64,000 nucleotides of DNA, taken from assembly GCA_964420715.1 (NCBI GenBank), contig CAYQUN010000012.1, positions 4,418-68,417 of the forward strand, given 5' to 3'. This document shows, one piece after another, positions 1 to 64,000 of the stretch; position 1 is the stretch's first letter; every line of letters begins with the position of its first letter. Made by a program: the position numbers and the translations under genes. A model generated the notes under the pieces. That model saw only the letters and a program-made list of their open reading frames with translations. It searched no databases and was not told the DNA's origin. This stretch comes from an uncultured Prevotella sp. (GTDB lineage: Bacteria > Bacteroidota > Bacteroidia > Bacteroidales > Bacteroidaceae).

Positions 1-469
1 CCTTCCAATCGCAATCGATGCAGAACTGGACAGGATAATCGTCCCGGTTGAAATAGGCCCGGGTTGTCTCGGTGTCCGTATCATTAAAGAGCGGGTGATC
101 GACCGTGGCCTGCTTGAAGTAATAGGCAACCATGGCGCGGTTTTTCTTCTTGGTGTCATTCAACCGCTTGAAGTAGAGGTTGATGTAGTCGTTCATGGCC
201 AGGGCCTGCTCGTTGAGCATCTTGATCTTGGCGTTCACTTGGTCCAGATTGACATTGTCGCTAAGCAGCTCGGCGGGCTGAAGCACCTTTGAGCGCATAT
301 AGTTGAGCGCGTCATATTTGAACACGGCCGTCTTCCGTATGTTCAGGTCCTGCGTAGTGTCGTTCACTATGGAAAGACTTGTCTTCACGATTTCGTTGAG
401 CACGTCCTGGGCATCAACCGTAAGGCATGAAAGCAGGGCGGGAATGAGGAGAAATAGAATTTTTTTCAT
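1..469 (-). CDS. Secreted hypothetical protein (3' end runs off the window)
   Basis: Not in the ORF track. Manual translation from ATG at 469: MKKILFLLIPALLSCLTVDAQDVLNEIVK...YPVQFCIDCDWK, open to position 1, with a signal-peptide-like N-terminus. Confidence 0.8.
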   Translation of the reverse strand, partial: MKKILFLLIPALLSCLTVDAQDVLNEIVKTSLSIVNDTTQDLNIRKTAVFKYDALNYMRSKVLQPAELLSDNVNLDQVNAKIKMLNEQALAMNDYINLYFKRLNDTKKKNRAMVAYYFKQATVDHPLFNDTDTETTRAYFNRDDYPVQFCIDCDWK

Positions 470-510
470 GATTTTCTTGATGTTTCGTTTTTATAATGAT
501 AGGGTAGGGG

Positions 511-2019
511 CTATTCCTCGTGTCGTGGCAAGACAAGGCTGTGGTCGATGCACGAGGGGAGCTCTTCCTTATAATGCGTCACCATGATCAGCGTCTTGTT
601 CTTACGCCGGCAGAAAGCCTCGATAACGTCCTTCACCAGGCGCCGGTTGACGTTGTCGAGCCCATGGAGAGGTTCGTCGAGGATGAGCAGTTCGGGATCT
701 TTGACGAAGGCGCGGGCGAGGAGTACAAGGCGCTGCTCGCCGCTAGAGAGCTTCAAGAATGTGCGCTCTTCGAGTCCGCCCAGCCCAAAGATGTCCATCC
801 AGAAACGGCACTTGGCATAGTCGTCCGGCGTGGGCTTCACATAGAGCCCCACCGAGTCTTTCAACCCCGAGGCCACGATGCGTATGGCGGGAAGGTCGCG
901 CTGGTATGCGCGGTGCAACTCGGGTGACACATAGCCAATGTGCTTCTTGATGTCCCAGATGCTTTCGCCCGAGCCCCGGGGATTGCCAAACAAGGAGATG
1001 TCGCACGCGTAACTTTGCGGGTTGTCGGCACATACCAGGCTCAGCAGGGTGGACTTGCCCGACCCGTTTTGCCCGCCCAGGGCCCAGCGCTCTCCGTTGA
1101 GCACCGTCCAGTCGAGGTCTTTCAAGATGGTGCGCCGCCCATAGCGAATGCAGACCTTGTTCATCTTGACGACCTCGCGTACATGGTATTCGTCCTCCTT
1201 GTATGGCAAACGAGCGATTGCCTGCTCTTTGGCCTCGCTCAGCATCCGTGGTGGAGTGGGGGGACGGTGGTCAAGATAATCGCGTAACGTCACCTTGGCA
1301 TGCACGCGCATCCCGCTCACCTCCACCACGTGGGTGATGAAGTCGGGGATGTCGTCGCTTTTGCTGAGTACGAGGATGATCTGCAGGGAGCGTTCCCGGG
1401 ACAGGTCGCCCAGCAGATTGCGAAGCTGGCTACGTGTTTCGACGTCCAACCCGATAAAGGGGTTGTCCATGATCAGGATGCGCGGCTCGGAAAAGAGGGT
1501 GCAAGCCAGCTTGAACTTTCGCAACTCGCCGCTTGACAGCATGATGACGTACTTGTCAAGCAAGTGCTCCATGTTGAAGAGCGAATAAATGCGTTGTTGC
1601 AGCTGGCGCCTTCGGGGGGTGTCATCACCTGCCTGGAGGAAGGCCTCTTCAAGCATGTTTCCCGCTATCGGGGTCTCATGGTCTATTTCCGTCTGGTTCC
1701 AGCGTTGTTGCAAGTAGTAAGTCCGGTCGTTGTCTCCACCATAAGTATCACGAAAGGTGATGTACTTGATGTTGTCACTGGCCATGGGCTTCTTGCTCGG
1801 CGCGAAATCGTACTGCGGAGAGTCCAGCAACAGGGGATGCCGCCCCACGATAATGTCGACAAGCATAGACTTGCCCCCTCCATTGGGCCCCACGATGGCG
1901 ATATGTTCGTCGGCAGAAGCCTCAAAGTCGACGGGCTCTGCCATCCGCCAGGATGGCATACGAGGCACTCCATGTGTAATTTTAATGGTCTTCTGCATGT
2001 TTTTTTTATATTCCTTCAA
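511..2019 (-). CDS. modF: Twin-domain ABC ATPase, ModF-like
   Basis: Two Walker A motifs (GPNGGGKS, GQNGSGKS), two LSSGE signatures, Walker B LIMDNP and LILDEP; no transmembrane segments. Confidence 0.75.
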   Translation of the reverse strand: MKEYKKNMQKTIKITHGVPRMPSWRMAEPVDFEASADEHIAIVGPNGGGKSMLVDIIVGRHPLLLDSPQYDFAPSKKPMASDNIKYITFRDTYGGDNDRTYYLQQRWNQTEIDHETPIAGNMLEEAFLQAGDDTPRRRQLQQRIYSLFNMEHLLDKYVIMLSSGELRKFKLACTLFSEPRILIMDNPFIGLDVETRSQLRNLLGDLSRERSLQIILVLSKSDDIPDFITHVVEVSGMRVHAKVTLRDYLDHRPPTPPRMLSEAKEQAIARLPYKEDEYHVREVVKMNKVCIRYGRRTILKDLDWTVLNGERWALGGQNGSGKSTLLSLVCADNPQSYACDISLFGNPRGSGESIWDIKKHIGYVSPELHRAYQRDLPAIRIVASGLKDSVGLYVKPTPDDYAKCRFWMDIFGLGGLEERTFLKLSSGEQRLVLLARAFVKDPELLILDEPLHGLDNVNRRLVKDVIEAFCRRKNKTLIMVTHYKEELPSCIDHSLVLPRHEE

Positions 2020-2569
2020 TTCTCTTCTTGTTTTTTAAGGCGAAATCCTTCCAACTGCCATAATGGCGTGTCCCCACATCTGGAACACACGACTGCAGGA
2101 AATGGCAATAGGCGGCTCCGAGAGCGTCGGTGGCGTCCATGAAGTGGGGCATCTCTGCCGGGCTGATATTGAGCAGGCGCTGCAACATTCCCGCCACTTG
2201 CTCCTTGGAGGCCTGGCCCTGGCCGGTAATGGCCATCTTGATTTTCAATGGGGCATACTCGTGTATGGACACGCCGCGGTGTATCCCCGCCGCTATCGCT
2301 ACGCCCTGGGCACGCCCCAATTTGAGCATCGATTGGACGTTGCGCCCAAAGAAGGGAGCCTCTATGGCTAACTCTTCGGGACGGAACTCGTCTATGATGC
2401 CCGTGACCCGCTCGAAAATCCTACCTAGCCGGAAATAAGGGTCGCGCTCCTTGCGCATGTCTATCACACCCATGGCGACAAGTCGGGCCTTGTTGTCGGT
2501 CACCTTTAAAAGGCCGTAACCCATAACGTTGGTTCCCGGGTCTATTCCAAGGATGATCTTGTCTTGCAT
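2006..2569 (-). CDS. ruvC: Holliday junction resolvase RuvC
   Basis: ILGIDPG, LAIEAPF and DATDALGAA motifs. Start set at MQDKIILG (2569) rather than the ORF-track start. Confidence 0.95.
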   Translation of the reverse strand: MQDKIILGIDPGTNVMGYGLLKVTDNKARLVAMGVIDMRKERDPYFRLGRIFERVTGIIDEFRPEELAIEAPFFGRNVQSMLKLGRAQGVAIAAGIHRGVSIHEYAPLKIKMAITGQGQASKEQVAGMLQRLLNISPAEMPHFMDATDALGAAYCHFLQSCVPDVGTRHYGSWKDFALKNKKRIEGI

Positions 2570-2606
2570 AACCTTTCTCACCTTTATGCCCCCCCAAAAA
2601 ATGCCT

Positions 2607-3251
2607 TTATCTATCCATATAAGGATTGGTGGCCAGCTCGTAGCCAATCGTCGTAGACTCGCCATGCCCAGGCAGCACGCGAGTCTCGTCTGGAAGTTGG
2701 GCGAGGTGGCGCAGACTCTGGATCATCATAAAACGATTTCCACCTTGGAAGTCTGTGCGCCCAATGCTTCCCTTGAAAAGCGTATCGCCGGAGAATAGCA
2801 CGTGCTCGTCCTCGGAATAGAAGCACACTCCTCCCGCCGTGTGGCCGGGGGTGGCGATAATGTCAAGCTGATGGTGCCCGAACGACGGCTTCTCACCAGG
2901 CAGGAAGTAATGGTCCGCCGGTGGATATTTGCGGTCTATATCGATTCCAAACATTGCCGAGGCCTGTTCTTTCAATCGCTTCAAGGCGTCTCCATCTGCT
3001 TCGTCAATCTCGGGCTTAAGTCCGAAATTATGAAAGATGATATCATTGCCGAAATTATGATCTACATGCCCGTGTGTGACAAGTAAATGCCTGGGGCGTA
3101 ACTTGTTTGACTCTATATATTCAACTATCGCTTTGCTTTCCTCTTCGTAAAATGCGCCACAATCAATAATCGCACATTCTTGGGTTTCGTCGCTTATCAC
3201 GTAGCAATTCTCACCAAGCATATTGCATTGAAACCTTTGTATATTCAGCAT
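2607..3251 (-). CDS. MBL-fold metallo-hydrolase (glyoxalase II-like)
   Basis: THGHVDH, TPGHT, FSGDTLF and PGHG motifs. Start set at MLNIQRF. Confidence 0.9.
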   Translation of the reverse strand: MLNIQRFQCNMLGENCYVISDETQECAIIDCGAFYEEESKAIVEYIESNKLRPRHLLVTHGHVDHNFGNDIIFHNFGLKPEIDEADGDALKRLKEQASAMFGIDIDRKYPPADHYFLPGEKPSFGHHQLDIIATPGHTAGGVCFYSEDEHVLFSGDTLFKGSIGRTDFQGGNRFMMIQSLRHLAQLPDETRVLPGHGESTTIGYELATNPYMDR

Positions 3252-3264
3252 AGGGACATATTCT

Positions 3265-3912
3265 TTATTTATTACTTGTGTCAGGCCGAGCAGGAATGTA
3301 AACCAATTTCTTTCCTTGTGCGAACCATTCTTCGTCAAAGAATTGATTCAAGCTGATGACCTCGGCGATGTGTCTGAACGGCCGTAACTCGTCGGTCAAG
3401 TCTCCGCCTTTCAGACAGAGCCATCCATTAGGCAGGGCGTTATGGCTTTCTCCCCGCAAATTCTTTGCCGTCAGCCTCACCAAGTCGTCAAGGGGCATGA
3501 CGCCTCTGCTCACAACAAAATCATATTTACCATATTCAACCTCGGCCCGTCTCTGTACGGCCTCGATATTTTGGAGCCCGATCTCTCTTGCAACTGCTTC
3601 TGCAACCTTGATTTTTTTTGCAGTTCCATCGATAAGGCTGAACTGTGTGTCTGGGAACAAGATGGCCAGGGGTATGCCCGGGAAGCCGCCGCCGGTGCCT
3701 ATGTCAAGCACCGTTGTCCCGCCAACAAAGTTGATGACCTTCGCAATCGCCAGCGAATGTAGAACGTGACGTTCGTATAGATTGTCTATATCCTTGCGAC
3801 TGACAACATTAATTTTGGTATTCCAATCTCGGTAGAGGTCGTTGAGAGCCGCAATCTGTTCTCGTTGCCTTGGCGATAGCTTGGGGAAGTATTTTGTAAT
3901 TATCTCTATCAT
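3265..3912 (-). CDS. rsmG: 16S rRNA m7G527 methyltransferase RsmG (GidB)
   Basis: WNTKINVVSR, HVLHSL, LDIGTGGGFPGIPLAI and VVSRGV motifs. Confidence 0.95.
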   Translation of the reverse strand: MIEIITKYFPKLSPRQREQIAALNDLYRDWNTKINVVSRKDIDNLYERHVLHSLAIAKVINFVGGTTVLDIGTGGGFPGIPLAILFPDTQFSLIDGTAKKIKVAEAVAREIGLQNIEAVQRRAEVEYGKYDFVVSRGVMPLDDLVRLTAKNLRGESHNALPNGWLCLKGGDLTDELRPFRHIAEVISLNQFFDEEWFAQGKKLVYIPARPDTSNK

Positions 3913-4055
3913 GGGGTGCGAAGTTAGATCAATCTATAGGCCAAATCTCTATTTATCATAATACCCATTATCATTTTTCCGCTTGTATGGATTCCAGGTC
4001 CATACAAACCGATTAGATTTCCTAAGAATATATATGAGTTTCAAAAGGGAAGATT

Positions 4056-5558
4056 TCAAAGTTTAACCTTAACTTTTTTTCCTTTGCTTTCGTTACCAAC
4101 CCTGTCAAGTGCCGTCACAACGTACGTGCATTTTTCGGAAATCAGGGATTGCGCAGGCAACCGGAAAAATGTAGTTGGAGTAACCGTTTGTATTTTTGCA
4201 GGGTTATCCAAATTTATTTTTTCCCCTTGCTCGAACCGATACACGACATACCGAGAGACCGAGTCCAGCGAAGCTTTTGCCTTGGGCTCTGTCCAGAAAA
4301 GCATATGGCTGCCATCTGTCATATGTATGGCTTTCAATTTGCGAGGGGCGTTGGGCGCCTTGTTGTCCAAGAAAGGCATGAGCGGCGTTAATGCGGGATA
4401 ACGCCAATAATTGGTACGCAAGACCCCGCCATAATTTCCAATGTTGTCCACCACAGCCTTGGCATACCATAGAACGCTTCCGTTGGCATGGCTCATCTGC
4501 TCATGAAGCGCGTGCTTGGCAGGAAGCTGGTGGCTGTCGGGATTCTGGGGATCAGCATATTTTACCGTGCGTTCCACATCTTCTCCGATAAAGAGAGGCC
4601 GGTTGGTGGCGTGGGTGTCCCACCATTGAATCAATGTGGCATAATCGGCTGTCGGATGGCCTATTTGCCAATAGATTTGCGGTACGCAGTAATCAATCCA
4701 ACCTTGATTTACCCACAACAAGACATCCGCATATAAATCGTCGTAATTTTGCAAGCCACGTGTGTCGGAGCCGTCAGGATCATTGGCCTTGTTACGATAT
4801 ATGCCAAAAGGCGAGACGCCAAACTTTACCCATGGCTTGCGCTTATGAATCGTGGCAGACAACTGTTTTACAAAGGCGTTGACATTGTCGCGTCTCCAAT
4901 CAGGCACCGTGTTTGCAGCACCACGATAACGAACGAAAAGATCGGCATCAGGAATTGACGCCCCTGCAACGGGGTAAGGATAAAAATAATCATCCATATG
5001 GATACCATCGACATCATAACGCTTTACGATGTCGTCTACCACCTTGCAAATATAGTCCCTGTTTTCCGGCATTCCTGGATTCAAAATCAATTGTCCATCG
5101 TAGGCGAAGACAGCTTCAGGATGGCTTAATGCGATATGATTTGCTCCCAAGGTTGTTGTCGTCTTGGTCTTTGCCCGATAAGGGTTTATCCAGGCATGGA
5201 GTTCCATCCCACGCTTGTGGCATTCATCTATCATCCACTTCAAAGGATCCCAATATGGGTTGGGCGGCAATCCTTGCTGGCCCGTGAGGAAACGGCTCCA
5301 CGGCTCATAACGGCTGGGATAGAGGGCGTCGCATTCGGCCCTTACCTGAAAGATGATGGCGTTGACTCCATCTTTTTTCAATTCGTCTAACTGATAACCC
5401 AATGTTTGTTTCATTTTTTCCATGCCCAAACCTTGAAATTGTCCGTTGACGCATTGAATCCATGCTCCGCGAAACTCACGCTTGCGCTGGGCCGGGCTTG
5501 AGAGAGACATAGCCATAAGAAGGCATATAAGTAATGTTCTTAATAATATATTTTCCAT
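4056..5558 (-). CDS. GHL10 / YddW (DigH)-like glycoside hydrolase with a C-terminal FN3-like domain
   Basis: REFRGAWI, FQVR, ELHAWINPYR and DGIHMDDYFYPY motifs; signal peptide. Confidence 0.85.
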   Translation of the reverse strand: MENILLRTLLICLLMAMSLSSPAQRKREFRGAWIQCVNGQFQGLGMEKMKQTLGYQLDELKKDGVNAIIFQVRAECDALYPSRYEPWSRFLTGQQGLPPNPYWDPLKWMIDECHKRGMELHAWINPYRAKTKTTTTLGANHIALSHPEAVFAYDGQLILNPGMPENRDYICKVVDDIVKRYDVDGIHMDDYFYPYPVAGASIPDADLFVRYRGAANTVPDWRRDNVNAFVKQLSATIHKRKPWVKFGVSPFGIYRNKANDPDGSDTRGLQNYDDLYADVLLWVNQGWIDYCVPQIYWQIGHPTADYATLIQWWDTHATNRPLFIGEDVERTVKYADPQNPDSHQLPAKHALHEQMSHANGSVLWYAKAVVDNIGNYGGVLRTNYWRYPALTPLMPFLDNKAPNAPRKLKAIHMTDGSHMLFWTEPKAKASLDSVSRYVVYRFEQGEKINLDNPAKIQTVTPTTFFRLPAQSLISEKCTYVVTALDRVGNESKGKKVKVKL

Positions 5559-5578
5559 ATGGATTACTTAATTTGCAG

Positions 5579-5586
5579 CAAAGGTA
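5579..5586 (-). promoter_or_regulatory. Bacteroidota -7 promoter box for the GHL10 gene
   Basis: TACCTTTG on the minus strand about 20 nt upstream of the ATG at 5558. Confidence 0.65.
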
Positions 5587-5619
5587 AGCATTTTATTCTA
5601 TAAGACAAAGAGGCACAAC

Positions 5620-5656
5620 AAAAAAAATAGAACTTGTCTCACGACAAATTCTATTT
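5620..5656 (-). terminator. Intrinsic terminator of the candidate sRNA
   Basis: Minus strand AAATAGAATTTGTC-GTGA-GACAAGTTCTATTT followed by a T run. Confidence 0.75.
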
Positions 5657-5764
5657 CACTTACTAAAACTAAATTAACCACTAAAAAAACTAATTTTATC
5701 TAAAGTTATTGTCTTTAATCTTTATTCAATTGAGGGCTTTAAAAAAGTCCCCTCTTCTATTTTC
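5620..5764 (-). ncRNA. Candidate trans-acting small RNA (about 145 nt)
   Basis: Has its own promoter (5770-5800) and terminator (5620-5656), no ATG in the predicted transcript and a U-rich single-stranded middle. The downstream gene has a separate promoter. Confidence 0.5.
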
Positions 5765-5769
5765 CGGTG

Positions 5770-5800
5770 CAAAGTTAAACATCTTTTTCTTATTTTGCAA
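5770..5800 (-). promoter_or_regulatory. Bacteroidota promoter (-33 TTG / -7 TAACTTTG)
   Basis: Minus strand TTG-N20-TAACTTTG; no ORF between it and the terminator at 5620-5656. Confidence 0.7.
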
Positions 5801-5866
5801 GTTTATGCTTGGTTTTTTCTAAAGAACTTTTTAAAATCTTCATATCTATAGGGCCTGGAACACAAA

Positions 5867-7495
5867 TTAGAAGCGATAACCCAACGTGAACAGCAACTGG
5901 CTTCGGTCAAATTTAACTTTTGCAGGATACACTTCATTGTCAGAACTATTGGCGGCATCGCCAACAAGCGTGGTAGCAAAAGGATAGAAGTCGCCTCGTG
6001 TGGTGCTATACTGGTAAGCGAAGTCTATGTTCCAATGGCTTATCTGGTATCCCACGCCGAACGTAAATCGGTTGGTCGCCTTCCAGTTTGTGTAATCTGT
6101 GGAAGTGGAGTTGGCATTCCCGTCGGAAAACAGCAATGGGTCTCGTAGTCCGTCCTTTTTGAACATTGGGGAGAGATAATTATATCCTATACGCAATGCC
6201 AAGTCGGACAAAGGCTTGTATTCGATGCCCAGTTTAAGCGTACTCATCCCACGCAACGATTGTCTCGTGTTGTCATTCATCGTCCCATCACTTGAACTGT
6301 TCTCCCAATATTCATTGTAATCGTAATAACCATCTTTTATACGATTGTCTAAATGGCTATAGTCTGAATACTCGTATGTAGCCCCCAAAGCAAGGAAGTT
6401 GCCGATTGTGTTTCCCAAACTTAGCCCAAAGCGCCAAGGCGTATTTACGCGGAAAGAATTGCTCACCGAGTTGTATCGTTCGCCGTTCACCGGGCCCTGG
6501 TCCGTATTCGTATCTTCCAATCCGTCAAGATAGGCCACGGCGCTTCCATCCAAGTCCAAGTCATAGAATGTTGGTGTGTGCACATATACTCCAACTCGGA
6601 ACGGAGACGTTTCGAAAGGGCGGAAGATGGCACCAAGCTTAAAGTCGAATCCTTCGCCCGTAATGCGCAGACTCTCCTCACTTCCTGCAATACCACCATT
6701 GAGCAGATTTTCTCCATATTGGCTCCGTGAGCGGTAATGTACATCGCGGAAGCCCACGGTAAGTCCCAAATAGACACGGTCATTGATGTTCCCACTTACA
6801 TTTACATCATATTCGCCTATATATCCTTTCTGGTATTGCCCGAAGAGATAACTGTCAGCATTGAATGCCGCGTACCCTTTCTGAGAATCATATTCCAATA
6901 AATCCATATAAGAACGATCAAGCGGACTAATCAGATAGTCTCCCGCATGGTCGTAACCTTGTTGCTGCATGTCAAGCGCATAATTGTATCGATTCACCGT
7001 ATTCTTGTTTTGCGAGGCGGCATAGGTGTTCCCGTTGGCATCTTTGCGTAGCAAGAAGTTGGCCGAGGCGTTCAGCAATTCGTCAAAATTACGACTCTTA
7101 TGGTAATTGAACGAAAGGTTTAGGAAAGAATGGTTTCCCGTGCGGTTTGCCCACACAAATCCCACTTGGTCGAAACTCGCATTCGTCTTGTTGCCATCAA
7201 TGCGCAAACTTCCATTTTCATTGCTAAAATGATTCTTATTGTCATCACTTTGAGCTACAAGCCCTCCTGATATGGTGAACTGGCTGCTCCGGAAAAGACC
7301 AATGCCCGCTGGATTCGTGGAAATTGTGGAGATATCAGCTCCCAATGCTTCGAGTGCTCCCCCCATACCTACATATCGTGCCGTACCATTTAGTTCGTTA
7401 TCTGCCAATTTGGCTGACTGGTAAGTTTCCTGAGCCGAGACAGGTGATGTGACAAGGACCAAAGCCGTCATCCAAAGATATTTGAAACTATTCAT
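5867..7495 (-). CDS. Outer-membrane beta-barrel protein (FadL/OmpP1-like; 'hemin receptor'-type annotation)
   Basis: Signal peptide, N-terminal GTARYVGMGGA...NPAGIG motif, amphipathic strands, C-terminal LGYRF. Confidence 0.8.
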   Translation of the reverse strand: MNSFKYLWMTALVLVTSPVSAQETYQSAKLADNELNGTARYVGMGGALEALGADISTISTNPAGIGLFRSSQFTISGGLVAQSDDNKNHFSNENGSLRIDGNKTNASFDQVGFVWANRTGNHSFLNLSFNYHKSRNFDELLNASANFLLRKDANGNTYAASQNKNTVNRYNYALDMQQQGYDHAGDYLISPLDRSYMDLLEYDSQKGYAAFNADSYLFGQYQKGYIGEYDVNVSGNINDRVYLGLTVGFRDVHYRSRSQYGENLLNGGIAGSEESLRITGEGFDFKLGAIFRPFETSPFRVGVYVHTPTFYDLDLDGSAVAYLDGLEDTNTDQGPVNGERYNSVSNSFRVNTPWRFGLSLGNTIGNFLALGATYEYSDYSHLDNRIKDGYYDYNEYWENSSSDGTMNDNTRQSLRGMSTLKLGIEYKPLSDLALRIGYNYLSPMFKKDGLRDPLLFSDGNANSTSTDYTNWKATNRFTFGVGYQISHWNIDFAYQYSTTRGDFYPFATTLVGDAANSSDNEVYPAKVKFDRSQLLFTLGYRF

Positions 7496-7525
7496 GATGT
7501 CTTTTTTTTATATGAAAATCCATAT

Positions 7526-8491
7526 TTATCGATGCCCGCCAGAGGATACACGGCCTCCGCCACTAAAGCTTCCTCCGGAACGGCCACCTCCGGGAAATCC
7601 GCTTCCGAAAGAACGGTTTGGGCTCGAGGGAGCGCTATAGACGTTCTCGCGCGAAGTAAAGGGACGTGTCGTATTTCTATTGTCATATGTGTTGCCACGT
7701 CCGGTGAAAGAACCATTACGTCCGAGATAGGTACTGTTTCCACCCCGGTTATTCCCATAATTACGCCCATAAGCCGAACCGCCCATGGGACGGTTTCCGA
7801 AAGAGGTCCGAGGTATGGCTCCTTGCCGATAGCTTCTGATACCGTTGGGGCCATTCCACGCATATTGAGGGCGGCCGCTCCATCCCGGATAATCCCACCA
7901 TCCCCAATAATGATGTGGATAACCCGGACCTGGCCAGCCCCAGCCATAGTACCATGGATCATACCAAGAATAATACCATGGATCATACCATCCCATGCCA
8001 TAGTACCATGGGTCCCAAGGGTCGCACCACGCGCCATAGCGCCAGTACGGGCCATATCCCCAATAGGGGCCATACCCCCATCGGTAGCAATCATACCATG
8101 GGTCGTAAAATCCGTCCCAACGGCTCATCCTGCGCGTATAGTCAAAATCGTCGCCGTCGATGACATTTTCGTAATACTTGCCCAAGAATGTCGTATCAAT
8201 ATAAGTAGAATCAGGATACACCCCTACCCCCTTGCTCATCTTTATAATATCATTGCCTGTTGAGTCCGTGCCCAACACCTGATAATGGCTCCAAAAACGT
8301 CCATGGCGGTTATACTCGTCCACATCACGGTTGCTTCCCGAATAATAATCGGGCAGGGAGGCGTCTTGGTTCTGTGGCACCACCTTTTTTTCCTTGGCCT
8401 CCTTTTTGGGGATGAAATACATGTCGTCTTGGGCGCGCATCGCCATGGGGATGGTGCCAAACAACAAGGCCAATATAAACAACTTCTTCAT
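7526..8491 (-). CDS. Secreted low-complexity Tyr/Trp/Gly/Pro-rich protein with a Gly/Ser/Arg-rich tail
   Basis: Signal peptide then QDDMYFIPKK; WYDPWYY repeats; GGRSGGSFSGGGR tail; lies 30 nt upstream of the barrel gene on the same strand. Confidence 0.8.
   Translation of the reverse strand: MKKLFILALLFGTIPMAMRAQDDMYFIPKKEAKEKKVVPQNQDASLPDYYSGSNRDVDEYNRHGRFWSHYQVLGTDSTGNDIIKMSKGVGVYPDSTYIDTTFLGKYYENVIDGDDFDYTRRMSRWDGFYDPWYDCYRWGYGPYWGYGPYWRYGAWCDPWDPWYYGMGWYDPWYYSWYDPWYYGWGWPGPGYPHHYWGWWDYPGWSGRPQYAWNGPNGIRSYRQGAIPRTSFGNRPMGGSAYGRNYGNNRGGNSTYLGRNGSFTGRGNTYDNRNTTRPFTSRENVYSAPSSPNRSFGSGFPGGGRSGGSFSGGGRVSSGGHR
7944..8011. repeat. Coding tandem repeat (WYDPWYY units)
   Basis: taccatggatcatacca at 7950-7966 and 7974-7990; ccatagtaccatgg at 7944-7957 and 7998-8011. 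Confidence 0.8.
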
Positions 8492-8547
8492 GACAGAAAC
8501 CTATTAAGTTCTTTTTATCTGATGCAAAAATATTTATTTTCTTGATG

Positions 8548-8605
8548 CAAAGTTACGGAAAATCCCTAATCCATGATAGGTTTTTCCCTATTTTTTATAA
8601 ATTTG
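8548..8605. promoter_or_regulatory. Divergent -7 promoter boxes
   Basis: TAACTTTG on minus (8548-8555) and TAAATTTG on plus (8598-8605, before prmA). Confidence 0.65.
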
Positions 8606-8623
8606 CATCCAAATTAACATTCA

Positions 8624-9502
8624 ATGAAATATTTTGTAGCAAAATTTAAGGTGCAAGTAAAATCCGAGCTGATGCAACCCTGCCGCGAACTAATAGCCGA
8701 TGGGGCCGCCCAAACTGGATTTGAGGCATTTGAAGAAACTCCAGATGGCGTAAACGGCTATGTGCAAGACGGTCTTTTCGACAAGAAGGCGCTCGACGAA
8801 CTGATTCAGGACTTTCCTATTGGCGAGGCGCGTATTGACTACACATTGGAAAATGTAGACAACAAAGATTGGAACGAATCATGGGAATCCAGTGGGTTCT
8901 CCCCTATCATGATAGATAATAGCATATTGGTTTTCGATGCCCGGCATACCACGTCAAACAAGATTCTATCCACCCTACCCCACTCCGGCAATTTAATTCC
9001 CATCGGCATTGAGCCGCACCAAGCTTTCGGAACTGGAACCCACGAGACAACACAAATGATGATTTCCTCGTTGCTTTCCCTTCAACTGAAGGACCGTCAA
9101 GTGCTCGATTGTGGATGCGGAACGGGCATTCTCGGTATTACAGCTAAGAAATTGGGAGCCAGACGTGTCGTGGGCTATGACATTGACGAGTGGAGCGTGG
9201 AAAACACACGCCGCAATGCCCAGTTAAACGGGATAGACGATTTTGATGTTCTTCTTGGTAACATTCATGTTCTCACCCATATTCCAGGCGTGTTCGACGT
9301 GGTTCTAGCTAATATCAACCGGAACACCCTGCTCGCCGACATGCCATTGATGAGAAGTGTGATGAACAAATGTGGATGGTTGATTATCAGTGGCTTCTAT
9401 ACAAAAGACGTTGATATTCTAGAAGAGAAGGCAGGACGTTTGGGATTGCATCGCTCCGCATTGAGGACAAATGATTCATGGGCGTGCTTGACTTTGCACT
9501 AA
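8624..9502 (+). CDS. prmA: Ribosomal protein L11 methyltransferase
   Basis: AFGTGTHETT, VLDCGCGTGILGI and LANINRN motifs. Confidence 0.95.
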   Translation: MKYFVAKFKVQVKSELMQPCRELIADGAAQTGFEAFEETPDGVNGYVQDGLFDKKALDELIQDFPIGEARIDYTLENVDNKDWNESWESSGFSPIMIDNSILVFDARHTTSNKILSTLPHSGNLIPIGIEPHQAFGTGTHETTQMMISSLLSLQLKDRQVLDCGCGTGILGITAKKLGARRVVGYDIDEWSVENTRRNAQLNGIDDFDVLLGNIHVLTHIPGVFDVVLANINRNTLLADMPLMRSVMNKCGWLIISGFYTKDVDILEEKAGRLGLHRSALRTNDSWACLTLH

Positions 9503-9535
9503 TGTACACGGAGATTCCTGGAGTTTTGCCATCTT

Positions 9536-10432
9536 CTACTCGTCGGAATAAATATCTTCTTTTGATCCAATACAAAGTTTGCGCAAATCATAATAGGATC
9601 CATTATAGATATTGAAATCTACATACCCCTTTATGCCAGGTAATTTTCCAGCATCTGTGTGTTGCCAAAACTTCCACGCTCCTTTGTATTCCATCTTCTT
9701 CACATAGTAATGAGCTATCCAATAGGGATAATCGTCGAATACAGGCGTGTTGAGATAAGCCAACTTGAACTTATAATAAGTATAGATAATGGGTTTCACA
9801 TGATAGTGGTCTTCCACAATGTGCAACCATGTGAGCACATCCACCTGAAAGTCTTCCACGCTCTTGTTGGCCGGCTTGTGCTCTATGTCAAGTACGGGAG
9901 GCAAATCACCATCGGTAAGATGTACTTTGTCCAAAAAATAATAAGCCTGTTGCCGTGCACTCGACTTGTTGCTCCAAAAATGATAAGCCCCTCTAACGAA
10001 GCCATATTCGCGGGCTTTGTTAAAGTTGTCGACGAACTTCTCGTCAAACCTATTCGACCCCTCCGTACTTTTCATAATGATGAACCTCACGGGGCATCCC
10101 TCTATCATTCCATTGCGCAATTCATCCCAATCGATATCACCCTGGTAATGAGAAATATCGATACCATGAATCTCATAGCCCTTGGGATAGTCTGTATCAC
10201 CATAGATGGCCCTCCACCTAAAGCCTGTAGGTCCGACAAAGAAGAAATAGAAAGCCCAAACATAAAGAGCAATCATGGCAACCCCACCAACCCACCAGGT
10301 CCATCTCGGAAATCGAGTAAGGAATCGGGGAAGCAAATGGTGCTCATTGTGTTTTCTGCGGGCATGCACGGTGCTTCTTCGCTGCGAGGTATGCGAAGAA
10401 GAGACATTGCGATGTGTATGTCGTTTCGTCAT
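9536..10432 (-). CDS. Membrane-anchored GH25 muramidase (lysozyme)
   Basis: GIDISHYQG, KSTEG, RGAYHF and PPVLDIE motifs; N-terminal TM helix. The start could be 10432 or 10471. Confidence 0.9.
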   Translation of the reverse strand: MTKRHTHRNVSSSHTSQRRSTVHARRKHNEHHLLPRFLTRFPRWTWWVGGVAMIALYVWAFYFFFVGPTGFRWRAIYGDTDYPKGYEIHGIDISHYQGDIDWDELRNGMIEGCPVRFIIMKSTEGSNRFDEKFVDNFNKAREYGFVRGAYHFWSNKSSARQQAYYFLDKVHLTDGDLPPVLDIEHKPANKSVEDFQVDVLTWLHIVEDHYHVKPIIYTYYKFKLAYLNTPVFDDYPYWIAHYYVKKMEYKGAWKFWQHTDAGKLPGIKGYVDFNIYNGSYYDLRKLCIGSKEDIYSDE

Positions 10433-10494
10433 CCAGTAGAATATACGTCCATGGACGCTTTGGGGGGACAAGCATCCATGGACGTTTCTCGTTT

Positions 10495-12135
10495 TTATTT
10501 CTGCTCCAATTCAAGGGTCTTGGTGGACTGGTCGCACACCTCTGTGGGGCCCCAATACTGGATAGGTCCAGGATAGACATACTCAGTCTTGACAGCCAGT
10601 TCGTCACGTTTGGCGGCCCATGCCTTGAAGGGGGCACCATCGAGTTCAACAAGCGCCTTTCGGATGACGGGTTTCATCTCTCCATTACGTTTCTCCATGT
10701 TCATCATCATTGTGATAGGCACGCCACCAGCCTTCCACTCGTCGGTGTTGGCTGTGAGGTTCTTCACGATGGCCATATATCCCGTCTTTCCATTGGCAAT
10801 GAGCTGCGCTGCGCTTGTGCCAAGTGCATAGCAATAATCGGCATCAAAATTGGAAGGAGCCGCACAACGTCCCTCATAGCCGAAGAAGTGATGCTGGGTG
10901 GCAAATTTCCCATGATATTTCCCTTCCTGTTTCCACTTGTCGAGGAGCGCACCAACCATATCGGCCAACAGCTTTTCTGTCTCGATGAGCGACACCTGCA
11001 CGTTTCCATGAGGATCGCGGTCAAGGCTTAACTGATGAGCGACGTCTGCCGGCAGAGTCTCGAATGTGGCGGCGTTTTCTTTGCTCAAGTGGCTAACAAT
11101 ATACTCGCGCTGTGCCTCAGGCTCCAAATCCTTGTATTCTGCCCCGTGGTTGGCCAGCAAGTCATTCAGCTCGTCGATGAGACGCCCAATGGCAGGAATA
11201 AACTCTATTAGGCCTTCGGGCACAAGCACGACACCAAAATTGTCGCCATTTTCGGCGCGACGTGCCACAGCGGAAGCTATCTGCTCCACAATTTGATTCA
11301 GGGTCATATCCTTTGCCTCGACCTCCTCCGAAATCAAGCAGATATTGGGCTGAGTCTGCAAGGCACATTCAAGTGCGATGTGAGAAGCAGAACGTCCCAT
11401 CAGTTTGATGAAATGCCAATATTTGCGTGCCGAGTTACAGTCGCGCTCAATGTTTCCAATCAATTCGCTATAGGTCTTCGTTGCGGTATCAAAGCCGAAT
11501 GAGGTCTCGATTTGGTCGTTTTTCAAGTCACCGTCAATGGTTTTCGGACATCCGATAACCTGCACCCCATACTTCTTGGCTGCATAATATTCAGCCAGCA
11601 CACACGCATTCGTATTGGAATCGTCACCACCAATAATGACTATTGCCTTGATGTCCAATTGGCGGATAACTTGCAAGCCCTTCTCAAACTGGTCAACCTT
11701 TTCCAGTTTGGTGCGTCCCGAACCAATCATGTCGAATCCACCAGTGTTGCGGTAATCCTGGAGGAATTCGGCAGTAATCTCCTTGTAATTATGGTCGACC
11801 AGGCCACCAGGGCCCATAAGGAAGCCGAAGAGTCTGTTTTCGGGGTTCAGTCGCTTAAGTTCATCAAAGAGTCCGCTAATGACATTGTGTCCACCAGGTG
11901 CTTGTCCACCACTTAAAATCACGCCAACATTCATTTTCTGAGTCGTGGGCTCATCGCCGGGTACAAACTCCACCAAAGGCATGCCATAGGTGTTGGGGAA
12001 TAATTTCTTAATCTCCTCTTGATTATCGACACTCTGTGTAGGAGCGCCTTCCTTCACCTTAACGGCTCCTTGAAGAGCCTTCGGCAACTTGGGTTGATAG
12101 GCTGCTCTTGCAATCTGCAATGCACTTTTTTCCAT
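10495..12135 (-). CDS. pfp: Pyrophosphate-dependent phosphofructokinase
   Basis: [27 protein letters not shown] and MGRSASH motifs. Start set at MEKSALQ. Confidence 0.95.
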
Positions 12136-12179
12136 AACTGATAAATTAAAAATAAGTCTAGAAACTTTCAAAAACACTG

Positions 12180-12238
12180 CAAATTTACTAAAAAAAACTC
12201 ACTCGTGTTTGTATTTTCAGATATTTTTTCTAACTTTG
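12180..12238. promoter_or_regulatory. Divergent -7 promoter boxes
   Basis: TAAATTTG on minus (12180-12187, pfp) and TAACTTTG on plus (12231-12238). Confidence 0.65.
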
Positions 12239-12276
12239 AGCAATAATTAGTAACGACTTTAAAACGGAAGTTCATT

Positions 12277-12555
12277 ATGATGTCGAACAAAAGAGATTTA
12301 AAGAAGGCTATCAACTACATTTGCAGCGATTTATTCGCCGAATGTGTAGCAGCAGCCCTTTACGGTGGCGATACGCCCTATCAAGAGAACGTTGACGCGC
12401 TTCTCTCCTCCATTTTGGTCATCCACAGCGATTTTATCAGCCGTGTGTCCCATCCAGAACCTGGTATGAAGCCCAAGCTGTTCTATAAAGACTTAACAGA
12501 GGACTTCAACAAGCAAGTTACCGAAATCATTGACCAAATCAACAATCTGCAGTAA
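12277..12555 (+). CDS. Small hypothetical protein
   Basis: 92-aa helical-looking ORF directly after a promoter and heading an operon (NKRDLKKAINYICSDLFAEC). Confidence 0.7.
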   Translation: MMSNKRDLKKAINYICSDLFAECVAAALYGGDTPYQENVDALLSSILVIHSDFISRVSHPEPGMKPKLFYKDLTEDFNKQVTEIIDQINNLQ

Positions 12556-12574
12556 CAAGCCCAGAAAGAGCATC

Positions 12575-13147
12575 ATGCTACAGAAATTTTTTCGTTGGCT
12601 ATTATATAATCATATGGGATGGACCACACAAATAAGTGTAGACCTACCAAAAAAATGCATCATCTGTTTGGCGCCCCATACCAGCAATTGGGACCTTTTT
12701 ATTGGCCAAGCCTATTTGCACGCCGAAGGCCTAAAATCCAACTTCCTAATGAAGAAAGAATGGTTCTTCTGGCCTTTGGGACCCATTTTCCGTCGTATGG
12801 GCGGCATTCCTGTCTATCGTAGCAAACGCATGCGTATGACCGACCGGCTTGCAGAAATAGCAAAGTCGGAAGCACACTTTGCACTATGTATTACTCCCGA
12901 GGGAACTCGAAGTTTGAATCCCGACTGGAAGATGGGCTTCTATTACATTGCACTTGGTGCGGGCATCCCTATCCTTCTCTATGGCGTCGACTATGCGAAG
13001 AAGCAAATTGTCTGTACTAAGGTTATCGAGCCTAATGGGAACGAAAAAGCCCAAATGCGGGAAATCAAACTCTATTATAAGGATTTTAAAGGAAAGCATC
13101 CCGAAAAGTTTACTATTGGGGATGTTGATGAAAAAAGAAGGGATTGA
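12575..13147 (+). CDS. 1-acyl-sn-glycerol-3-phosphate acyltransferase family protein
   Basis: HTSNWD (HxxxxD) and PEGTRS motifs. Confidence 0.9.
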   Translation: MLQKFFRWLLYNHMGWTTQISVDLPKKCIICLAPHTSNWDLFIGQAYLHAEGLKSNFLMKKEWFFWPLGPIFRRMGGIPVYRSKRMRMTDRLAEIAKSEAHFALCITPEGTRSLNPDWKMGFYYIALGAGIPILLYGVDYAKKQIVCTKVIEPNGNEKAQMREIKLYYKDFKGKHPEKFTIGDVDEKRRD

Positions 13148-15794
13148 GACATTGAACTACCGATTGTCTGCATCACATATATATAATAAGGTGAAAATAT
13201 GGGGGGTGGAAACATCGCTTGCTATAGCTATGCTTACACCAATTCCTGCCTACGGGCAATACCTTGAGGGCGACACACGCGCTTGGGGAGACATTGAATA
13301 CACTGATGACCCGTGGGTATTCAATGCGTCACGTCCCAATACCATCACAAAAGGGCTGCTTAATCGGCATATATCCCTGTGGGCTTCTCACGGCCGCTAT
13401 TACGACAACGACAAGGGCATTTGGTGTTGGCAACGCCCTAACCTATTCTGCACCAACGAAGACCTATTTACGCAGACCATCGTCGTTCCTTTTCTTATCC
13501 CCATGCTTGAGAATGCTGGAGCTACGGTTTTTACGCCACGCGAGCGTGATTGGCAACCCCACGAGGTGATTGTCGACAATGACGATGCCGTCAAGTCTCC
13601 CTTTTATGTGGAATTCAACGATAACAAACCATGGAAAAACTCCGACTCTACGGGATTCGCAAGACACAAGAGCATGCTCTCTATCGGGGACAATCCTTTC
13701 CGCATGGGCACTCTCCGGCAAGCTAAAGCCACCAAACGGAAACACGCAAGCGAAATTTCCTACCAGCCCAATCTGCCTGAAGAGGGAAGATATGCCGTCT
13801 ATGTAAGCTATCAGACGACGAAAAAGAGTGTTCCTGATGCTAAGTACATCGTTTGGCATAAAGGCCAAAAAACAGTGTTTACCGTTAATCAGCGCATGGG
13901 TGGAGGTACGTGGGTATATTTGGGCACCTTTGATTTTGACCGCGGATGCAATATCTATAATCGCGTTGTGGTCACCAATCAAGCTTCCAAGCGAGGCGTG
14001 GTAACATCTGACGCTGTCCGCTTTGGCGGGGGAATGGGAAATATAGAACGTGGCGGTACCGTGAGCGGCCTGCCACGTTGCCTTGAGGGTGCCCGGTATG
14101 CGGCACAATGGAGCGGGGCGCCCGAATGGGTGTACAATGGCAGGAGGGGGGCTAATGATTACGCCGACGACATTAACACACGTTCCCTCATGGGCAATTG
14201 GCTCTCAGGAGGCTCATGTTATACCCCTACTACTTCCGGACTGGGGGTTCCCATTGAGTTGGCGATGGCCGTGCATAGTGACGCCGGCTTCGCACCCAAT
14301 GGGTACGACATTGTAGGATCGCTTGCCATTTGCACTACAGATTTTAATGACGGGAGACTCGGAAGTGGTGTTTCCCGGCTCACCTCTAAAGATTTTGCCA
14401 AGGCCCTGTTAGAGAACCTCACCCAAGACTTGCGTGCTCGCTACCGTCTTTGGACAAAACGTTATCTCTGGGATCGCAATTATTCTGAAACCCGCCTCCC
14501 CGCTGTTCCATCTGCCATTATCGAATTGCTCTCCCATCAGAATTTCCCCGATATGAAACTTGGCCAAGATCCCATGTTCAAGTTCACAGTAGCTAGGTCT
14601 CTTTATAAGACCGTCCTTCGCTATGTTTCTTCCAATCATGGCCGTCCATACGTGGTACAACCACTACCACCGACCACTTTCTCTGTACAGTTAGACCACA
14701 AAGGGGTAGCCCGACTCAAGTGGACGCCCCAAATCGATGTAACAGAGCCTACGGCACGGGCGACAAGCTATAATGTCTATGTCGCTACGGGGACTAGCGG
14801 ATTCGATAATGGCACCAACATTAGTCAAACGGATTACGAGTTAAAATTGGAGCCCGGAGTGCAATATAACTTCAAAATCACAGCCTGCAATGCTGGAGGT
14901 GAGAGCTTCCCTTCTGAGACACTAAGTGCCTATTGGACCCCCAAAGCCACAAAAACAGTGCTCATCATTAACGGTTTCCACCGACTGGCCTCTCCTCAGG
15001 TGATCGACGATAATGCCCACCAAGGATTCGATATTGATGCTGATGCTGGGGTAAGTTATGGCCTCACGGCTGGATGGAACGGGCGACAGCAATGTTTCTC
15101 TCGTTCGCAAATGGGACTCGAGGGACCAGGCGGACTCGGGTATGGCGAGAGCGAGATGGCCGGTCACTTCATCGCAGGCAATGACTTCAACTATCCTGTC
15201 GACCATTGCCGTGCCATTGCGGCTACAGGTAAATATAATGTAGTGAGTTGCTCTAACGAGGCTGTTCTGAATGGCCGTGTGAAACTCTCAGATTTCTCTC
15301 TCGTCGACCTCGTTCTCGGACTTGAGAGGTGTGATGGCTATACTCCTGAATATTACAAGACCTTCTCTCCGGAAATGCAACGGGCCATTTCGGCTTATGT
15401 CCATGGTGGAGGAGCTTTGCTGGCAAGTGGTTCCTACATCGGATCTGACATGCAGAGCAATACCGAAAAGGATTTTCTTGCCTCGACGTTGAAAACGGTC
15501 TACACACCCTCTGATTCTGCACAGCTTGGGGCTTCTCTGAAAGGACTTGGGATGGAAGTCGATTTCTACCGCACACTCAACAGCAAGCATTACGCCGCTC
15601 AGCATCCTGACATTCTCGCTCCTGGGCCACAAGCGATTTGTGCCATGCAGTATGCCGACGGAAGTCCCGCTGCAGTGGCCTATTCGGGCAACGATTATCG
15701 TTGCTTCATCATGGGTGTTCCTTTCGAGTGTATAAAAAAGGCTACTGACAAGCAAAGGCTCATGGGCGGTATTTTACAATTTCTTGAACATTAA
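13128..15794 (+). CDS. Secreted amidase_3-like / golvesin-Xly CBD-like / FN3 protein (often annotated 'xanthan lyase')
   Basis: Amidase-like HISLWASHG, AVHSDAG and SAIIELLSH; golvesin-like NQRMGGGTWVYLGTFDF...DAVRFGGG; FN3-like LEPGVQYNFKITACNAGGES. Start uncertain. Confidence 0.7.
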   Translation: MKKEGIETLNYRLSASHIYNKVKIWGVETSLAIAMLTPIPAYGQYLEGDTRAWGDIEYTDDPWVFNASRPNTITKGLLNRHISLWASHGRYYDNDKGIWCWQRPNLFCTNEDLFTQTIVVPFLIPMLENAGATVFTPRERDWQPHEVIVDNDDAVKSPFYVEFNDNKPWKNSDSTGFARHKSMLSIGDNPFRMGTLRQAKATKRKHASEISYQPNLPEEGRYAVYVSYQTTKKSVPDAKYIVWHKGQKTVFTVNQRMGGGTWVYLGTFDFDRGCNIYNRVVVTNQASKRGVVTSDAVRFGGGMGNIERGGTVSGLPRCLEGARYAAQWSGAPEWVYNGRRGANDYADDINTRSLMGNWLSGGSCYTPTTSGLGVPIELAMAVHSDAGFAPNGYDIVGSLAICTTDFNDGRLGSGVSRLTSKDFAKALLENLTQDLRARYRLWTKRYLWDRNYSETRLPAVPSAIIELLSHQNFPDMKLGQDPMFKFTVARSLYKTVLRYVSSNHGRPYVVQPLPPTTFSVQLDHKGVARLKWTPQIDVTEPTARATSYNVYVATGTSGFDNGTNISQTDYELKLEPGVQYNFKITACNAGGESFPSETLSAYWTPKATKTVLIINGFHRLASPQVIDDNAHQGFDIDADAGVSYGLTAGWNGRQQCFSRSQMGLEGPGGLGYGESEMAGHFIAGNDFNYPVDHCRAIAATGKYNVVSCSNEAVLNGRVKLSDFSLVDLVLGLERCDGYTPEYYKTFSPEMQRAISAYVHGGGALLASGSYIGSDMQSNTEKDFLASTLKTVYTPSDSAQLGASLKGLGMEVDFYRTLNSKHYAAQHPDILAPGPQAICAMQYADGSPAAVAYSGNDYRCFIMGVPFECIKKATDKQRLMGGILQFLEH

Positions 15795-15812
15795 CGATAA
15801 AACATAATTGCC

Positions 15813-16154
15813 ATGTATAAAATTCAAGCCAATCCTTCGGGTACGCGGAGTCTGGAAATATCAGACAGTCATTTGTCCACCATCCGCAAGTATCAACTCT
15901 TCCGTAATCTCATCGACAGCAATGGTGTGATCAACGAACAGACGTTGGATAAGTTAAAGATGAACATTCGTTCGCTATTAGAAAGCGAGACTGGCTGTGG
16001 TGACAAGGCCCTGCTCGACCTCTGCCTTGACATTATCTACAACAACAATATGAAAGCCTTCGGACTGCGCAACCTCGTGTTTCTTTATAAGAAATGGGAT
16101 GACATGAATCCGGATGACACACCCGACACCGACCCACTCGAAATTACAGATTGA
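15813..16154 (+). CDS. Hypothetical protein
   Basis: 113-aa ORF in operon spacing between the amidase-like gene and ygiQ. Confidence 0.7.
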   Translation: MYKIQANPSGTRSLEISDSHLSTIRKYQLFRNLIDSNGVINEQTLDKLKMNIRSLLESETGCGDKALLDLCLDIIYNNNMKAFGLRNLVFLYKKWDDMNPDDTPDTDPLEITD

Positions 16155-16178
16155 CCTGTTGCCTCTACGTGCAATTCT

Positions 16179-18263
16179 ATGGCAAAGACCTATCAGCTCA
16201 CAGATTTTCTCCCCACCACAAAAAAAGAGTGTGATCTCCGGGGGTGGAGCCAGCTTGACGTCATTCTGTTTTCAGGAGACGCTTATGTTGACCATCCATC
16301 GTTTGGTGCGGCTGTCATTGGGCGCATGCTTGAGGCCAGGGGCTACAGAGTCGCTATCGTTCCCCAACCCGACTGGCACGGCGACTATCGCGATTTCAAG
16401 AAACTTGGTCGTCCTAGGCTCTTCTTTGCTATTTCGGCGGGGGCCATGGACTCCATGGTAAATCGCTACACCGCCAACCGGCGCTTACGCCACGACGACG
16501 CCTATAGTCCAGACTCACGCCACGACATGCGTCCTGACTATCCTTCCATCGTATATGCACAAATCCTGAAAAAACTCTTTCCCGACGTGCCAGTTGTGCT
16601 TGGGGGCATAGAAGCTTCTATGCGTCGCCTCACACACTACGACTATTGGCAGAACAAGTTAAAGAAATGCCTCCTTTGCGAAAGTGGGGCGGACATGATT
16701 CTCTATGGCATGGGTGAAAAAAACACCGTGCAGTTATGTCAGGAGATGGAATCTGGACGCCCTATTAGCACGATAAAAGATGTGCCACAAACGGTCTTTC
16801 TCTGTCGTGAAGAGGAAATTCCTGGAGGTATTACCCCAAACGACATCGTGCTTCACTCACACGAGGAATGTCTGCGCAACAAGAAGGCAGAAGCAGAGAA
16901 CTTCCGCCACATCGAGGAAGAATCTAACCGCATGCATGCCCATCGCATTGTGCAAGCTGTCGATGGAAAGTTTGCTGTCGTGAATCCTCCCTATCCTCCA
17001 CTCACTACCGAAGAACTTGACGCAGCCTTCGACCTGCCTTATACACGCATGCCCCATCCCAAATACAAAGGAAAAACAATCCCCGCCTACGAAATGATTA
17101 AATTCTCTATTAATCTGCATCGCGGTTGTTTCGGGGGCTGTGCCTTCTGTACTATTTCTGCTCATCAGGGTAAGTTTGTGGTGTGCCGCTCCAAGAAAAG
17201 TATTTTACGCGAAGCCCGACAGGTGACCCAAATGCCTGACTTCAAGGGATATATCTCCGACCTTGGAGGACCATCTGCCAACATGTATGGTATGCATGGT
17301 CGCAATCTAAAGGCGTGCGAGCATTGTCGCAGACCTTCGTGTATCCATCCCGAGGTGTGTCCCAATCTTGATACCGACCATTCCCGGTTGCTCGACATTT
17401 ATCATGCCGTCGACGCCTTACCTGGCGTGAAGAAAAGTTTCATTGGGAGTGGCGTGCGCTATGACCTTCTTCTTTATCATAGCAAGGACGAACAAAGTAA
17501 CGAAGCTGCACGTCAATACACGAGGGAACTCATTACTCGTCACGTCAGTGGGCGACTTAAGGTGGCCCCTGAACACACATCTGCGCGTGTACTAGGCTTG
17601 ATGCGCAAACCGTCATTCAGTCAATTTTATGAGTTCAAGCGCATCTTCGACCGAATCAATACCGAGGAAGGATTGCGCCAGCAACTCATTCCTTACTTCA
17701 TCAGTAGCCACCCTGGGTGCCACGAGGAAGATATGGCTGAGTTGGCCGTTATCACCAAGGACATGGATTTTCACCTGGAACAAGTCCAAGACTTCACGCC
17801 AACGCCCATGACCGTGAGCACGGAAACATGGTACACAGGATACGATCCATACACATTAGAGTCGGTCTTTAGTGCCAAAACTCCAGAGGAGAAACTGGCA
17901 CAACGCATGTTCTTTTTCTGGTATAAACCCGAGGAACGCCCACGCATTGAGCGTGAACTTAGACGGATAGGACGTACCGATCTAATTCAGAAACTCTATC
18001 CGCAAGCTACTGGCCGAGGGCGGAATCAAGTGTCCCACAACCGTCGTACGTTCTATGATGACACACCCATCGGTAGCACATACGATAATCCAGGCGTAGG
18101 GCGAGCAGCCCAACACAAGAAGAAAACGTCCGAAAAAAGTTCGTCACCCTCCTTTGGCAAGAGGAAGAGTTTCAATCCAAATTTTGATCATGAAAATCAT
18201 AGAAAGTCAAGTCATTGGGAAAAGCAGCAGCGAAAACTGCGAGGACGGAATCGCTACGAATGA
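16179..18263 (+). CDS. ygiQ: YgiQ (UPF0313) radical SAM protein
   Basis: GDAYVDHPSFG, CFGGCAFC (CxxxCxxC), DLGGPSANMY and QVQDFTPTPMT motifs. Confidence 0.9.
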   Translation: MAKTYQLTDFLPTTKKECDLRGWSQLDVILFSGDAYVDHPSFGAAVIGRMLEARGYRVAIVPQPDWHGDYRDFKKLGRPRLFFAISAGAMDSMVNRYTANRRLRHDDAYSPDSRHDMRPDYPSIVYAQILKKLFPDVPVVLGGIEASMRRLTHYDYWQNKLKKCLLCESGADMILYGMGEKNTVQLCQEMESGRPISTIKDVPQTVFLCREEEIPGGITPNDIVLHSHEECLRNKKAEAENFRHIEEESNRMHAHRIVQAVDGKFAVVNPPYPPLTTEELDAAFDLPYTRMPHPKYKGKTIPAYEMIKFSINLHRGCFGGCAFCTISAHQGKFVVCRSKKSILREARQVTQMPDFKGYISDLGGPSANMYGMHGRNLKACEHCRRPSCIHPEVCPNLDTDHSRLLDIYHAVDALPGVKKSFIGSGVRYDLLLYHSKDEQSNEAARQYTRELITRHVSGRLKVAPEHTSARVLGLMRKPSFSQFYEFKRIFDRINTEEGLRQQLIPYFISSHPGCHEEDMAELAVITKDMDFHLEQVQDFTPTPMTVSTETWYTGYDPYTLESVFSAKTPEEKLAQRMFFFWYKPEERPRIERELRRIGRTDLIQKLYPQATGRGRNQVSHNRRTFYDDTPIGSTYDNPGVGRAAQHKKKTSEKSSSPSFGKRKSFNPNFDHENHRKSSHWEKQQRKLRGRNRYE

Positions 18264-18951
18264 CAACTTCATCGCCATCGTCGACGGAAGCACGGGGAAG
18301 ACACACGAACGTGTCCGTCCTGAAGTAACTAATGGTTGTTATGCCATGCAATTGATATGCGCCTATATCAACAAAATGGAGGGTACTACTAATCTCGACG
18401 ACTTCCTAAGCGGCATAACTCACCAAATAGCCCAAATACAAGGAAACCAACCTCCAGAGAAGCGACTCACTGCAAGTGCCATCATATATAGCCGCCTGCG
18501 GAAAGAAATATGGATGATTGGCGATTGTCAATGTCTGGTGGCGGGCCGACTATACACCAATCCCAAACCCTATGAACAAGACATCGCCGAACAGCGTGCC
18601 CTGCTCATTCGCAAGGGCATGTCACCAGCAGAAGCTCGTCAAGCCATTGTTCCCGAACTGATTCGAGCCATGTACATTGGACAAAACAAGACATATGCCG
18701 TCATCGATGGGACTCCCATTTACCAATGTGGCATTAAGGTGTTGCCCGTATTTCCAGGTCAGGAAATAGTGTTGGCCAGTGACGGCTATCCATTCCTTAA
18801 AAACACTTTGCAGCAAAGCGAAGCATGCCTGTTGCAACAACTTCGCGACGATCCGCAATGTATTGGCTCATTCGTAGCCACCAAGGGGCTTGTACCTGGA
18901 AATCACTCATTTGACGACCGCGCCTACATTCGTTTCCTTGCGTCTGACTGA
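18190..18951 (+). CDS. PP2C/PPM-like phosphatase-fold hypothetical protein
   Basis: CEDG, AIVDGSTGK, WMIGDC, LASDGY and FDDRAY match the metal-binding acidic motifs of PPM phosphatases; overlaps the ygiQ 3' end. Confidence 0.6.
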   Translation: MKIIESQVIGKSSSENCEDGIATNDNFIAIVDGSTGKTHERVRPEVTNGCYAMQLICAYINKMEGTTNLDDFLSGITHQIAQIQGNQPPEKRLTASAIIYSRLRKEIWMIGDCQCLVAGRLYTNPKPYEQDIAEQRALLIRKGMSPAEARQAIVPELIRAMYIGQNKTYAVIDGTPIYQCGIKVLPVFPGQEIVLASDGYPFLKNTLQQSEACLLQQLRDDPQCIGSFVATKGLVPGNHSFDDRAYIRFLASD

Positions 18952-19024
18952 GTAACTATAATAGTTGAAGCATGGCTGTTGTGTGTGGCTCGCCTCGTGC
19001 CCTTTAGTTCATTCTTAAAACAAA

Positions 19025-19073
19025 GCAAAACAGAAATGCCATCGTCTCTATTGACAACGCATTTCTGTTTTGC
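19025..19073. terminator. Hairpin between convergent genes (probable bidirectional terminator)
   Basis: Perfect 15-bp inverted repeat GCAAAACAGAAATGC / GCATTTCTGTTTTGC with a 19-nt loop. Confidence 0.7.
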
Positions 19074-19190
19074 GATTTTAGCTTGAAATTGACTTCCGAA
19101 CTTTACCGGATATCATATTCCATGCGGATTATCATATTTTCACATCTCTTTTCATGCTTCATTAGCATTTTCGAGCATAAGCCAAGTAGT

Positions 19191-20486
19191 CTATTTCACC
19201 TTTGATAACTTCCCGCAATACTCTTTGATAATCTTTAGCGTCGACTTGTCGCTGGCAAAAACAGAATTCAAGCCTTGTTCTTCTTGAGCAGGATCTCCAC
19301 TATAGTCGTCACCGTCTATCCAGCGTTCGTGCTTGGGCTTAGCGTATCCACCCCATCCCCAAAAGTTCAGTCCAGAAAAAGGTTCATGCTTTTTTGCATT
19401 CTGATAAACTAAATTAAATACATAACGGTAGAACTTGTCGCGAGCAACAGTAGGCGTCCCTAAACCAAATTTGTAGTTGTCACGTGGATAACCAAACTCT
19501 TCCATTACCAAAGGCTTGTTGATCTTTGTTGCTATAGCAAGGTGTCTGTCAATATAATCCTGAGCGTTGTTACAAGCTCTCTCCACACTTTCCAAAACCG
19601 AGTCTTTCTTGGTCCAGCCCCAGTTTAATGGCCAAAGATGTATATTGCAGTAATCTATGTTCCTATCAGAACAAATATGTTCCCATGTTTCATAACTGCC
19701 CTCGCAACCAAAAGCACCTTCGCTGCCAATAGAGATTAGGTGGTTGGGATCTATACTGCGGATTAGCGCCGAGGCTTCCGACAACCATTTTTCAAAATCT
19801 GGTAAAAGTTCGGAAGCAAAAGCTCGCGGCTCGTTACCTATCTGCCAAGACATGATTGCCGGATCGTTAATATACTTTTTCCCTGTGTATCGGTTGGTTC
19901 GACTGATGATAAATCGTGTGTAGTCAAAAAACAGTTGCTGGGCCTTCTTGTTGGTGGCGAATTGCCTCACTTGTTCCTGGTATTTGTCATAACCGGATTC
20001 TTCGGGTATGACAGCCTTTCCAGCCCCGGCATGTTCAAGATAGAAGCTGTATCCACCACTCCATTCCCAAGAGTTGTTCAGATAGAGTACGGCCACCATG
20101 TGGCGTTTACCCAGTTCTGCAAGAAGATAGTCAAGTCCGGCAAGAATGGTATCATTATAAACTCCAGGCGCTTGCTGAAGTGTTGGACGGACTTTGGCCC
20201 TAGGTCCCGCAATGCCATCTGAACCGACAAGGATTCGAAGATTGTTTATGCCAGTCTTTTTCAGCAAGTCCAGTTCTTTTTTGAGGCGCTTCCGGTTTCC
20301 CCCCTCGCCTTCCGAAGCCAATATGGGGCCATACCAAAAATTCGTTCCAACAAAGTAGTATGGCTTGCCGTCACGTTCAAAAGAGCCATTATTGACTGTT
20401 ACGAACTGTGCATGGCACGGACGTGCCAGCACAGCAAGTAATATGGTTATTATTATTCTCGTTATATTCTTCATTCTCGAAATCAT
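19191..20486 (-). CDS. GH5 beta-mannanase / mannosidase (GH5_7-like)
   Basis: GTNFWYG, LYLNNSWEWSGG, WQIGNEPR (acid/base), VMEEFG (nucleophile) and GDPAQEEQG motifs. Confidence 0.88.
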   Translation of the reverse strand: MISRMKNITRIIITILLAVLARPCHAQFVTVNNGSFERDGKPYYFVGTNFWYGPILASEGEGGNRKRLKKELDLLKKTGINNLRILVGSDGIAGPRAKVRPTLQQAPGVYNDTILAGLDYLLAELGKRHMVAVLYLNNSWEWSGGYSFYLEHAGAGKAVIPEESGYDKYQEQVRQFATNKKAQQLFFDYTRFIISRTNRYTGKKYINDPAIMSWQIGNEPRAFASELLPDFEKWLSEASALIRSIDPNHLISIGSEGAFGCEGSYETWEHICSDRNIDYCNIHLWPLNWGWTKKDSVLESVERACNNAQDYIDRHLAIATKINKPLVMEEFGYPRDNYKFGLGTPTVARDKFYRYVFNLVYQNAKKHEPFSGLNFWGWGGYAKPKHERWIDGDDYSGDPAQEEQGLNSVFASDKSTLKIIKEYCGKLSKVK

Positions 20487-20494
20487 AGTCTTGT

Positions 20495-23266
20495 TTAGAA
20501 TCGGAATAGTATAGTAGGATTCAATGGATAATGCCCCGCATTCTCACCATAGAGAGCGACTCCACCATCACTGTTGGAAGGAACCTCGAATTTGACAACG
20601 GCATTCTTGCCATTCTTAAGGCATGATACGGGAATGTTGATTGTCTCCATATAGCCATATGAGCCTGCCTCGTCAAGACGCTTGTCTTTTTGCGACTGCC
20701 ATGATAAGACTCCACGATGATCGGCAGGATCATCTGGCAGACGAACGGTTCCACAGAGAGTTCCATTAACATAGACATTCAAGATAGAGGGAAATTTTTC
20801 CATACTGGTTTGGGGATAACTGTTGGGTAGACCGCCACGTTCTGAAGTCCCTTTGCCTAACATATAATCGTTGTCTTCGAGATTGGCCTTCTCTCTGTCC
20901 TTGCCGTTGAGACGCTTTGCTGATGCCTCGAAAACCAAAGCCATTTCCTTGACTTTCTTAATCTTGATGTTCTTTGGAATATTCACGACATACTCAAAGA
21001 AGCCATGGCCAGTACCGTTTACCTTCTCGCCTGTCATGGCGGTCCATGTCTTCTGACTCCAATTAGAATTTACATATGAGTCGGGTGCAAAGGTCAGGAC
21101 ACGTGTGTTAGCATCGTCTGCCGCAGTCTTTCCATCTCTTACTCTCAGAAGTGTAAAATTGCGACCAAGAATATTGCCATTGACATCTTTGAGGACAAAG
21201 CGTACTACATAAAGTCCATTTCTTGCCGGAGCCTTCAATTTGGTTGGAACAATTTCGTTGTTGAACCATGGCTGAATAACAATTTCGTCATTGCCGATTT
21301 CCTGCTCACTAATCCTATTCCCAAGGTCGTCCCATCCTGCTAGAGATGATTTAACAGTGACAGAATTATCCTTATCCACATTGTCATTGACGGAAAGGAA
21401 TCTGTTTATTACTATCACGCTGTCAGCATGAACATCCTGAATGAGAGGACAACGCGGTGATATATAGTAGGGTGAATGGAAATCACGCATTGTCATTCCC
21501 GGAACGAAATCGTCCAAACCAAACTCTTTCGGACTACGGTCATAACGTACATACCCATTCCATTCATTAGTAACATCATGATGCTCTGTGTAGAGCCATC
21601 CGGCGCACTTGGGATGAGCACGGAAGGCATTCATCATCTGATGATAGTCCCAAGTAATATCAACATCTCCCGTGGCACCATTATCGTATCCCCAGACATT
21701 GCCACACTCGCTATTAAACATCGGAGCACCTGTCTGCTTATGGCCACCTATAAAGTTCCAAGAAGATCCAACATAAGTATTCTTACATGCATCATCAAGC
21801 ATTGATTCCCAACCGTTTCCGGGCATGTATGCATGCCAGGAATTCAAGTCACTCTCAACATGGTCGTGGTTACAAGCACTCATATCCTCAACCAAACGGG
21901 TCGGATCAAGTGATTTGTTGAGATGGTACATAGAGTCTACCCATGCCTGTGTTTTAGGCAAATAATAACGATGTCCGTCTTCTTTGTTTGATGTGAACAA
22001 TCCCCAAGTCTCGTTGAAATCAACCCATGCGAAAATCGAAGGATGGTTGAAGTCGCGCTTTACTTGGTCACGCATACACTGTTCCCAGTCGGCACGTCCC
22101 AAAGTATTGTCGTCAGCCCACCAGTTAGGCACATCCTGCATAATGAGAAGTCCCAGTTTGTCAGCCCAATAGAGTTTGCGAGGAACTTCCGCCTTGATGT
22201 GCACACGATTTCCGTCAAGACCAAGTTTTTTAGAAATTTCTATTTCGTTCTGGATAAATTTATCTGATGGGAATGTATAATATCCTTGGGGATTATAACT
22301 TTGATCCAAAGTGAGTTGCAAATAGATAGGCTCGTTGTTTAGGGCGACATAAGTATAGTCTGTTCCAGGCATTTTCACAATACTCACTTTTCTTTGTCCG
22401 AAATACGAACTGACGACATCTTGAACAGTATTGTTGTTTAGAAAAACTTTCACTTCATACAAATACGGGTCGCTAAGTTTCCATAGATGCTGATTTTGCA
22501 AGTTCACAGTGAACTTGAAGATTGTATCGCTTGCGTTCTTTGATGTCGGCTTAAATGTGTAGTCTGGGCCGTCATTGTTGTTAAAATGTATACGCAGTGT
22601 ACCGTTTTTTCCAATGGGTTTGTTAAGTCCCACTTCTACGTTGACCAAGGAATTGTCAATGTCAGGCAAGAAATGAATGTAATCAATATAGTTCTGGCCA
22701 CGCCCTTCAAGATAAACTGTTTGCCAAATTCCACGCACGTCGCCATAGCCCTGTTTGCCATATAAGCGGCGGTTGTCAGGTGTGTCGTCCACAACTACAG
22801 CAAGATGTTGCGGGATTCCATAATTGGTGATATGCTTTGTCAGCTCAACCTCAAATGGAGTGTAACCACCTTTGTGCTGTTTCAACAGTTTCCCGTTCAA
22901 CCAAATCTGCGTATCATAATCGGATGCACCAATAACCAAGAAGATTCTTTGTCCCTTCCAAGTTTCCGGAACAACAATGTCACGGGCATAATACCCCTTG
23001 TCACCACCATTATCTACTCCTGACAAGGGCGTCCCCCAACCAAAAGGAACGTTGATTACCTTGTCGAGTTTAGCGGTCGTATTTCCCCGAACCGCCCTTT
23101 GGCCATTTTCTTTGTCAAATGTGAACTGCCATTCTCCATTCAGGTTCATCCAATTTACTCTTTCAAAGTCTGGACGCGGATGCTCTGGAAGAGGAATTTC
23201 CTGCGCATAACCCTTGGTAAGGCCAAAGGCAAGAACCATAGTAAAAATTAAACCTTTTAATTTCAT
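20495..23266 (-). CDS. GH2 glycoside hydrolase with a C-terminal extension
   Basis: PEHPRPDFER..WMNLNGEW, HKGGYTPF, RVHIKAE..YWADKLGLL, DFNETWG and NSECG motifs. Confidence 0.88.
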   Translation of the reverse strand: MKLKGLIFTMVLAFGLTKGYAQEIPLPEHPRPDFERVNWMNLNGEWQFTFDKENGQRAVRGNTTAKLDKVINVPFGWGTPLSGVDNGGDKGYYARDIVVPETWKGQRIFLVIGASDYDTQIWLNGKLLKQHKGGYTPFEVELTKHITNYGIPQHLAVVVDDTPDNRRLYGKQGYGDVRGIWQTVYLEGRGQNYIDYIHFLPDIDNSLVNVEVGLNKPIGKNGTLRIHFNNNDGPDYTFKPTSKNASDTIFKFTVNLQNQHLWKLSDPYLYEVKVFLNNNTVQDVVSSYFGQRKVSIVKMPGTDYTYVALNNEPIYLQLTLDQSYNPQGYYTFPSDKFIQNEIEISKKLGLDGNRVHIKAEVPRKLYWADKLGLLIMQDVPNWWADDNTLGRADWEQCMRDQVKRDFNHPSIFAWVDFNETWGLFTSNKEDGHRYYLPKTQAWVDSMYHLNKSLDPTRLVEDMSACNHDHVESDLNSWHAYMPGNGWESMLDDACKNTYVGSSWNFIGGHKQTGAPMFNSECGNVWGYDNGATGDVDITWDYHQMMNAFRAHPKCAGWLYTEHHDVTNEWNGYVRYDRSPKEFGLDDFVPGMTMRDFHSPYYISPRCPLIQDVHADSVIVINRFLSVNDNVDKDNSVTVKSSLAGWDDLGNRISEQEIGNDEIVIQPWFNNEIVPTKLKAPARNGLYVVRFVLKDVNGNILGRNFTLLRVRDGKTAADDANTRVLTFAPDSYVNSNWSQKTWTAMTGEKVNGTGHGFFEYVVNIPKNIKIKKVKEMALVFEASAKRLNGKDREKANLEDNDYMLGKGTSERGGLPNSYPQTSMEKFPSILNVYVNGTLCGTVRLPDDPADHRGVLSWQSQKDKRLDEAGSYGYMETINIPVSCLKNGKNAVVKFEVPSNSDGGVALYGENAGHYPLNPTILFRF

Positions 23267-23301
23267 TATAATATGATGTTTTCTGTTTAGATAATACATA
23301 C

Positions 23302-24753
23302 TTAGAGTTCCATACCTTCACACGAAATATTCTCAATGTGTAACCCTGTAACTTTCTCGGTTTCCAAGCCACGTGTGTGATAAGAATGTCTTTTACCTTC
23401 GAACTTCATCGTCCCATCACGGAAGAAGATATTTTTGGCATTGTGTATGAAAACAATAGGAATATCGTGCTTGAAAATCTCTTTGTGTGGTTCCAATGTA
23501 GGCCGGAGATCGAAGTTTCCACCTTCTATGTCTTCCAACTTGCTCTCTTTGAGGACAAAACTAAATCCGGTAAAACTAACATTCTCGATGAGGCTCTCGT
23601 CGGTAGCCCATAAGACTATGGAACTTTCCCCATCACAGTTGATATTGTTGAAATGTACATTACGAACCTTGCCCACGGGATGTCCTTCAACACCTTTCAT
23701 TGCAGAAATTCTTATAGGTTCGCCATTGCCCCACCAGTCGCCCGTGTGAAGTCGTGTATGTATGTTTATATTGTTGAAGTTGCAGTTTGTCAGTCCTGCG
23801 TAGTCGCCAAGACTGATTAGTATGCCTCGGTTGGAATCATAGATGGAAATATTCGAGAAATTATAATCCATCATCTCATTTTGGTCCCATCCTCCGATAC
23901 GAATACCTGCAGAACGCGATTGGAGCACGCAATTGGAAATGTTGATATTACGCGATGGTTCCATAATATCTTTAAACCCCGGATCGCCAAAGTGATGAGC
24001 ATAACCAGTAAGAGTAATGGCGTCGTCACCACAACGTATTATGCAATCACTTACGTTAACGTCACTGCTAGAGTCTATATCAAGCCCGTCGCTGTTGGGT
24101 ATCAGCAAGTTGTTGTCTATATTCAGGCCCTCAACCCAAACATCGTGGCAGTGTACTATAAGGAATGTCCAATAGGGGGCGTCTTTCACGTGAAAGTCTG
24201 TTAGGCGTACATTCTTGCAATTAGAAAAGATAATCATCTGATGAAATCTCGACTTGGGATAGACTGGACCATCACCGAGTCCACCATCTTGAACCTTGCG
24301 GAAGTTTTTCCCTTGGCGTATGTCATTAAGAACCGGACCGAAAATAGTTTTGGGAATGTCTGTCATAAACTCCATTCCGCGCCCGTTTATCAACCCATTA
24401 CCTGTTATGGCTACGTTTTGGGCATCTTCTGTATAGAAAAGCCCGGCCAATGAGTCATTATGTTGTTGATACTCGTCGAGGTCAAGTGTAGCTCTTATTT
24501 CAGAACCATTGTCAAGATGCAGTTCAACACCGGATTTGAGGTTAATCGTACCACTAAGATAAATTCCACGTGGCAGCACGACTCTTCCTCCGCCCTCTTT
24601 TGAACATAGGTCTATAGTGGCTTGTAACGCTTTAGTGTCAAGAGTGACCCCATCTCCTTTCGCACCATAATTCAACACATTATAGTCAACGGCATATGCA
24701 GAAGAAAAGCATATTAGAAAGAGTAATAATAAACAGCTGATTTTTTTTCCCAT
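23302..24753 (-). CDS. GH28 / pectin-lyase-like beta-helix glycoside hydrolase
   Basis: YGAKGDG, GNGLINGRG and NSDGLD...GDDAI catalytic Asp motifs. Start set at MGKKISCLL. Confidence 0.8.
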   Translation of the reverse strand: MGKKISCLLLLFLICFSSAYAVDYNVLNYGAKGDGVTLDTKALQATIDLCSKEGGGRVVLPRGIYLSGTINLKSGVELHLDNGSEIRATLDLDEYQQHNDSLAGLFYTEDAQNVAITGNGLINGRGMEFMTDIPKTIFGPVLNDIRQGKNFRKVQDGGLGDGPVYPKSRFHQMIIFSNCKNVRLTDFHVKDAPYWTFLIVHCHDVWVEGLNIDNNLLIPNSDGLDIDSSSDVNVSDCIIRCGDDAITLTGYAHHFGDPGFKDIMEPSRNINISNCVLQSRSAGIRIGGWDQNEMMDYNFSNISIYDSNRGILISLGDYAGLTNCNFNNINIHTRLHTGDWWGNGEPIRISAMKGVEGHPVGKVRNVHFNNINCDGESSIVLWATDESLIENVSFTGFSFVLKESKLEDIEGGNFDLRPTLEPHKEIFKHDIPIVFIHNAKNIFFRDGTMKFEGKRHSYHTRGLETEKVTGLHIENISCEGMEL

Positions 24754-24847
24754 AATATTTTTGTTGAAAATAGCCCCGATAATGTAATAGTCTCTGAGAT
24801 TATGATTATTTAATCCATGATTTTTCAATTGGTTTTTTATTTGTATG

Positions 24848-24891
24848 CAAAAATAAAACAAATATCCCTAAACAGTTGACACTCTTTTGAC
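24848..24891 (-). promoter_or_regulatory. Promoter with operator motif A (GH28-GH2-GH5 operon)
   Basis: Minus strand GTCAAAAGAGTGTCAA-N20-TATTTTTG. Confidence 0.7.
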
Positions 24892-25152
24892 CAAAAACAA
24901 TATTATTCTTCCAATTTAATTAGACAAATCTATCCAAAGAAAATCACATAAACCAACAAGACACGATGATAACAAGGGCTATATTTGCGATTGGAATTGT
25001 AAAAGCATGGATAATCTTATATCATCGAAAAGTAATACAAGAAAAAAGAAGAACGGAGAGGGAGATGCGGCATAGAATTATGGCATAGAATGTTGATGCA
25101 TTTAAAAAAAAGACAGACAAAGAAGAAAATATCCGCAATAGTGTAATATATA

Positions 25153-25196
25153 GTCAAAAAAGTATCAACGAATTCGGTTTTTATATATTACCTTTG
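25153..25196 (+). promoter_or_regulatory. Promoter with operator motif A (GH26-GH130-MFS-epimerase operon)
   Basis: GTCAAAAAAGTATCAA-N20-TACCTTTG. Confidence 0.7.
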
Positions 25197-25221
25197 CAAA
25201 GAAATTTAAAAGAAACCTATA

Positions 25222-26301
25222 ATGTATAATACTAGAATTATCCATAAGTTCATCGTTGCAATAGCCTTGTTCTCTTTGTGTTTGGCAACGGCCCAAGCGT
25301 CTCCAGCGACAAGGTTGGTCAAAAGATTGAAGAAGATTGAACGGGCCGGCATTATGCTTGGGCATCAAGACGATCCAGTGTACGGACATAACTGGAAGTG
25401 GGAACAAGGAAAGAGCGATGTAAGGGACGTAACAGGAGATTATCCCGCACTTATGGGATTTGAGCTTGGTGACATAGAGCTTGGACACGACAGGAGCCTT
25501 GACAAAGTACCCTTCGACCGCATTCGCCAAGAGATTATAGCACAAGACGAACGTGGCGGAATTATTGAAATAAGCTGGCACGCCAACAATCCAGTGACAG
25601 GCAAGAATGCGTGGGACCCAAGTGGAAATGCTGTAAAAGAGGTACTTCCTGGCGGAAGACTGAACAACAAGTTTAACGATTGGTTGGATAAAGTCGCCAC
25701 CTTCCTGCTTTCTTTAAAAGATAAGAAGGGGAACTTGATACCTGTTATTTTCCGTCCATGGCATGAAATGGGCGGCGGATGGTTTTGGTGGGGAAAGGGA
25801 AATTGCACGCCAGACGAATACAAGCAACTTTACATCTACACATTCGACACTTTCACCAAGAAGTACAAGCTCAACAACTTGGTGTGGTGCTATTCGCCAA
25901 ATACAGGTGACGAAGACATCCTGACATACTATCCTGGTGATAAATACGCTGACCTTATCGGTTTCGATTTCTACGACTTTGATGGTGACAACGACAAATA
26001 TCGAACCGGACTGGACAAGGAGTTAGACAGGCTTGTAAAGACCTGTGCTGAACACAAGAAAATTGCCGCGATTACTGAAACCGGCGCGCAACGACTGCCT
26101 GATAAGGACTGGTTTACAAAGGTGTTTTGGCCAGTGGCCCAAAAATACAAGATAAGCTATGCACTTTTTTGGCGTAATGCATGGGACGACCACAAGGAGA
26201 CCTACCTTCCCTACCCTGGTGCCGCTTCAGAACAGGACTTCAAGAAGTTTGTCGCAGAAGACAGGGTTCTTCTTTTAAAGGACATCGAGAATATAAGATA
26301 A
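25222..26301 (+). CDS. GH26 beta-mannanase (no lipobox; likely periplasmic and mannobiose-producing)
   Basis: MLGHQDD, FRPWHEMGGGWFWWG and AITETG motifs; followed by GH130, MFS and epimerase genes. Confidence 0.92.
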   Translation: MYNTRIIHKFIVAIALFSLCLATAQASPATRLVKRLKKIERAGIMLGHQDDPVYGHNWKWEQGKSDVRDVTGDYPALMGFELGDIELGHDRSLDKVPFDRIRQEIIAQDERGGIIEISWHANNPVTGKNAWDPSGNAVKEVLPGGRLNNKFNDWLDKVATFLLSLKDKKGNLIPVIFRPWHEMGGGWFWWGKGNCTPDEYKQLYIYTFDTFTKKYKLNNLVWCYSPNTGDEDILTYYPGDKYADLIGFDFYDFDGDNDKYRTGLDKELDRLVKTCAEHKKIAAITETGAQRLPDKDWFTKVFWPVAQKYKISYALFWRNAWDDHKETYLPYPGAASEQDFKKFVAEDRVLLLKDIENIR

Positions 26302-26319
26302 AACCAAATATAACACACA

Positions 26320-27483
26320 ATGACTGATTTCAAAGAAAAAGTAAAGACTCTGCGTGCCCACCACGAGCAATTACTTTCGCGCAAGAACGAACCCCAGCAG
26401 TGGGGTAACGGCATATACACCCGTTATAAATACCCTATCATAACCGCGGAGCACGTGCCTTTGGAATGGAAGTATGACTTCAACGAGAAAGACAATCCAT
26501 TTCTCGAACAACGCATTATGTGCAATGCCACACTAAACTCGGGAGCCATAAAGTTCAATGACAAATATTGCCTCGTCGTACGTGTCGAGGGGGCTGACCG
26601 TAAGAGTTTTTTTGCCGTAGCCGAGAGTCCTAATGGTATTGATAATTTCCGTTTCTGGCCAGAACCCATCACCATGCCCGACGACACGATTCCTGCAACC
26701 AACATCTATGACATGCGCCTCACACAACACGAAGACGGATATATATATGGTGTATTCTGTGCCGAGAGGCATGACGACAGCAATCCTGGCGACTTGTCCG
26801 CAGCTACAGCCACAGCAGGCATAGCGCGCACCAAAGACCTCGTTCATTGGGAGCGTCTTCATGATTTAAAATCCAAGAGTCAGCAGCGCAACGTTGTGCT
26901 CCATCCCGAGTTCGTTAATGGCAAGTATGCCTTCTACACTCGTCCACAGGACGGTTTTATCGAAACCGGATCAGGAGGGGGCATTGGCTGGGCATTGATA
27001 GATGACATTACCAATGCTGAAATCAAAGACGAGCAGATTATTTACGCACGTCATTACCATACAATTACAGAAGTGAAGAATGGCGAAGGCCCACAACCTA
27101 TAAAAACCGCCAAGGGGTGGCTGCATCTTGCTCACGGTGTGCGTGGTACGGCAAGCGGACTGCGCTACGTGCTATATATGTATATGACGGCTCTTGACGA
27201 CCCGACCAAGGTCATAGCTCGTCCGGGAGGCTACTTCCTTGTACCGGAAGGTCAAGAATATGTCGGTGATGTACTAGATGTCGTTTTCTCTAATGGCTGG
27301 ATTGCTGACTCTGACGGTACGGTCTACATCTATTATGCCAGTTGTGATACTCGTATGCACGTCGCCACATCAACAATCGACAAGCTCGTTGACTATTGCG
27401 TCAACACTCCGGAAGACGGCTATAGCACCTCAGCCTCTGTCGAAACCATAAAGAAACTTATCGCAAAAAACAAGGCTCAATAA
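26320..27483 (+). CDS. 4-O-beta-D-mannosyl-D-glucose phosphorylase (GH130)
   Basis: [29 protein letters not shown] and YTRPQDGFI motifs; mannan-operon context. Confidence 0.92.
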
Positions 27484-27520
27484 GGAAAAGCTTTATTACA
27501 AGCATTCAACAAAAAAGGGA

Positions 27521-28864
27521 ATGGCAACATTAAAAGAAAAAATAGGTTATGCGCTTGGTGACGCCGCTGCGGGAGGCATCACGTGGAAAATCATGTCAAT
27601 AGCGTTCCCGCTATTCTTCACCAACGTCTTCGGTCTCAGTTTTGCCGATGCTGCAACGCTTATGCTTGTAGCACGCATGTTTGATGTCATCACCGACCCC
27701 ATCATGGGGTCCTTGGCTGACCGTGTGCAGTCTCGCTGGGGCACTTATCGTCCATTCCTTATTTTTGGAGCACTGCCTTTCGGACTTATCTTTGCCTTAC
27801 TTTTGCAAACACCCGACCTCGGTATGACGGGCAAGCGCATATATGCCTACACGCTCTACTTGTTGATGATGGCTATATACACCGCCGTAAATGTCCCTTA
27901 TGGTTCCTTGCTCGGCGTAATGACCAGCGATGACAACGAGAAGAACCAATTTTCTTCTTTCCGCATGGTTGGAGCCTATGCAATGGGCTTTATAACCCTT
28001 CTTTCTTTTCCCTACTTACAGAAGATTTTTGGGGGCACAGAGCAGCATCAATATTCCATGATAGGCATATTCTTTGGTATCATAGCCGCTATAATGACTT
28101 TCGCTTGCGGCATGCTTACCAAAGAGCGTCTAAAGCCGAAACGAGCAGCCAAATATTCAGGAAAGCAATTCGTTGACCTCGTAAAGAATCGCCCTTGGCT
28201 TTATCTCACATGCATTAGTATTTGCACAAACTTCTTTAATGGATTCCGCTATGCCGCAGCCGGTTATATGTTTACATACTGCCTTGGGGGAGACATTACG
28301 GTGGGCAAGCTCATCATCAACTACACCGTGTTTATGACCTTTGGCGAACTAACCTGTATGATTTTCGGCGGCATCAGCCCTTGGTTTACAAAAAAGGTTG
28401 GCTCCAAAAAGAATGCTTTCATCATTGCCGCCATAATTTGCTTTGTTTTCTCAGTAGCCTTCTTCTTCGTACCGATGAAGCCTTCCTCTGTATGGATAAT
28501 GATTATACTTGTCATTCTGACATCATTCGGCATAGGTCTCTATTCTCCCTTGTTATGGTCCATGTACTCAGATGTTGCCGACTATGCTACAGAAAAGAAT
28601 GGCACATCTTCTACAGGCCTCATTTTCTCTTCTGGTACGATGGCACAAAAACTTGGAACAGCCATTTCGGGTGCGCTCGTCGCCCTGTTCCTCGGTATGG
28701 CGGGTGCCAGCATGACAACAGACAAGATGGGCAATTCGATTGTAGACCCCTCATCCATTACCTCTTCGGTTCTTGACATGATATGGTCGTTGTTCTCTCT
28801 CTTCCCTGCCGCCATTATCATTATTATGTTGATATTACTGGTAAAATATCCAATTAAGAAATAA
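27521..28864 (+). CDS. GPH-family (MFS) sugar:cation symporter
   Basis: EKIGYALGD, DVITDPIMG, RWGTYRPFL and SDVADY motifs; about 12 hydrophobic helices. Confidence 0.92.
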   Translation: MATLKEKIGYALGDAAAGGITWKIMSIAFPLFFTNVFGLSFADAATLMLVARMFDVITDPIMGSLADRVQSRWGTYRPFLIFGALPFGLIFALLLQTPDLGMTGKRIYAYTLYLLMMAIYTAVNVPYGSLLGVMTSDDNEKNQFSSFRMVGAYAMGFITLLSFPYLQKIFGGTEQHQYSMIGIFFGIIAAIMTFACGMLTKERLKPKRAAKYSGKQFVDLVKNRPWLYLTCISICTNFFNGFRYAAAGYMFTYCLGGDITVGKLIINYTVFMTFGELTCMIFGGISPWFTKKVGSKKNAFIIAAIICFVFSVAFFFVPMKPSSVWIMIILVILTSFGIGLYSPLLWSMYSDVADYATEKNGTSSTGLIFSSGTMAQKLGTAISGALVALFLGMAGASMTTDKMGNSIVDPSSITSSVLDMIWSLFSLFPAAIIIIMLILLVKYPIKK

Positions 28865-28867
28865 ATA

Positions 28868-30046
28868 ATGAATCTTAAAGAAGAAGTACGGCAATGTCTC
28901 ACGGGAAACATACTGCCTTATTGGATAGAGAAAGTTGAAGACCACGAGAATGGCGGCTTTTATGGAAGAATAGACGGTCACGACATCGTCCATTCCCAAG
29001 CTGAGAAAGGCGCCATTCTCAATGCCCGCATTTTATGGGCGTTCTCTGCGGCCTATCGTGTTTTAAAAAGGACTGACTATCTTGAAGCTGCCACACGTGC
29101 CAAAGACTATATCCTGCAACACTTTATTGACTATGAATTCGGTGGTGTTTATTGGAGTCTCGATTACAAAGGCAATCCTCTCGATGTTAAGAAACAAACC
29201 TATGCCATAGGGTTCACCATATACGGTCTAAGCGAATACGCTCGTGCAACAGGCGACAAAGAGTCACTTGACACAGCCATAAAACTCTATCATGATATAG
29301 AAAACCATGCTTTAGACAGCAAAAACAAGGGTTACATCGAAGCCCTGACTCGCAACTGGCAGCCTATCGCCGACATGCGTCTTTCCGACAAGGACGAGAA
29401 TGGCAGCCGCACTATGAATACCCACCTTCACATCATAGAACCATACACCAATCTATACCGTGTGTGGAAATCTCAGGAACTTAAGGAAAGCATCATCAAT
29501 TTGCTCCAAATCTTCACAAAAATCTTACTCAATCAGGAAACACATCATTTAGACCTCTTTTTCGATGACGAATGGCACGGGAAGCGGAATATAGAAAGTT
29601 ACGGGCACGACATAGAAGCAAGTTGGTTGCTCCATGAGACAGCGTTGGTACTCGGTGATGCTCAAATCCTCAAAGAGATAGAGCCTATCGTGAAAGAGAT
29701 AGCCATGGCAGCCGACGAAGGTCTGCAACCAGACGGCTCCATGATTTATGAACATTGGAAGGACTCTGGAAAATTTGACACACAGCGCCAGTGGTGGGTC
29801 ATGTGCGAATGCATCATTGGACACATCAATTTGTATCAACATTTTGGTAACAAGGAGTCTCTTGGCATTGCGGAAAGATGCTGGGAGTTCACCAAAGAAA
29901 AGTTAATTGACAAAGTTAACGGCGAATGGCATTGGAGTTCTGATGCATCCGGGCTGATCAACTACAATGATGACAAGGCCGGCTTTTGGAAGTGTCCTTA
30001 CCACAATAGCCGTATGTGTTTGGAACTCATGGAAAGGAATTTCTAA
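28868..30046 (+). CDS. Cellobiose/mannobiose 2-epimerase (AGE family)
   Basis: KGAILNARILW, MNTHLH, SYGHDIE and WKCPYHNSR motifs. Confidence 0.92.
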   Translation: MNLKEEVRQCLTGNILPYWIEKVEDHENGGFYGRIDGHDIVHSQAEKGAILNARILWAFSAAYRVLKRTDYLEAATRAKDYILQHFIDYEFGGVYWSLDYKGNPLDVKKQTYAIGFTIYGLSEYARATGDKESLDTAIKLYHDIENHALDSKNKGYIEALTRNWQPIADMRLSDKDENGSRTMNTHLHIIEPYTNLYRVWKSQELKESIINLLQIFTKILLNQETHHLDLFFDDEWHGKRNIESYGHDIEASWLLHETALVLGDAQILKEIEPIVKEIAMAADEGLQPDGSMIYEHWKDSGKFDTQRQWWVMCECIIGHINLYQHFGNKESLGIAERCWEFTKEKLIDKVNGEWHWSSDASGLINYNDDKAGFWKCPYHNSRMCLELMERNF

Positions 30047-30346
30047 TTCGTCGAATCCGAAACTTGGATAACAATCCCGATAACCCTCAGAAGTTACGCG
30101 GGATTTATTTTTTCCCAAATCATCTTGGCATATCCCTGACCCAAAGTCATACAAAGCATCTTGATATGCGCTTTTTGATGACGTAATCATCCTCCTTTTT
30201 TCTTCGCCACCCGCCATACAGCCCCTATTCCTGTCAAGTCATTTTTACATACAAGAAGATGTCAACCTTGGCGTTTTTCTTTTCCTCTTATCTAAAATAA
30301 GGAAAATTGTCCACAATAGCGAAAAACACCTTAAAGAAACAGCATT

Positions 30347-30413
30347 TTGAGAAGATTGTTACATAAATTGAGAAAATTTTTAAGAGAAAAGCGAAGATAT
30401 AAGCCTAACTTTG
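30347..30413 (+). promoter_or_regulatory. Promoter with operator motif B (21-bp-period direct repeat)
   Basis: TTGAGAAGAT-N11-TTGAGAAAATTTTTAAG-N21-TAACTTTG. Confidence 0.8.
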
Positions 30414-30528
30414 TACAATAATAAATATGTTTTTTAACTCAAATTCGACTATACGCAACAATATCAAAGCTAATTGGCCCGGGCTTTTAAACGGGCAAAA
30501 AATAAATAAAAATAAAACCTACAAAGTT

Positions 30529-31533
30529 ATGAAGAAGTTTTTTACTTTCGCAGTTGCATTGTTGGCATTGGCCGGTACTGCAGGGGCAAAGACAGAACTT
30601 GATCTGTCACAAGACGGAGGCTGGAGCCACACCTACGACGCAGCAACCAAGACCATTTCCTTCGATGCATGGGGTGCCTACACTATTGACTTGACTGGTG
30701 TCGCCACAACAGATGCAGACAAGTATGTAGTCATCGAGTTTCAGAGAGCGGCCGTTCCCATTGGCGAGGGCAAGCTCGAGTACCAGGATGACACCCAGGG
30801 CTCTGAGAACCTGACCAACGGAACTTCCGAGCAACCGTTCTACATCTATTGGTCTATTGACAAGTCAAAGCAGTTGAAAGACGTCTATATCAAAGCTTCC
30901 GACACAGGCGACATCGTCCTCAAAGAGGCTTACATCGCCACCGAAGAAGACCTCAATGTCACAAAGGCCGCCTACGCCAATCCCATTCTGTGGTCAGGCA
31001 GCCAGAGCTTCGGTACAAGTTGGGATTGGGGCACACGTATCGACATTCAAAAGTCCAAGTTCGAGACTGCAAAGGTTGGCGACTGGCTTGGATTCTCCTT
31101 CACGCAGAACGAGACCGCAGACGATGGCACTCCCGTCACTTACTGGCAGCTCATCACTCGTGACCTGCAAGACCGTGTGCCTTTGCAGAGCAATTTCGAG
31201 GATCGACTTGATTTGGAGACTGGCGAAGTTCAGGAGTCGATGCAGTGGAATGACACGGGGCATACATTCTACACTTTCCAACTCACAGAACCTGACGACA
31301 TTAACAAGTTGAAGACTGTCGGCTTGCAACTCGTTGGCTATGCCTTGACGATAAAGCAGGTCACCCTTACCGCTGAAAAGCCGACAGCAGGCGACGTGTC
31401 GAGCATCAACTCCGTGACTTCTGTTGACAAAGTTGCAGGAAACAGCGGCATCTACAACGTTTCCGGTCAGAAGGTCAACAAGTCATATAAGGGTATCGTT
31501 GTCAAAGACGGAAAGAAATACTTGCAGAAGTAA
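30529..31533 (+). CDS. Non-catalytic T9SS-secreted protein with two beta-sandwich-like modules
   Basis: Signal peptide MKKFFTFAVALLALAGTAGA; C-terminal IYNVSGQKV...KGIVVKDGKKYLQK (short Prevotella-type CTD); no catalytic motif recognised. Confidence 0.75.
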   Translation: MKKFFTFAVALLALAGTAGAKTELDLSQDGGWSHTYDAATKTISFDAWGAYTIDLTGVATTDADKYVVIEFQRAAVPIGEGKLEYQDDTQGSENLTNGTSEQPFYIYWSIDKSKQLKDVYIKASDTGDIVLKEAYIATEEDLNVTKAAYANPILWSGSQSFGTSWDWGTRIDIQKSKFETAKVGDWLGFSFTQNETADDGTPVTYWQLITRDLQDRVPLQSNFEDRLDLETGEVQESMQWNDTGHTFYTFQLTEPDDINKLKTVGLQLVGYALTIKQVTLTAEKPTAGDVSSINSVTSVDKVAGNSGIYNVSGQKVNKSYKGIVVKDGKKYLQK

Positions 31534-31544
31534 ACTTCACGGCG

Positions 31545-31577
31545 GCCTCCCTTCCCTATTCTTACCAGGAGGGAGGC
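31545..31577 (+). other. GC-rich intergenic stem-loop upstream of SusC
   Basis: GCCTCCCTTC ... GGAGGGAGGC, 10-bp stem with one G-U pair, no T tract. Confidence 0.55.
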
Positions 31578-31683
31578 GGCCTTCCATTCCACAACCTAAA
31601 CAGATTCCTTCCTAACACGGAATAACCTTCAGTAACGAGAATCTAAATCTATCACACATAATTATTATATATAAGGAAACCGA

Positions 31684-34600
31684 ATGAAAATCAGAAAACA
31701 ATCACGAAGGCTTCTGCTACTACTATCTTTGATGCTGTTACCGCTTGCCATGCTTGCACAAAGCAAGAAGATAGAGGGTACCGTTGTCGATGAGAACGGA
31801 GAACCCGTCATCGGAGCGACCGTGAAGGAAATAGGCACAAAGAATGCCGCGGTTACCAACCTTGACGGAAAGTTCAGCATCATGACCTCAAAGCCGGGCT
31901 CCCAGTTGGAATTCTCTTACATCGGCTATAAGACGCAACACTTCAAGGCAGCCGGGAACATGAGAATCGCGCTTACCCCCGAGTCGACAAATCTTGAAGA
32001 CGTCGTTGTCGTGGCTTATGGCCAGCAGAAGAAGGTAACGGTGACGGGGTCTTTGGCGCACATTGGTGGCGATGACTTGCTCAAGACGCCAACCGGATCA
32101 CTTGGCAACGCCATTTCTGGCAAGTTGCCGGGTTTGTCAACAGTGCAGTATTCCGGTCTGCCGGGTGCCGACGACCCCAACATCTTCATCCGTGGCCAGG
32201 CGTCGCTCAACGGTAGCAATCCTCTCGTCCTTGTAGATGGAGTAGAACGCTCTTTCACACAGATAGACCCCAATGAGGTCGCCGACATCACCATTCTAAA
32301 GGATGCGTCCGCAACCGCCGTCTACGGTGTGCGCGGAGCCAATGGTGTTATCCTTGTTACTACCAAGCGTGGTACGGCGGGGGTCACTCACGTGACAGCC
32401 TCGACGACATGGGGCATACAGCAGCCTACTGATTTTATTGACATGGTTGACTCTTACACCTATGCAACCGTGTTCAACACGGCCCGTGCCTCAGATGGCA
32501 ACCAACCGCGATTCAGCGACAGGGTCGTCGAACATTTTCGTACAGGCGACCAGCCCGTACTCTATCCGAGCATTAACTGGATAGACTATATCATGAAGAA
32601 TTCGGCCTTACAGAGCCAGCATAACGTATCTGTAACGGGCGGTAACGACGTTGCCACCTACTTCGTCAGCGTAGGTATGTTTGACCAAGGCGGTCTTTTC
32701 AATACCTTCAACACGGACAAGAATGCGAACTTCCATTATACTCGATATAACTATCGTGCCAATCTTGACCTGAATCTCGGCAAGTGGCACAAGCTCTCGC
32801 TGAATGTCGGCGGACGTGTAGAGAACAAGCGCACCATTGGTGGTGCGACCAGCGAGGAAACCATCTTCCGTTATCTGATGGATGCCCAACCCTTCTCTGG
32901 CGCCGGCATTGTAGACGGCAAGTGGGTTGTTGCCAACCCTGCCATCATCGCCGATGGCAGTACCGAGTCCGTCGTAAGCGGCCGTGACGGCTTGAACACC
33001 TTCTACGGACAGGGATACCGCACAACGTTTACCAACGTCCTCAACATCGACCTTGCCTACACGCTCAAGATGGACTGGCTCACGCAGGGCTTGTCCTTCA
33101 AGATTAAAGGCTCCTATAACGCCACGTACAATCAGGTCAAAGACCGTTCTACAGGCATGCCGACACGATATATGCCCTACTTGAACAAGGCTGGAGAGAT
33201 TGTCTATCAGCGTCAAGGCGACGATTGGCCTTTAGGCTATAGCGAAAATAGCTGGCCCGACCGTGACTGGTATGCCGAGGCTAGTTTCAACTACCAGCGT
33301 TCTTTTGGCGACCACAACGTCGGTGCGCTGCTTCTCTATAACCAGTCAAAGACCTATTATCCGTGGGATGCCAACAACAGTGAGTACCGCTCAATCCCCA
33401 AGGGCTATGTCGGACTTGTCGGGCGCGTAACCTATGACTACAAGCATCGCTACATGATTGATGGCAATATGGGCTACAATGGCTCTGAAAACTTTGCCAA
33501 AGGCCATCGCTATGGCTTCTTCCCGTCGGTATCCGTGGGATGGACGGCGTCTGAGGAGCCCTGGTGGAAGACCATCAGCCCCGTCGTCAGCTTCCTGAAG
33601 TTCCGCTACTCCATCGGCAGCGTTGGCAATGACAACTGTCAAGGCTACCGCTTCCTTTACCTGCCTGCCGCATGGAAAATCTACAATGGCTATTTCAACG
33701 CCTTCAATGATTATGCAGGATACAACTTCGGCACAACAAACACGACATATCTCAATGCCGCACAGGAATACTCCTCTGCGTCACCTGACGTAACGTGGGA
33801 AACCGCCGTAAAGCACAACTATGGTATCGACTTGAAGTTTTGGAATGACAGGATCAGCCTGACTTTCGATTACTTCACGGAGAACCGCAAAAACATTCTC
33901 ATCAACAATGCGTCCATGATTACCGGTCCCACTGACCAGCGGCCGTCCTACATCAACTACGGCCGTGTAAAGAATCACGGTTACGAGTTGTCTTTAACCT
34001 ATAGCGACCGCATAGGCAAGGATTTCCGCATTTCCGTAACGCCCAGTATCGCATATGCAAAGAACAAGGTCGTGGAAGAGGCCGAAATCAAGAAGCCGGA
34101 CAAGCTTGTCAAGGCGAACAGCTACATGGGCCGCAAGCTCGGACTAAAAGAGGACACTGAGATGCAACCCACATGGACTTACTACACCGGCCAGCCCATC
34201 GGTGCACGCCGTGGATACAAGTTCTTCGGATTCTACCAAGAGGGCAAGACCGAGGAAGAGTATCGCAACAAGTATGGCACGGACATTCCCGAACAGCTCG
34301 TCAGCACACTCAAGAATGGTGATGCCGTCTATGTGGATATTGATGGCGACGGCAAGATCACCGAGGAATACGACCAGTTGTTCGAGGGCTATACCGACAA
34401 TCCCGAACTTACATTCTCGCTCAACCTCAGTTTGACGTGGAAGAACTGGGACTTCTCCATGCTCTGGTCCGGAGCCTCTCATGTCAGCCGCAACCTCGAC
34501 GGTGTCTATCGCCAGGCCTTCGGCGAGCAATATAATTCTTCCCTCTTGACTTGGGTCGCCAAGAACGCATGGACAGAGGAGAATGCCAATAGTGCCAAGA

Positions 34601-34890
34601 TTCCACGCATAACATTCACCAATGACAAGCAGAACCAGGCCAACTCTGACATCTGGTATTTCGACTCTAAATATCTTCGTCTGCGCAACATCGAGTTGGG
34701 CTACACTTTCCGTCATATCAGCTGGCTACCGCAACAATCCAACATCCGGCTCTTTGTCAACGGAATGAACTTGCTCACCATTTCGCCGTTCGATGCCAAC
34801 GACCCCGAAAACACGGGTGGTGGATACGGAGCCTGGATCAAGTATCCTCTGATGAAGGTCGTCAATTTCGGCGCAAAGGTTACATTCTAA
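31684..34890 (+). CDS. susC: SusC-like TonB-dependent transporter 1
   Basis: CarboxypepD-like N-domain, VVVAYGQQKK, IRGQASLNG, KDASATAVYGVRGANGVILVTTKRG, C-terminal F. Confidence 0.97.
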   Translation: MKIRKQSRRLLLLLSLMLLPLAMLAQSKKIEGTVVDENGEPVIGATVKEIGTKNAAVTNLDGKFSIMTSKPGSQLEFSYIGYKTQHFKAAGNMRIALTPESTNLEDVVVVAYGQQKKVTVTGSLAHIGGDDLLKTPTGSLGNAISGKLPGLSTVQYSGLPGADDPNIFIRGQASLNGSNPLVLVDGVERSFTQIDPNEVADITILKDASATAVYGVRGANGVILVTTKRGTAGVTHVTASTTWGIQQPTDFIDMVDSYTYATVFNTARASDGNQPRFSDRVVEHFRTGDQPVLYPSINWIDYIMKNSALQSQHNVSVTGGNDVATYFVSVGMFDQGGLFNTFNTDKNANFHYTRYNYRANLDLNLGKWHKLSLNVGGRVENKRTIGGATSEETIFRYLMDAQPFSGAGIVDGKWVVANPAIIADGSTESVVSGRDGLNTFYGQGYRTTFTNVLNIDLAYTLKMDWLTQGLSFKIKGSYNATYNQVKDRSTGMPTRYMPYLNKAGEIVYQRQGDDWPLGYSENSWPDRDWYAEASFNYQRSFGDHNVGALLLYNQSKTYYPWDANNSEYRSIPKGYVGLVGRVTYDYKHRYMIDGNMGYNGSENFAKGHRYGFFPSVSVGWTASEEPWWKTISPVVSFLKFRYSIGSVGNDNCQGYRFLYLPAAWKIYNGYFNAFNDYAGYNFGTTNTTYLNAAQEYSSASPDVTWETAVKHNYGIDLKFWNDRISLTFDYFTENRKNILINNASMITGPTDQRPSYINYGRVKNHGYELSLTYSDRIGKDFRISVTPSIAYAKNKVVEEAEIKKPDKLVKANSYMGRKLGLKEDTEMQPTWTYYTGQPIGARRGYKFFGFYQEGKTEEEYRNKYGTDIPEQLVSTLKNGDAVYVDIDGDGKITEEYDQLFEGYTDNPELTFSLNLSLTWKNWDFSMLWSGASHVSRNLDGVYRQAFGEQYNSSLLTWVAKNAWTEENANSAKIPRITFTNDKQNQANSDIWYFDSKYLRLRNIELGYTFRHISWLPQQSNIRLFVNGMNLLTISPFDANDPENTGGGYGAWIKYPLMKVVNFGAKVTF

Positions 34891-34924
34891 CAATCAAAAC
34901 AAACAGGTTAGATAAAAGAAAACA

Positions 34925-36883
34925 ATGAAAAAGCATATAAATATTCTCATCGCACTCACTTTGCTGCTCTTGGGCACGGCAAGTTGCACGGACAACCTTG
35001 AGATCGGCGACTCCTTCCTCGACAAGGCGCAAGGCGAAGATGTCAATGAAAACCTGATTTTCTCCAAGAAAGTATATACCGATTATTTGCTTTGGGAATG
35101 CTACGACGGACTCTACTCGCCCTTCAAGGCGTGCTACACCTTGAATTCCGGCATCATGGAATGTCTCTCCGACCTGATGCATTCCGAACTGGGTTGGGAC
35201 GACATCGGCCGCATGTACTACACGGGCAACCTGACTGCCGCCAACGCCAACCCCGGCTGGTGTCAGAGCCGCTTCGCATTCATCACGCAGAACGGACTTG
35301 CCAACACCGACCCCAATGCCAAGAAATCCATTTGGGAATGCGTACGCGACTGTTGGCTTCTTATCGACAACATCGACCGCGTACCCGATATGACAGAAGC
35401 TGAGAAAGCGCGCTACAAGGCTGAGGCGAAAATCATCATCGCCATCAAGTATTTTGACGGCATCCGTCATTTCGGTGGTCTGCCCATCATCGATCATGCG
35501 TTCAAGGGTACCGACCAACTGCAAGAGGGGCGTGCCACCATCGAGCAAACCGTTGACTTTGCCAACAACCTGCTCAACGAGGCCATCGCAGAGCCCAATC
35601 TGCCTTGGAACATTCCCGACAACGAGCTCGCCACCTGGTCTGGACGCATGACCAAGGCTTCGGCCGTGGGCATGAAGGCCAAGCTATGGGACTATGCCGC
35701 CTCTCCCATCTTCAATAATGACAAGCCTTATTGCACGGAGAGTCCGCAGGACGCTGTAGACAAGAGGCAGGTGTGGTATGGCAATTACGACCCGGCGCGT
35801 TGGGACTCCGTCATTGTGGCTTGCAAGCAGTTCTTTGAGATGAACCAGCAGAATGGCAACTACTACCATCTCGTACAGCCCGAGACGCAAGACGAGGACG
35901 GTTTCCGTGCCGCTTTCCGCAAGGCTTACCGCGCACGCGGCAATCACGAGACCCTCGTGGAAGTCCACGACCGTGTCTATATGAAAGACTGGGATCTCCA
36001 GGCGCTCAACGGGTGCATGCCTGCGACCCTCGACTGGATGGAAATGTTCCCATGGGCAGACGGAAAGAACTTCGACGGGCAAAAGTATTATAATCAGGCA
36101 CCTGCCGAAAAGGATATTTTCGAGAACCGCGACCCCAGGCTCTACGAGAGCATGGTCGTTCAGAAGCGCAACTACAAGTACCAAATCAACAATGAGGACA
36201 ATCCCGTGCAGATGTGGGTAGGCGGCGAGTTCAATGCCGACGAGAACAAGAACACGTGGGCAAACAAGCCCTGGGGATTCCCCACCTTCAAATGGGTGCT
36301 TGACGAGGGCGATGTGGACCACGACAACGAAGGCCTGATAGACAAGGATCCCATGTCTGTCAACTACCTGCGCTTGGCCGACATCTATCTCATCTATGCC
36401 GAGGCGCTCACCGAGCGCGGGCAGAATGCCGAAGCGCTGAAGAACATCAACATCGTGCGCCGTCGCGTCGGACTTGGCGATATTGAGAAAATGAATCCGG
36501 AACTCAACCTGACCTCTGACAAGGACGCCCTCATCGACCAGATTATGCGTGAGCGGGCATGCGAGTTGGGAGCCGAGTGTGAGAATCGCTTCCATGACAT
36601 GAACCGCCGGCTGATGGTAAAAGACTTCACCAAGCATTTGCGCGGACTCAACATCTACCGGCTCGACGATCACAACCAGCGTGTTTTGGAGCCTTGGTCC
36701 AAAGGCAGTGGCGACCCCTTCCCCACCAAGTTTGAGTATGAGCCGTTCAACATCGAGGGTGCCAATCCACGCTTCATTTGGGATCATCCCGAGCGCTGGT
36801 CCAACAAGTGGATTCTTGCTCCGCTTCCTCCTGACGAGATCAACAAAAACTATGGACTGACTCAGAACCCGGGATGGAATTAA
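34925..36883 (+). CDS. susD: SusD-like lipoprotein 1
   Basis: Lipobox TASC, YLRLADIYLIYAEAL, RERACEL and TQNPGW. Confidence 0.95.
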   Translation: MKKHINILIALTLLLLGTASCTDNLEIGDSFLDKAQGEDVNENLIFSKKVYTDYLLWECYDGLYSPFKACYTLNSGIMECLSDLMHSELGWDDIGRMYYTGNLTAANANPGWCQSRFAFITQNGLANTDPNAKKSIWECVRDCWLLIDNIDRVPDMTEAEKARYKAEAKIIIAIKYFDGIRHFGGLPIIDHAFKGTDQLQEGRATIEQTVDFANNLLNEAIAEPNLPWNIPDNELATWSGRMTKASAVGMKAKLWDYAASPIFNNDKPYCTESPQDAVDKRQVWYGNYDPARWDSVIVACKQFFEMNQQNGNYYHLVQPETQDEDGFRAAFRKAYRARGNHETLVEVHDRVYMKDWDLQALNGCMPATLDWMEMFPWADGKNFDGQKYYNQAPAEKDIFENRDPRLYESMVVQKRNYKYQINNEDNPVQMWVGGEFNADENKNTWANKPWGFPTFKWVLDEGDVDHDNEGLIDKDPMSVNYLRLADIYLIYAEALTERGQNAEALKNINIVRRRVGLGDIEKMNPELNLTSDKDALIDQIMRERACELGAECENRFHDMNRRLMVKDFTKHLRGLNIYRLDDHNQRVLEPWSKGSGDPFPTKFEYEPFNIEGANPRFIWDHPERWSNKWILAPLPPDEINKNYGLTQNPGWN

Positions 36884-36929
36884 AAATGAAAGCCCGGAAA
36901 CATCTTTTAATTTCCACAGAAACAGCAAT

Positions 36930-39767
36930 ATGAGCAAATATTTCAAAAAGATAAAGAAATGTAGCCGAAAGGGGCTGCGCTGCCTTGGCGCCATGCTCCT
37001 ACTCTCTACCGCACCTGCAAGTGCACAGAGCACCCTCATCGACTACGATTCCACACGTGTGGACCTTGGTTTCGGCGTAGTGCAGCAGAAGTTGCTCTCC
37101 ACCGTCGCGATGTCCACAATCAGTGGCGACGAACTGCGCAAGACATCGGCCTACAACCTCAGGGAGGCTCTCTACGCGCAGCTGCCGGGGCTGACCGTCC
37201 TCAATCACGGCGGATTCGCGGCACGTGGCAAAGACACGCAGATAAGCATACGCGGCGATCAGACTACGGGCGACAAGAACATTTTGATTCTTGTCGACGG
37301 CATCGAGCGCAACATCGACTATATGACCACCGACGAGGTGGAGAGTGTCACCGTTCTCCGTGATGCCGCCGCCGTGGCTCTCTTGGGCTATCAAGGAGTC
37401 AACGGAGCCCTCCTCATTACGACGAAGCGTGGAAAGGCCGGCAAGTTGCGGGTCAATGCCAGCTATGACCACAAGTTCACCTTCGACCCGAAGACCGCAG
37501 ATTTCGTCAGTGCCTACGACTATGCCAACGCGCTTAACAAGGCCCGTGCCAACGACGGGTTGTTGCCGGCCTATAACGATTACGAGCTCAACGCCTTCCG
37601 CTCCGGCCTGGAACCCTATTATTATCCGCATGTCAACTGGAAGGACGAGGCCTTCAAGAGCCTTGGCTCAGAAGACAAGCTCAACCTGGAAGCCAACGGT
37701 GGCAATGACAAGTTGCAATACGAGGTCCTTCTCGGGCTGACCAATGTCAGCGGCCTCTTGGGGCACACCGATGTGAGCGACGACTACTCCGCCCAGCTGA
37801 AGGGCTCGCGCGGCAACATTCTCACCAACATTGATGCCGAGCTCTCCAAGACCACGCATCTCAGGGTGAATGTCGATGCCGGCATCTTCGAGACCAACCA
37901 GCCCAACGATGCCGACGGCAACGAGGTGACGCGCCTGCTCTATGCCGTACCCTCCTCGGCCTTTCCCGTCACCAACGATCCTGACGGCGTCCTCGCCGGC
38001 GTGTGGGGCGGCAACACCACCTATGCGGGCAACAATGTGATGGCCAAGATCATGGCTTCCGGATACATGAAGAGCCACGGCCACATCTTGCAGGGCGACG
38101 TCACCCTGACCCAAAAGCTCGACTTCTGGCTGAAGGGCCTGTCCGTGAGTGCGCGTGTCGGCTACAGCAACTATGAGCAGATCTTCGAAAACAACAGGTT
38201 AGGTTACGAATACGGTTATGAGCGTTACGGCTTCGACGCCAACGGCATTCCCACGTCGCTCACCAGCTACAAGGCCGGCGACAAGACGAGCCGCTTGGCC
38301 TTTGCCTATGGCATCAACGAGCACCGCCGCAGTTCCTATCTCGCTTTAAAGGCCAACTATGCCACCAAGTTCCGTGCTGACGACAACTTCATCGCCGCAC
38401 TCATCTGGCATCAGAAGAACACGACGCCCAACGGGCAATACAACACCTTCAACCGGATGGACTGGCAGGGCTACCTGCACTACGACTTGAAGCAGCGTTA
38501 CATTGCCGACCTCGTCCTGGCGCTCAACGGGTCCAACCGCAGCTATCCCAACAAGTGGGCCTTCGCACCTACGCTCTCGCTAGGCTACATCCTCAAGAAC
38601 GCACCCGAAGCCAAGGTACTCAACCTGGCCAAATTCCGTCTTTCGGGCGGCATACAGCATTCCGACTATGTTCCCGTCAACGGCCTTTGGTTGGAGAACT
38701 ATGGCGGTGGTGGCGGCGACTACTATTTCGGTATCGGAACGGGCTCGCAGAACTGGGGTACGTTCATCAGCTATCTGCCCAATGACGACCTAAGCCACGA
38801 GACCGCCTACAAGTTCAATCTGGGTGGTGATTTCCGCCTGGCGCGCCAGCTCGACCTCAACGTCGACCTTTACTATCAGCTCCGCGACAACATCATCCTT
38901 TCCGACGCGGGTTTCAACTCCGCCGTGATGGGTCTTCCCGCTTCCTACATGAACTATGGTCGTGTTGCAAGCTATGGTGTCGAGTTTTCCACCAACTGGG
39001 TGCGCACCTTCCACAACGGACTGAGCACCCACATCGGCGGCAACTTCTCCTGGGGGCGCAACAACATCCGCCGCACCATTGAGAGCAAGGCCTACGACTA
39101 TCTGAGCAGCGTCGGCGGCCGAGTCAATCAGGCGTGGGGCTTGCAGGTCATCGGGTTCTTCAAGGACCAGGACGACATCGACAACTCTCCCGAGCAGAAT
39201 TTCGACAACACCAAGCCGGGCGACTTCAAGTACAAGGACCAGAACAACGACAATGTCATCAACGAGGACGATGTCGTCAAACTGGGCTATGACACCTCCG
39301 TACCAGAGATCAACTTCGCCATCAATCTGGGGCTCAAGTACAAGAACGTCGGTTTCGACGTCCTGTTCCAGGGAGCCTCCAACTACACGCAGTATCTGGG
39401 TACGGCCGGCGTATGGGTGCCCATCGTCGATGGAGCCAACCTGACCCAAGACTACTACGACAAATGCTGGGACAACAGCAACAGTCCCAAGTATCCGCGC
39501 CTTACTTCCCGTACGAACAACAACAACTATCGCGCCAACAGCACGTGGTACAAGGACATCACCTTCTTGAAGTTGCGCAGCGCCCGTCTTTACTACGACC
39601 TGCCCAAGACCTTCATCCAGAAGCTCAGCCTGGTGCAAGCCCAGTTGTATGTCAAGGGCGAGAATTTGCTGACCATCAGCAACTGCGACGTCATGGATCC
39701 GGAGAACATCGGAACCAACTATCCCGCCCTCCGCGGCATTGACGTCGGTATAAGCGTAAAGTTCTAA
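36930..39767 (+). CDS. susC: SusC-like TonB-dependent transporter 2 (no N-terminal carboxypeptidase-like domain)
   Basis: VLRDAAAVALLG..GVNGALLITTKRG and GDFKYKDQNNDNVI; signal peptide followed directly by DLGFG and the plug; C-terminal F. Confidence 0.95.
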   Translation: MSKYFKKIKKCSRKGLRCLGAMLLLSTAPASAQSTLIDYDSTRVDLGFGVVQQKLLSTVAMSTISGDELRKTSAYNLREALYAQLPGLTVLNHGGFAARGKDTQISIRGDQTTGDKNILILVDGIERNIDYMTTDEVESVTVLRDAAAVALLGYQGVNGALLITTKRGKAGKLRVNASYDHKFTFDPKTADFVSAYDYANALNKARANDGLLPAYNDYELNAFRSGLEPYYYPHVNWKDEAFKSLGSEDKLNLEANGGNDKLQYEVLLGLTNVSGLLGHTDVSDDYSAQLKGSRGNILTNIDAELSKTTHLRVNVDAGIFETNQPNDADGNEVTRLLYAVPSSAFPVTNDPDGVLAGVWGGNTTYAGNNVMAKIMASGYMKSHGHILQGDVTLTQKLDFWLKGLSVSARVGYSNYEQIFENNRLGYEYGYERYGFDANGIPTSLTSYKAGDKTSRLAFAYGINEHRRSSYLALKANYATKFRADDNFIAALIWHQKNTTPNGQYNTFNRMDWQGYLHYDLKQRYIADLVLALNGSNRSYPNKWAFAPTLSLGYILKNAPEAKVLNLAKFRLSGGIQHSDYVPVNGLWLENYGGGGGDYYFGIGTGSQNWGTFISYLPNDDLSHETAYKFNLGGDFRLARQLDLNVDLYYQLRDNIILSDAGFNSAVMGLPASYMNYGRVASYGVEFSTNWVRTFHNGLSTHIGGNFSWGRNNIRRTIESKAYDYLSSVGGRVNQAWGLQVIGFFKDQDDIDNSPEQNFDNTKPGDFKYKDQNNDNVINEDDVVKLGYDTSVPEINFAINLGLKYKNVGFDVLFQGASNYTQYLGTAGVWVPIVDGANLTQDYYDKCWDNSNSPKYPRLTSRTNNNNYRANSTWYKDITFLKLRSARLYYDLPKTFIQKLSLVQAQLYVKGENLLTISNCDVMDPENIGTNYPALRGIDVGISVKF

Positions 39768-39790
39768 CAATTTCCAAAGAAGCAATAACG

Positions 39791-41488
39791 ATGAAATTGA
39801 AATATATTTTTTCTGCCGTCCTCCTCGCTGCCACTGCCACCAGTTGTGTCGATTTGGGCTACACCGAGGTGACGACACGCGACGAGCAATGGGTCTACGA
39901 CAGTCCGCTCTACGGTGTCCAGCAACTCATGACGAGTGTCTATGCCTACGTCCCCAACGGATTCACCCGCAATTACGAAGGCGGAAGCGGGGCCACTCTT
40001 GCCGCCGCCACCGACGAGGCCGACTGCGCGCTGAGCAATTCGTCCGTCCACCGTTTCTATAATGGTGGCTGGAGCGCCGTCAACCCGCTCGGCTACACGT
40101 GGACCAACAGCTACAAGGCCATTGCCGAGGCCAACAACCTGTTGGAGAAGCTCGACAAGATTGACATCAGCGGCTATGCCAACAACACCGACTACGAGGC
40201 CATGAAGGCCAAGTTCTCGCTCTTCGAGTACGAGGCCCGCTTCTTGCGTTGCTACTTCTATTACGAACTGGTACGTGCCTACGACAATGTTCCCTTCACC
40301 TTGAAGACGCTCTCTGCGGACGAGGCCAACAGCATCGAGCAGACCGACGGTGTCAAGATTCTCGACTGGATAAGCCAGGAGCTCGACGACATCGCCCCCG
40401 AGCTGCCCATCACCTACTCCACGGAGCTCAATCCCGACATTGGCCGCGCCACACGCCCGATGTGCCTGGCGCTCAAGGCCCGTGTCAAGCTTCTCAAGGC
40501 CTCACCGCTTTTTAACACCGAGAACAACAAGCAGTTGTGGCTCGACGCCGCCCAGGCAAGCTACGACCTGTTGTCGCGTGCGTCGGCCTGGGGCATCACC
40601 CTGGGCAACTACGCCAACATCTGGGGCCCACAAAACGGCGATGGCACCGAGGTCATCATGGCCAGCAAGCGGGGCCGCCTGAACAGTTGGGAGCAATACA
40701 ACTATCCCATCGGTGTTGAGAACGGGCAAGGCGGCATGTGTCCGACGCAGTCGCTCGTCGACGCCTACGAGTACACCGACGGGACGGGCGAGACCTTCGG
40801 CGACCGTCATGGTGCGGGCTCGGTTGACATCACCCAAACCGACCCCTACGACGGCCTCGACCCGCGCTTCGCGCTCACCGTCGTCAAGAACGGCGACTAC
40901 TGGCCCAACTACAACCTCTCGCCCATCGAGACCTTCAATGGCGGCAAGAACGCGGCACCCCTTCACAACGCCACCACCACGGGCTATTACCTGAAGAAGT
41001 ATTGCGACCCCAACGTCAACATCTCGACCAACGACGCCACCACCACGCCCCATGCGTGGATCATCATGAGGCTGGGCGAGTTCTATCTGGATTACGCCGA
41101 GGCCATGTACGAGTATTATGGCGACGCCGAGGCCAAGGGCAGCTTCACCCTTTCGGCCAACGACGCCATCAACGCGCTCCTCAACCGCGAAGACGTCAAG
41201 ATGCCCAACTGGAGTGGCAACCCCGCCAACTGGCTTTCACGCTACAAGCGTGAGCGCCTCGTCGAGATGGCCTTCGAGGACCAGCGTTTCTGGGATGTCC
41301 GGCGGTGGAAGGACGGGCAGCAGCTCGCCTCCATCCAGGTGGCCAATCTCCGCAAGGACGCCTCGGGCGACGTCATCCTCACGCGTGCCACCGTCAACCG
41401 GAGTTGGAGCGACAAGTATTATTTCTTCCCCATCCCTTACGACGAAATCAACAAGAACCACAACCTCGTGCAGAATCCGGGATGGTAA
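39791..41488 (+). CDS. susD: SusD-like lipoprotein 2
   Basis: Lipobox ATSC, MRLGEFYLDYAEA, RERLVEMAFEDQRFWDVRRW and QNPGW. Confidence 0.95.
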   Translation: MKLKYIFSAVLLAATATSCVDLGYTEVTTRDEQWVYDSPLYGVQQLMTSVYAYVPNGFTRNYEGGSGATLAAATDEADCALSNSSVHRFYNGGWSAVNPLGYTWTNSYKAIAEANNLLEKLDKIDISGYANNTDYEAMKAKFSLFEYEARFLRCYFYYELVRAYDNVPFTLKTLSADEANSIEQTDGVKILDWISQELDDIAPELPITYSTELNPDIGRATRPMCLALKARVKLLKASPLFNTENNKQLWLDAAQASYDLLSRASAWGITLGNYANIWGPQNGDGTEVIMASKRGRLNSWEQYNYPIGVENGQGGMCPTQSLVDAYEYTDGTGETFGDRHGAGSVDITQTDPYDGLDPRFALTVVKNGDYWPNYNLSPIETFNGGKNAAPLHNATTTGYYLKKYCDPNVNISTNDATTTPHAWIIMRLGEFYLDYAEAMYEYYGDAEAKGSFTLSANDAINALLNREDVKMPNWSGNPANWLSRYKRERLVEMAFEDQRFWDVRRWKDGQQLASIQVANLRKDASGDVILTRATVNRSWSDKYYFFPIPYDEINKNHNLVQNPGW

Positions 41489-41523
41489 ACAAGAGTATAT
41501 TCACAAAACAACATCGCAGCTTT

Positions 41524-43038
41524 ATGAAGAATATGAAATATTGGGGCATGGCGCTGCTTGGCATATTGGCCCTGGCCTCCTGTTCCGACGACAAGGAGAG
41601 CGCAAGCCAGACCTTGTCGGTAGCGGCCTTCTCGCCCACAATCATCATGGACAACCAGTCGATGCAGGTCACGGGAACCGATATGGGCCAGGTGACCGAG
41701 GCTGAGTTTCCCGGGGGTGCCGTCACCACGGACATCACCCCCCTTGACGCAAGGACGCTTTACCTGAAGGCGCCGGCCGGCATCAGCACCACCGACGGGC
41801 CCATCATCTTGCGCACCTCCGACGGCCAGCAGGCCGAGAGCCGCCAGCTGATGCACTTGGCGCAGCCGCAGTTCCAGTCTTACGAGTTCACCAGCAGTGC
41901 CGGCGCGCTCACCAATTCCAACATCAACATCTATGGAACCGACTTGCTGCCCGTGAGCAAGATCATCTTCGCCCTCGACGGCGACACCGCCACGGTCGGC
42001 GGTGTCGACATGATGCGCAAGTCCAACGAGGCCATCAAGGTCACCATTCCCGACAAGGCGCCCACCGGCAAGGGGGTCAGCGTGAAGCTCGGCTTCCAGA
42101 ACGGCACCACCATGGACCTGCCCAGCCTCGACATCGACAAGGGTCTCGGCGACGGGCACTGGGAGCGCCACATGCAGACCATCTTCTCCGGTCCGTCCGT
42201 CTATCTGGGCAACTACGCGCGCACCGTCGACATCTCGTCCTCGCGCCTGCAATACATCGAGGAGGGCGACACCATCCGCGTGCTGATGCAGTACATGCTT
42301 GCCGGATGCGAGTACACGCTCTACGACGGTGTCAGCGGCGAGTCTCTCGGAGCCGGCTATGAGCACAAGAGCATTTCCAGCGAGGAGAGGACGCAGGGCT
42401 ATTATGACATCATCGTGACCAAGGACGTCTTGAAGGAGCTGCAAAACAACGGCCTGAAGATTGGAGGCCAGCGCTATGGCGTGGCCAAGGTGCAACTCTT
42501 CTCGCGCATGTGGGTTTCCGACGTCCACATCGACCTGCGCGATCCCATCACCGACGAGACCGTCATGGTGCTCAACTTCGAGAAGACCGACTCGCACGAT
42601 CCGGCCACGATGGATGACAACTGGACGGTGCCGGGAGCCAACACATGGCCCAAGGACGACGACGGAAACACCTTCGTCTACGTGCAGCAGTACATTCCCG
42701 ACGGATGGATGTTCAACTGCAACCACCTCTCCGTGGCCCCCATCGACCACATCGAGAACTACTACATCAAGTTCGACTGCCGCATCGACCAGGGTGTCGA
42801 AGGTGCCTCCAACGCCGAGATGCAGTATTGCATCGGCAACACGTGGATGTGGGTCGGCAAGGGATTCCTCCCCGAGACCACCAACGGCCAGTGGATTACG
42901 GTCACGCGCGCCATCTCCGACATTTCCGACCTCTCGGGAACGCTCAAGATTGACGAGGGCACGTCCATCGGATTCTACGGCAACCACATCCCCGCCGGTG
43001 TCGCCATAGACAACGTCCGCTTCGATCCCAAGTTCTAA
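41524..43038 (+). CDS. Surface glycan-binding lipoprotein (IPT/TIG domains plus C-terminal beta-sandwiches)
   Basis: Lipobox LASC then SDDKE; two IPT-like repeats; position after susD. Confidence 0.8.
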   Translation: MKNMKYWGMALLGILALASCSDDKESASQTLSVAAFSPTIIMDNQSMQVTGTDMGQVTEAEFPGGAVTTDITPLDARTLYLKAPAGISTTDGPIILRTSDGQQAESRQLMHLAQPQFQSYEFTSSAGALTNSNINIYGTDLLPVSKIIFALDGDTATVGGVDMMRKSNEAIKVTIPDKAPTGKGVSVKLGFQNGTTMDLPSLDIDKGLGDGHWERHMQTIFSGPSVYLGNYARTVDISSSRLQYIEEGDTIRVLMQYMLAGCEYTLYDGVSGESLGAGYEHKSISSEERTQGYYDIIVTKDVLKELQNNGLKIGGQRYGVAKVQLFSRMWVSDVHIDLRDPITDETVMVLNFEKTDSHDPATMDDNWTVPGANTWPKDDDGNTFVYVQQYIPDGWMFNCNHLSVAPIDHIENYYIKFDCRIDQGVEGASNAEMQYCIGNTWMWVGKGFLPETTNGQWITVTRAISDISDLSGTLKIDEGTSIGFYGNHIPAGVAIDNVRFDPKF

Positions 43039-43068
43039 TCCACCGGCGGAACAAGTGAAATAAAAAAA

Positions 43069-44487
43069 ATGACTATTGAAATGAACAACAAGCATATCAT
43101 TCATCACCTGCTGTCATCGGCACTCATCCTCCTGGGTGCCTTTGCAGCGGCAGGGTGCAGCTACGACGACAACCAGGCGTTCTCGGTCACGGCACCCAGG
43201 CTCATCGCCTCAACGCCCGCCGACGGCACCACCGACCTGGGTGCCGGCACGCTCGTCGTCACCCTCGCCTACGACCAGAAGATTCATGCCGACTCGGCGC
43301 AGCTCGCCCTCGTCACGGCCGGCGACGCCACCATTGACAGCATCAAGACGCGCATCTCGAGCATCATCGTCTATCTCTCCGGGCTCAATCTTGACAAGGA
43401 GTACAAGGTCGACGTGCCCGCCGGTGTCGTCGAGGGGCCCTCGGGGGTGAGTGCCGACGAGGCCTCCGTCTCCTTCAGCACCATCCGGCTGAACAACGAC
43501 GGCCTGAAGCTATGCACGCCCAACGCCAGCAACGAGGCCGTCAGGCTCTTCAACTATCTCATCGACGGACGCGGCCTGCGCACCCTCTCCTCAACGATGG
43601 CTTGCGTCAACTGGAACACCAACGAGGCCGAATGGGTCCATAGCCACACGGGCAAGTATCCGGCCATCAACTGCTTCGACTACATCCACTTCCGCGACGC
43701 GTTCGTCGACTACGGCAACACGAAGGTGGCCGAGGACTGGTGGAACAACGGAGGCATCGTGGCGGCCATGTGGCACTGGCAGGTGCCGGCCAACGGCGGG
43801 GGCTACAGCTACACGCCGGGCAAGGGGGCCGACCAGACCTCGTTTGACGTTCGCAAGATTGACGATCCCAACTCGGAGGAGTACAAGCAGATCGTGGCCG
43901 ACCTCGACCAGGTGGCGGGCTATCTGAAGCTCTTGCAACAGAAGCACATCCCCGTCATCTGGCGACCGCTCCACGAGGCCGCCGGCAACTACTATCACCC
44001 CGAGTGGAACGGCACGGCGTGGTTCTGGTGGGGCTATTACGGACCGGAGTATTTCAAGAAGCTATGGCACTTGATGTACGACCGCTTCGTCAATGTCAAC
44101 GGCCTGGACAACCTGATTTGGGTCTGGGTGTACGAGGGGCATGACGAATGGTATCCGGGCGACGAGTATGTCGACGTCGTCGGATGCGACGACTACAACC
44201 AGAAGAACCCCACGTCGTTTGCCAACCAGTATGACGCCATGATACGCTACAAGAACAAGCTGGCCGCCCTCACCGAGTGTGGCAGCGTGGCCAAGATCAG
44301 CGACCAGTGGAAGGCCGGCGCGCGCTGGGCCTGGTTCATGCCGTGGTACGACTACGACCGCACCAACAACGTGTCGGGGGCGGCCTTCCAGAGCACCGAC
44401 CACCTGCACGCCAACATCGACTGGTGGCGCGACGCCTTGCAGCAGGACTACGTCGTCACGCGCGACGAGCTGCCCTCCTTCAAGTAA
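43069..44487 (+). CDS. Surface lipoprotein GH26 beta-mannanase with an N-terminal Ig-like (Big_5-like) domain
   Basis: Lipobox AAGC; STPADGTTD Ig start; WRPLHEAAG..WFWWG and ALTECG motifs. Confidence 0.92.
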   Translation: MTIEMNNKHIIHHLLSSALILLGAFAAAGCSYDDNQAFSVTAPRLIASTPADGTTDLGAGTLVVTLAYDQKIHADSAQLALVTAGDATIDSIKTRISSIIVYLSGLNLDKEYKVDVPAGVVEGPSGVSADEASVSFSTIRLNNDGLKLCTPNASNEAVRLFNYLIDGRGLRTLSSTMACVNWNTNEAEWVHSHTGKYPAINCFDYIHFRDAFVDYGNTKVAEDWWNNGGIVAAMWHWQVPANGGGYSYTPGKGADQTSFDVRKIDDPNSEEYKQIVADLDQVAGYLKLLQQKHIPVIWRPLHEAAGNYYHPEWNGTAWFWWGYYGPEYFKKLWHLMYDRFVNVNGLDNLIWVWVYEGHDEWYPGDEYVDVVGCDDYNQKNPTSFANQYDAMIRYKNKLAALTECGSVAKISDQWKAGARWAWFMPWYDYDRTNNVSGAAFQSTDHLHANIDWWRDALQQDYVVTRDELPSFK

Positions 44488-44496
44488 AAAGAAACA

Positions 44497-44594
44497 CTCC
44501 GCCCGGCGGCGACGTGCCGCCGGGGTGGTTTCCCCATTCATTCATGTGTTGCACCCCGGGTCATGCCGTCATGGCGGACCTGGGGTGGTTTTTT
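44497..44594 (+). terminator. Double hairpin / intrinsic terminator ending the SusCD-GH26 operon
   Basis: CCCGGCGGC/GCCGCCGGG (44502-44524), then CACCCCGGGTC/GACCTGGGGTG (44552-44587) followed by GTTTTTT. Confidence 0.75.
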
Positions 44595-44745
44595 CCGAAA
44601 ACAGGACATCCGCACCACACCCGTAAAAATCCGCACAAGGCAACATGTCAGAAAAAGGACTTATTTTCGACATTTTGCAAACGATTTCCCGCCAAACGCT
44701 TACGCACTTGTAAAGAATCGCGAAACAGCGGGATGGGAATGTAAG

Positions 44746-44822
44746 AACGGCCTTCCTAGCCCCTAAGAAGCCCGCTCAAAGCCCGTCTGAACGGCCTTTC
44801 GAGCCGCTCTAAAAGGTGCTTA
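44746..44822. repeat. Degenerate tandem repeat with an 11-bp period (7 units)
   Basis: aacggccttcc tagcccctaag aagcccgctca aagcccgtctg aacggcctttc gagccgctcta aaaggtgctta. Confidence 0.65.
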
Positions 44823-44972
44823 CACCATGCAAACGCCAAGGGGAGGCCCGCGGACTACAAATACTTGACAGTTCGAAAGCTGCTGACCTCCTTCGCCCGC
44901 AAGGGGGTGGCAACGGACCTGAACATAAAAAAATTACCTGTTTCGTGAACAATCGAACAGGTTTCTAAAAAA

Positions 44973-45039
44973 TTGAGAAAATAGTTCTATTCTTTGAGAA
45001 AATTTTTAAGTCCCATGTGGCAGACCTTTCTTAAATTTG
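44973..45039 (+). promoter_or_regulatory. Promoter with operator motif B (second copy)
   Basis: TTGAGAAAAT-N11-TTGAGAAAATTTTTAAG-N21-TAAATTTG. Confidence 0.8.
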
Positions 45040-45202
45040 CACATTGGAATTGGGAGCCTCAAAAATCAAGAAAGGAGGGAGAGGTGAGAACCATTTCCAG
45101 AACCGAATTGGGGAGAATCATTCAGAGTCAAAATAATCTATATATAACTATATAAAAGGTGAAGCCCTCAAAAAGGCAGATACGTTAAATGAAAACTTAC
45201 AT

Positions 45203-48200
45203 ATGTTATCAATTATCATGAGAAATCGTGTACTTACTTTCTTGTTAGGTTTCTTGTCATTGTCGCTTGCGGCGTTTGCACAAGACACCAGCCTGGGCCC
45301 CGGAAGCAACCCAGGCAAAAAGTTCGTCCCCAAGATAGGTGATTATGATGCACCTACCCGTGTGATGAACTACAACTCAGAAACCGGGGATGTCGATTTG
45401 ACCTACTACATCAATGACAGGCGGCAGCTTTTCAACATGTGTAGCGACAACGGCACCTTCACCAACGTCACACTCCTCGATGGGGGCACAACGGGCAAGG
45501 TGACAGAGAAGAACACCCCCGTGTCTGCATTTAATAGCCAATATCCCGACGGGCTGCAATTTCCCTCTGGCTGGACTGTGGGTAAGGATATCACATTCAC
45601 CGAGGAGGAGCAGAGCGCCATGCAGCCAGGTGGCAAGATTGTCGTGAGGGGAACTCCGGATACTGGTGAAAACGTCTATCCACAAATAAAAATCGTCGCG
45701 AATAAAGACTGGGATCATCCAATCACCAATGAAACTGGTGCAGGCTACATCGCCTTCACGGGAGAGTATGAGGTGAAGATCACAGAGGACAATCTGGACG
45801 CATTAAAGAAGGGAATCACCATACAGGGGCAGTACTACACATTGACCGGTCTGACGATTTCCTCCGCACAAGAAAACCCCTATCATTTCGAAAACACCGT
45901 GGGATGGAGCACCGAAACCCCCGATTCATTGACATGGGGCAGCGAAATTTCTGGCGATCCCAAAGCCTATGGTATCCATGTGACATTTGATCAGAATAAC
46001 AATGCTTTTTGGAACCGCATCGCTTCTGGAAGTACGCTGAGATTTGAATTTACCGACGTAGAAGAAGGAGCCCAAGTTCAAGTTTCTACGTATTTAAACG
46101 GGGTGGTTAAACCCGAAAACTTTATCAACTTAACCGACAACGGAGGTCTTGGCAGTGCAACCATTAGCAAGAGGCTAAAAGATGAAGATGGTGGATATTA
46201 CGAAATTCCCATCACCACCGACGGCCAGGGCGGTGACGCGATAGATCTAGTGAAGAATTATGGCGTCTATGTCAAGGGATCAGGTGCCAAACTCAAAGAG
46301 ATTAGCGTCTATTATAAGGTTAATGAAGCGAACTTGGGTGACAACTATATATTCCTTGCCACCTATAGCCAGACATATAATCAAGATGGATGGGACCCCA
46401 CGACCATCAAGCCGTATTATGCCGCGCTGGGTAAAGTAGAAAACCATCGTGGAGGTGGGAAATGGGAAGACCGCGCGCTGGGTGGTGAATATGCCAAGCC
46501 GACCGACTGGCAAGGAAACAACATCCGCTCGGTGACGGTGTATTGCAAAGACGGTTATCAGATGAACACGCGTACAAATGGCGGTGATGGCGACCAGGAT
46601 ATGATCAACGGACTGCACCCCAGGCTCTTTGATTTGACCAAAGCCGACGTCGGCGTGGAATATGCGCAGTGGTTTACATCCAATCCGGAAGTCGACGCTT
46701 ACAGGCATGGAGAAAATTTGCACAAGTTGATGGACGTCGTCCTCCACAACCATACACGTCTGGTGAAGGTGCGCCTCCCCGAGAACGTAGAGGCCATCGG
46801 CTATGAGGCCTTCAGCGACTGCCCGAATCTGACCGAGGTGCACATCCCCCATTGCACGAAGGTGATTGGCAACAATGCTTTCGGCAACTGCCCCAAGCTC
46901 ACCACATTGAAGGTGATGAGGGATACTGATCCGTGGGGTGATTTTAATTTCGTGCAATTCCCCAAGGCTCTTGAATATATTGGCAACCGTGCCTTCCAAA
47001 ATGACCGCTCGTTGAGATTTACAAATGCCAACAGAGCTGCATTGGACGGGAAGCTGTCCTTCTATATTGGCGACACCAACACTGAAAACCCTGATTTGCA
47101 CTACAATCTGAAGGAGATTGGAGACATTGCCTTCTTGAATTGTGTGAATCTTGCCGACACGATTTACATCCCCAACACCGTGACGCGAATCGGCCAGGGG
47201 GCCTTCCGCAACACGACGAACGAAGCTGGAACCATCAAGCAGATCGTCTTTAATTATAAGCCCGACGCATATCTTAAGGGCGAACAAGCCGATGCGTTGG
47301 AGATTGGCCAATACGCATTCTCGCAACAGCCCAGCCTCTACATACCCGATGTCACATGGTATACCGACCGCGCTCCGCTGACGTCCGTCATCTTTGATTG
47401 GGGCAAGACGGGCCAGAAGTATGCCATCGATGCCGCCGCTTTCCAATACGACGTGAATCTGAAAGACCTGGGGCTTTCCGCTGCGGACAAGAACGATGTC
47501 AAGTTCACCAGGGTGGGTGCCCGCGCCTTCGAGCATTGCCATAGCCTGGCAAGTGACAACAACACGGTGCAAAACATCATCAACAACGTAACGGTCGATG
47601 CGAACGGACGCCCGGCCATCGGCAACAACGCCTTTGCCTACTGCAATGGCGGACTGCTGAACACGAAGGGAGAGCTTATTAGCTCCGTGTGGAACAGTTG
47701 GTATGAAATTACGATTCCCGAATCGTGGAAGTATTTGCCCGCAGGACTCTTCGAGCATGACTTCAACCTGAATAACGTATACGTGTCGGCAACCGAGGCC
47801 CCCGTCACCGAGAACACCTTGAACGACGCCGACAAGGCGAATGCCGACCTGGGACAGAGCATCGCCCTGACCGACGGCTCTTATGGTACGAACAATGAGG
47901 AATTCTATACTGAGCATGGCGGACAATATATTATCGACGAGGACTCAACGTTGCACTATCCCTTCTATGGAATCGTGTCTAACCGTTGCCGATTGAATTT
48001 TACCTTCGACAAAGGGGATGCCGAAAGCATCCAGGCTAAGAAGACGTACCGCGAACAGCCCGGCTTCCTCTATGATTTGCTCACCAAGTATTTGGATGAG
48101 GACATGATACATCACGAAACCAAAAGTAAGGATGGAGAAGTTATATTACGCGCATGGGACGACACGAAGATGGATAAATACTATTATTGTGTGGATCAGG

Positions 48201-49063
48201 CCGCTGCCGACATCGTGTTAAACCGTACGTTCAACAAGGATGAGAACAATTGGAACACCGTCGCCCTGCCCTTTGGCATTTGGTACAAGGACACCTATAC
48301 GAACGCCTTGGGCAACGATGCCGTGGCCGCACTCTACGCCTTCGACGAGGATGAGCCTCTGAGGAAGGACGGCAAGACCCTCCACTTCGTCCAAATAGAT
48401 TGGGGAATCGATTACTCCAACATTCCGAAAGGAACCCCGTTCGTCGCACGGCATATTGACCCCTCCAAGGCCCAGCCCACGGGTGACGAGCCCAAGGAAT
48501 ACTTCTATGCCATCCTGACCAAGAGTGACGGAGGCACGGTGCAAGCCACGGCCACCAAGCCCGTCCAAGGCTATCGCTTTGCCAATGTGGACTATTATGG
48601 TGCCAATTGGCCCAACTATAACGAGCCGGCCTATGTCACGGAGACGAGAGAGAATTCTCCCTATGCGTTTGTAGGCAGCTACATCTTGCACAGCAAGACC
48701 GGACTCGAGCCCATTTCCGGTGTTGATGACCCGTCCTACCAGGACAATCGCATCGAAAACGCCTTCTTCATCCAGAACAACAAGTTCTATAGCACGGATC
48801 AGATTGGCGATAAGAAGTTATCTCTGAAGGGCTTCCGCGCCTACTTCACCAAGTCGGAGACGGCTCCCACCACGGCCAAGCAATCGGTGCTGGACATTGG
48901 TCTCGACGAGAACGAGGCTACCGGCATTGAGCAGGCCCACATCGTGGTGGTCAATCCTGATGGCAGCAGCGTCGACAAGGCCTACAATCTGGAAGGCCAG
49001 CGCGTAAGCGACGGCTACAAGGGCGTCGTAATTGTTAATGGCAAAAAAATGATTAGACGATGA
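45203..49063 (+). CDS. Large T9SS-secreted BspA-type leucine-rich-repeat protein with two N-terminal putative carbohydrate-binding modules
   Basis: Signal peptide; LRR_5-type repeats (LPENVEAIGYEAFSDCPNL, IPNTVTRIGQGAF); pre-CTD LNRTFNKDENNWNTVALPF; CTD AYNLEGQRV...KGVVIVNGKKMIRR. The start may be 45218. Confidence 0.85.
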   Translation: MLSIIMRNRVLTFLLGFLSLSLAAFAQDTSLGPGSNPGKKFVPKIGDYDAPTRVMNYNSETGDVDLTYYINDRRQLFNMCSDNGTFTNVTLLDGGTTGKVTEKNTPVSAFNSQYPDGLQFPSGWTVGKDITFTEEEQSAMQPGGKIVVRGTPDTGENVYPQIKIVANKDWDHPITNETGAGYIAFTGEYEVKITEDNLDALKKGITIQGQYYTLTGLTISSAQENPYHFENTVGWSTETPDSLTWGSEISGDPKAYGIHVTFDQNNNAFWNRIASGSTLRFEFTDVEEGAQVQVSTYLNGVVKPENFINLTDNGGLGSATISKRLKDEDGGYYEIPITTDGQGGDAIDLVKNYGVYVKGSGAKLKEISVYYKVNEANLGDNYIFLATYSQTYNQDGWDPTTIKPYYAALGKVENHRGGGKWEDRALGGEYAKPTDWQGNNIRSVTVYCKDGYQMNTRTNGGDGDQDMINGLHPRLFDLTKADVGVEYAQWFTSNPEVDAYRHGENLHKLMDVVLHNHTRLVKVRLPENVEAIGYEAFSDCPNLTEVHIPHCTKVIGNNAFGNCPKLTTLKVMRDTDPWGDFNFVQFPKALEYIGNRAFQNDRSLRFTNANRAALDGKLSFYIGDTNTENPDLHYNLKEIGDIAFLNCVNLADTIYIPNTVTRIGQGAFRNTTNEAGTIKQIVFNYKPDAYLKGEQADALEIGQYAFSQQPSLYIPDVTWYTDRAPLTSVIFDWGKTGQKYAIDAAAFQYDVNLKDLGLSAADKNDVKFTRVGARAFEHCHSLASDNNTVQNIINNVTVDANGRPAIGNNAFAYCNGGLLNTKGELISSVWNSWYEITIPESWKYLPAGLFEHDFNLNNVYVSATEAPVTENTLNDADKANADLGQSIALTDGSYGTNNEEFYTEHGGQYIIDEDSTLHYPFYGIVSNRCRLNFTFDKGDAESIQAKKTYREQPGFLYDLLTKYLDEDMIHHETKSKDGEVILRAWDDTKMDKYYYCVDQAAADIVLNRTFNKDENNWNTVALPFGIWYKDTYTNALGNDAVAALYAFDEDEPLRKDGKTLHFVQIDWGIDYSNIPKGTPFVARHIDPSKAQPTGDEPKEYFYAILTKSDGGTVQATATKPVQGYRFANVDYYGANWPNYNEPAYVTETRENSPYAFVGSYILHSKTGLEPISGVDDPSYQDNRIENAFFIQNNKFYSTDQIGDKKLSLKGFRAYFTKSETAPTTAKQSVLDIGLDENEATGIEQAHIVVVNPDGSSVDKAYNLEGQRVSDGYKGVVIVNGKKMIRR

Positions 49064-49284
49064 AAAAGGATTATATCACTCCGCAAACCCAAATCGTCCG
49101 CATGGGCAACAACAACTTGCTGGGCATCTCGTTTACCACCACAGACGATAAGCCGGTCTATAGTATGCCGGATGGAGAAACAGGAAGTACAAATTGCTCT
49201 CCGGAGACGACAGGTGGCGAGGTCTTTGGCGACGCCAAGAAGGGCTCGACGGCCCGGTCGATATGGGACAACTGGGACGAATAG
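49060..49284 (+). CDS. 74-aa peptide (MKKxYxxP...LLxxS...WDxW type), translationally coupled to the LRR gene
   Basis: ATGA overlap with the LRR stop codon; followed by hairpins and a terminator. Confidence 0.75.
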   Translation: MKKDYITPQTQIVRMGNNNLLGISFTTTDDKPVYSMPDGETGSTNCSPETTGGEVFGDAKKGSTARSIWDNWDE

Positions 49285-49304
49285 CATAGAAAATAGGAAG
49301 CCAA

Positions 49305-49405
49305 TACGGACACGACATCCCGAGGGTGCGCGTGTCCGTAACGGCCAAAAAGCAAAAGGGCCATACCCCAAACCAGCACATCTGCCAAGGTATGGCCCCT
49401 TTTTT
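49305..49405 (+). terminator. Double hairpin / intrinsic terminator after the peptide gene
   Basis: TACGGACACG/CGTGTCCGTA (49305-49340), then GGGCCATACC/GGTATGGCCC (49358-49398) plus a T run. Confidence 0.75.
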
Positions 49406-49482
49406 AAACCGTTTTACCGTGTTTTTGGACAAATACACCTTTATCTAACACAATATTACCCGACATTTTAGAAACTAAACCG

Positions 49483-49490
49483 TAATTTTG
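49483..49490 (+). promoter_or_regulatory. -7 promoter box for the GH2-GH43 PUL
   Basis: TAATTTTG 29 nt before the ATG at 49520; motifs A and B are absent upstream. Confidence 0.65.
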
Positions 49491-49519
49491 CAACGAACTT
49501 AAACGAAAAAAATACTGAT

Positions 49520-51370
49520 ATGCGTAAGATTGCAGCCATAGTCTTCATGCTATGCATCACGACCACATGGGCGTTGGCAGTACCACGTGCCGAATATCCA
49601 AGGCCCCAGTTTGAACGCCAGGATTGGATCAATCTCAATGGTGACGATTGGACCTACCAGTTCGATTTCGGCAAGAGCGGCTCCGAGGCCAGGCTCTACA
49701 CCTCAAAAGGCTTTCACGACCACATCACGGTGCCGTTCTGCCCGGAGAGTCCGCTATCCGGCGTCAACCACAAGGACTTCATCGACGCCATGTGGTATCA
49801 CCGCACACTTGACATTCCGGCCTCATGGCAGGGCAAGCACATCATCCTGCATTTTGGGGGCGTAGACTTCAAGTCCACCATTTATATCAACGGCCAGAAC
49901 GCGGCGACGCACTATGGCGGAAGCGCCTCCTTCGAGGTGGACATCACCAAGTATGTCACACCGGGCTCCACGGCCGACCTCGTGGTGGGCGTGGAAGACG
50001 ACGTCCGCTCCCGGCTCCAGCCCGGAGGCAAGCAGAGCCGCCGGCTCAATTCCTATGAATGTTTCTACACCCGTGTCACGGGCATCTGGTCGACGGTGTG
50101 GCTCGAGCCGGTGGCCAAGGGCGGACTCAAGAAGGTGAAGATTACGCCCGACCTCGACAACAGCCAGTTCCACTTCGACCCCGTATACTATGAGATAACG
50201 GGCAACGAGACGTTCACCGTGACCGTGAAAGACGGCAACAAGGTGGTGGCCACGGCCACCGTTCCCGCCGCCAACAGCAGCAGCGTGGCCACAACCCTCA
50301 AGAACGTGAAGACCTGGTCGCCCGAGAGCCCACACCTATATAATATAGAGTTCACGGTGAAGAAGGACGGCAAGGTGATCGACCAGGTCAGCAGCTACGC
50401 CGGTATGCGCAAATCGGAGATTCGCGGGCGGAAGTTCTATCTCAACAACAAGCCCTATTACCAGCGGCTGGTCCTTGACCAGGGCTACTATCCCGACGGC
50501 CAGTGGACCGCGCCTACCGACGAGGCGCTGAAGAACGACATCCGCCTCGGCAAGGAGGCCGGCTTCAACGGGGCACGCCTGCACCAGAAGGTTTTCGACC
50601 AGAGATACTTCTATTGGGCCGACAAGCTGGGCTACCTCACATGGGGCGAGTCGCCAAGCTGGGAGATGGACTGGACCAATCCCATCGCCGCCCGCAACAT
50701 GATTGACGAATGGACGGAGTGCCTCGACCGCGACTACAACGTGACGAGCCTCGTGGTGTGGTCGCCTCTCAACGAGGTGTGGATGGACGACGTGGACGAC
50801 CAGCGCAAGCGGCTCACCGAGGACCTCTACTACATGACCAAGCGCATTGACAACACGCGCCCCGTGGCCACGACGAGCGGGGGATGGCACGTGGGGGTTG
50901 ACGACATCTACACCGAGCACACCTATCTGCAAGACCCGCTCGAGCTGTACAACCAGGTGAAGCCCATCGACGAGGACAAGCCCTACACGCAGTTTGCCGA
51001 CAAGAGCTATAAATGGGAGGGACAACCCTATATGATCGACGAGTTCGGCGGCATACGCTGGATCAAGAAGATGGCCACACAACAGGAGGTGGCACCCGAG
51101 AGCAGCTTCTGGGGCTATGGAAAAGACCCGCAAACCCTGGAGGAATATTACGACCGCCTGGAAGGACAAGTGGACGCCATGCTGAGCATTGACAACGTGT
51201 GCGGCTTCTGCTACACCCAGATTGTCGACGTGGAGCTGGAGAAGAACGGCATCTACACCTACGACCGCGAGAAGAAGTTCGACATGGACCGCATCCACCG
51301 CATCTTCACCAAGAGTCGCGAGCAGGCCAAGAAAGACTTCCAGAAACGGGTTGAAGCCCGCAAGAAGTAG
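49520..51370 (+). CDS. GH2 glycoside hydrolase
   Basis: PRAEYPRPQFER..WINLNG, HFGGVD, ARLHQKV..YWADKLG, PLNEVW and MIDEFGG motifs. Confidence 0.9.
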   Translation: MRKIAAIVFMLCITTTWALAVPRAEYPRPQFERQDWINLNGDDWTYQFDFGKSGSEARLYTSKGFHDHITVPFCPESPLSGVNHKDFIDAMWYHRTLDIPASWQGKHIILHFGGVDFKSTIYINGQNAATHYGGSASFEVDITKYVTPGSTADLVVGVEDDVRSRLQPGGKQSRRLNSYECFYTRVTGIWSTVWLEPVAKGGLKKVKITPDLDNSQFHFDPVYYEITGNETFTVTVKDGNKVVATATVPAANSSSVATTLKNVKTWSPESPHLYNIEFTVKKDGKVIDQVSSYAGMRKSEIRGRKFYLNNKPYYQRLVLDQGYYPDGQWTAPTDEALKNDIRLGKEAGFNGARLHQKVFDQRYFYWADKLGYLTWGESPSWEMDWTNPIAARNMIDEWTECLDRDYNVTSLVVWSPLNEVWMDDVDDQRKRLTEDLYYMTKRIDNTRPVATTSGGWHVGVDDIYTEHTYLQDPLELYNQVKPIDEDKPYTQFADKSYKWEGQPYMIDEFGGIRWIKKMATQQEVAPESSFWGYGKDPQTLEEYYDRLEGQVDAMLSIDNVCGFCYTQIVDVELEKNGIYTYDREKKFDMDRIHRIFTKSREQAKKDFQKRVEARKK

Positions 51371-51427
51371 GCACCCGCAATCCCCAGAACGACAAACCCG
51401 AACTTTCTAACAAAAAACTATATATAT

Positions 51428-53884
51428 ATGAACCGACCGAAAAGTATATGCGTTGCCGCCTTGCTCTTAGGGAGCATGCTGGCCATGAGCGCACAGACTT
51501 ATCGCAACCCTGTCATACCCGGCGTTGCTGATGCCGGGTGTGTCAGGTATGCCGGCAAATATTATCTCGGCGGTGTTGCCACTCTGGGCGATTTCTTTGT
51601 CAGCAGCGACCTCGTCAGCTGGCCCGACCGCATCCACGTGTTCGACTTGGACAACCAGTGGACCCACGGCACGGGGGCCCGCAACAACCAGGTGCACGCC
51701 GACGACATCTCGTATAGCAATGGCAAGTTCCACTTGCTGTTCAGCGTCAACTACTGGGGACGCGACCGGCACATCGTGCACATCACGCATGCCACCTCGG
51801 AGTCTATTTCCGGCCCCTTCCGCGAGGTGAGGGATGACCAGTGGTATGAGAACCGCATCGACCCGATGGTCTTCCGCGACGATGACGGCCGACTCTATCT
51901 CTACATGGTGAAGTTCACCGACGGCAACACCATCTGGGGACGCCCCCTGAACCAGGACTTCTCCTTTGCCGGAGACGCCGTGCAGCAGTTCAGCTCGCAA
52001 CCCGGCACGTGGGAGACGCTTGACAACCGGGTGGCGGAAGGCCCCTTCGTCATCAAGTATCGTGGAAGATACTACATGATGTATAATGCCAACCACACGG
52101 CGCCGGAATATGGCAACTACCGCCTGGGCGTGTGCGAGGCCGCATCGCCATTGGGATTCAATCCCGGTGGGAAATACAGCCACCCGGTGGTTGGGCCCAA
52201 CACGATAGCGATGGACGACACCCACCCCGACCTGCTGCTCTATGGCACGGGCCGATATGTTCCGGCCACGGTGTCACGTTCGCAAGGGGGCGCCGACACC
52301 ATTCACTTCAACCTCGCACGCGTTCCGGAAGGCAACACTTACCTGAAGGTCGTGCAAAGGGGAGGCTGCCGCGTGAAGGTCAACGGCACGAGCGTCAATG
52401 GCGACGACAAGGCCGACTACACGCTCTTCCCGATAGACAAGAAGGCCTTGAGAGAAGGTGGGAACGAAATCGTCGTAGACAAAGGCCGGGGCACCTTGTC
52501 GGCCATCGCGCTCTACGATTTCGGCAACGACACCCCCGACGACTTGCTGGTCACTCCGGGACAACCCAACATCGTGAGGGGACCCAACGGCTGGGAGTGG
52601 TGGCTCGTCTACATGGCCAACGTGGGATGGAGGCGCAGCCAGTTTATCGACCGGATACACTTCAACCAAGGACGCCTCACGGTGGACGGCATCACCGGAC
52701 CACACACCACGGGGTTTCATCCAGCACCCGCCCTACCCCAATATGCCGGCCAGGCGCTCGACAGCGTCAACTTCTCCGACTCCTATCTGCTGGAGCTCAC
52801 CATGAAGGGCCCGGCGACGCGGCAGGGCATCGACGTGGGAGGCACGAGTGTGACTCTCCCCGACAGCATGGACCATGACGTCGCTCACGAGTGGCGCATA
52901 GAAAAGAACCACGGACTGCTGACGGTGTGGGTGGACAAGATTCTGCTACGCGACCATGTGGCCATAGACGCCTCCGCCCAAGGCGTGACCCTCACGGGCG
53001 GCGAAAGGGCGTATGACGTGGACTATGTTTCCTATAACGTGGGCTACGACGAGTATGCCGACAAGTTCAGCGGATGGGAAGGACTTGCGGCCGGCGGCAA
53101 GGGGCTGCAACTGAAGCGGGGACGATATCTGAAGGGGGACGCCGCCTCGGACTATGAGCTGAGCGTCCAAACCGACGACCACGGGGCCCCGACGGGGACC
53201 TACGGCGTCATGGCGGCCTATGTGGACGAGAAGAACTATGTGAGCGTACAGGTGGACATCCCGACGGCAAGCGTGGTAATCACCAAGGTGGAGAAGGGCA
53301 AGAAGACCACCGTCGTCAAGCCCCTGGGAGAGACCGCCGACGCCTACCCCGATGTCAAGCACACCGACTCTTTCGAGAAACAATATCGCTTTGATAGCGA
53401 CACCTACCTCACGGCCATCCTCCTTCCCCACCAGAAGCCCGACAACGACCCGTATGCAAGCGACTTGGGCATCGCGGCTCCGGACCGTGAGGGATATGTG
53501 GAAGACGTCGTCGCGTCGCAACAGGTGGCCTACCTCGACGGGGACACGTGGAAGCCGCTGACATTCGAGAAGGTGGCCTCGCCCCACCCCGCATGGCAAC
53601 GCCTGAAGACGGACAACGTCAAGACCCGCGGCTTGCGCTTCATCAATGGCAATCCCACGGATATGCACCGAAACCTATACCGTATCAAGGTGGAGAAGAG
53701 CCGCCAGAGCGTCAACCAGCTGCGTGTTGACAAGCGGGGACGGGACCTTCACTTCTTTGTGAACGGCAGGGCCTTGGGCACCGTGAAGATGAAAAGAAAT
53801 GTACCTACCCGTTGCGGAGTAGTGTCTGACGGCAATGCAGACGTGACGATAGGCAACACTTTATATTACATCATCAAACAATAA
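51428..53884 (+). CDS. GH43 glycoside hydrolase with an inserted domain and C-terminal beta-sandwich modules
   Basis: YRNPVIPGVAD (base), RIDPMVF (pKa modulator) and VAEGPFV (acid) motifs. Confidence 0.85.
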   Translation: MNRPKSICVAALLLGSMLAMSAQTYRNPVIPGVADAGCVRYAGKYYLGGVATLGDFFVSSDLVSWPDRIHVFDLDNQWTHGTGARNNQVHADDISYSNGKFHLLFSVNYWGRDRHIVHITHATSESISGPFREVRDDQWYENRIDPMVFRDDDGRLYLYMVKFTDGNTIWGRPLNQDFSFAGDAVQQFSSQPGTWETLDNRVAEGPFVIKYRGRYYMMYNANHTAPEYGNYRLGVCEAASPLGFNPGGKYSHPVVGPNTIAMDDTHPDLLLYGTGRYVPATVSRSQGGADTIHFNLARVPEGNTYLKVVQRGGCRVKVNGTSVNGDDKADYTLFPIDKKALREGGNEIVVDKGRGTLSAIALYDFGNDTPDDLLVTPGQPNIVRGPNGWEWWLVYMANVGWRRSQFIDRIHFNQGRLTVDGITGPHTTGFHPAPALPQYAGQALDSVNFSDSYLLELTMKGPATRQGIDVGGTSVTLPDSMDHDVAHEWRIEKNHGLLTVWVDKILLRDHVAIDASAQGVTLTGGERAYDVDYVSYNVGYDEYADKFSGWEGLAAGGKGLQLKRGRYLKGDAASDYELSVQTDDHGAPTGTYGVMAAYVDEKNYVSVQVDIPTASVVITKVEKGKKTTVVKPLGETADAYPDVKHTDSFEKQYRFDSDTYLTAILLPHQKPDNDPYASDLGIAAPDREGYVEDVVASQQVAYLDGDTWKPLTFEKVASPHPAWQRLKTDNVKTRGLRFINGNPTDMHRNLYRIKVEKSRQSVNQLRVDKRGRDLHFFVNGRALGTVKMKRNVPTRCGVVSDGNADVTIGNTLYYIIKQ

Positions 53885-53905
53885 TAAACAAAACACCTTT
53901 TGAGT

Positions 53906-55666
53906 ATGAAAAAGAAAAGTTTACTCGCTGCAGCTTTGATGCTAACAGCAGGTGGTGCTTTCGCACAAACGGACAATGTCATCGACTTGCTCCCGGAGGG
54001 AGTGACCGTTGACATCAATGCTGAGCGCCGCACCGTCAAGGAGAAGAACCTTGTCGTCGTGGGATCGCAGGAAAAAGGCTACAAGGCCTTCTTCGCCGCT
54101 ACCGATAGCGAGCACGGCACAGAGCTTTGGGTGACCGACGGCACCAAGGCCGGCACGCACATCGTGGCCGACATCCTGCCCGGAAGCGGCTCGTCGTCGC
54201 CGGCCTGGCTTGCACGATTGAATGACAAGGTGCTCTTCTCGGCTTATACCGACGACAACGGACGCCAGCTATGGGTGTCTGACGGCACGGCCGAGGGAAC
54301 AAAGCTGATTGCCCAGACCTATGACCTGGGTGACGGCAACCCTCAAGCCATCTATCAGATCAACGAGACGCAGGCCGTGTTTGCCGCCATTAGCGACGAG
54401 AGCGCCGAGTACAATCCTGACGAGGGTGCCCAGTATTGGCTCTGGGTGACCGACGGCACGGAGGAAGGCACCAAGCTTATCAAAGAAGTGAAGGTTGACA
54501 ATCCGGGCAAGGAGAACACCAACCAGCACTCGCCATTCGTGCGTGTGGGCCGCCGCCTGTTCTTCAAGGCCGACGACATCGACGAGCACTATGGCACGGA
54601 GCTTTGGGTGACCGACGGTACGGCCGAGGGCACTTACCTCGTGAAGGACATCAACACCGAGCCCAACACCGACAAGGGCCCCGGCTATACGCGTGACTCC
54701 GCTATCGACGACATGGAGAACTTCAATAACAACAAGTTGTTCTTCAAGGCTTGGACCCTCGAGAGTGGTAATGAGCTTTGGGCTTCCGACGGTACCGAGG
54801 AGGGCACTTACGAGGTCTACAATGCCGACCCCAGCGTCAACCCCGACAACGGCATCGGCAACGGTCCCGGTGTCTTTGGCGAAGGTTGGGAAGTCTATAA
54901 GGGACGCATCTGGTTCCGTGGCTGGAGCCCCGAGGGCGGTTACGAGCTTGCCGGCTCGAATCTTGAGAAGGGCGACTACCAGTATATTGACTACTTCACC
55001 CTCAATCCGTCTATCGACAACAACTCGTTCCCCGATCCGGGCTGCGTGTTCCAAGACAAGTACGTGTTCTGCGGAGCCGATGGCTTCGATGCCAACGCCG
55101 TGCCCGCACAGCATGGAGGCGAGATGCTGATTTGGGATGGTGAGACCATCACGCGTCAAACCGAGACCAAATTCCCGGGTACAATATGCGACTGGGTGAA
55201 AGAGCCCATCGTTGCCGGAGGTTCGCTTTACTGGATGAACGAGGCTAACGACGTGGCCTTAGGCCTCGGCAGCGGTCTGTATCGCCTTGACGACCTCAGC
55301 GACGAGCCTGTCGTCGTTACGCCTATCACGACGACGGGTGACAACGTGAACACCCTGCGCAACCTCAACGGAACCATCCTTTATGTCTGCGGTGCCAACA
55401 ACCGCCTGTATGCCGACGAGTATACGAAGGCTAACTGGGACGGTGTGTCGGACAAGGGATACCTCGATCCCAAGTTCGAGGGCGACACGGAGGCTTCCAC
55501 CAACGGCATCAACGGCATCTCGTCGAACAATGGTGACAGCAACATCATCAACGTGTACAATATCAATGGTATACAGGTGAAGAGCAATGTCAACAAGGCT
55601 GACGCTGCCAAGAACTTGCCCAAAGGCATCTACATCTTTGGTGGCAAGAAGCATGTCGTGTTCTAA
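53906..55666 (+). CDS. ELWxxDGT-repeat protein with a T9SS CTD
   Basis: GTELWVTDGT twice, GRQLWVSDGT, YWLWVTDGT and GNELWASDGT; CTD VYNINGIQV...LPKGIYIFGGKKHVVF. Confidence 0.88.
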   Translation: MKKKSLLAAALMLTAGGAFAQTDNVIDLLPEGVTVDINAERRTVKEKNLVVVGSQEKGYKAFFAATDSEHGTELWVTDGTKAGTHIVADILPGSGSSSPAWLARLNDKVLFSAYTDDNGRQLWVSDGTAEGTKLIAQTYDLGDGNPQAIYQINETQAVFAAISDESAEYNPDEGAQYWLWVTDGTEEGTKLIKEVKVDNPGKENTNQHSPFVRVGRRLFFKADDIDEHYGTELWVTDGTAEGTYLVKDINTEPNTDKGPGYTRDSAIDDMENFNNNKLFFKAWTLESGNELWASDGTEEGTYEVYNADPSVNPDNGIGNGPGVFGEGWEVYKGRIWFRGWSPEGGYELAGSNLEKGDYQYIDYFTLNPSIDNNSFPDPGCVFQDKYVFCGADGFDANAVPAQHGGEMLIWDGETITRQTETKFPGTICDWVKEPIVAGGSLYWMNEANDVALGLGSGLYRLDDLSDEPVVVTPITTTGDNVNTLRNLNGTILYVCGANNRLYADEYTKANWDGVSDKGYLDPKFEGDTEASTNGINGISSNNGDSNIINVYNINGIQVKSNVNKADAAKNLPKGIYIFGGKKHVVF

Positions 55667-55697
55667 TCTGTATCTTCAAGAACTAACCGTATGAAAC

Positions 55698-55739
55698 CCA
55701 CGCCCATCCGCCAAGAATGACCTTGGCGGACGGGCATGG
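55698..55739 (+). other. GC-rich intergenic stem-loop upstream of SusC
   Basis: GCCCATCCGCCAAG / CTTGGCGGACGGGC, 14-bp stem with one mismatch, no T tract. Confidence 0.6.
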
Positions 55740-55774
55740 CAAAAGCGGAATATTAAACTTAACCTATATCAATT

Positions 55775-58700
55775 ATGTCAAGACACATTTTAATACGTAG
55801 CTCGCTGTGTCTCATGTTGCTTTTTTGGACCGCCCTCGGATTTGCCCAGAAAATCACGGTGACGGGAACCGTCCTCGATGATACGCAACAGCCTCTCATG
55901 GGAGTGACCGTACTGGAAAAGGGTACGTCTAACGGGGCCGTCACCAACATTGACGGAAAATATACGATTACCGTTGCGAGCCACGCAACGCTGAGCTTTT
56001 CGTACATCGGCTTTAAAGCTCAAAACCAGGAAGTGAAAGGACGCAAGGAAATCAACGTACAGCTCGAGTCCTTCACCAACACGCTCAACGAGATGGTCGT
56101 CATTGGTTATGGCGTCCAAAAGAAGAGCGACATCACGGGATCTATCAGTTCCATTTCAGGCAAAGACATCAATGACGTGCCGGTCTCCTCCACCTTGCAG
56201 GCCTTGCAAGGACGTGCTGCCGGCGTCAACATCATACAGAACTCGGGTGCTCCGGGTGGAAGCACCACAATCAAGATTCGTGGTACGGGTACCATCAACG
56301 ACGCCGACCCGTTGTACGTCGTGGACGGATTCATCGTCGACAACATCGACTACCTCAATCCTAATGACATTGCCAACGTGGAGGTGTTCAAGGATGCGGC
56401 GTCGAGCGCCGTGTATGGTTCGCGTGCCGCAAACGGCGTCGTCTCCATCACCACCAAGCGCGGTAAGGCCGGAAAGATCTCCATTACCTATGACGGATAC
56501 GTGGGAACGTCGGATGCATGGAAGAAAATCGATGTCATGGACGCCGACAACTATGCGCTGATGAGGGACTATGTCAATGGCTCCACAACCTACTCTGCCG
56601 ACGGACAGCTCTTCATGACCAAGGATGCCAGCGGCAACCTGGTCTTTGATCCGGCAAAGGCCGCCATCCTCGATACCATTCACCACAACTCCGCCGGCAA
56701 CTGGTGGGACGCCGTGACGCGTACCGGCATAAAGACGCAACACGGCGTGAGCGTGAGCGGGGGCTCGGAGAACACCCAGTTCCTGGCCAGCGTGAGCTAT
56801 TATAGGGAGAACGGTATCGTGAAGACTTCGGATTACAACCGCTTCAACGGCAGGGTCAACGTGAACTCGAAGCTGGCCAAGTGGCTCACCATGCAAGCCG
56901 AGCTGGCTTACACGAACGAGAAGCGCCACGGCGTGCCGGAAGGGTCGTCGAGCATCTTGAAGCAGGCGCTCTTCGAGTCGCCCATGGAGTATCTGTACAA
57001 CAATGAGGACTACTGGTATAGCAACAATCCGCTGGCCGTGCTTGACAGATATAACGGGCAGAATCATTATGACCGGCTGAACGCCAACCTCAGCCTTGAC
57101 GCGAAGTTCCTGAAATACTTCGACTATCAATTCAAGGCTTCTTATTATACTACGCGCAATATCGATGACGACTTTACGGAAGTTTGGGGACCAGACGAGG
57201 ACTTCGTCATGCCCTCTTCGCTGTCGTCCGTGTATAAGAAGCAAGACAATGTGAACAAATGGGAAATCAACAACCTTCTCACGTTCCTCTATACCGACAA
57301 GCATAACAGCCTGACCGTCCTTGCCGGTCAGACGGCCGAGAGCTACAAGGACAGCTGGCAAGACGGAAGGCGTGCCGGAACTCCGGGTAATGCTTCCGAC
57401 TTCCGGTTCCTTTCGAGTGCTTATACTGGTGACAAGACTTACGGACTTGACCGGGAATGGACCTCCGTGGGCTTCATCAGCCGTATCAACTATAGCCTGA
57501 ATGACACTTACCTCTTCCAGGCCAACATGCGTGTTGATGGCTCGTCCATGTTCTCCAAGGATAATCGTTGGGGATTCTTCCCTTCGGTGTCTCTCGGCTG
57601 GAAGTTCACCAACGAGAAATTTATGCAGAGCCTCTCTGACGTGCTCTCCAGCGGAAAGCTTCGCGTGGGTTGGGGCAAGCTGGGTAACAACCGTATTGAC
57701 GAGCTTTCACGATACACTTATCTTACCTCGGGCTATAACTATCCTTACGGGCTGGGCAACTCAACGGTCTACGAGGGCTCGACGGCCACCGTGCTGGGTA
57801 ACGACGGCATCAAGTGGGAGAAGAACGAAAGCTACAACGTCGGACTTGACCTCTCCTTCTGGAACAACAAGCTCCTCGTTACTGCGGAATACTTCAACCG
57901 CAAGACCACCGACATGCTCCTGCGTGTTCCGACAGTGGCCTCGGCCGGGCTCGACTTCAGCCCGATGACCAATGCCGGCGCCGTGAAGAACACGGGTTGG
58001 GAAGTGGATGTCAAGTGGCGCGACAATATCGGCAAGGACTGGAAATATGAAGTGGGATTCAACCTCTCATGGATCAAGAACAAGGTGACGAGCCTCGGTA
58101 CGGGAAACGAACCTATCTATGGATCGTATCTTAACGAAAGCAGCATTGTGGACTATGTCACCAAGACTGCCGTTGGCCAGCCTATTGGAAGCTTCTTTGG
58201 ATATGTCACTGACGGTATCTTCCAAAGCTATCAGGAGGTGAGGGAGAGTGCCCAGTACGAAGTAGGAAAGAACGACTTCGAGCAGACCACAATGCCTGGC
58301 GACTTCCGCTTCAAGGACCTTAATGGTGACCACCGCATCACGGCCGAGGACCGCACCTATCTTGGCTCGCCCATGCCCAAGTTCTTCTTCGGAATTCCTA
58401 TGGATGTCAGCTATAAGAATTTTGACTTGAACATCTTCCTCCAGGGACAAACAGGCAACAAGATTTTCAATGTGATGGACTATTATCTCTATAACGCGGC
58501 CGAAGGCAACGTATATGCAGACATTCGCTCAAAGCACTGGTCCGGCCAGCTTGAAGGCCAGGGAAGGACCTTCTTCCCCCTCAACACCAATGCCAGCGTT
58601 CCCGACTTGTCTAACAACGACGCGCCACGCAACTTCCGCGCAAGCGATTTCTTTGTACGCAAGGGCGACTACATGCGCCTAAAGCAAGTACAACTTACAT

Positions 58701-58918
58701 ATACGTTCCCACAATCCATCCTTTCACATATCGGTGTCAAGAGCCTGGCCCTGTCACTGACGGCTTACAACCTCCTGACCATTACGGGCTATGACGGCTT
58801 TGACCCCGAAGTGGGAAAAATCTCAGGTACGGAGGGAAACAACCTCAGCATGGGTGTCGACCAAGGTAACTACCCGCAAGCACGTTCGTTCACCTTTGGT
58901 GTGAAGTTAGGTTTATAA
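55775..58918 (+). CDS. susC: SusC-like TonB-dependent transporter 3
   Basis: VVIGYGVQKKSDITGSIS, IRGTGTIN, KDAASSAVYGSRAANGVVSITTKRG and YPQARSFTFG. Confidence 0.97.
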   Translation: MSRHILIRSSLCLMLLFWTALGFAQKITVTGTVLDDTQQPLMGVTVLEKGTSNGAVTNIDGKYTITVASHATLSFSYIGFKAQNQEVKGRKEINVQLESFTNTLNEMVVIGYGVQKKSDITGSISSISGKDINDVPVSSTLQALQGRAAGVNIIQNSGAPGGSTTIKIRGTGTINDADPLYVVDGFIVDNIDYLNPNDIANVEVFKDAASSAVYGSRAANGVVSITTKRGKAGKISITYDGYVGTSDAWKKIDVMDADNYALMRDYVNGSTTYSADGQLFMTKDASGNLVFDPAKAAILDTIHHNSAGNWWDAVTRTGIKTQHGVSVSGGSENTQFLASVSYYRENGIVKTSDYNRFNGRVNVNSKLAKWLTMQAELAYTNEKRHGVPEGSSSILKQALFESPMEYLYNNEDYWYSNNPLAVLDRYNGQNHYDRLNANLSLDAKFLKYFDYQFKASYYTTRNIDDDFTEVWGPDEDFVMPSSLSSVYKKQDNVNKWEINNLLTFLYTDKHNSLTVLAGQTAESYKDSWQDGRRAGTPGNASDFRFLSSAYTGDKTYGLDREWTSVGFISRINYSLNDTYLFQANMRVDGSSMFSKDNRWGFFPSVSLGWKFTNEKFMQSLSDVLSSGKLRVGWGKLGNNRIDELSRYTYLTSGYNYPYGLGNSTVYEGSTATVLGNDGIKWEKNESYNVGLDLSFWNNKLLVTAEYFNRKTTDMLLRVPTVASAGLDFSPMTNAGAVKNTGWEVDVKWRDNIGKDWKYEVGFNLSWIKNKVTSLGTGNEPIYGSYLNESSIVDYVTKTAVGQPIGSFFGYVTDGIFQSYQEVRESAQYEVGKNDFEQTTMPGDFRFKDLNGDHRITAEDRTYLGSPMPKFFFGIPMDVSYKNFDLNIFLQGQTGNKIFNVMDYYLYNAAEGNVYADIRSKHWSGQLEGQGRTFFPLNTNASVPDLSNNDAPRNFRASDFFVRKGDYMRLKQVQLTYTFPQSILSHIGVKSLALSLTAYNLLTITGYDGFDPEVGKISGTEGNNLSMGVDQGNYPQARSFTFGVKLGL

Positions 58919-58939
58919 TCTTTCAATGAAATACAAGAT

Positions 58940-60643
58940 ATGAAACGAGCAATATATAAGTTGGCAATTCTTGCTGCCGTAATGCCAATGGCAAGCTGTA
59001 ACGACTTCCTCGACAAAGATGTCTTGGGTAATCCGACAGAAAAGAATTACTACGACACGCAATACAAGATGCAGAGTGCGCTTGATGCCGTGTACGACGA
59101 ATTGCAATCCGACGCATACAACGATCAGGAGTGGCGCTTTGGCGAGGCCATGGGCGACAACGTGTTTGGCGTCGACGAGGGCATCTCATCACAGATGGGC
59201 CAGCTCGTCAACTTCCGCTTCAGTACTTCCAACACATGGATTCTGCAAAGATGGAATGTGAACTATGTCGGCATCCATCGGGCCAACCAGGTCATATACA
59301 ACATCCACCGGGTGAGAATCACCAACGACCAAGTTGGCACTTATAATAATGTGCGCTGGATTTACGGGCAGGCCAAGTTCCTCCGCGCCTACTACTACTT
59401 CAATCTCGTGAAGACCTTTGGCGGCGTTCCCATCCGCCCGGAGGAAGAGGGGGTCGACTCCCTTGTCGTGCCCCGCTCTACCAAGGAGCAGTGCTACGCC
59501 TACATCGAGAAAGACCTGCGCGAGGCCGCAATCATGCTGCCTAACGTCTATGCCTCGTCGGCTGACTTGGGCAAGGTGACCCGCGGCGCCGCTATTGCCT
59601 TGCTGATGAAGGTGCTCATGTATGAGGCCAAGCCCGAAGTGCCTTCGGACAAATGGCAGGAGATGGTGGAACTGGGCCGCTACATGGTCGACAACCAGCC
59701 TCTGACTTATCGCCAGATACTGAAATATGATGGTACGGAACCCTGGGAAGACCTGAGGGAGCGGCTGTGGTTCAAGCCTGTGGACAAGATTGATGGTGGA
59801 GAGCAGAACACGTCCGAATATGAAAAGCCTGACGACCAACTGCCTTCAATGGCCAATGTCTACTCTTTGGAATACAAAGACTACTATGGCAACGCGCTGC
59901 ATAACGGAGACAAGATGTCTTATCTGTTCCAGTTCTACAATGCCGGAGAGTTCTGCCGTGGTTCGGTTTGGGAAGTGGTCTTCAAAGAGAGCGCGGACGG
60001 AACGGGCGGCGACACGAACGAGGGCCAGGGACTGGAGTTCTTCGATGTCGGCCAGGTCAAGATGTATGCCACCGACCAGCTTCTGAACAACATCTTCGGA
60101 TCGGATGTGCGCAAGGACTTCACCATCCACCACCAGGGACAGACTTTCGACGGCGAGATATGGCAAGGCGGCGAAGGCAACTATGTGTCGCTCAAATGGT
60201 ATACTCCGAAGACGGACAAGCCCAAATACGCGGGTGACAATGGCAAGAACAGGCGCATCATACGCTATGCCGACGTGGTGCTGATGTATGCCGAGGCTCT
60301 CAATGAGTGCGGCTACCGGCAGGAGGCTTTGAACAATCTGAACAAGTGCAAGGCCCAGGTCAACAAGCTCGACAACTCAACCAAGCTCTATGTGGCAGGC
60401 GGATATGGCTACATCCGTAGCCAGATTTGGCAAGAGCGCCGCATGGAGTTCGCCTTTGAGTGGGACCGCTACTTTGACATGGTGCGCGAAGGGCAGGCAG
60501 CCAAGCTGCTTCACCAGTTCGCCTCTTACCGTTCGACACGTCGTGGCGCCTATTTCCGCGAGGGGGTCAACGAGCTGATGCCTATTCCTCAAACGGAGAT
60601 CGATGTGTCAAACGGCGTGGTCACACAGAACCCAGGATATTAA
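58940..60643 (+). CDS. susD: SusD-like lipoprotein 3
   Basis: Lipobox MASC, IRYADVVLMYAEAL, ERRMEFAFEWDRYFD and QNPGY. Confidence 0.95.
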   Translation: MKRAIYKLAILAAVMPMASCNDFLDKDVLGNPTEKNYYDTQYKMQSALDAVYDELQSDAYNDQEWRFGEAMGDNVFGVDEGISSQMGQLVNFRFSTSNTWILQRWNVNYVGIHRANQVIYNIHRVRITNDQVGTYNNVRWIYGQAKFLRAYYYFNLVKTFGGVPIRPEEEGVDSLVVPRSTKEQCYAYIEKDLREAAIMLPNVYASSADLGKVTRGAAIALLMKVLMYEAKPEVPSDKWQEMVELGRYMVDNQPLTYRQILKYDGTEPWEDLRERLWFKPVDKIDGGEQNTSEYEKPDDQLPSMANVYSLEYKDYYGNALHNGDKMSYLFQFYNAGEFCRGSVWEVVFKESADGTGGDTNEGQGLEFFDVGQVKMYATDQLLNNIFGSDVRKDFTIHHQGQTFDGEIWQGGEGNYVSLKWYTPKTDKPKYAGDNGKNRRIIRYADVVLMYAEALNECGYRQEALNNLNKCKAQVNKLDNSTKLYVAGGYGYIRSQIWQERRMEFAFEWDRYFDMVREGQAAKLLHQFASYRSTRRGAYFREGVNELMPIPQTEIDVSNGVVTQNPGY

Positions 60644-60673
60644 AACATGAAAATCAGCATTTAAACTTTAGAA

Positions 60674-61648
60674 ATGATGAGAAAAACATTTTTTTTCCTG
60701 ATAGCGGCTTTGGTTCTGCTGGGAATGACGGCGTGTTCCGACGAGAATGAGCCGGCGCGCACTCCGGTTGCCTCTGCCACAATCAGCCAGACGGATTTGG
60801 AAGTAAACCAAAGTATGCAGATTACGTTCAACGGCGTTGCCGACCAAGTCGTGGTCTATACGGGAGATGAAGGACACAACTTCGCCCTGCGCGACTCCAG
60901 TGATACGGGGTTCCCCGTCAACAAGGGGCTCTTCACTTACTCTTACTCCCTGCCCGGCAATTATCATGTAGTGGTCGTGGCGTCCACCTACGACACGTAC
61001 CTGGGCGACGGGTTGCGGCAAGACACGACAGCCTTTGACGTCAAGGTGACTGATGATGTCACGGAGCTGGAGAACGTCTACTCCTCCATCACTCCGAACA
61101 TCTATTATGCCGAGCTCTTGGACAACAACGCCTGGGTGCTCCGGCTGCCTACCAAGCAGGTCTATAACAACCGTGACGTGGTGCTTCGCGCCAACCGGCA
61201 GCGCTTGAGCTTTGACATTGCCTCCGGTGCGACAAACATCTATATAGACGGAGAGTTGTGGCAACAGAGAAACTATTATGACCTTACCCAAACGCACGAC
61301 ATCCATGTGGTGGCCAATTCCGGGGCGACTCGTGACTACAAGCTCTACACCCTGATCTATCCGGAACTGGAATCGGTATCCGTCAATGGCGTGAAGGGCA
61401 CGCTGAAGCGCGACCCCTTTGACCAAAGCGCGCAGACATACAGCTTTAAGTTGCCGGCCGGATCTGACCTCGCCAATGCAACCATAACCTTCTCTGCCAA
61501 CGAAGACGCGAGGTTCCTGGTGAATGGGCAAGAGGTGGCATCTGGCTCGACGGTGGACCTCACAAGCGGAAACATAACCCTCGTGACAACATCACCGGAG
61601 AACAGCGAAGTCTATGCGACATCACATCTGACTTTCTTAACTGAATGA
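60674..61648 (+). CDS. Surface lipoprotein with PKD/Ig-like domains (probable glycan-binding protein)
   Basis: Lipobox MTAC then SDENE; beta-rich; position after susD. Confidence 0.7.
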   Translation: MMRKTFFFLIAALVLLGMTACSDENEPARTPVASATISQTDLEVNQSMQITFNGVADQVVVYTGDEGHNFALRDSSDTGFPVNKGLFTYSYSLPGNYHVVVVASTYDTYLGDGLRQDTTAFDVKVTDDVTELENVYSSITPNIYYAELLDNNAWVLRLPTKQVYNNRDVVLRANRQRLSFDIASGATNIYIDGELWQQRNYYDLTQTHDIHVVANSGATRDYKLYTLIYPELESVSVNGVKGTLKRDPFDQSAQTYSFKLPAGSDLANATITFSANEDARFLVNGQEVASGSTVDLTSGNITLVTTSPENSEVYATSHLTFLTE

Positions 61649-63621
61649 TACTATTTATGAAAAAGGCGACACTGATTTTCCTTTTCAACTTTTGCATAGC
61701 GCTGGCAGCCTTGGCTGCCAGCCATGTGCCGTATCAGGGGTCCCGCATATTTTGGGATACATCAACGCTGAAGACCGTCTTCGCAAGCGGTGGCTATGCC
61801 AGAATCGCCCAGCTGCAAGACGGAAGGCTTATGGCGTGTGTTGAGAACAACGGCATAGACATCTCCTTTAGTAGCAACAAGGGGAATACATGGTCGGCTC
61901 CTGTGAAGATTGTGAGCAACGGCAACATCCCGGAGTGCGTGCCAGACCTGCTGCAAACTGCTGACGGGACCATCATCGTAGCCTATAATCCACGCCCCAA
62001 CGAGCCCTACTCGGCTGACCGGCGCTTCGGAATCCATCTTAAACGCAGCACTGACAATGGAAGGACCTGGAGTGACGACATTCCTGTTTTCGATGCCGAC
62101 TTCAATTATTGGAATGGATGCTGGGAACCCTCGCTGCTACAGCTGCCCAACGGCGAGCTCCAACTTTATTTCGCGGACGAGTCGGAATTCCCCTATAGCG
62201 ACGAGCAGCAGATCTCCGTATGCCGTTCTTATGACGATGGTGTCAATTGGACCGCGCCGGCACGCGTCTCCTTCCAAGAAGGCAACGGCGCGCGCGACGG
62301 AATGCCATCGGCCGTCATTCTGAACAATGGGAATATTGCCGTAGCCATTGAGAACAGCGGGTGGCCCGGCGTGGGCGACTTCATTCCCACGATCGTGACG
62401 AGTACGCTCCAGCAGAACTGGAACCCATGGGTGGGATATCCAAGCAATCGGCGATGGAAGGCTTTCGACCCGAGCTATGTAAGCTCTAACGTAAAGGGGG
62501 GCGCGCCCTATATACGCCGGCTGCCATGGGGAGAGACGGTGCTCTCGCATCAATCAACAAGCTTGAACAGCTATGGCAAGTTCGACATGCTGGTCTATGT
62601 CGGCGACGAGAACGCCCAAAACTTCAAGGCCATGAGCAAGCCTTTCTCCTCAAGCGCGCAAAACAGCTACCTGTGGAACTCCCTATGCGTGATTGATACG
62701 GGCGTCGTCGTTGCCGTTGGCAACATTGACGGAGGCCAGGTCGTCATGCAAAAGGGTTATGCGGTAAGGACGTTGCAGGCGCCCTTCGCTTCTCCCACAA
62801 TCGACGGGAGGCAGACGAGTGCCGATGGTTATTACAAGGGGAACGCCAGGCAATTGATATTAGGACGCGAGCGCGGCACGAACTTCACGGCCGATTTCGC
62901 TTATGACGAAGACTCGCTTTATTTTACTTCGAGGGTGTCTGATATCGACCAGGTAACAAACCGTGGATCAAACAGCGACGGCGTGACTCTTCTCATTGAC
63001 ACGAGGAACGCCTCTTCCGACTACCGCATCGCCGAGGGTATCTACCGGCTGCTTTTCCTCGCCAACGGGCAAATGCGCGTGGCCAGAGGAAACGGTTCAA
63101 GCTCATGGCAATGGAGCGGACTAAGCCAGGACACACTTGGCACGCACTATGTGAAGGCGGGGACGACACGATACTATATTGTCGAGGCCGCCATCCCATG
63201 GTCGGCCTTGGGCCTCACCCAGGCCGAGATACCCAACGGCACGCACATGCGTGTGAACGTGATGCTGCAAAACAACAACAAGGACAACAGCAGCATGCCT
63301 GTCGGCTATGAGATGCTCCCTGATTCGAAGCGTGACGAGTCTTGGTCGTGGATGGACTTCTACCTGCAACCCCACGACGCCACGGGCGTGAGAACCGTCA
63401 AGCCTGGCAAGGGCGGCGCCGTCGCCGTACACAACAATGGCCGAGACATCACCATTGAGGGAGGCGACGTCAACACGACGGAAGTCTACACGGCCGCAGG
63501 GTTGCTCGTCGGAAAGTATAATGGGAGGCGCTTCACCCTGCCAGCGTCAATCCGGGGCATCGTCCTGATACGGATAAAGTTGTCGGACAATAGCACCGTA
63601 ACTCAAAAAATATTGCTGTAA
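61645..63621 (+). CDS. BNR/Asp-box beta-propeller hydrolase (GH93-like) plus CBM9-like domain plus T9SS CTD
   Basis: Asp-boxes SSNKGNTW, STDNGRTW and SYDDGVNW; GYAR, WEP, RDGMP, AIE and APY motifs; CBM9-like PTIDG...YIVEAAIPW; TGV...QKILL CTD. Confidence 0.7.
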   Translation: MILFMKKATLIFLFNFCIALAALAASHVPYQGSRIFWDTSTLKTVFASGGYARIAQLQDGRLMACVENNGIDISFSSNKGNTWSAPVKIVSNGNIPECVPDLLQTADGTIIVAYNPRPNEPYSADRRFGIHLKRSTDNGRTWSDDIPVFDADFNYWNGCWEPSLLQLPNGELQLYFADESEFPYSDEQQISVCRSYDDGVNWTAPARVSFQEGNGARDGMPSAVILNNGNIAVAIENSGWPGVGDFIPTIVTSTLQQNWNPWVGYPSNRRWKAFDPSYVSSNVKGGAPYIRRLPWGETVLSHQSTSLNSYGKFDMLVYVGDENAQNFKAMSKPFSSSAQNSYLWNSLCVIDTGVVVAVGNIDGGQVVMQKGYAVRTLQAPFASPTIDGRQTSADGYYKGNARQLILGRERGTNFTADFAYDEDSLYFTSRVSDIDQVTNRGSNSDGVTLLIDTRNASSDYRIAEGIYRLLFLANGQMRVARGNGSSSWQWSGLSQDTLGTHYVKAGTTRYYIVEAAIPWSALGLTQAEIPNGTHMRVNVMLQNNNKDNSSMPVGYEMLPDSKRDESWSWMDFYLQPHDATGVRTVKPGKGGAVAVHNNGRDITIEGGDVNTTEVYTAAGLLVGKYNGRRFTLPASIRGIVLIRIKLSDNSTVTQKILL

Positions 63622-63631
63622 ACCTCATCGC

Positions 63632-63743
63632 ATAGCTAACCCGTTTGCGCAAATCTTTTAAAAAAGATTTGTTTTTCTCATTTTTTTTTGCGAATTTTGT
63701 ATTCGTCTATGCATAAACAATATTTCGCAAACGGGTTAGCTAT
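63632..63743. repeat. 18-bp perfect inverted repeat pair flanking a 76-bp spacer
   Basis: ATAGCTAACCCGTTTGCG (63632-63649) and CGCAAACGGGTTAGCTAT (63726-63743). Confidence 0.9.
63668..63699 (+). promoter_or_regulatory. Promoter-like element inside the inverted repeat
   Basis: TTTG-N20-GAATTTTG, one mismatch to the -33 TTTG / -7 TAnnTTTG consensus, pointing at the HTCS gene. Confidence 0.55.
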
Positions 63744-63744
63744 C

Positions 63745-64000
63745 ATGAAGAGGGGGTATTGCTCCATTTTTGTCGTTATCGCGTCGTTCCTACTGGGTGG
63801 AACGGCGGCAGATGCCCGTGACTTCTTTTTCCAGCACATCAACAGCCTTTCCGGACTGCCACACCAGCAGGTGGAAGCCATAGCGCAAGACGGCGAGGGA
63901 TATATGTGGTTTGGCACACGGAACGGACTCGCACGGTATGACGGAGCCGACATGAAGACCTTTTACCATGCCAGCGACAACCCCCACTCCTTGGGCCACA
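63745..64000 (+). CDS. Hybrid two-component sensor/regulator, N-terminal part (Reg_prop propeller)
   Basis: Not in the ORF track. Manual translation MKRGYCSIFVVIASFLLGG...SGLPHQQVEAIAQDGEGYMWFGTRNGLARYDG; runs off the window. Confidence 0.8.
   Translation, partial: MKRGYCSIFVVIASFLLGGTAADARDFFFQHINSLSGLPHQQVEAIAQDGEGYMWFGTRNGLARYDGADMKTFYHASDNPHSLGH

What the first reader, a model, noticed from the sequence alone, without database searches (positions are those of the whole stretch)
63632..63747. Candidate invertible promoter or RNA switch controlling the PUL's hybrid two-component regulator
Seen: a perfect 18-bp inverted repeat (ATAGCTAACCCGTTTGCG at 63632-63649; CGCAAACGGGTTAGCTAT at 63726-63743) brackets 76 bp containing a TTTG-N20-GAATTTTG promoter. 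The left arm starts 10 nt after the upstream stop codon and the right arm ends 1 nt before the HTCS ATG. Established: Bacteroidales phase-vary promoters by inversion between short inverted repeats, often using distant recombinases; no recombinase is in this window. Inference 1: inversion switches the regulator, and so the whole PUL, on or off. Inference 2: read-through PUL mRNA folds an 18-bp stem that hides the HTCS start, while the internal promoter's transcript lacks the left arm and is translated, which insulates the regulator from positive feedback.
Basis: partly seen in the sequence, partly recalled or inferred. Interest (0 to 1): 0.72.

Follow-up and report, generated by a model that had tools for sequence, protein, structure and literature searches.

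The report
Palindrome-flanked spacer before a PUL regulator
A perfect 18-bp inverted repeat really does bracket the short gap in front of a gut Prevotella-like bacterium's sugar-sensing regulator gene. In 17 metagenome assemblies it was never flipped, so it most likely acts as an RNA stem that hides the regulator's start codon in read-through transcripts, not as a DNA switch.

Summary
ATAGCTAACCCGTTTGCG (63632-63649) and its exact reverse complement (63726-63743) bracket 76 bp. About 0.0003 such repeats are expected per window, and none appeared in 100 shuffles.

- an AU-rich hairpin followed by a T-run, which looks like a weak terminator
- an in-frame upstream ATG at 63709
- an outer helix that pairs across the annotated ATG at 63745

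Inversion found no support. All 17 metagenome assemblies of this species show one orientation, the 64-kb window has no recombinase, and the 18-mer occurs nowhere else. Only consensus contigs were available, so rare flipping is not excluded.

A multicopy MITE is ruled out, because the element is single copy. The repeat is specific to this lineage: orthologous loci have spacers of -4 to 236 nt and lack the arms.

In read-through RNA the ancestral start codon is the least accessible of 20 gene starts (0.16 against 0.38-0.82). My best reading, at confidence about 0.4, is a fixed terminator/promoter cassette with IS10-like fold-back masking of the regulator's start. Two caveats weaken it: ATG is ACG in 5 of 17 samples, and the ATG at 63709 stays accessible.

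Interest is moderate to low.

The parts
61645..63621 (+). Last PUL structural gene before the regulator (BNR_2 + CBM9 protein, 658 aa). Its start overlaps the preceding 324-aa gene by 4 nt.
   Evidence: ORF list. Pfam BNR_2 and CBM9_1. The SusC-SusD-324aa-BNR-HTCS order is conserved in orthologous loci.
63623..63630 (+). 5' half of the outer helix extension. It pairs with 63746-63753 across the AUG.
   Evidence: MFE pair list. Natural SNPs 63623 C>T and 63746 T>C both keep or strengthen pairing.
63632..63649 (+). Left arm of the perfect 18-bp inverted repeat (extends to 63652 with one mismatch).
63650..63689 (+). AU-rich 10-bp hairpin (63650-63671) plus a T-rich run (63672-63689). This is a weak intrinsic-terminator-like element for the upstream operon.
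   Evidence: Inverted repeat I5. Hairpin dG -8.5 kcal/mol. Not called by the consensus terminator scan, which requires 3 or more G-C pairs.
63668..63699 (+). Bacteroidetes-type promoter-like motif TTTG-N20-GAATTTTG pointing at the HTCS gene.
   Evidence: Consensus TAnnTTTG / TTTG as quoted in PMC7366714. Relaxed match only.
63709..63711 (+). In-frame upstream ATG, 9 nt after the -7-like box. It is the only start available in strains with ACG at 63745, and a gene caller used it there.
   Evidence: reading frame open from 63640. L014 gene call at the equivalent position. Unpaired probability 0.52.
63726..63743 (+). Right arm of the inverted repeat (extends from 63723 with one mismatch).
63745..64000 (+). 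5' end of the hybrid two-component system (HTCS) gene. The ATG at 63745 aligns with the M-[RK]-[RK] start of all orthologs. The gene runs off the window.
   Evidence: Pfam Reg_prop. Ortholog N-termini. Full domain set in orthologs.

Best explanation
This is a fixed, lineage-specific 112-bp palindrome-bounded cassette. It fills the gap between the last PUL gene and the HTCS regulator gene in one uncultured Prevotella/Segatella-like gut species. It most likely works in RNA, not by flipping DNA.

Proposed mechanism:
1. Transcription of the PUL operon meets a weak AU-rich hairpin plus U-run just after the left arm.
2. RNA that reads through contains both arms and folds into a 17-18-bp stem. Seven more pairs extend the stem across the AUG, so the ancestral HTCS start at 63745 is buried.
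3. A promoter-like motif inside the cassette would start transcripts near 63703-63709. These lack the left arm, so the start region is open.
4. The net effect is that translation of the regulator is uncoupled from read-through of the strongly induced PUL operon. This is the logic of IS10 'fold-back inhibition'.

Shown:
- the repeat and its statistical significance
- its invariant orientation in 17 assemblies
- single-copy status and lineage specificity
- the predicted fold and the predicted loss of start-site accessibility

Inferred:
- that read-through transcripts exist
- that the internal motif is an active promoter
- that the stem lowers translation
- that any of this is under selection
For: - The repeat is real and far from chance.
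- The read-through RNA folds to -53.4 kcal/mol against -31.9 +/- 3.7 for shuffles (z = -5.8).
- The 18 nt before the AUG have an unpaired probability near 0, and the U and G of the AUG are paired.
- Start-site accessibility is 0.16, the lowest of 20 gene starts in the window (0.38-0.82). In a transcript starting at 63706 the same region is largely open.
- The hairpin plus T-run and the -33/-7-like motif sit between the arms in the right order.
- Relatives at 68-75% protein identity carry TAACTTTG immediately before the HTCS ATG (6 nt before it in L007; the L005/L006 contigs end before the ATG). An own promoter at this junction is therefore the norm for this group.
- The 4 natural substitutions and 1 indel in 63622-63754 all spare the fold. 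Two turn G.U into Watson-Crick pairs, one turns C-G into U.G, one lies in a loop and one is unpaired.
- No evidence was found for the DNA-level alternatives.
Against: - No transcript data exist, so the TSS, termination and read-through are all unverified.
- The promoter match is relaxed, and about half of such matches in the window are inside genes.
- The hairpin is weak (-8.5 kcal/mol). A clear GC-rich terminator of the same organism at about 49360-49405 looks quite different.
- The in-frame ATG at 63709 lies in the multiloop and is accessible (0.52), so masking would be leaky.
- In 5 of 17 samples the masked ATG is ACG.
- The arms are absent from every orthologous locus. Two orthologs have overlapping genes, so insulation is not a general need.
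- Strain variation has no statistical power. 69% of possible transitions would preserve pairing, and the G.U enrichment (nominal P = 0.013) is a post hoc observation.
Confidence: 0.4

Rival explanations
1. Invertible promoter (inverton). A recombinase encoded elsewhere flips the 76-bp core between the 18-bp arms.
- In the orientation seen here, the terminator-like element and promoter face the HTCS gene.
- When flipped, the promoter points back into the BNR gene and the T-run no longer follows the hairpin. The HTCS would then depend on read-through from the PUL operon.
For: - A perfect inverted repeat flanks a promoter-like motif in a Bacteroidales genome.
- Master invertases acting on distant sites are documented in B. 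fragilis, and some invertons sit about 99% in one orientation (PMC4747536). Uniform assemblies therefore do not exclude inversion.
- The in-silico inverted form behaves as described.
- Two-component systems are among the functions enriched downstream of predicted invertons (PMC11602134).
Against: - 17 of 17 assemblies and 3 strain contigs show one orientation, with no joints or loose ends.
- There is no recombinase in the 64 kb.
- The 18-mer is unique in the window, in GTDB species genomes and in IMG/VR, so no shared recombination motif was found.
- The spacing is only 76 bp between arms, or 94 bp centre to centre. This is short for synapsis, and Bacteroidetes invertons are reported as the longest.
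- The right arm abuts the ATG and lies inside the ORF when 63709 is the start.
- The base rate is low. PhaseFinder's locate step finds 1,997 inverted repeats in B. thetaiotaomicron, 569 of them near promoters (PMC10994844). That is far more than the number of invertons I recall being proven (background knowledge, not checked here).
Confidence: 0.17
2. A mutational relic without selected function. The arms were created in one step, either by insertion of a small TIR-bounded element into a TA in an originally very short spacer, or by a replication template switch that copied one arm from the other strand. They persist because the event is recent.
For: - The junction is very plastic among orthologs, with spacers of -4, -4, 20, 56, 109 and 236 nt. 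One spacer is filled with a 22-nt palindromic tandem array.
- The cassette almost exactly fills the spacer and is flanked by TA...TA. A 108-bp element with 15-bp TIRs and a TA duplication, of RUP/Correia-like size, is therefore formally possible.
- The arms occur only in this species.
- SNP density in the arms (1 in 36) is no lower than in the flanking genes (about 2-3%).
Against: - The element is single copy in four metagenomes that hold the genome at 16-28x. No copy turned up in GTDB, IMG/VR or PLSDB, so no mobile family or parent IS is known.
- Whatever its origin, an 18-bp stem next to a start codon will form in any RNA that contains both arms, so complete neutrality is unlikely if read-through occurs.
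- All strain variants spare the predicted fold.
Confidence: 0.3
3. Paired protein-binding sites. The two 18-bp arms are 94 bp apart centre to centre, about 9 helical turns. They would be bound by a dimeric or tetrameric regulator that loops out and represses the promoter between them. The HTCS's own AraC-type output domain, which uses ~17-bp half-sites, is one candidate.
For: - The spacing is close to an integral number of helical turns (arithmetic coordinates).
- Orthologous HTCS proteins carry HTH_AraC/HTH_18 domains.
- A post hoc motif, TAAMCCGTWW, occurs in both arms and twice upstream of the first PUL gene at 49405 and 49476.
Against: - The motif was derived after seeing those sites.
- A more objective search with the 12-nt arm core and up to 2 mismatches finds 7 other matches, near expectation (4.4), and none in a PUL promoter.
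- Shared 8- and 9-mers are at chance level.
- The arms are not conserved in orthologs that keep the same HTCS.
Confidence: 0.05

Closest known systems
Bacteroidales invertible promoters (Mpi-, Tsr19-, Tsr0667-type invertons; PhaseFinder catalogues)
   Same: Short inverted repeats flank a sigma-ABfr-type promoter-like motif upstream of a gene in a Bacteroidales genome. The recombinase could be distant (PMC4747536).
   Different: - Only one orientation was seen in 17 assemblies.
- There is no recombinase in 64 kb.
- The repeat sequence is unique rather than shared with other loci.
- The segment is only 112 bp long and abuts the start codon.
- The target is a cytoplasmic-membrane regulator, not a surface structure.
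IS10/Tn10 'fold-back inhibition' of transposase translation in read-through transcripts (Davis, Simons & Kleckner 1985; recalled from memory, and no text on it was retrieved here)
   Same: Sequence upstream of the gene's own transcription start pairs with the translation-initiation region. Only transcripts that enter from outside are masked, and the native transcript lacks the 5' arm.
   Different: - Here the protected gene is a PUL sensor/regulator downstream of its own regulon, not a transposase.
- The organism does not rely on Shine-Dalgarno pairing.
- An accessible in-frame upstream AUG exists.
- Nothing has been tested experimentally.
Promoter- or terminator-bearing MITEs such as Neisseria Correia elements and pneumococcal RUP (background knowledge)
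   Same: About 100-150 bp in size, bounded by perfect terminal inverted repeats, and possibly flanked by TA. Located between genes and co-transcribed into a long RNA hairpin that could be an RNase III substrate.
   Different: Single copy in the genome and in all searched collections. No parent transposase is known and the target-site duplication is unproven.
Compact terminator-promoter intergenic modules with an intrinsic terminator
   Same: A hairpin plus T-run directly after the upstream stop is followed by a promoter for the next gene.
   Different: The hairpin is AU-rich and weak. The whole module is enclosed by an additional long-range 18-bp stem that ordinary modules lack.

Membership tests
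Invertible promoter (inverton) | Inverted repeats flank a segment that carries an outward-reading promoter | tested here: met
   18-bp perfect arms. TTTG-N20-GAATTTTG between them, pointing at the HTCS gene. The promoter is a relaxed-consensus match only.
Invertible promoter (inverton) | Both orientations exist in natural populations | tested here: inconclusive
   17 of 17 metagenome assemblies and 3 strain contigs show the reference orientation only, with no joints or loose ends. These are consensus contigs that drop minority forms, and no raw reads were available.
Invertible promoter (inverton) | A cognate site-specific recombinase nearby, or a repeat motif shared with other invertons of the genome | tested here: not met
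   No recombinase or integrase domain in any ORF of 200 aa or more in the window. The 18-mer with up to 3 mismatches is found only at the two arms. The rest of the genome could not be searched.
MITE (Correia/RUP-like) | Terminal inverted repeats with a target-site duplication | tested here: inconclusive
   TIRs are present. TA...TA flanks are compatible with a TA duplication, but they are part of the palindrome and cannot be told apart from it.
MITE (Correia/RUP-like) | Multiple dispersed copies, or similarity to the ends of an IS | tested here: not met
   One contig per metagenome matches the element at 80% likeness or better. No paired hits in GTDB species genomes, none in IMG/VR, and only chance AT-rich hits in PLSDB.
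Fold-back (cis-masking) control of translation | The 5' arm lies upstream of the gene's own TSS and the 3' arm covers the translation-initiation region | tested here: inconclusive
   The geometry fits if the -7-like box at 63692-63699 is the promoter. The TSS is unmapped because no RNA runs were found.
Fold-back (cis-masking) control of translation | The start region is predicted to be occluded only in the long transcript | tested here: met
   Unpaired probability is near 0 for 63727-63742 in read-through RNA, against mostly 0.3-0.8 in a transcript from 63706. Accessibility is 0.16, against 0.38-0.82 for 19 other starts.
Fold-back (cis-masking) control of translation | Conservation or covariation of the pairing among relatives | tested here: inconclusive
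   The arms are absent from orthologs. Within the species, 3 of 3 SNPs at paired positions preserve pairing (P about 0.15), and 2 of them convert G.U to Watson-Crick (nominal P = 0.013, post hoc).
Intrinsic terminator | A stable hairpin immediately followed by a U-run | tested here: inconclusive
   A 10-11-bp AU-rich hairpin (dG -8.5) plus UUUUUCUCAUUUUUUUUU. It fails the scan's requirement of 3 G-C pairs. No 3'-end data exist.
Known structured RNA family (Rfam 15) | Match at or above a family's gathering score | tested here: not met
   The best hits score 10-25 bits against gathering scores of 52-290, with E of 2 or more.

The most novel reading that the evidence does not exclude
An unusually small (112-bp) inverton that flips a combined terminator/promoter cassette in front of a PUL's hybrid two-component sensor. 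In the orientation seen here, the regulator would have insulated expression from its own promoter. In the flipped orientation, it would be coupled to read-through from the operon. The result would be phase-variable wiring of a whole glycan-utilisation locus by a recombinase encoded elsewhere.
Probability: 0.15. Interest if true: 0.7.

Novelty: new variant of a known kind. Interest (0 to 1): 0.35.

Why it matters
PUL operons are induced by orders of magnitude, while their HTCS sensors are thought to be kept at low, steady levels. How a sensor gene placed directly downstream of its own regulon, in the same orientation, avoids runaway positive feedback is rarely addressed.

If the stem masks the regulator's start in read-through RNA, it would be a simple and testable insulation device in a phylum that does not use Shine-Dalgarno-based initiation. 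It would also be a natural design rule for synthetic circuits in Bacteroidota.

If the segment inverts instead, phase variation would extend from surface structures to a nutrient-sensing regulator.

If it is only a mutational scar, the locus still shows how fast this junction turns over: among orthologs the spacer ranges from overlapping genes to 236 nt.

Tried and rejected
- **Multicopy MITE: rejected.** Laying whole metagenomes on the element at 80% likeness or better gave one contig per run. The 18-mer gave only three single-arm chance hits in GTDB species genomes, one of them inside a coding region. IMG/VR gave none. PLSDB gave only chance hits with E of 1 or more.
- **Known RNA family: rejected.** Nothing came near a gathering score.
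- **HTCS operator shared with PUL promoters: not supported.** TAAMCCGTWW looked enriched but was derived post hoc. The 12-nt core with up to 2 mismatches and the shared 8/9-mers are at chance level and do not fall in PUL promoters.
- **Homology of the spacer with orthologous spacers: unresolved.** The MAFFT alignment was unreliable, so insertion and in-situ origin cannot be told apart.
- **A conserved 'repeat brackets the HTCS start' architecture in orthologs: not supported.** L007 has an 11-nt, 10/11 inverted repeat around its -7 box and ATG. However, HTCS start accessibility in orthologs (0.40-0.58) is unremarkable.
- **Selection test on strain SNPs: no power**.
- **RNA-seq evidence: none.** No run was available.
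- **Look-ups of the window's own BNR protein: failed**. The 324-aa neighbour worked.
- **Inverton literature:** repeat motifs and size tables could not be retrieved. Jiang et al. 2019 is not held, and the supplements of PMC11892184 contain no matching sequence.

Full report
**1. What is in the sequence.**

- The upstream gene (61645-63621) ends with TAA at 63619-63621.
- After 10 nt comes ATAGCTAACCCGTTTGCG (63632-63649).
- Its perfect reverse complement lies at 63726-63743.
- One nucleotide later is the ATG at 63745.

The repeat finder extends the pair to 21 nt with one mismatch. With up to three mismatches the 18-mer occurs only at these two places in the window. A perfect 18-bp inverted repeat with a gap of 300 nt or less is expected 2.8e-4 times in 64 kb. 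None arose in 100 dinucleotide shuffles, and it is the longest perfect inverted repeat in the window.

**2.

- A perfect 10-bp AU-rich hairpin (CAAATCTTTT AA AAAAGATTTG, 63650-63671) follows the left arm directly. It runs into TTTTTCTCATTTTTTTTT and is terminator-like but weak (-8.5 kcal/mol). The consensus scan did not call it.
- The 3' half of that hairpin supplies the TTTG 'minus 33' of the TTTG-N20-GAATTTTG motif (63668-63699).
- Nine nucleotides after the -7-like box lies an ATG (63709) in frame with the HTCS ORF. No stop intervenes, because the frame is open from 63640.
- Outside the arms, 63623-63630 pairs with 63746-63753. The predicted helix therefore includes the U and G of the AUG at 63745.

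**3. Context.**

The window comes from a Prevotella/Segatella-like bacterium. Its PPi-phosphofructokinase is 87-88% identical to Segatella and Prevotella proteins, and coding G+C is about 55%. The species is known only from gut metagenomes.

The locus is a PUL:
- GH2, GH43 and an unknown 588-aa protein
- SusC, SusD and a 324-aa lipoprotein-like gene
- a BNR_2/CBM9 protein
- the HTCS, of which only 85 codons lie in the window

The SusC-SusD-324aa-BNR-HTCS order is kept in every ortholog retrieved. No recombinase or integrase domain is present in any sizeable ORF of the 64 kb.

**4. Is it an inverton?**

I laid the assembled contigs of 17 public metagenome runs on the region.
- Every run carries the reference orientation at the junctions it covers. 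There are no strand-change joints, loose ends or partly fitting contigs.
- Three strain contigs fetched as sequence agree.
- The 18-mer is not reused anywhere. GTDB species genomes gave three single-arm chance hits and IMG/VR gave none.

The segment is short, with 76 bp between the arms and 94 bp centre to centre. Published surveys put most invertons under 300 bases and Bacteroidetes invertons among the longest (PMC11602134).

An inverted repeat plus a promoter is a weak predictor on its own. PhaseFinder's locate step lists 1,997 inverted repeats in B. thetaiotaomicron, 569 of them near promoters (PMC10994844).

Two points argue the other way. Contigs hide minority forms, and a proven B. fragilis inverton sits about 99% in one orientation in culture, controlled by an invertase that also acts on a distant site (PMC4747536). 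No raw-read runs were offered.

Inversion is therefore unsupported but not excluded. I put it at about 0.17.

**5. Is it a mobile element?**

The cassette nearly fills the spacer and is flanked by TA...TA. A 108-bp element with 15-bp TIRs and a TA duplication is therefore formally possible. However, it is single copy in four metagenomes that contain the genome at 16-28x, and nothing related was found elsewhere. A multicopy MITE is rejected. A one-off insertion or a template-switch origin cannot be tested.

**6. Comparative evidence.**

Eight orthologous loci were retrieved (BNR protein 52-75% identical). Their spacers between the BNR gene and the HTCS vary widely.

| Locus | Spacer |
|---|---|
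| L004, L008 | -4 nt (ATGA overlap) |
| L012 | 20 nt |
| L009, L010 | 56 nt |
| L007 | 109 nt |
| L011 | 236 nt, with 4.4 copies of a 22-nt palindromic unit |

None of the loci, including L005 and L006 (whose contigs end inside the spacer), contains the arms.

All orthologous HTCS proteins begin M-[RK]-[RK]-... at the position that aligns with the ATG at 63745, so that is the ancestral start.

The 68-75% relatives have TAACTTTG just upstream of the HTCS start. It lies 6 nt before the ATG in L007, and the L005/L006 contigs end right after it. This implies an own promoter and a nearly leaderless mRNA at this junction. In B. thetaiotaomicron, 5' UTRs shorter than 10 nt are rare (3.7%) but include sensor kinases (PMC7366714). 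In the window the -7-like box stands 9 nt before the ATG at 63709, which is the same geometry.

The repeat is therefore a recent, lineage-specific addition to a fast-evolving junction.

**7. RNA-level consequences.**

- A read-through RNA (63610-63790) folds to -53.4 kcal/mol, against -31.9 +/- 3.7 for shuffles (z = -5.8). The arms form the main stem around a multiloop that holds the AU hairpin.
- In a 400-nt read-through context, the 16 nt of the right arm from 63727 to 63742 have an unpaired probability near 0. In a transcript starting at 63706 the same nucleotides are mostly 0.3-0.8 unpaired.
- Mean accessibility of -20..+10 around the start is 0.16 for 63745, the lowest of 20 gene starts in the window (0.38-0.82). 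It is 0.52 for 63709, and 0.40-0.58 for the HTCS starts of orthologs.

It matches the logic of IS10 fold-back inhibition, which I cite from memory because I could not retrieve a text on it.

**8. Strain variation.**

Variants seen in 63622-63754 across samples:

| Variant | Predicted structural context |
|---|---|
| 63623 C>T | C-G becomes U.G in the outer helix |
| 63649 G>A | In the MFE this base closes the AU hairpin; G.U becomes A-U |
| 63660 deletion of one A | Hairpin loop |
| 63721 T>C | Unpaired |
| 63746 T>C | G.U becomes G-C in the outer helix; also turns ATG into ACG |

All of them spare the predicted fold (-57.2 to -59.7 against -58.0 kcal/mol for the three variant forms refolded within 63600-63800; 63623 C>T alone costs 2.3 kcal/mol). 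The test has little power, however.
- 69% of all possible transitions would preserve pairing.
- 62% change the MFE by 0.5 kcal/mol or less.
- The hit on two of only three G.U pairs has a nominal P of 0.013, but it is a post hoc observation.

The ACG allele occurs in 5 of 17 samples, and the ORF remains open for at least 539 codons in such a strain (L014). In those strains the HTCS must start at 63709, which is where the gene caller placed it. That start is not masked. This is the most serious objection to a general masking role.

**9. Verdict.**

The repeat is real and non-random.

The explanation I rank first, at about 0.4, is a fixed terminator/promoter cassette. Its arms form a stem in read-through RNA that hides the ancestral start of the regulator, while transcripts from the internal promoter escape.

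The other readings rank as follows:
- a functionless recent mutational relic, about 0.3
- an inverton, about 0.17
- a looping operator pair, about 0.05; this was tested weakly and is not supported

None of these is proven. The deciding data are raw-read orientation counts, TSS and 3'-end mapping, and compensatory-mutation reporters. All lie outside what these tools could supply.

On novelty, this is at most a new variant of known kinds (cis-masking stems, or invertons). Interest is moderate to low unless inversion is demonstrated.

Noticed in passing
window 63745-63747 (SNP at 63746): The annotated HTCS start codon is polymorphic. ATG is ACG in 5 of 17 metagenome samples (X1, X4, X9, part of X26, X27) and in strain contig L014. 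The ORF stays open there, and a gene caller used the in-frame ATG that corresponds to 63709. The same change turns a predicted G.U pair into G-C.
   Followed up: partly
window 63595-63641 (left edge of the element): In all four low-depth runs (X9, X23, X24, X25) contigs break within about 45 nt of the left arm's outer edge, while the right junction is always continuous. The asymmetry argues against inversion heterogeneity. The cause is unknown; the common 63597 C>T SNP or a coverage bias are possibilities.
   Followed up: partly
L011 5020-5115: The orthologous BNR-HTCS spacer of a 55%-identity relative is 236 nt long. It holds 4.4 tandem copies of a 22-nt palindromic unit (TCTTGTAACAGGATTACAAGGG), which amounts to an array of small hairpins at the same junction.
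   Followed up: no
L004 6914-6917 and L008 4887-4890: In two relatives (about 60% identity) the BNR gene and the HTCS gene overlap by ATGA with no spacer. The regulator must therefore be co-transcribed with the PUL genes there.
   Followed up: partly
L005 2290-2320 and L006 2184-2213: Two contigs from different species (75% and 73% orthologs, apparently from the same study) both end at an identical 30-mer, GGGAAACATTAGAAAATCACTAACTTTGCT, which contains a TAACTTTG -7 box. This is probably an assembly-graph convergence on a sequence shared by co-occurring relatives.
   Followed up: no
L007 7042-7081: An 11-nt inverted repeat (GGAAAAACATT / AAAGTTTTTCC, 10 of 11) brackets the -7 box and the ATG of the orthologous HTCS in a 68% relative. 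It is of a size that chance could give, and start-site accessibility there is unremarkable (0.45).
   Followed up: partly
window 49405-49414 and 49476-49485: Two direct copies of TAAACCGT(TT/AA) lie upstream of the first PUL gene (GH2). They resemble the arm core TAACCCGTTT, and CTAACCGT lies upstream of susC at 55683. This was noticed post hoc, and a less biased search showed no enrichment.
   Followed up: yes
window 49360-49405: A classical GC-rich intrinsic terminator (GGGCCATACC...GGTATGGCCC followed by TTTTTT) lies after the 1286-aa LRR_5 (BspA-like) gene. It shows what a strong terminator looks like in this organism.
   Followed up: no
window 19025-19073 and 14513-14814: These are the only other perfect inverted repeats of 14 bp or more in the window. 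One is 15 bp with a 19-nt loop, between the ORFs ending at 18951 and 19191 and terminator-like. The other is a 14-bp pair 274 nt apart inside the 948-aa ORF.
   Followed up: no
window 25222-44487: A second, mannan-type PUL lies on the same strand. It contains GH26, GH130, an MFS transporter, an epimerase, two SusC/SusD pairs, an SGBP-like protein and a second GH26. Three sizeable ORFs in the window have no Pfam match (5867-7495, 7526-8491, 30427-31533).
   Followed up: no
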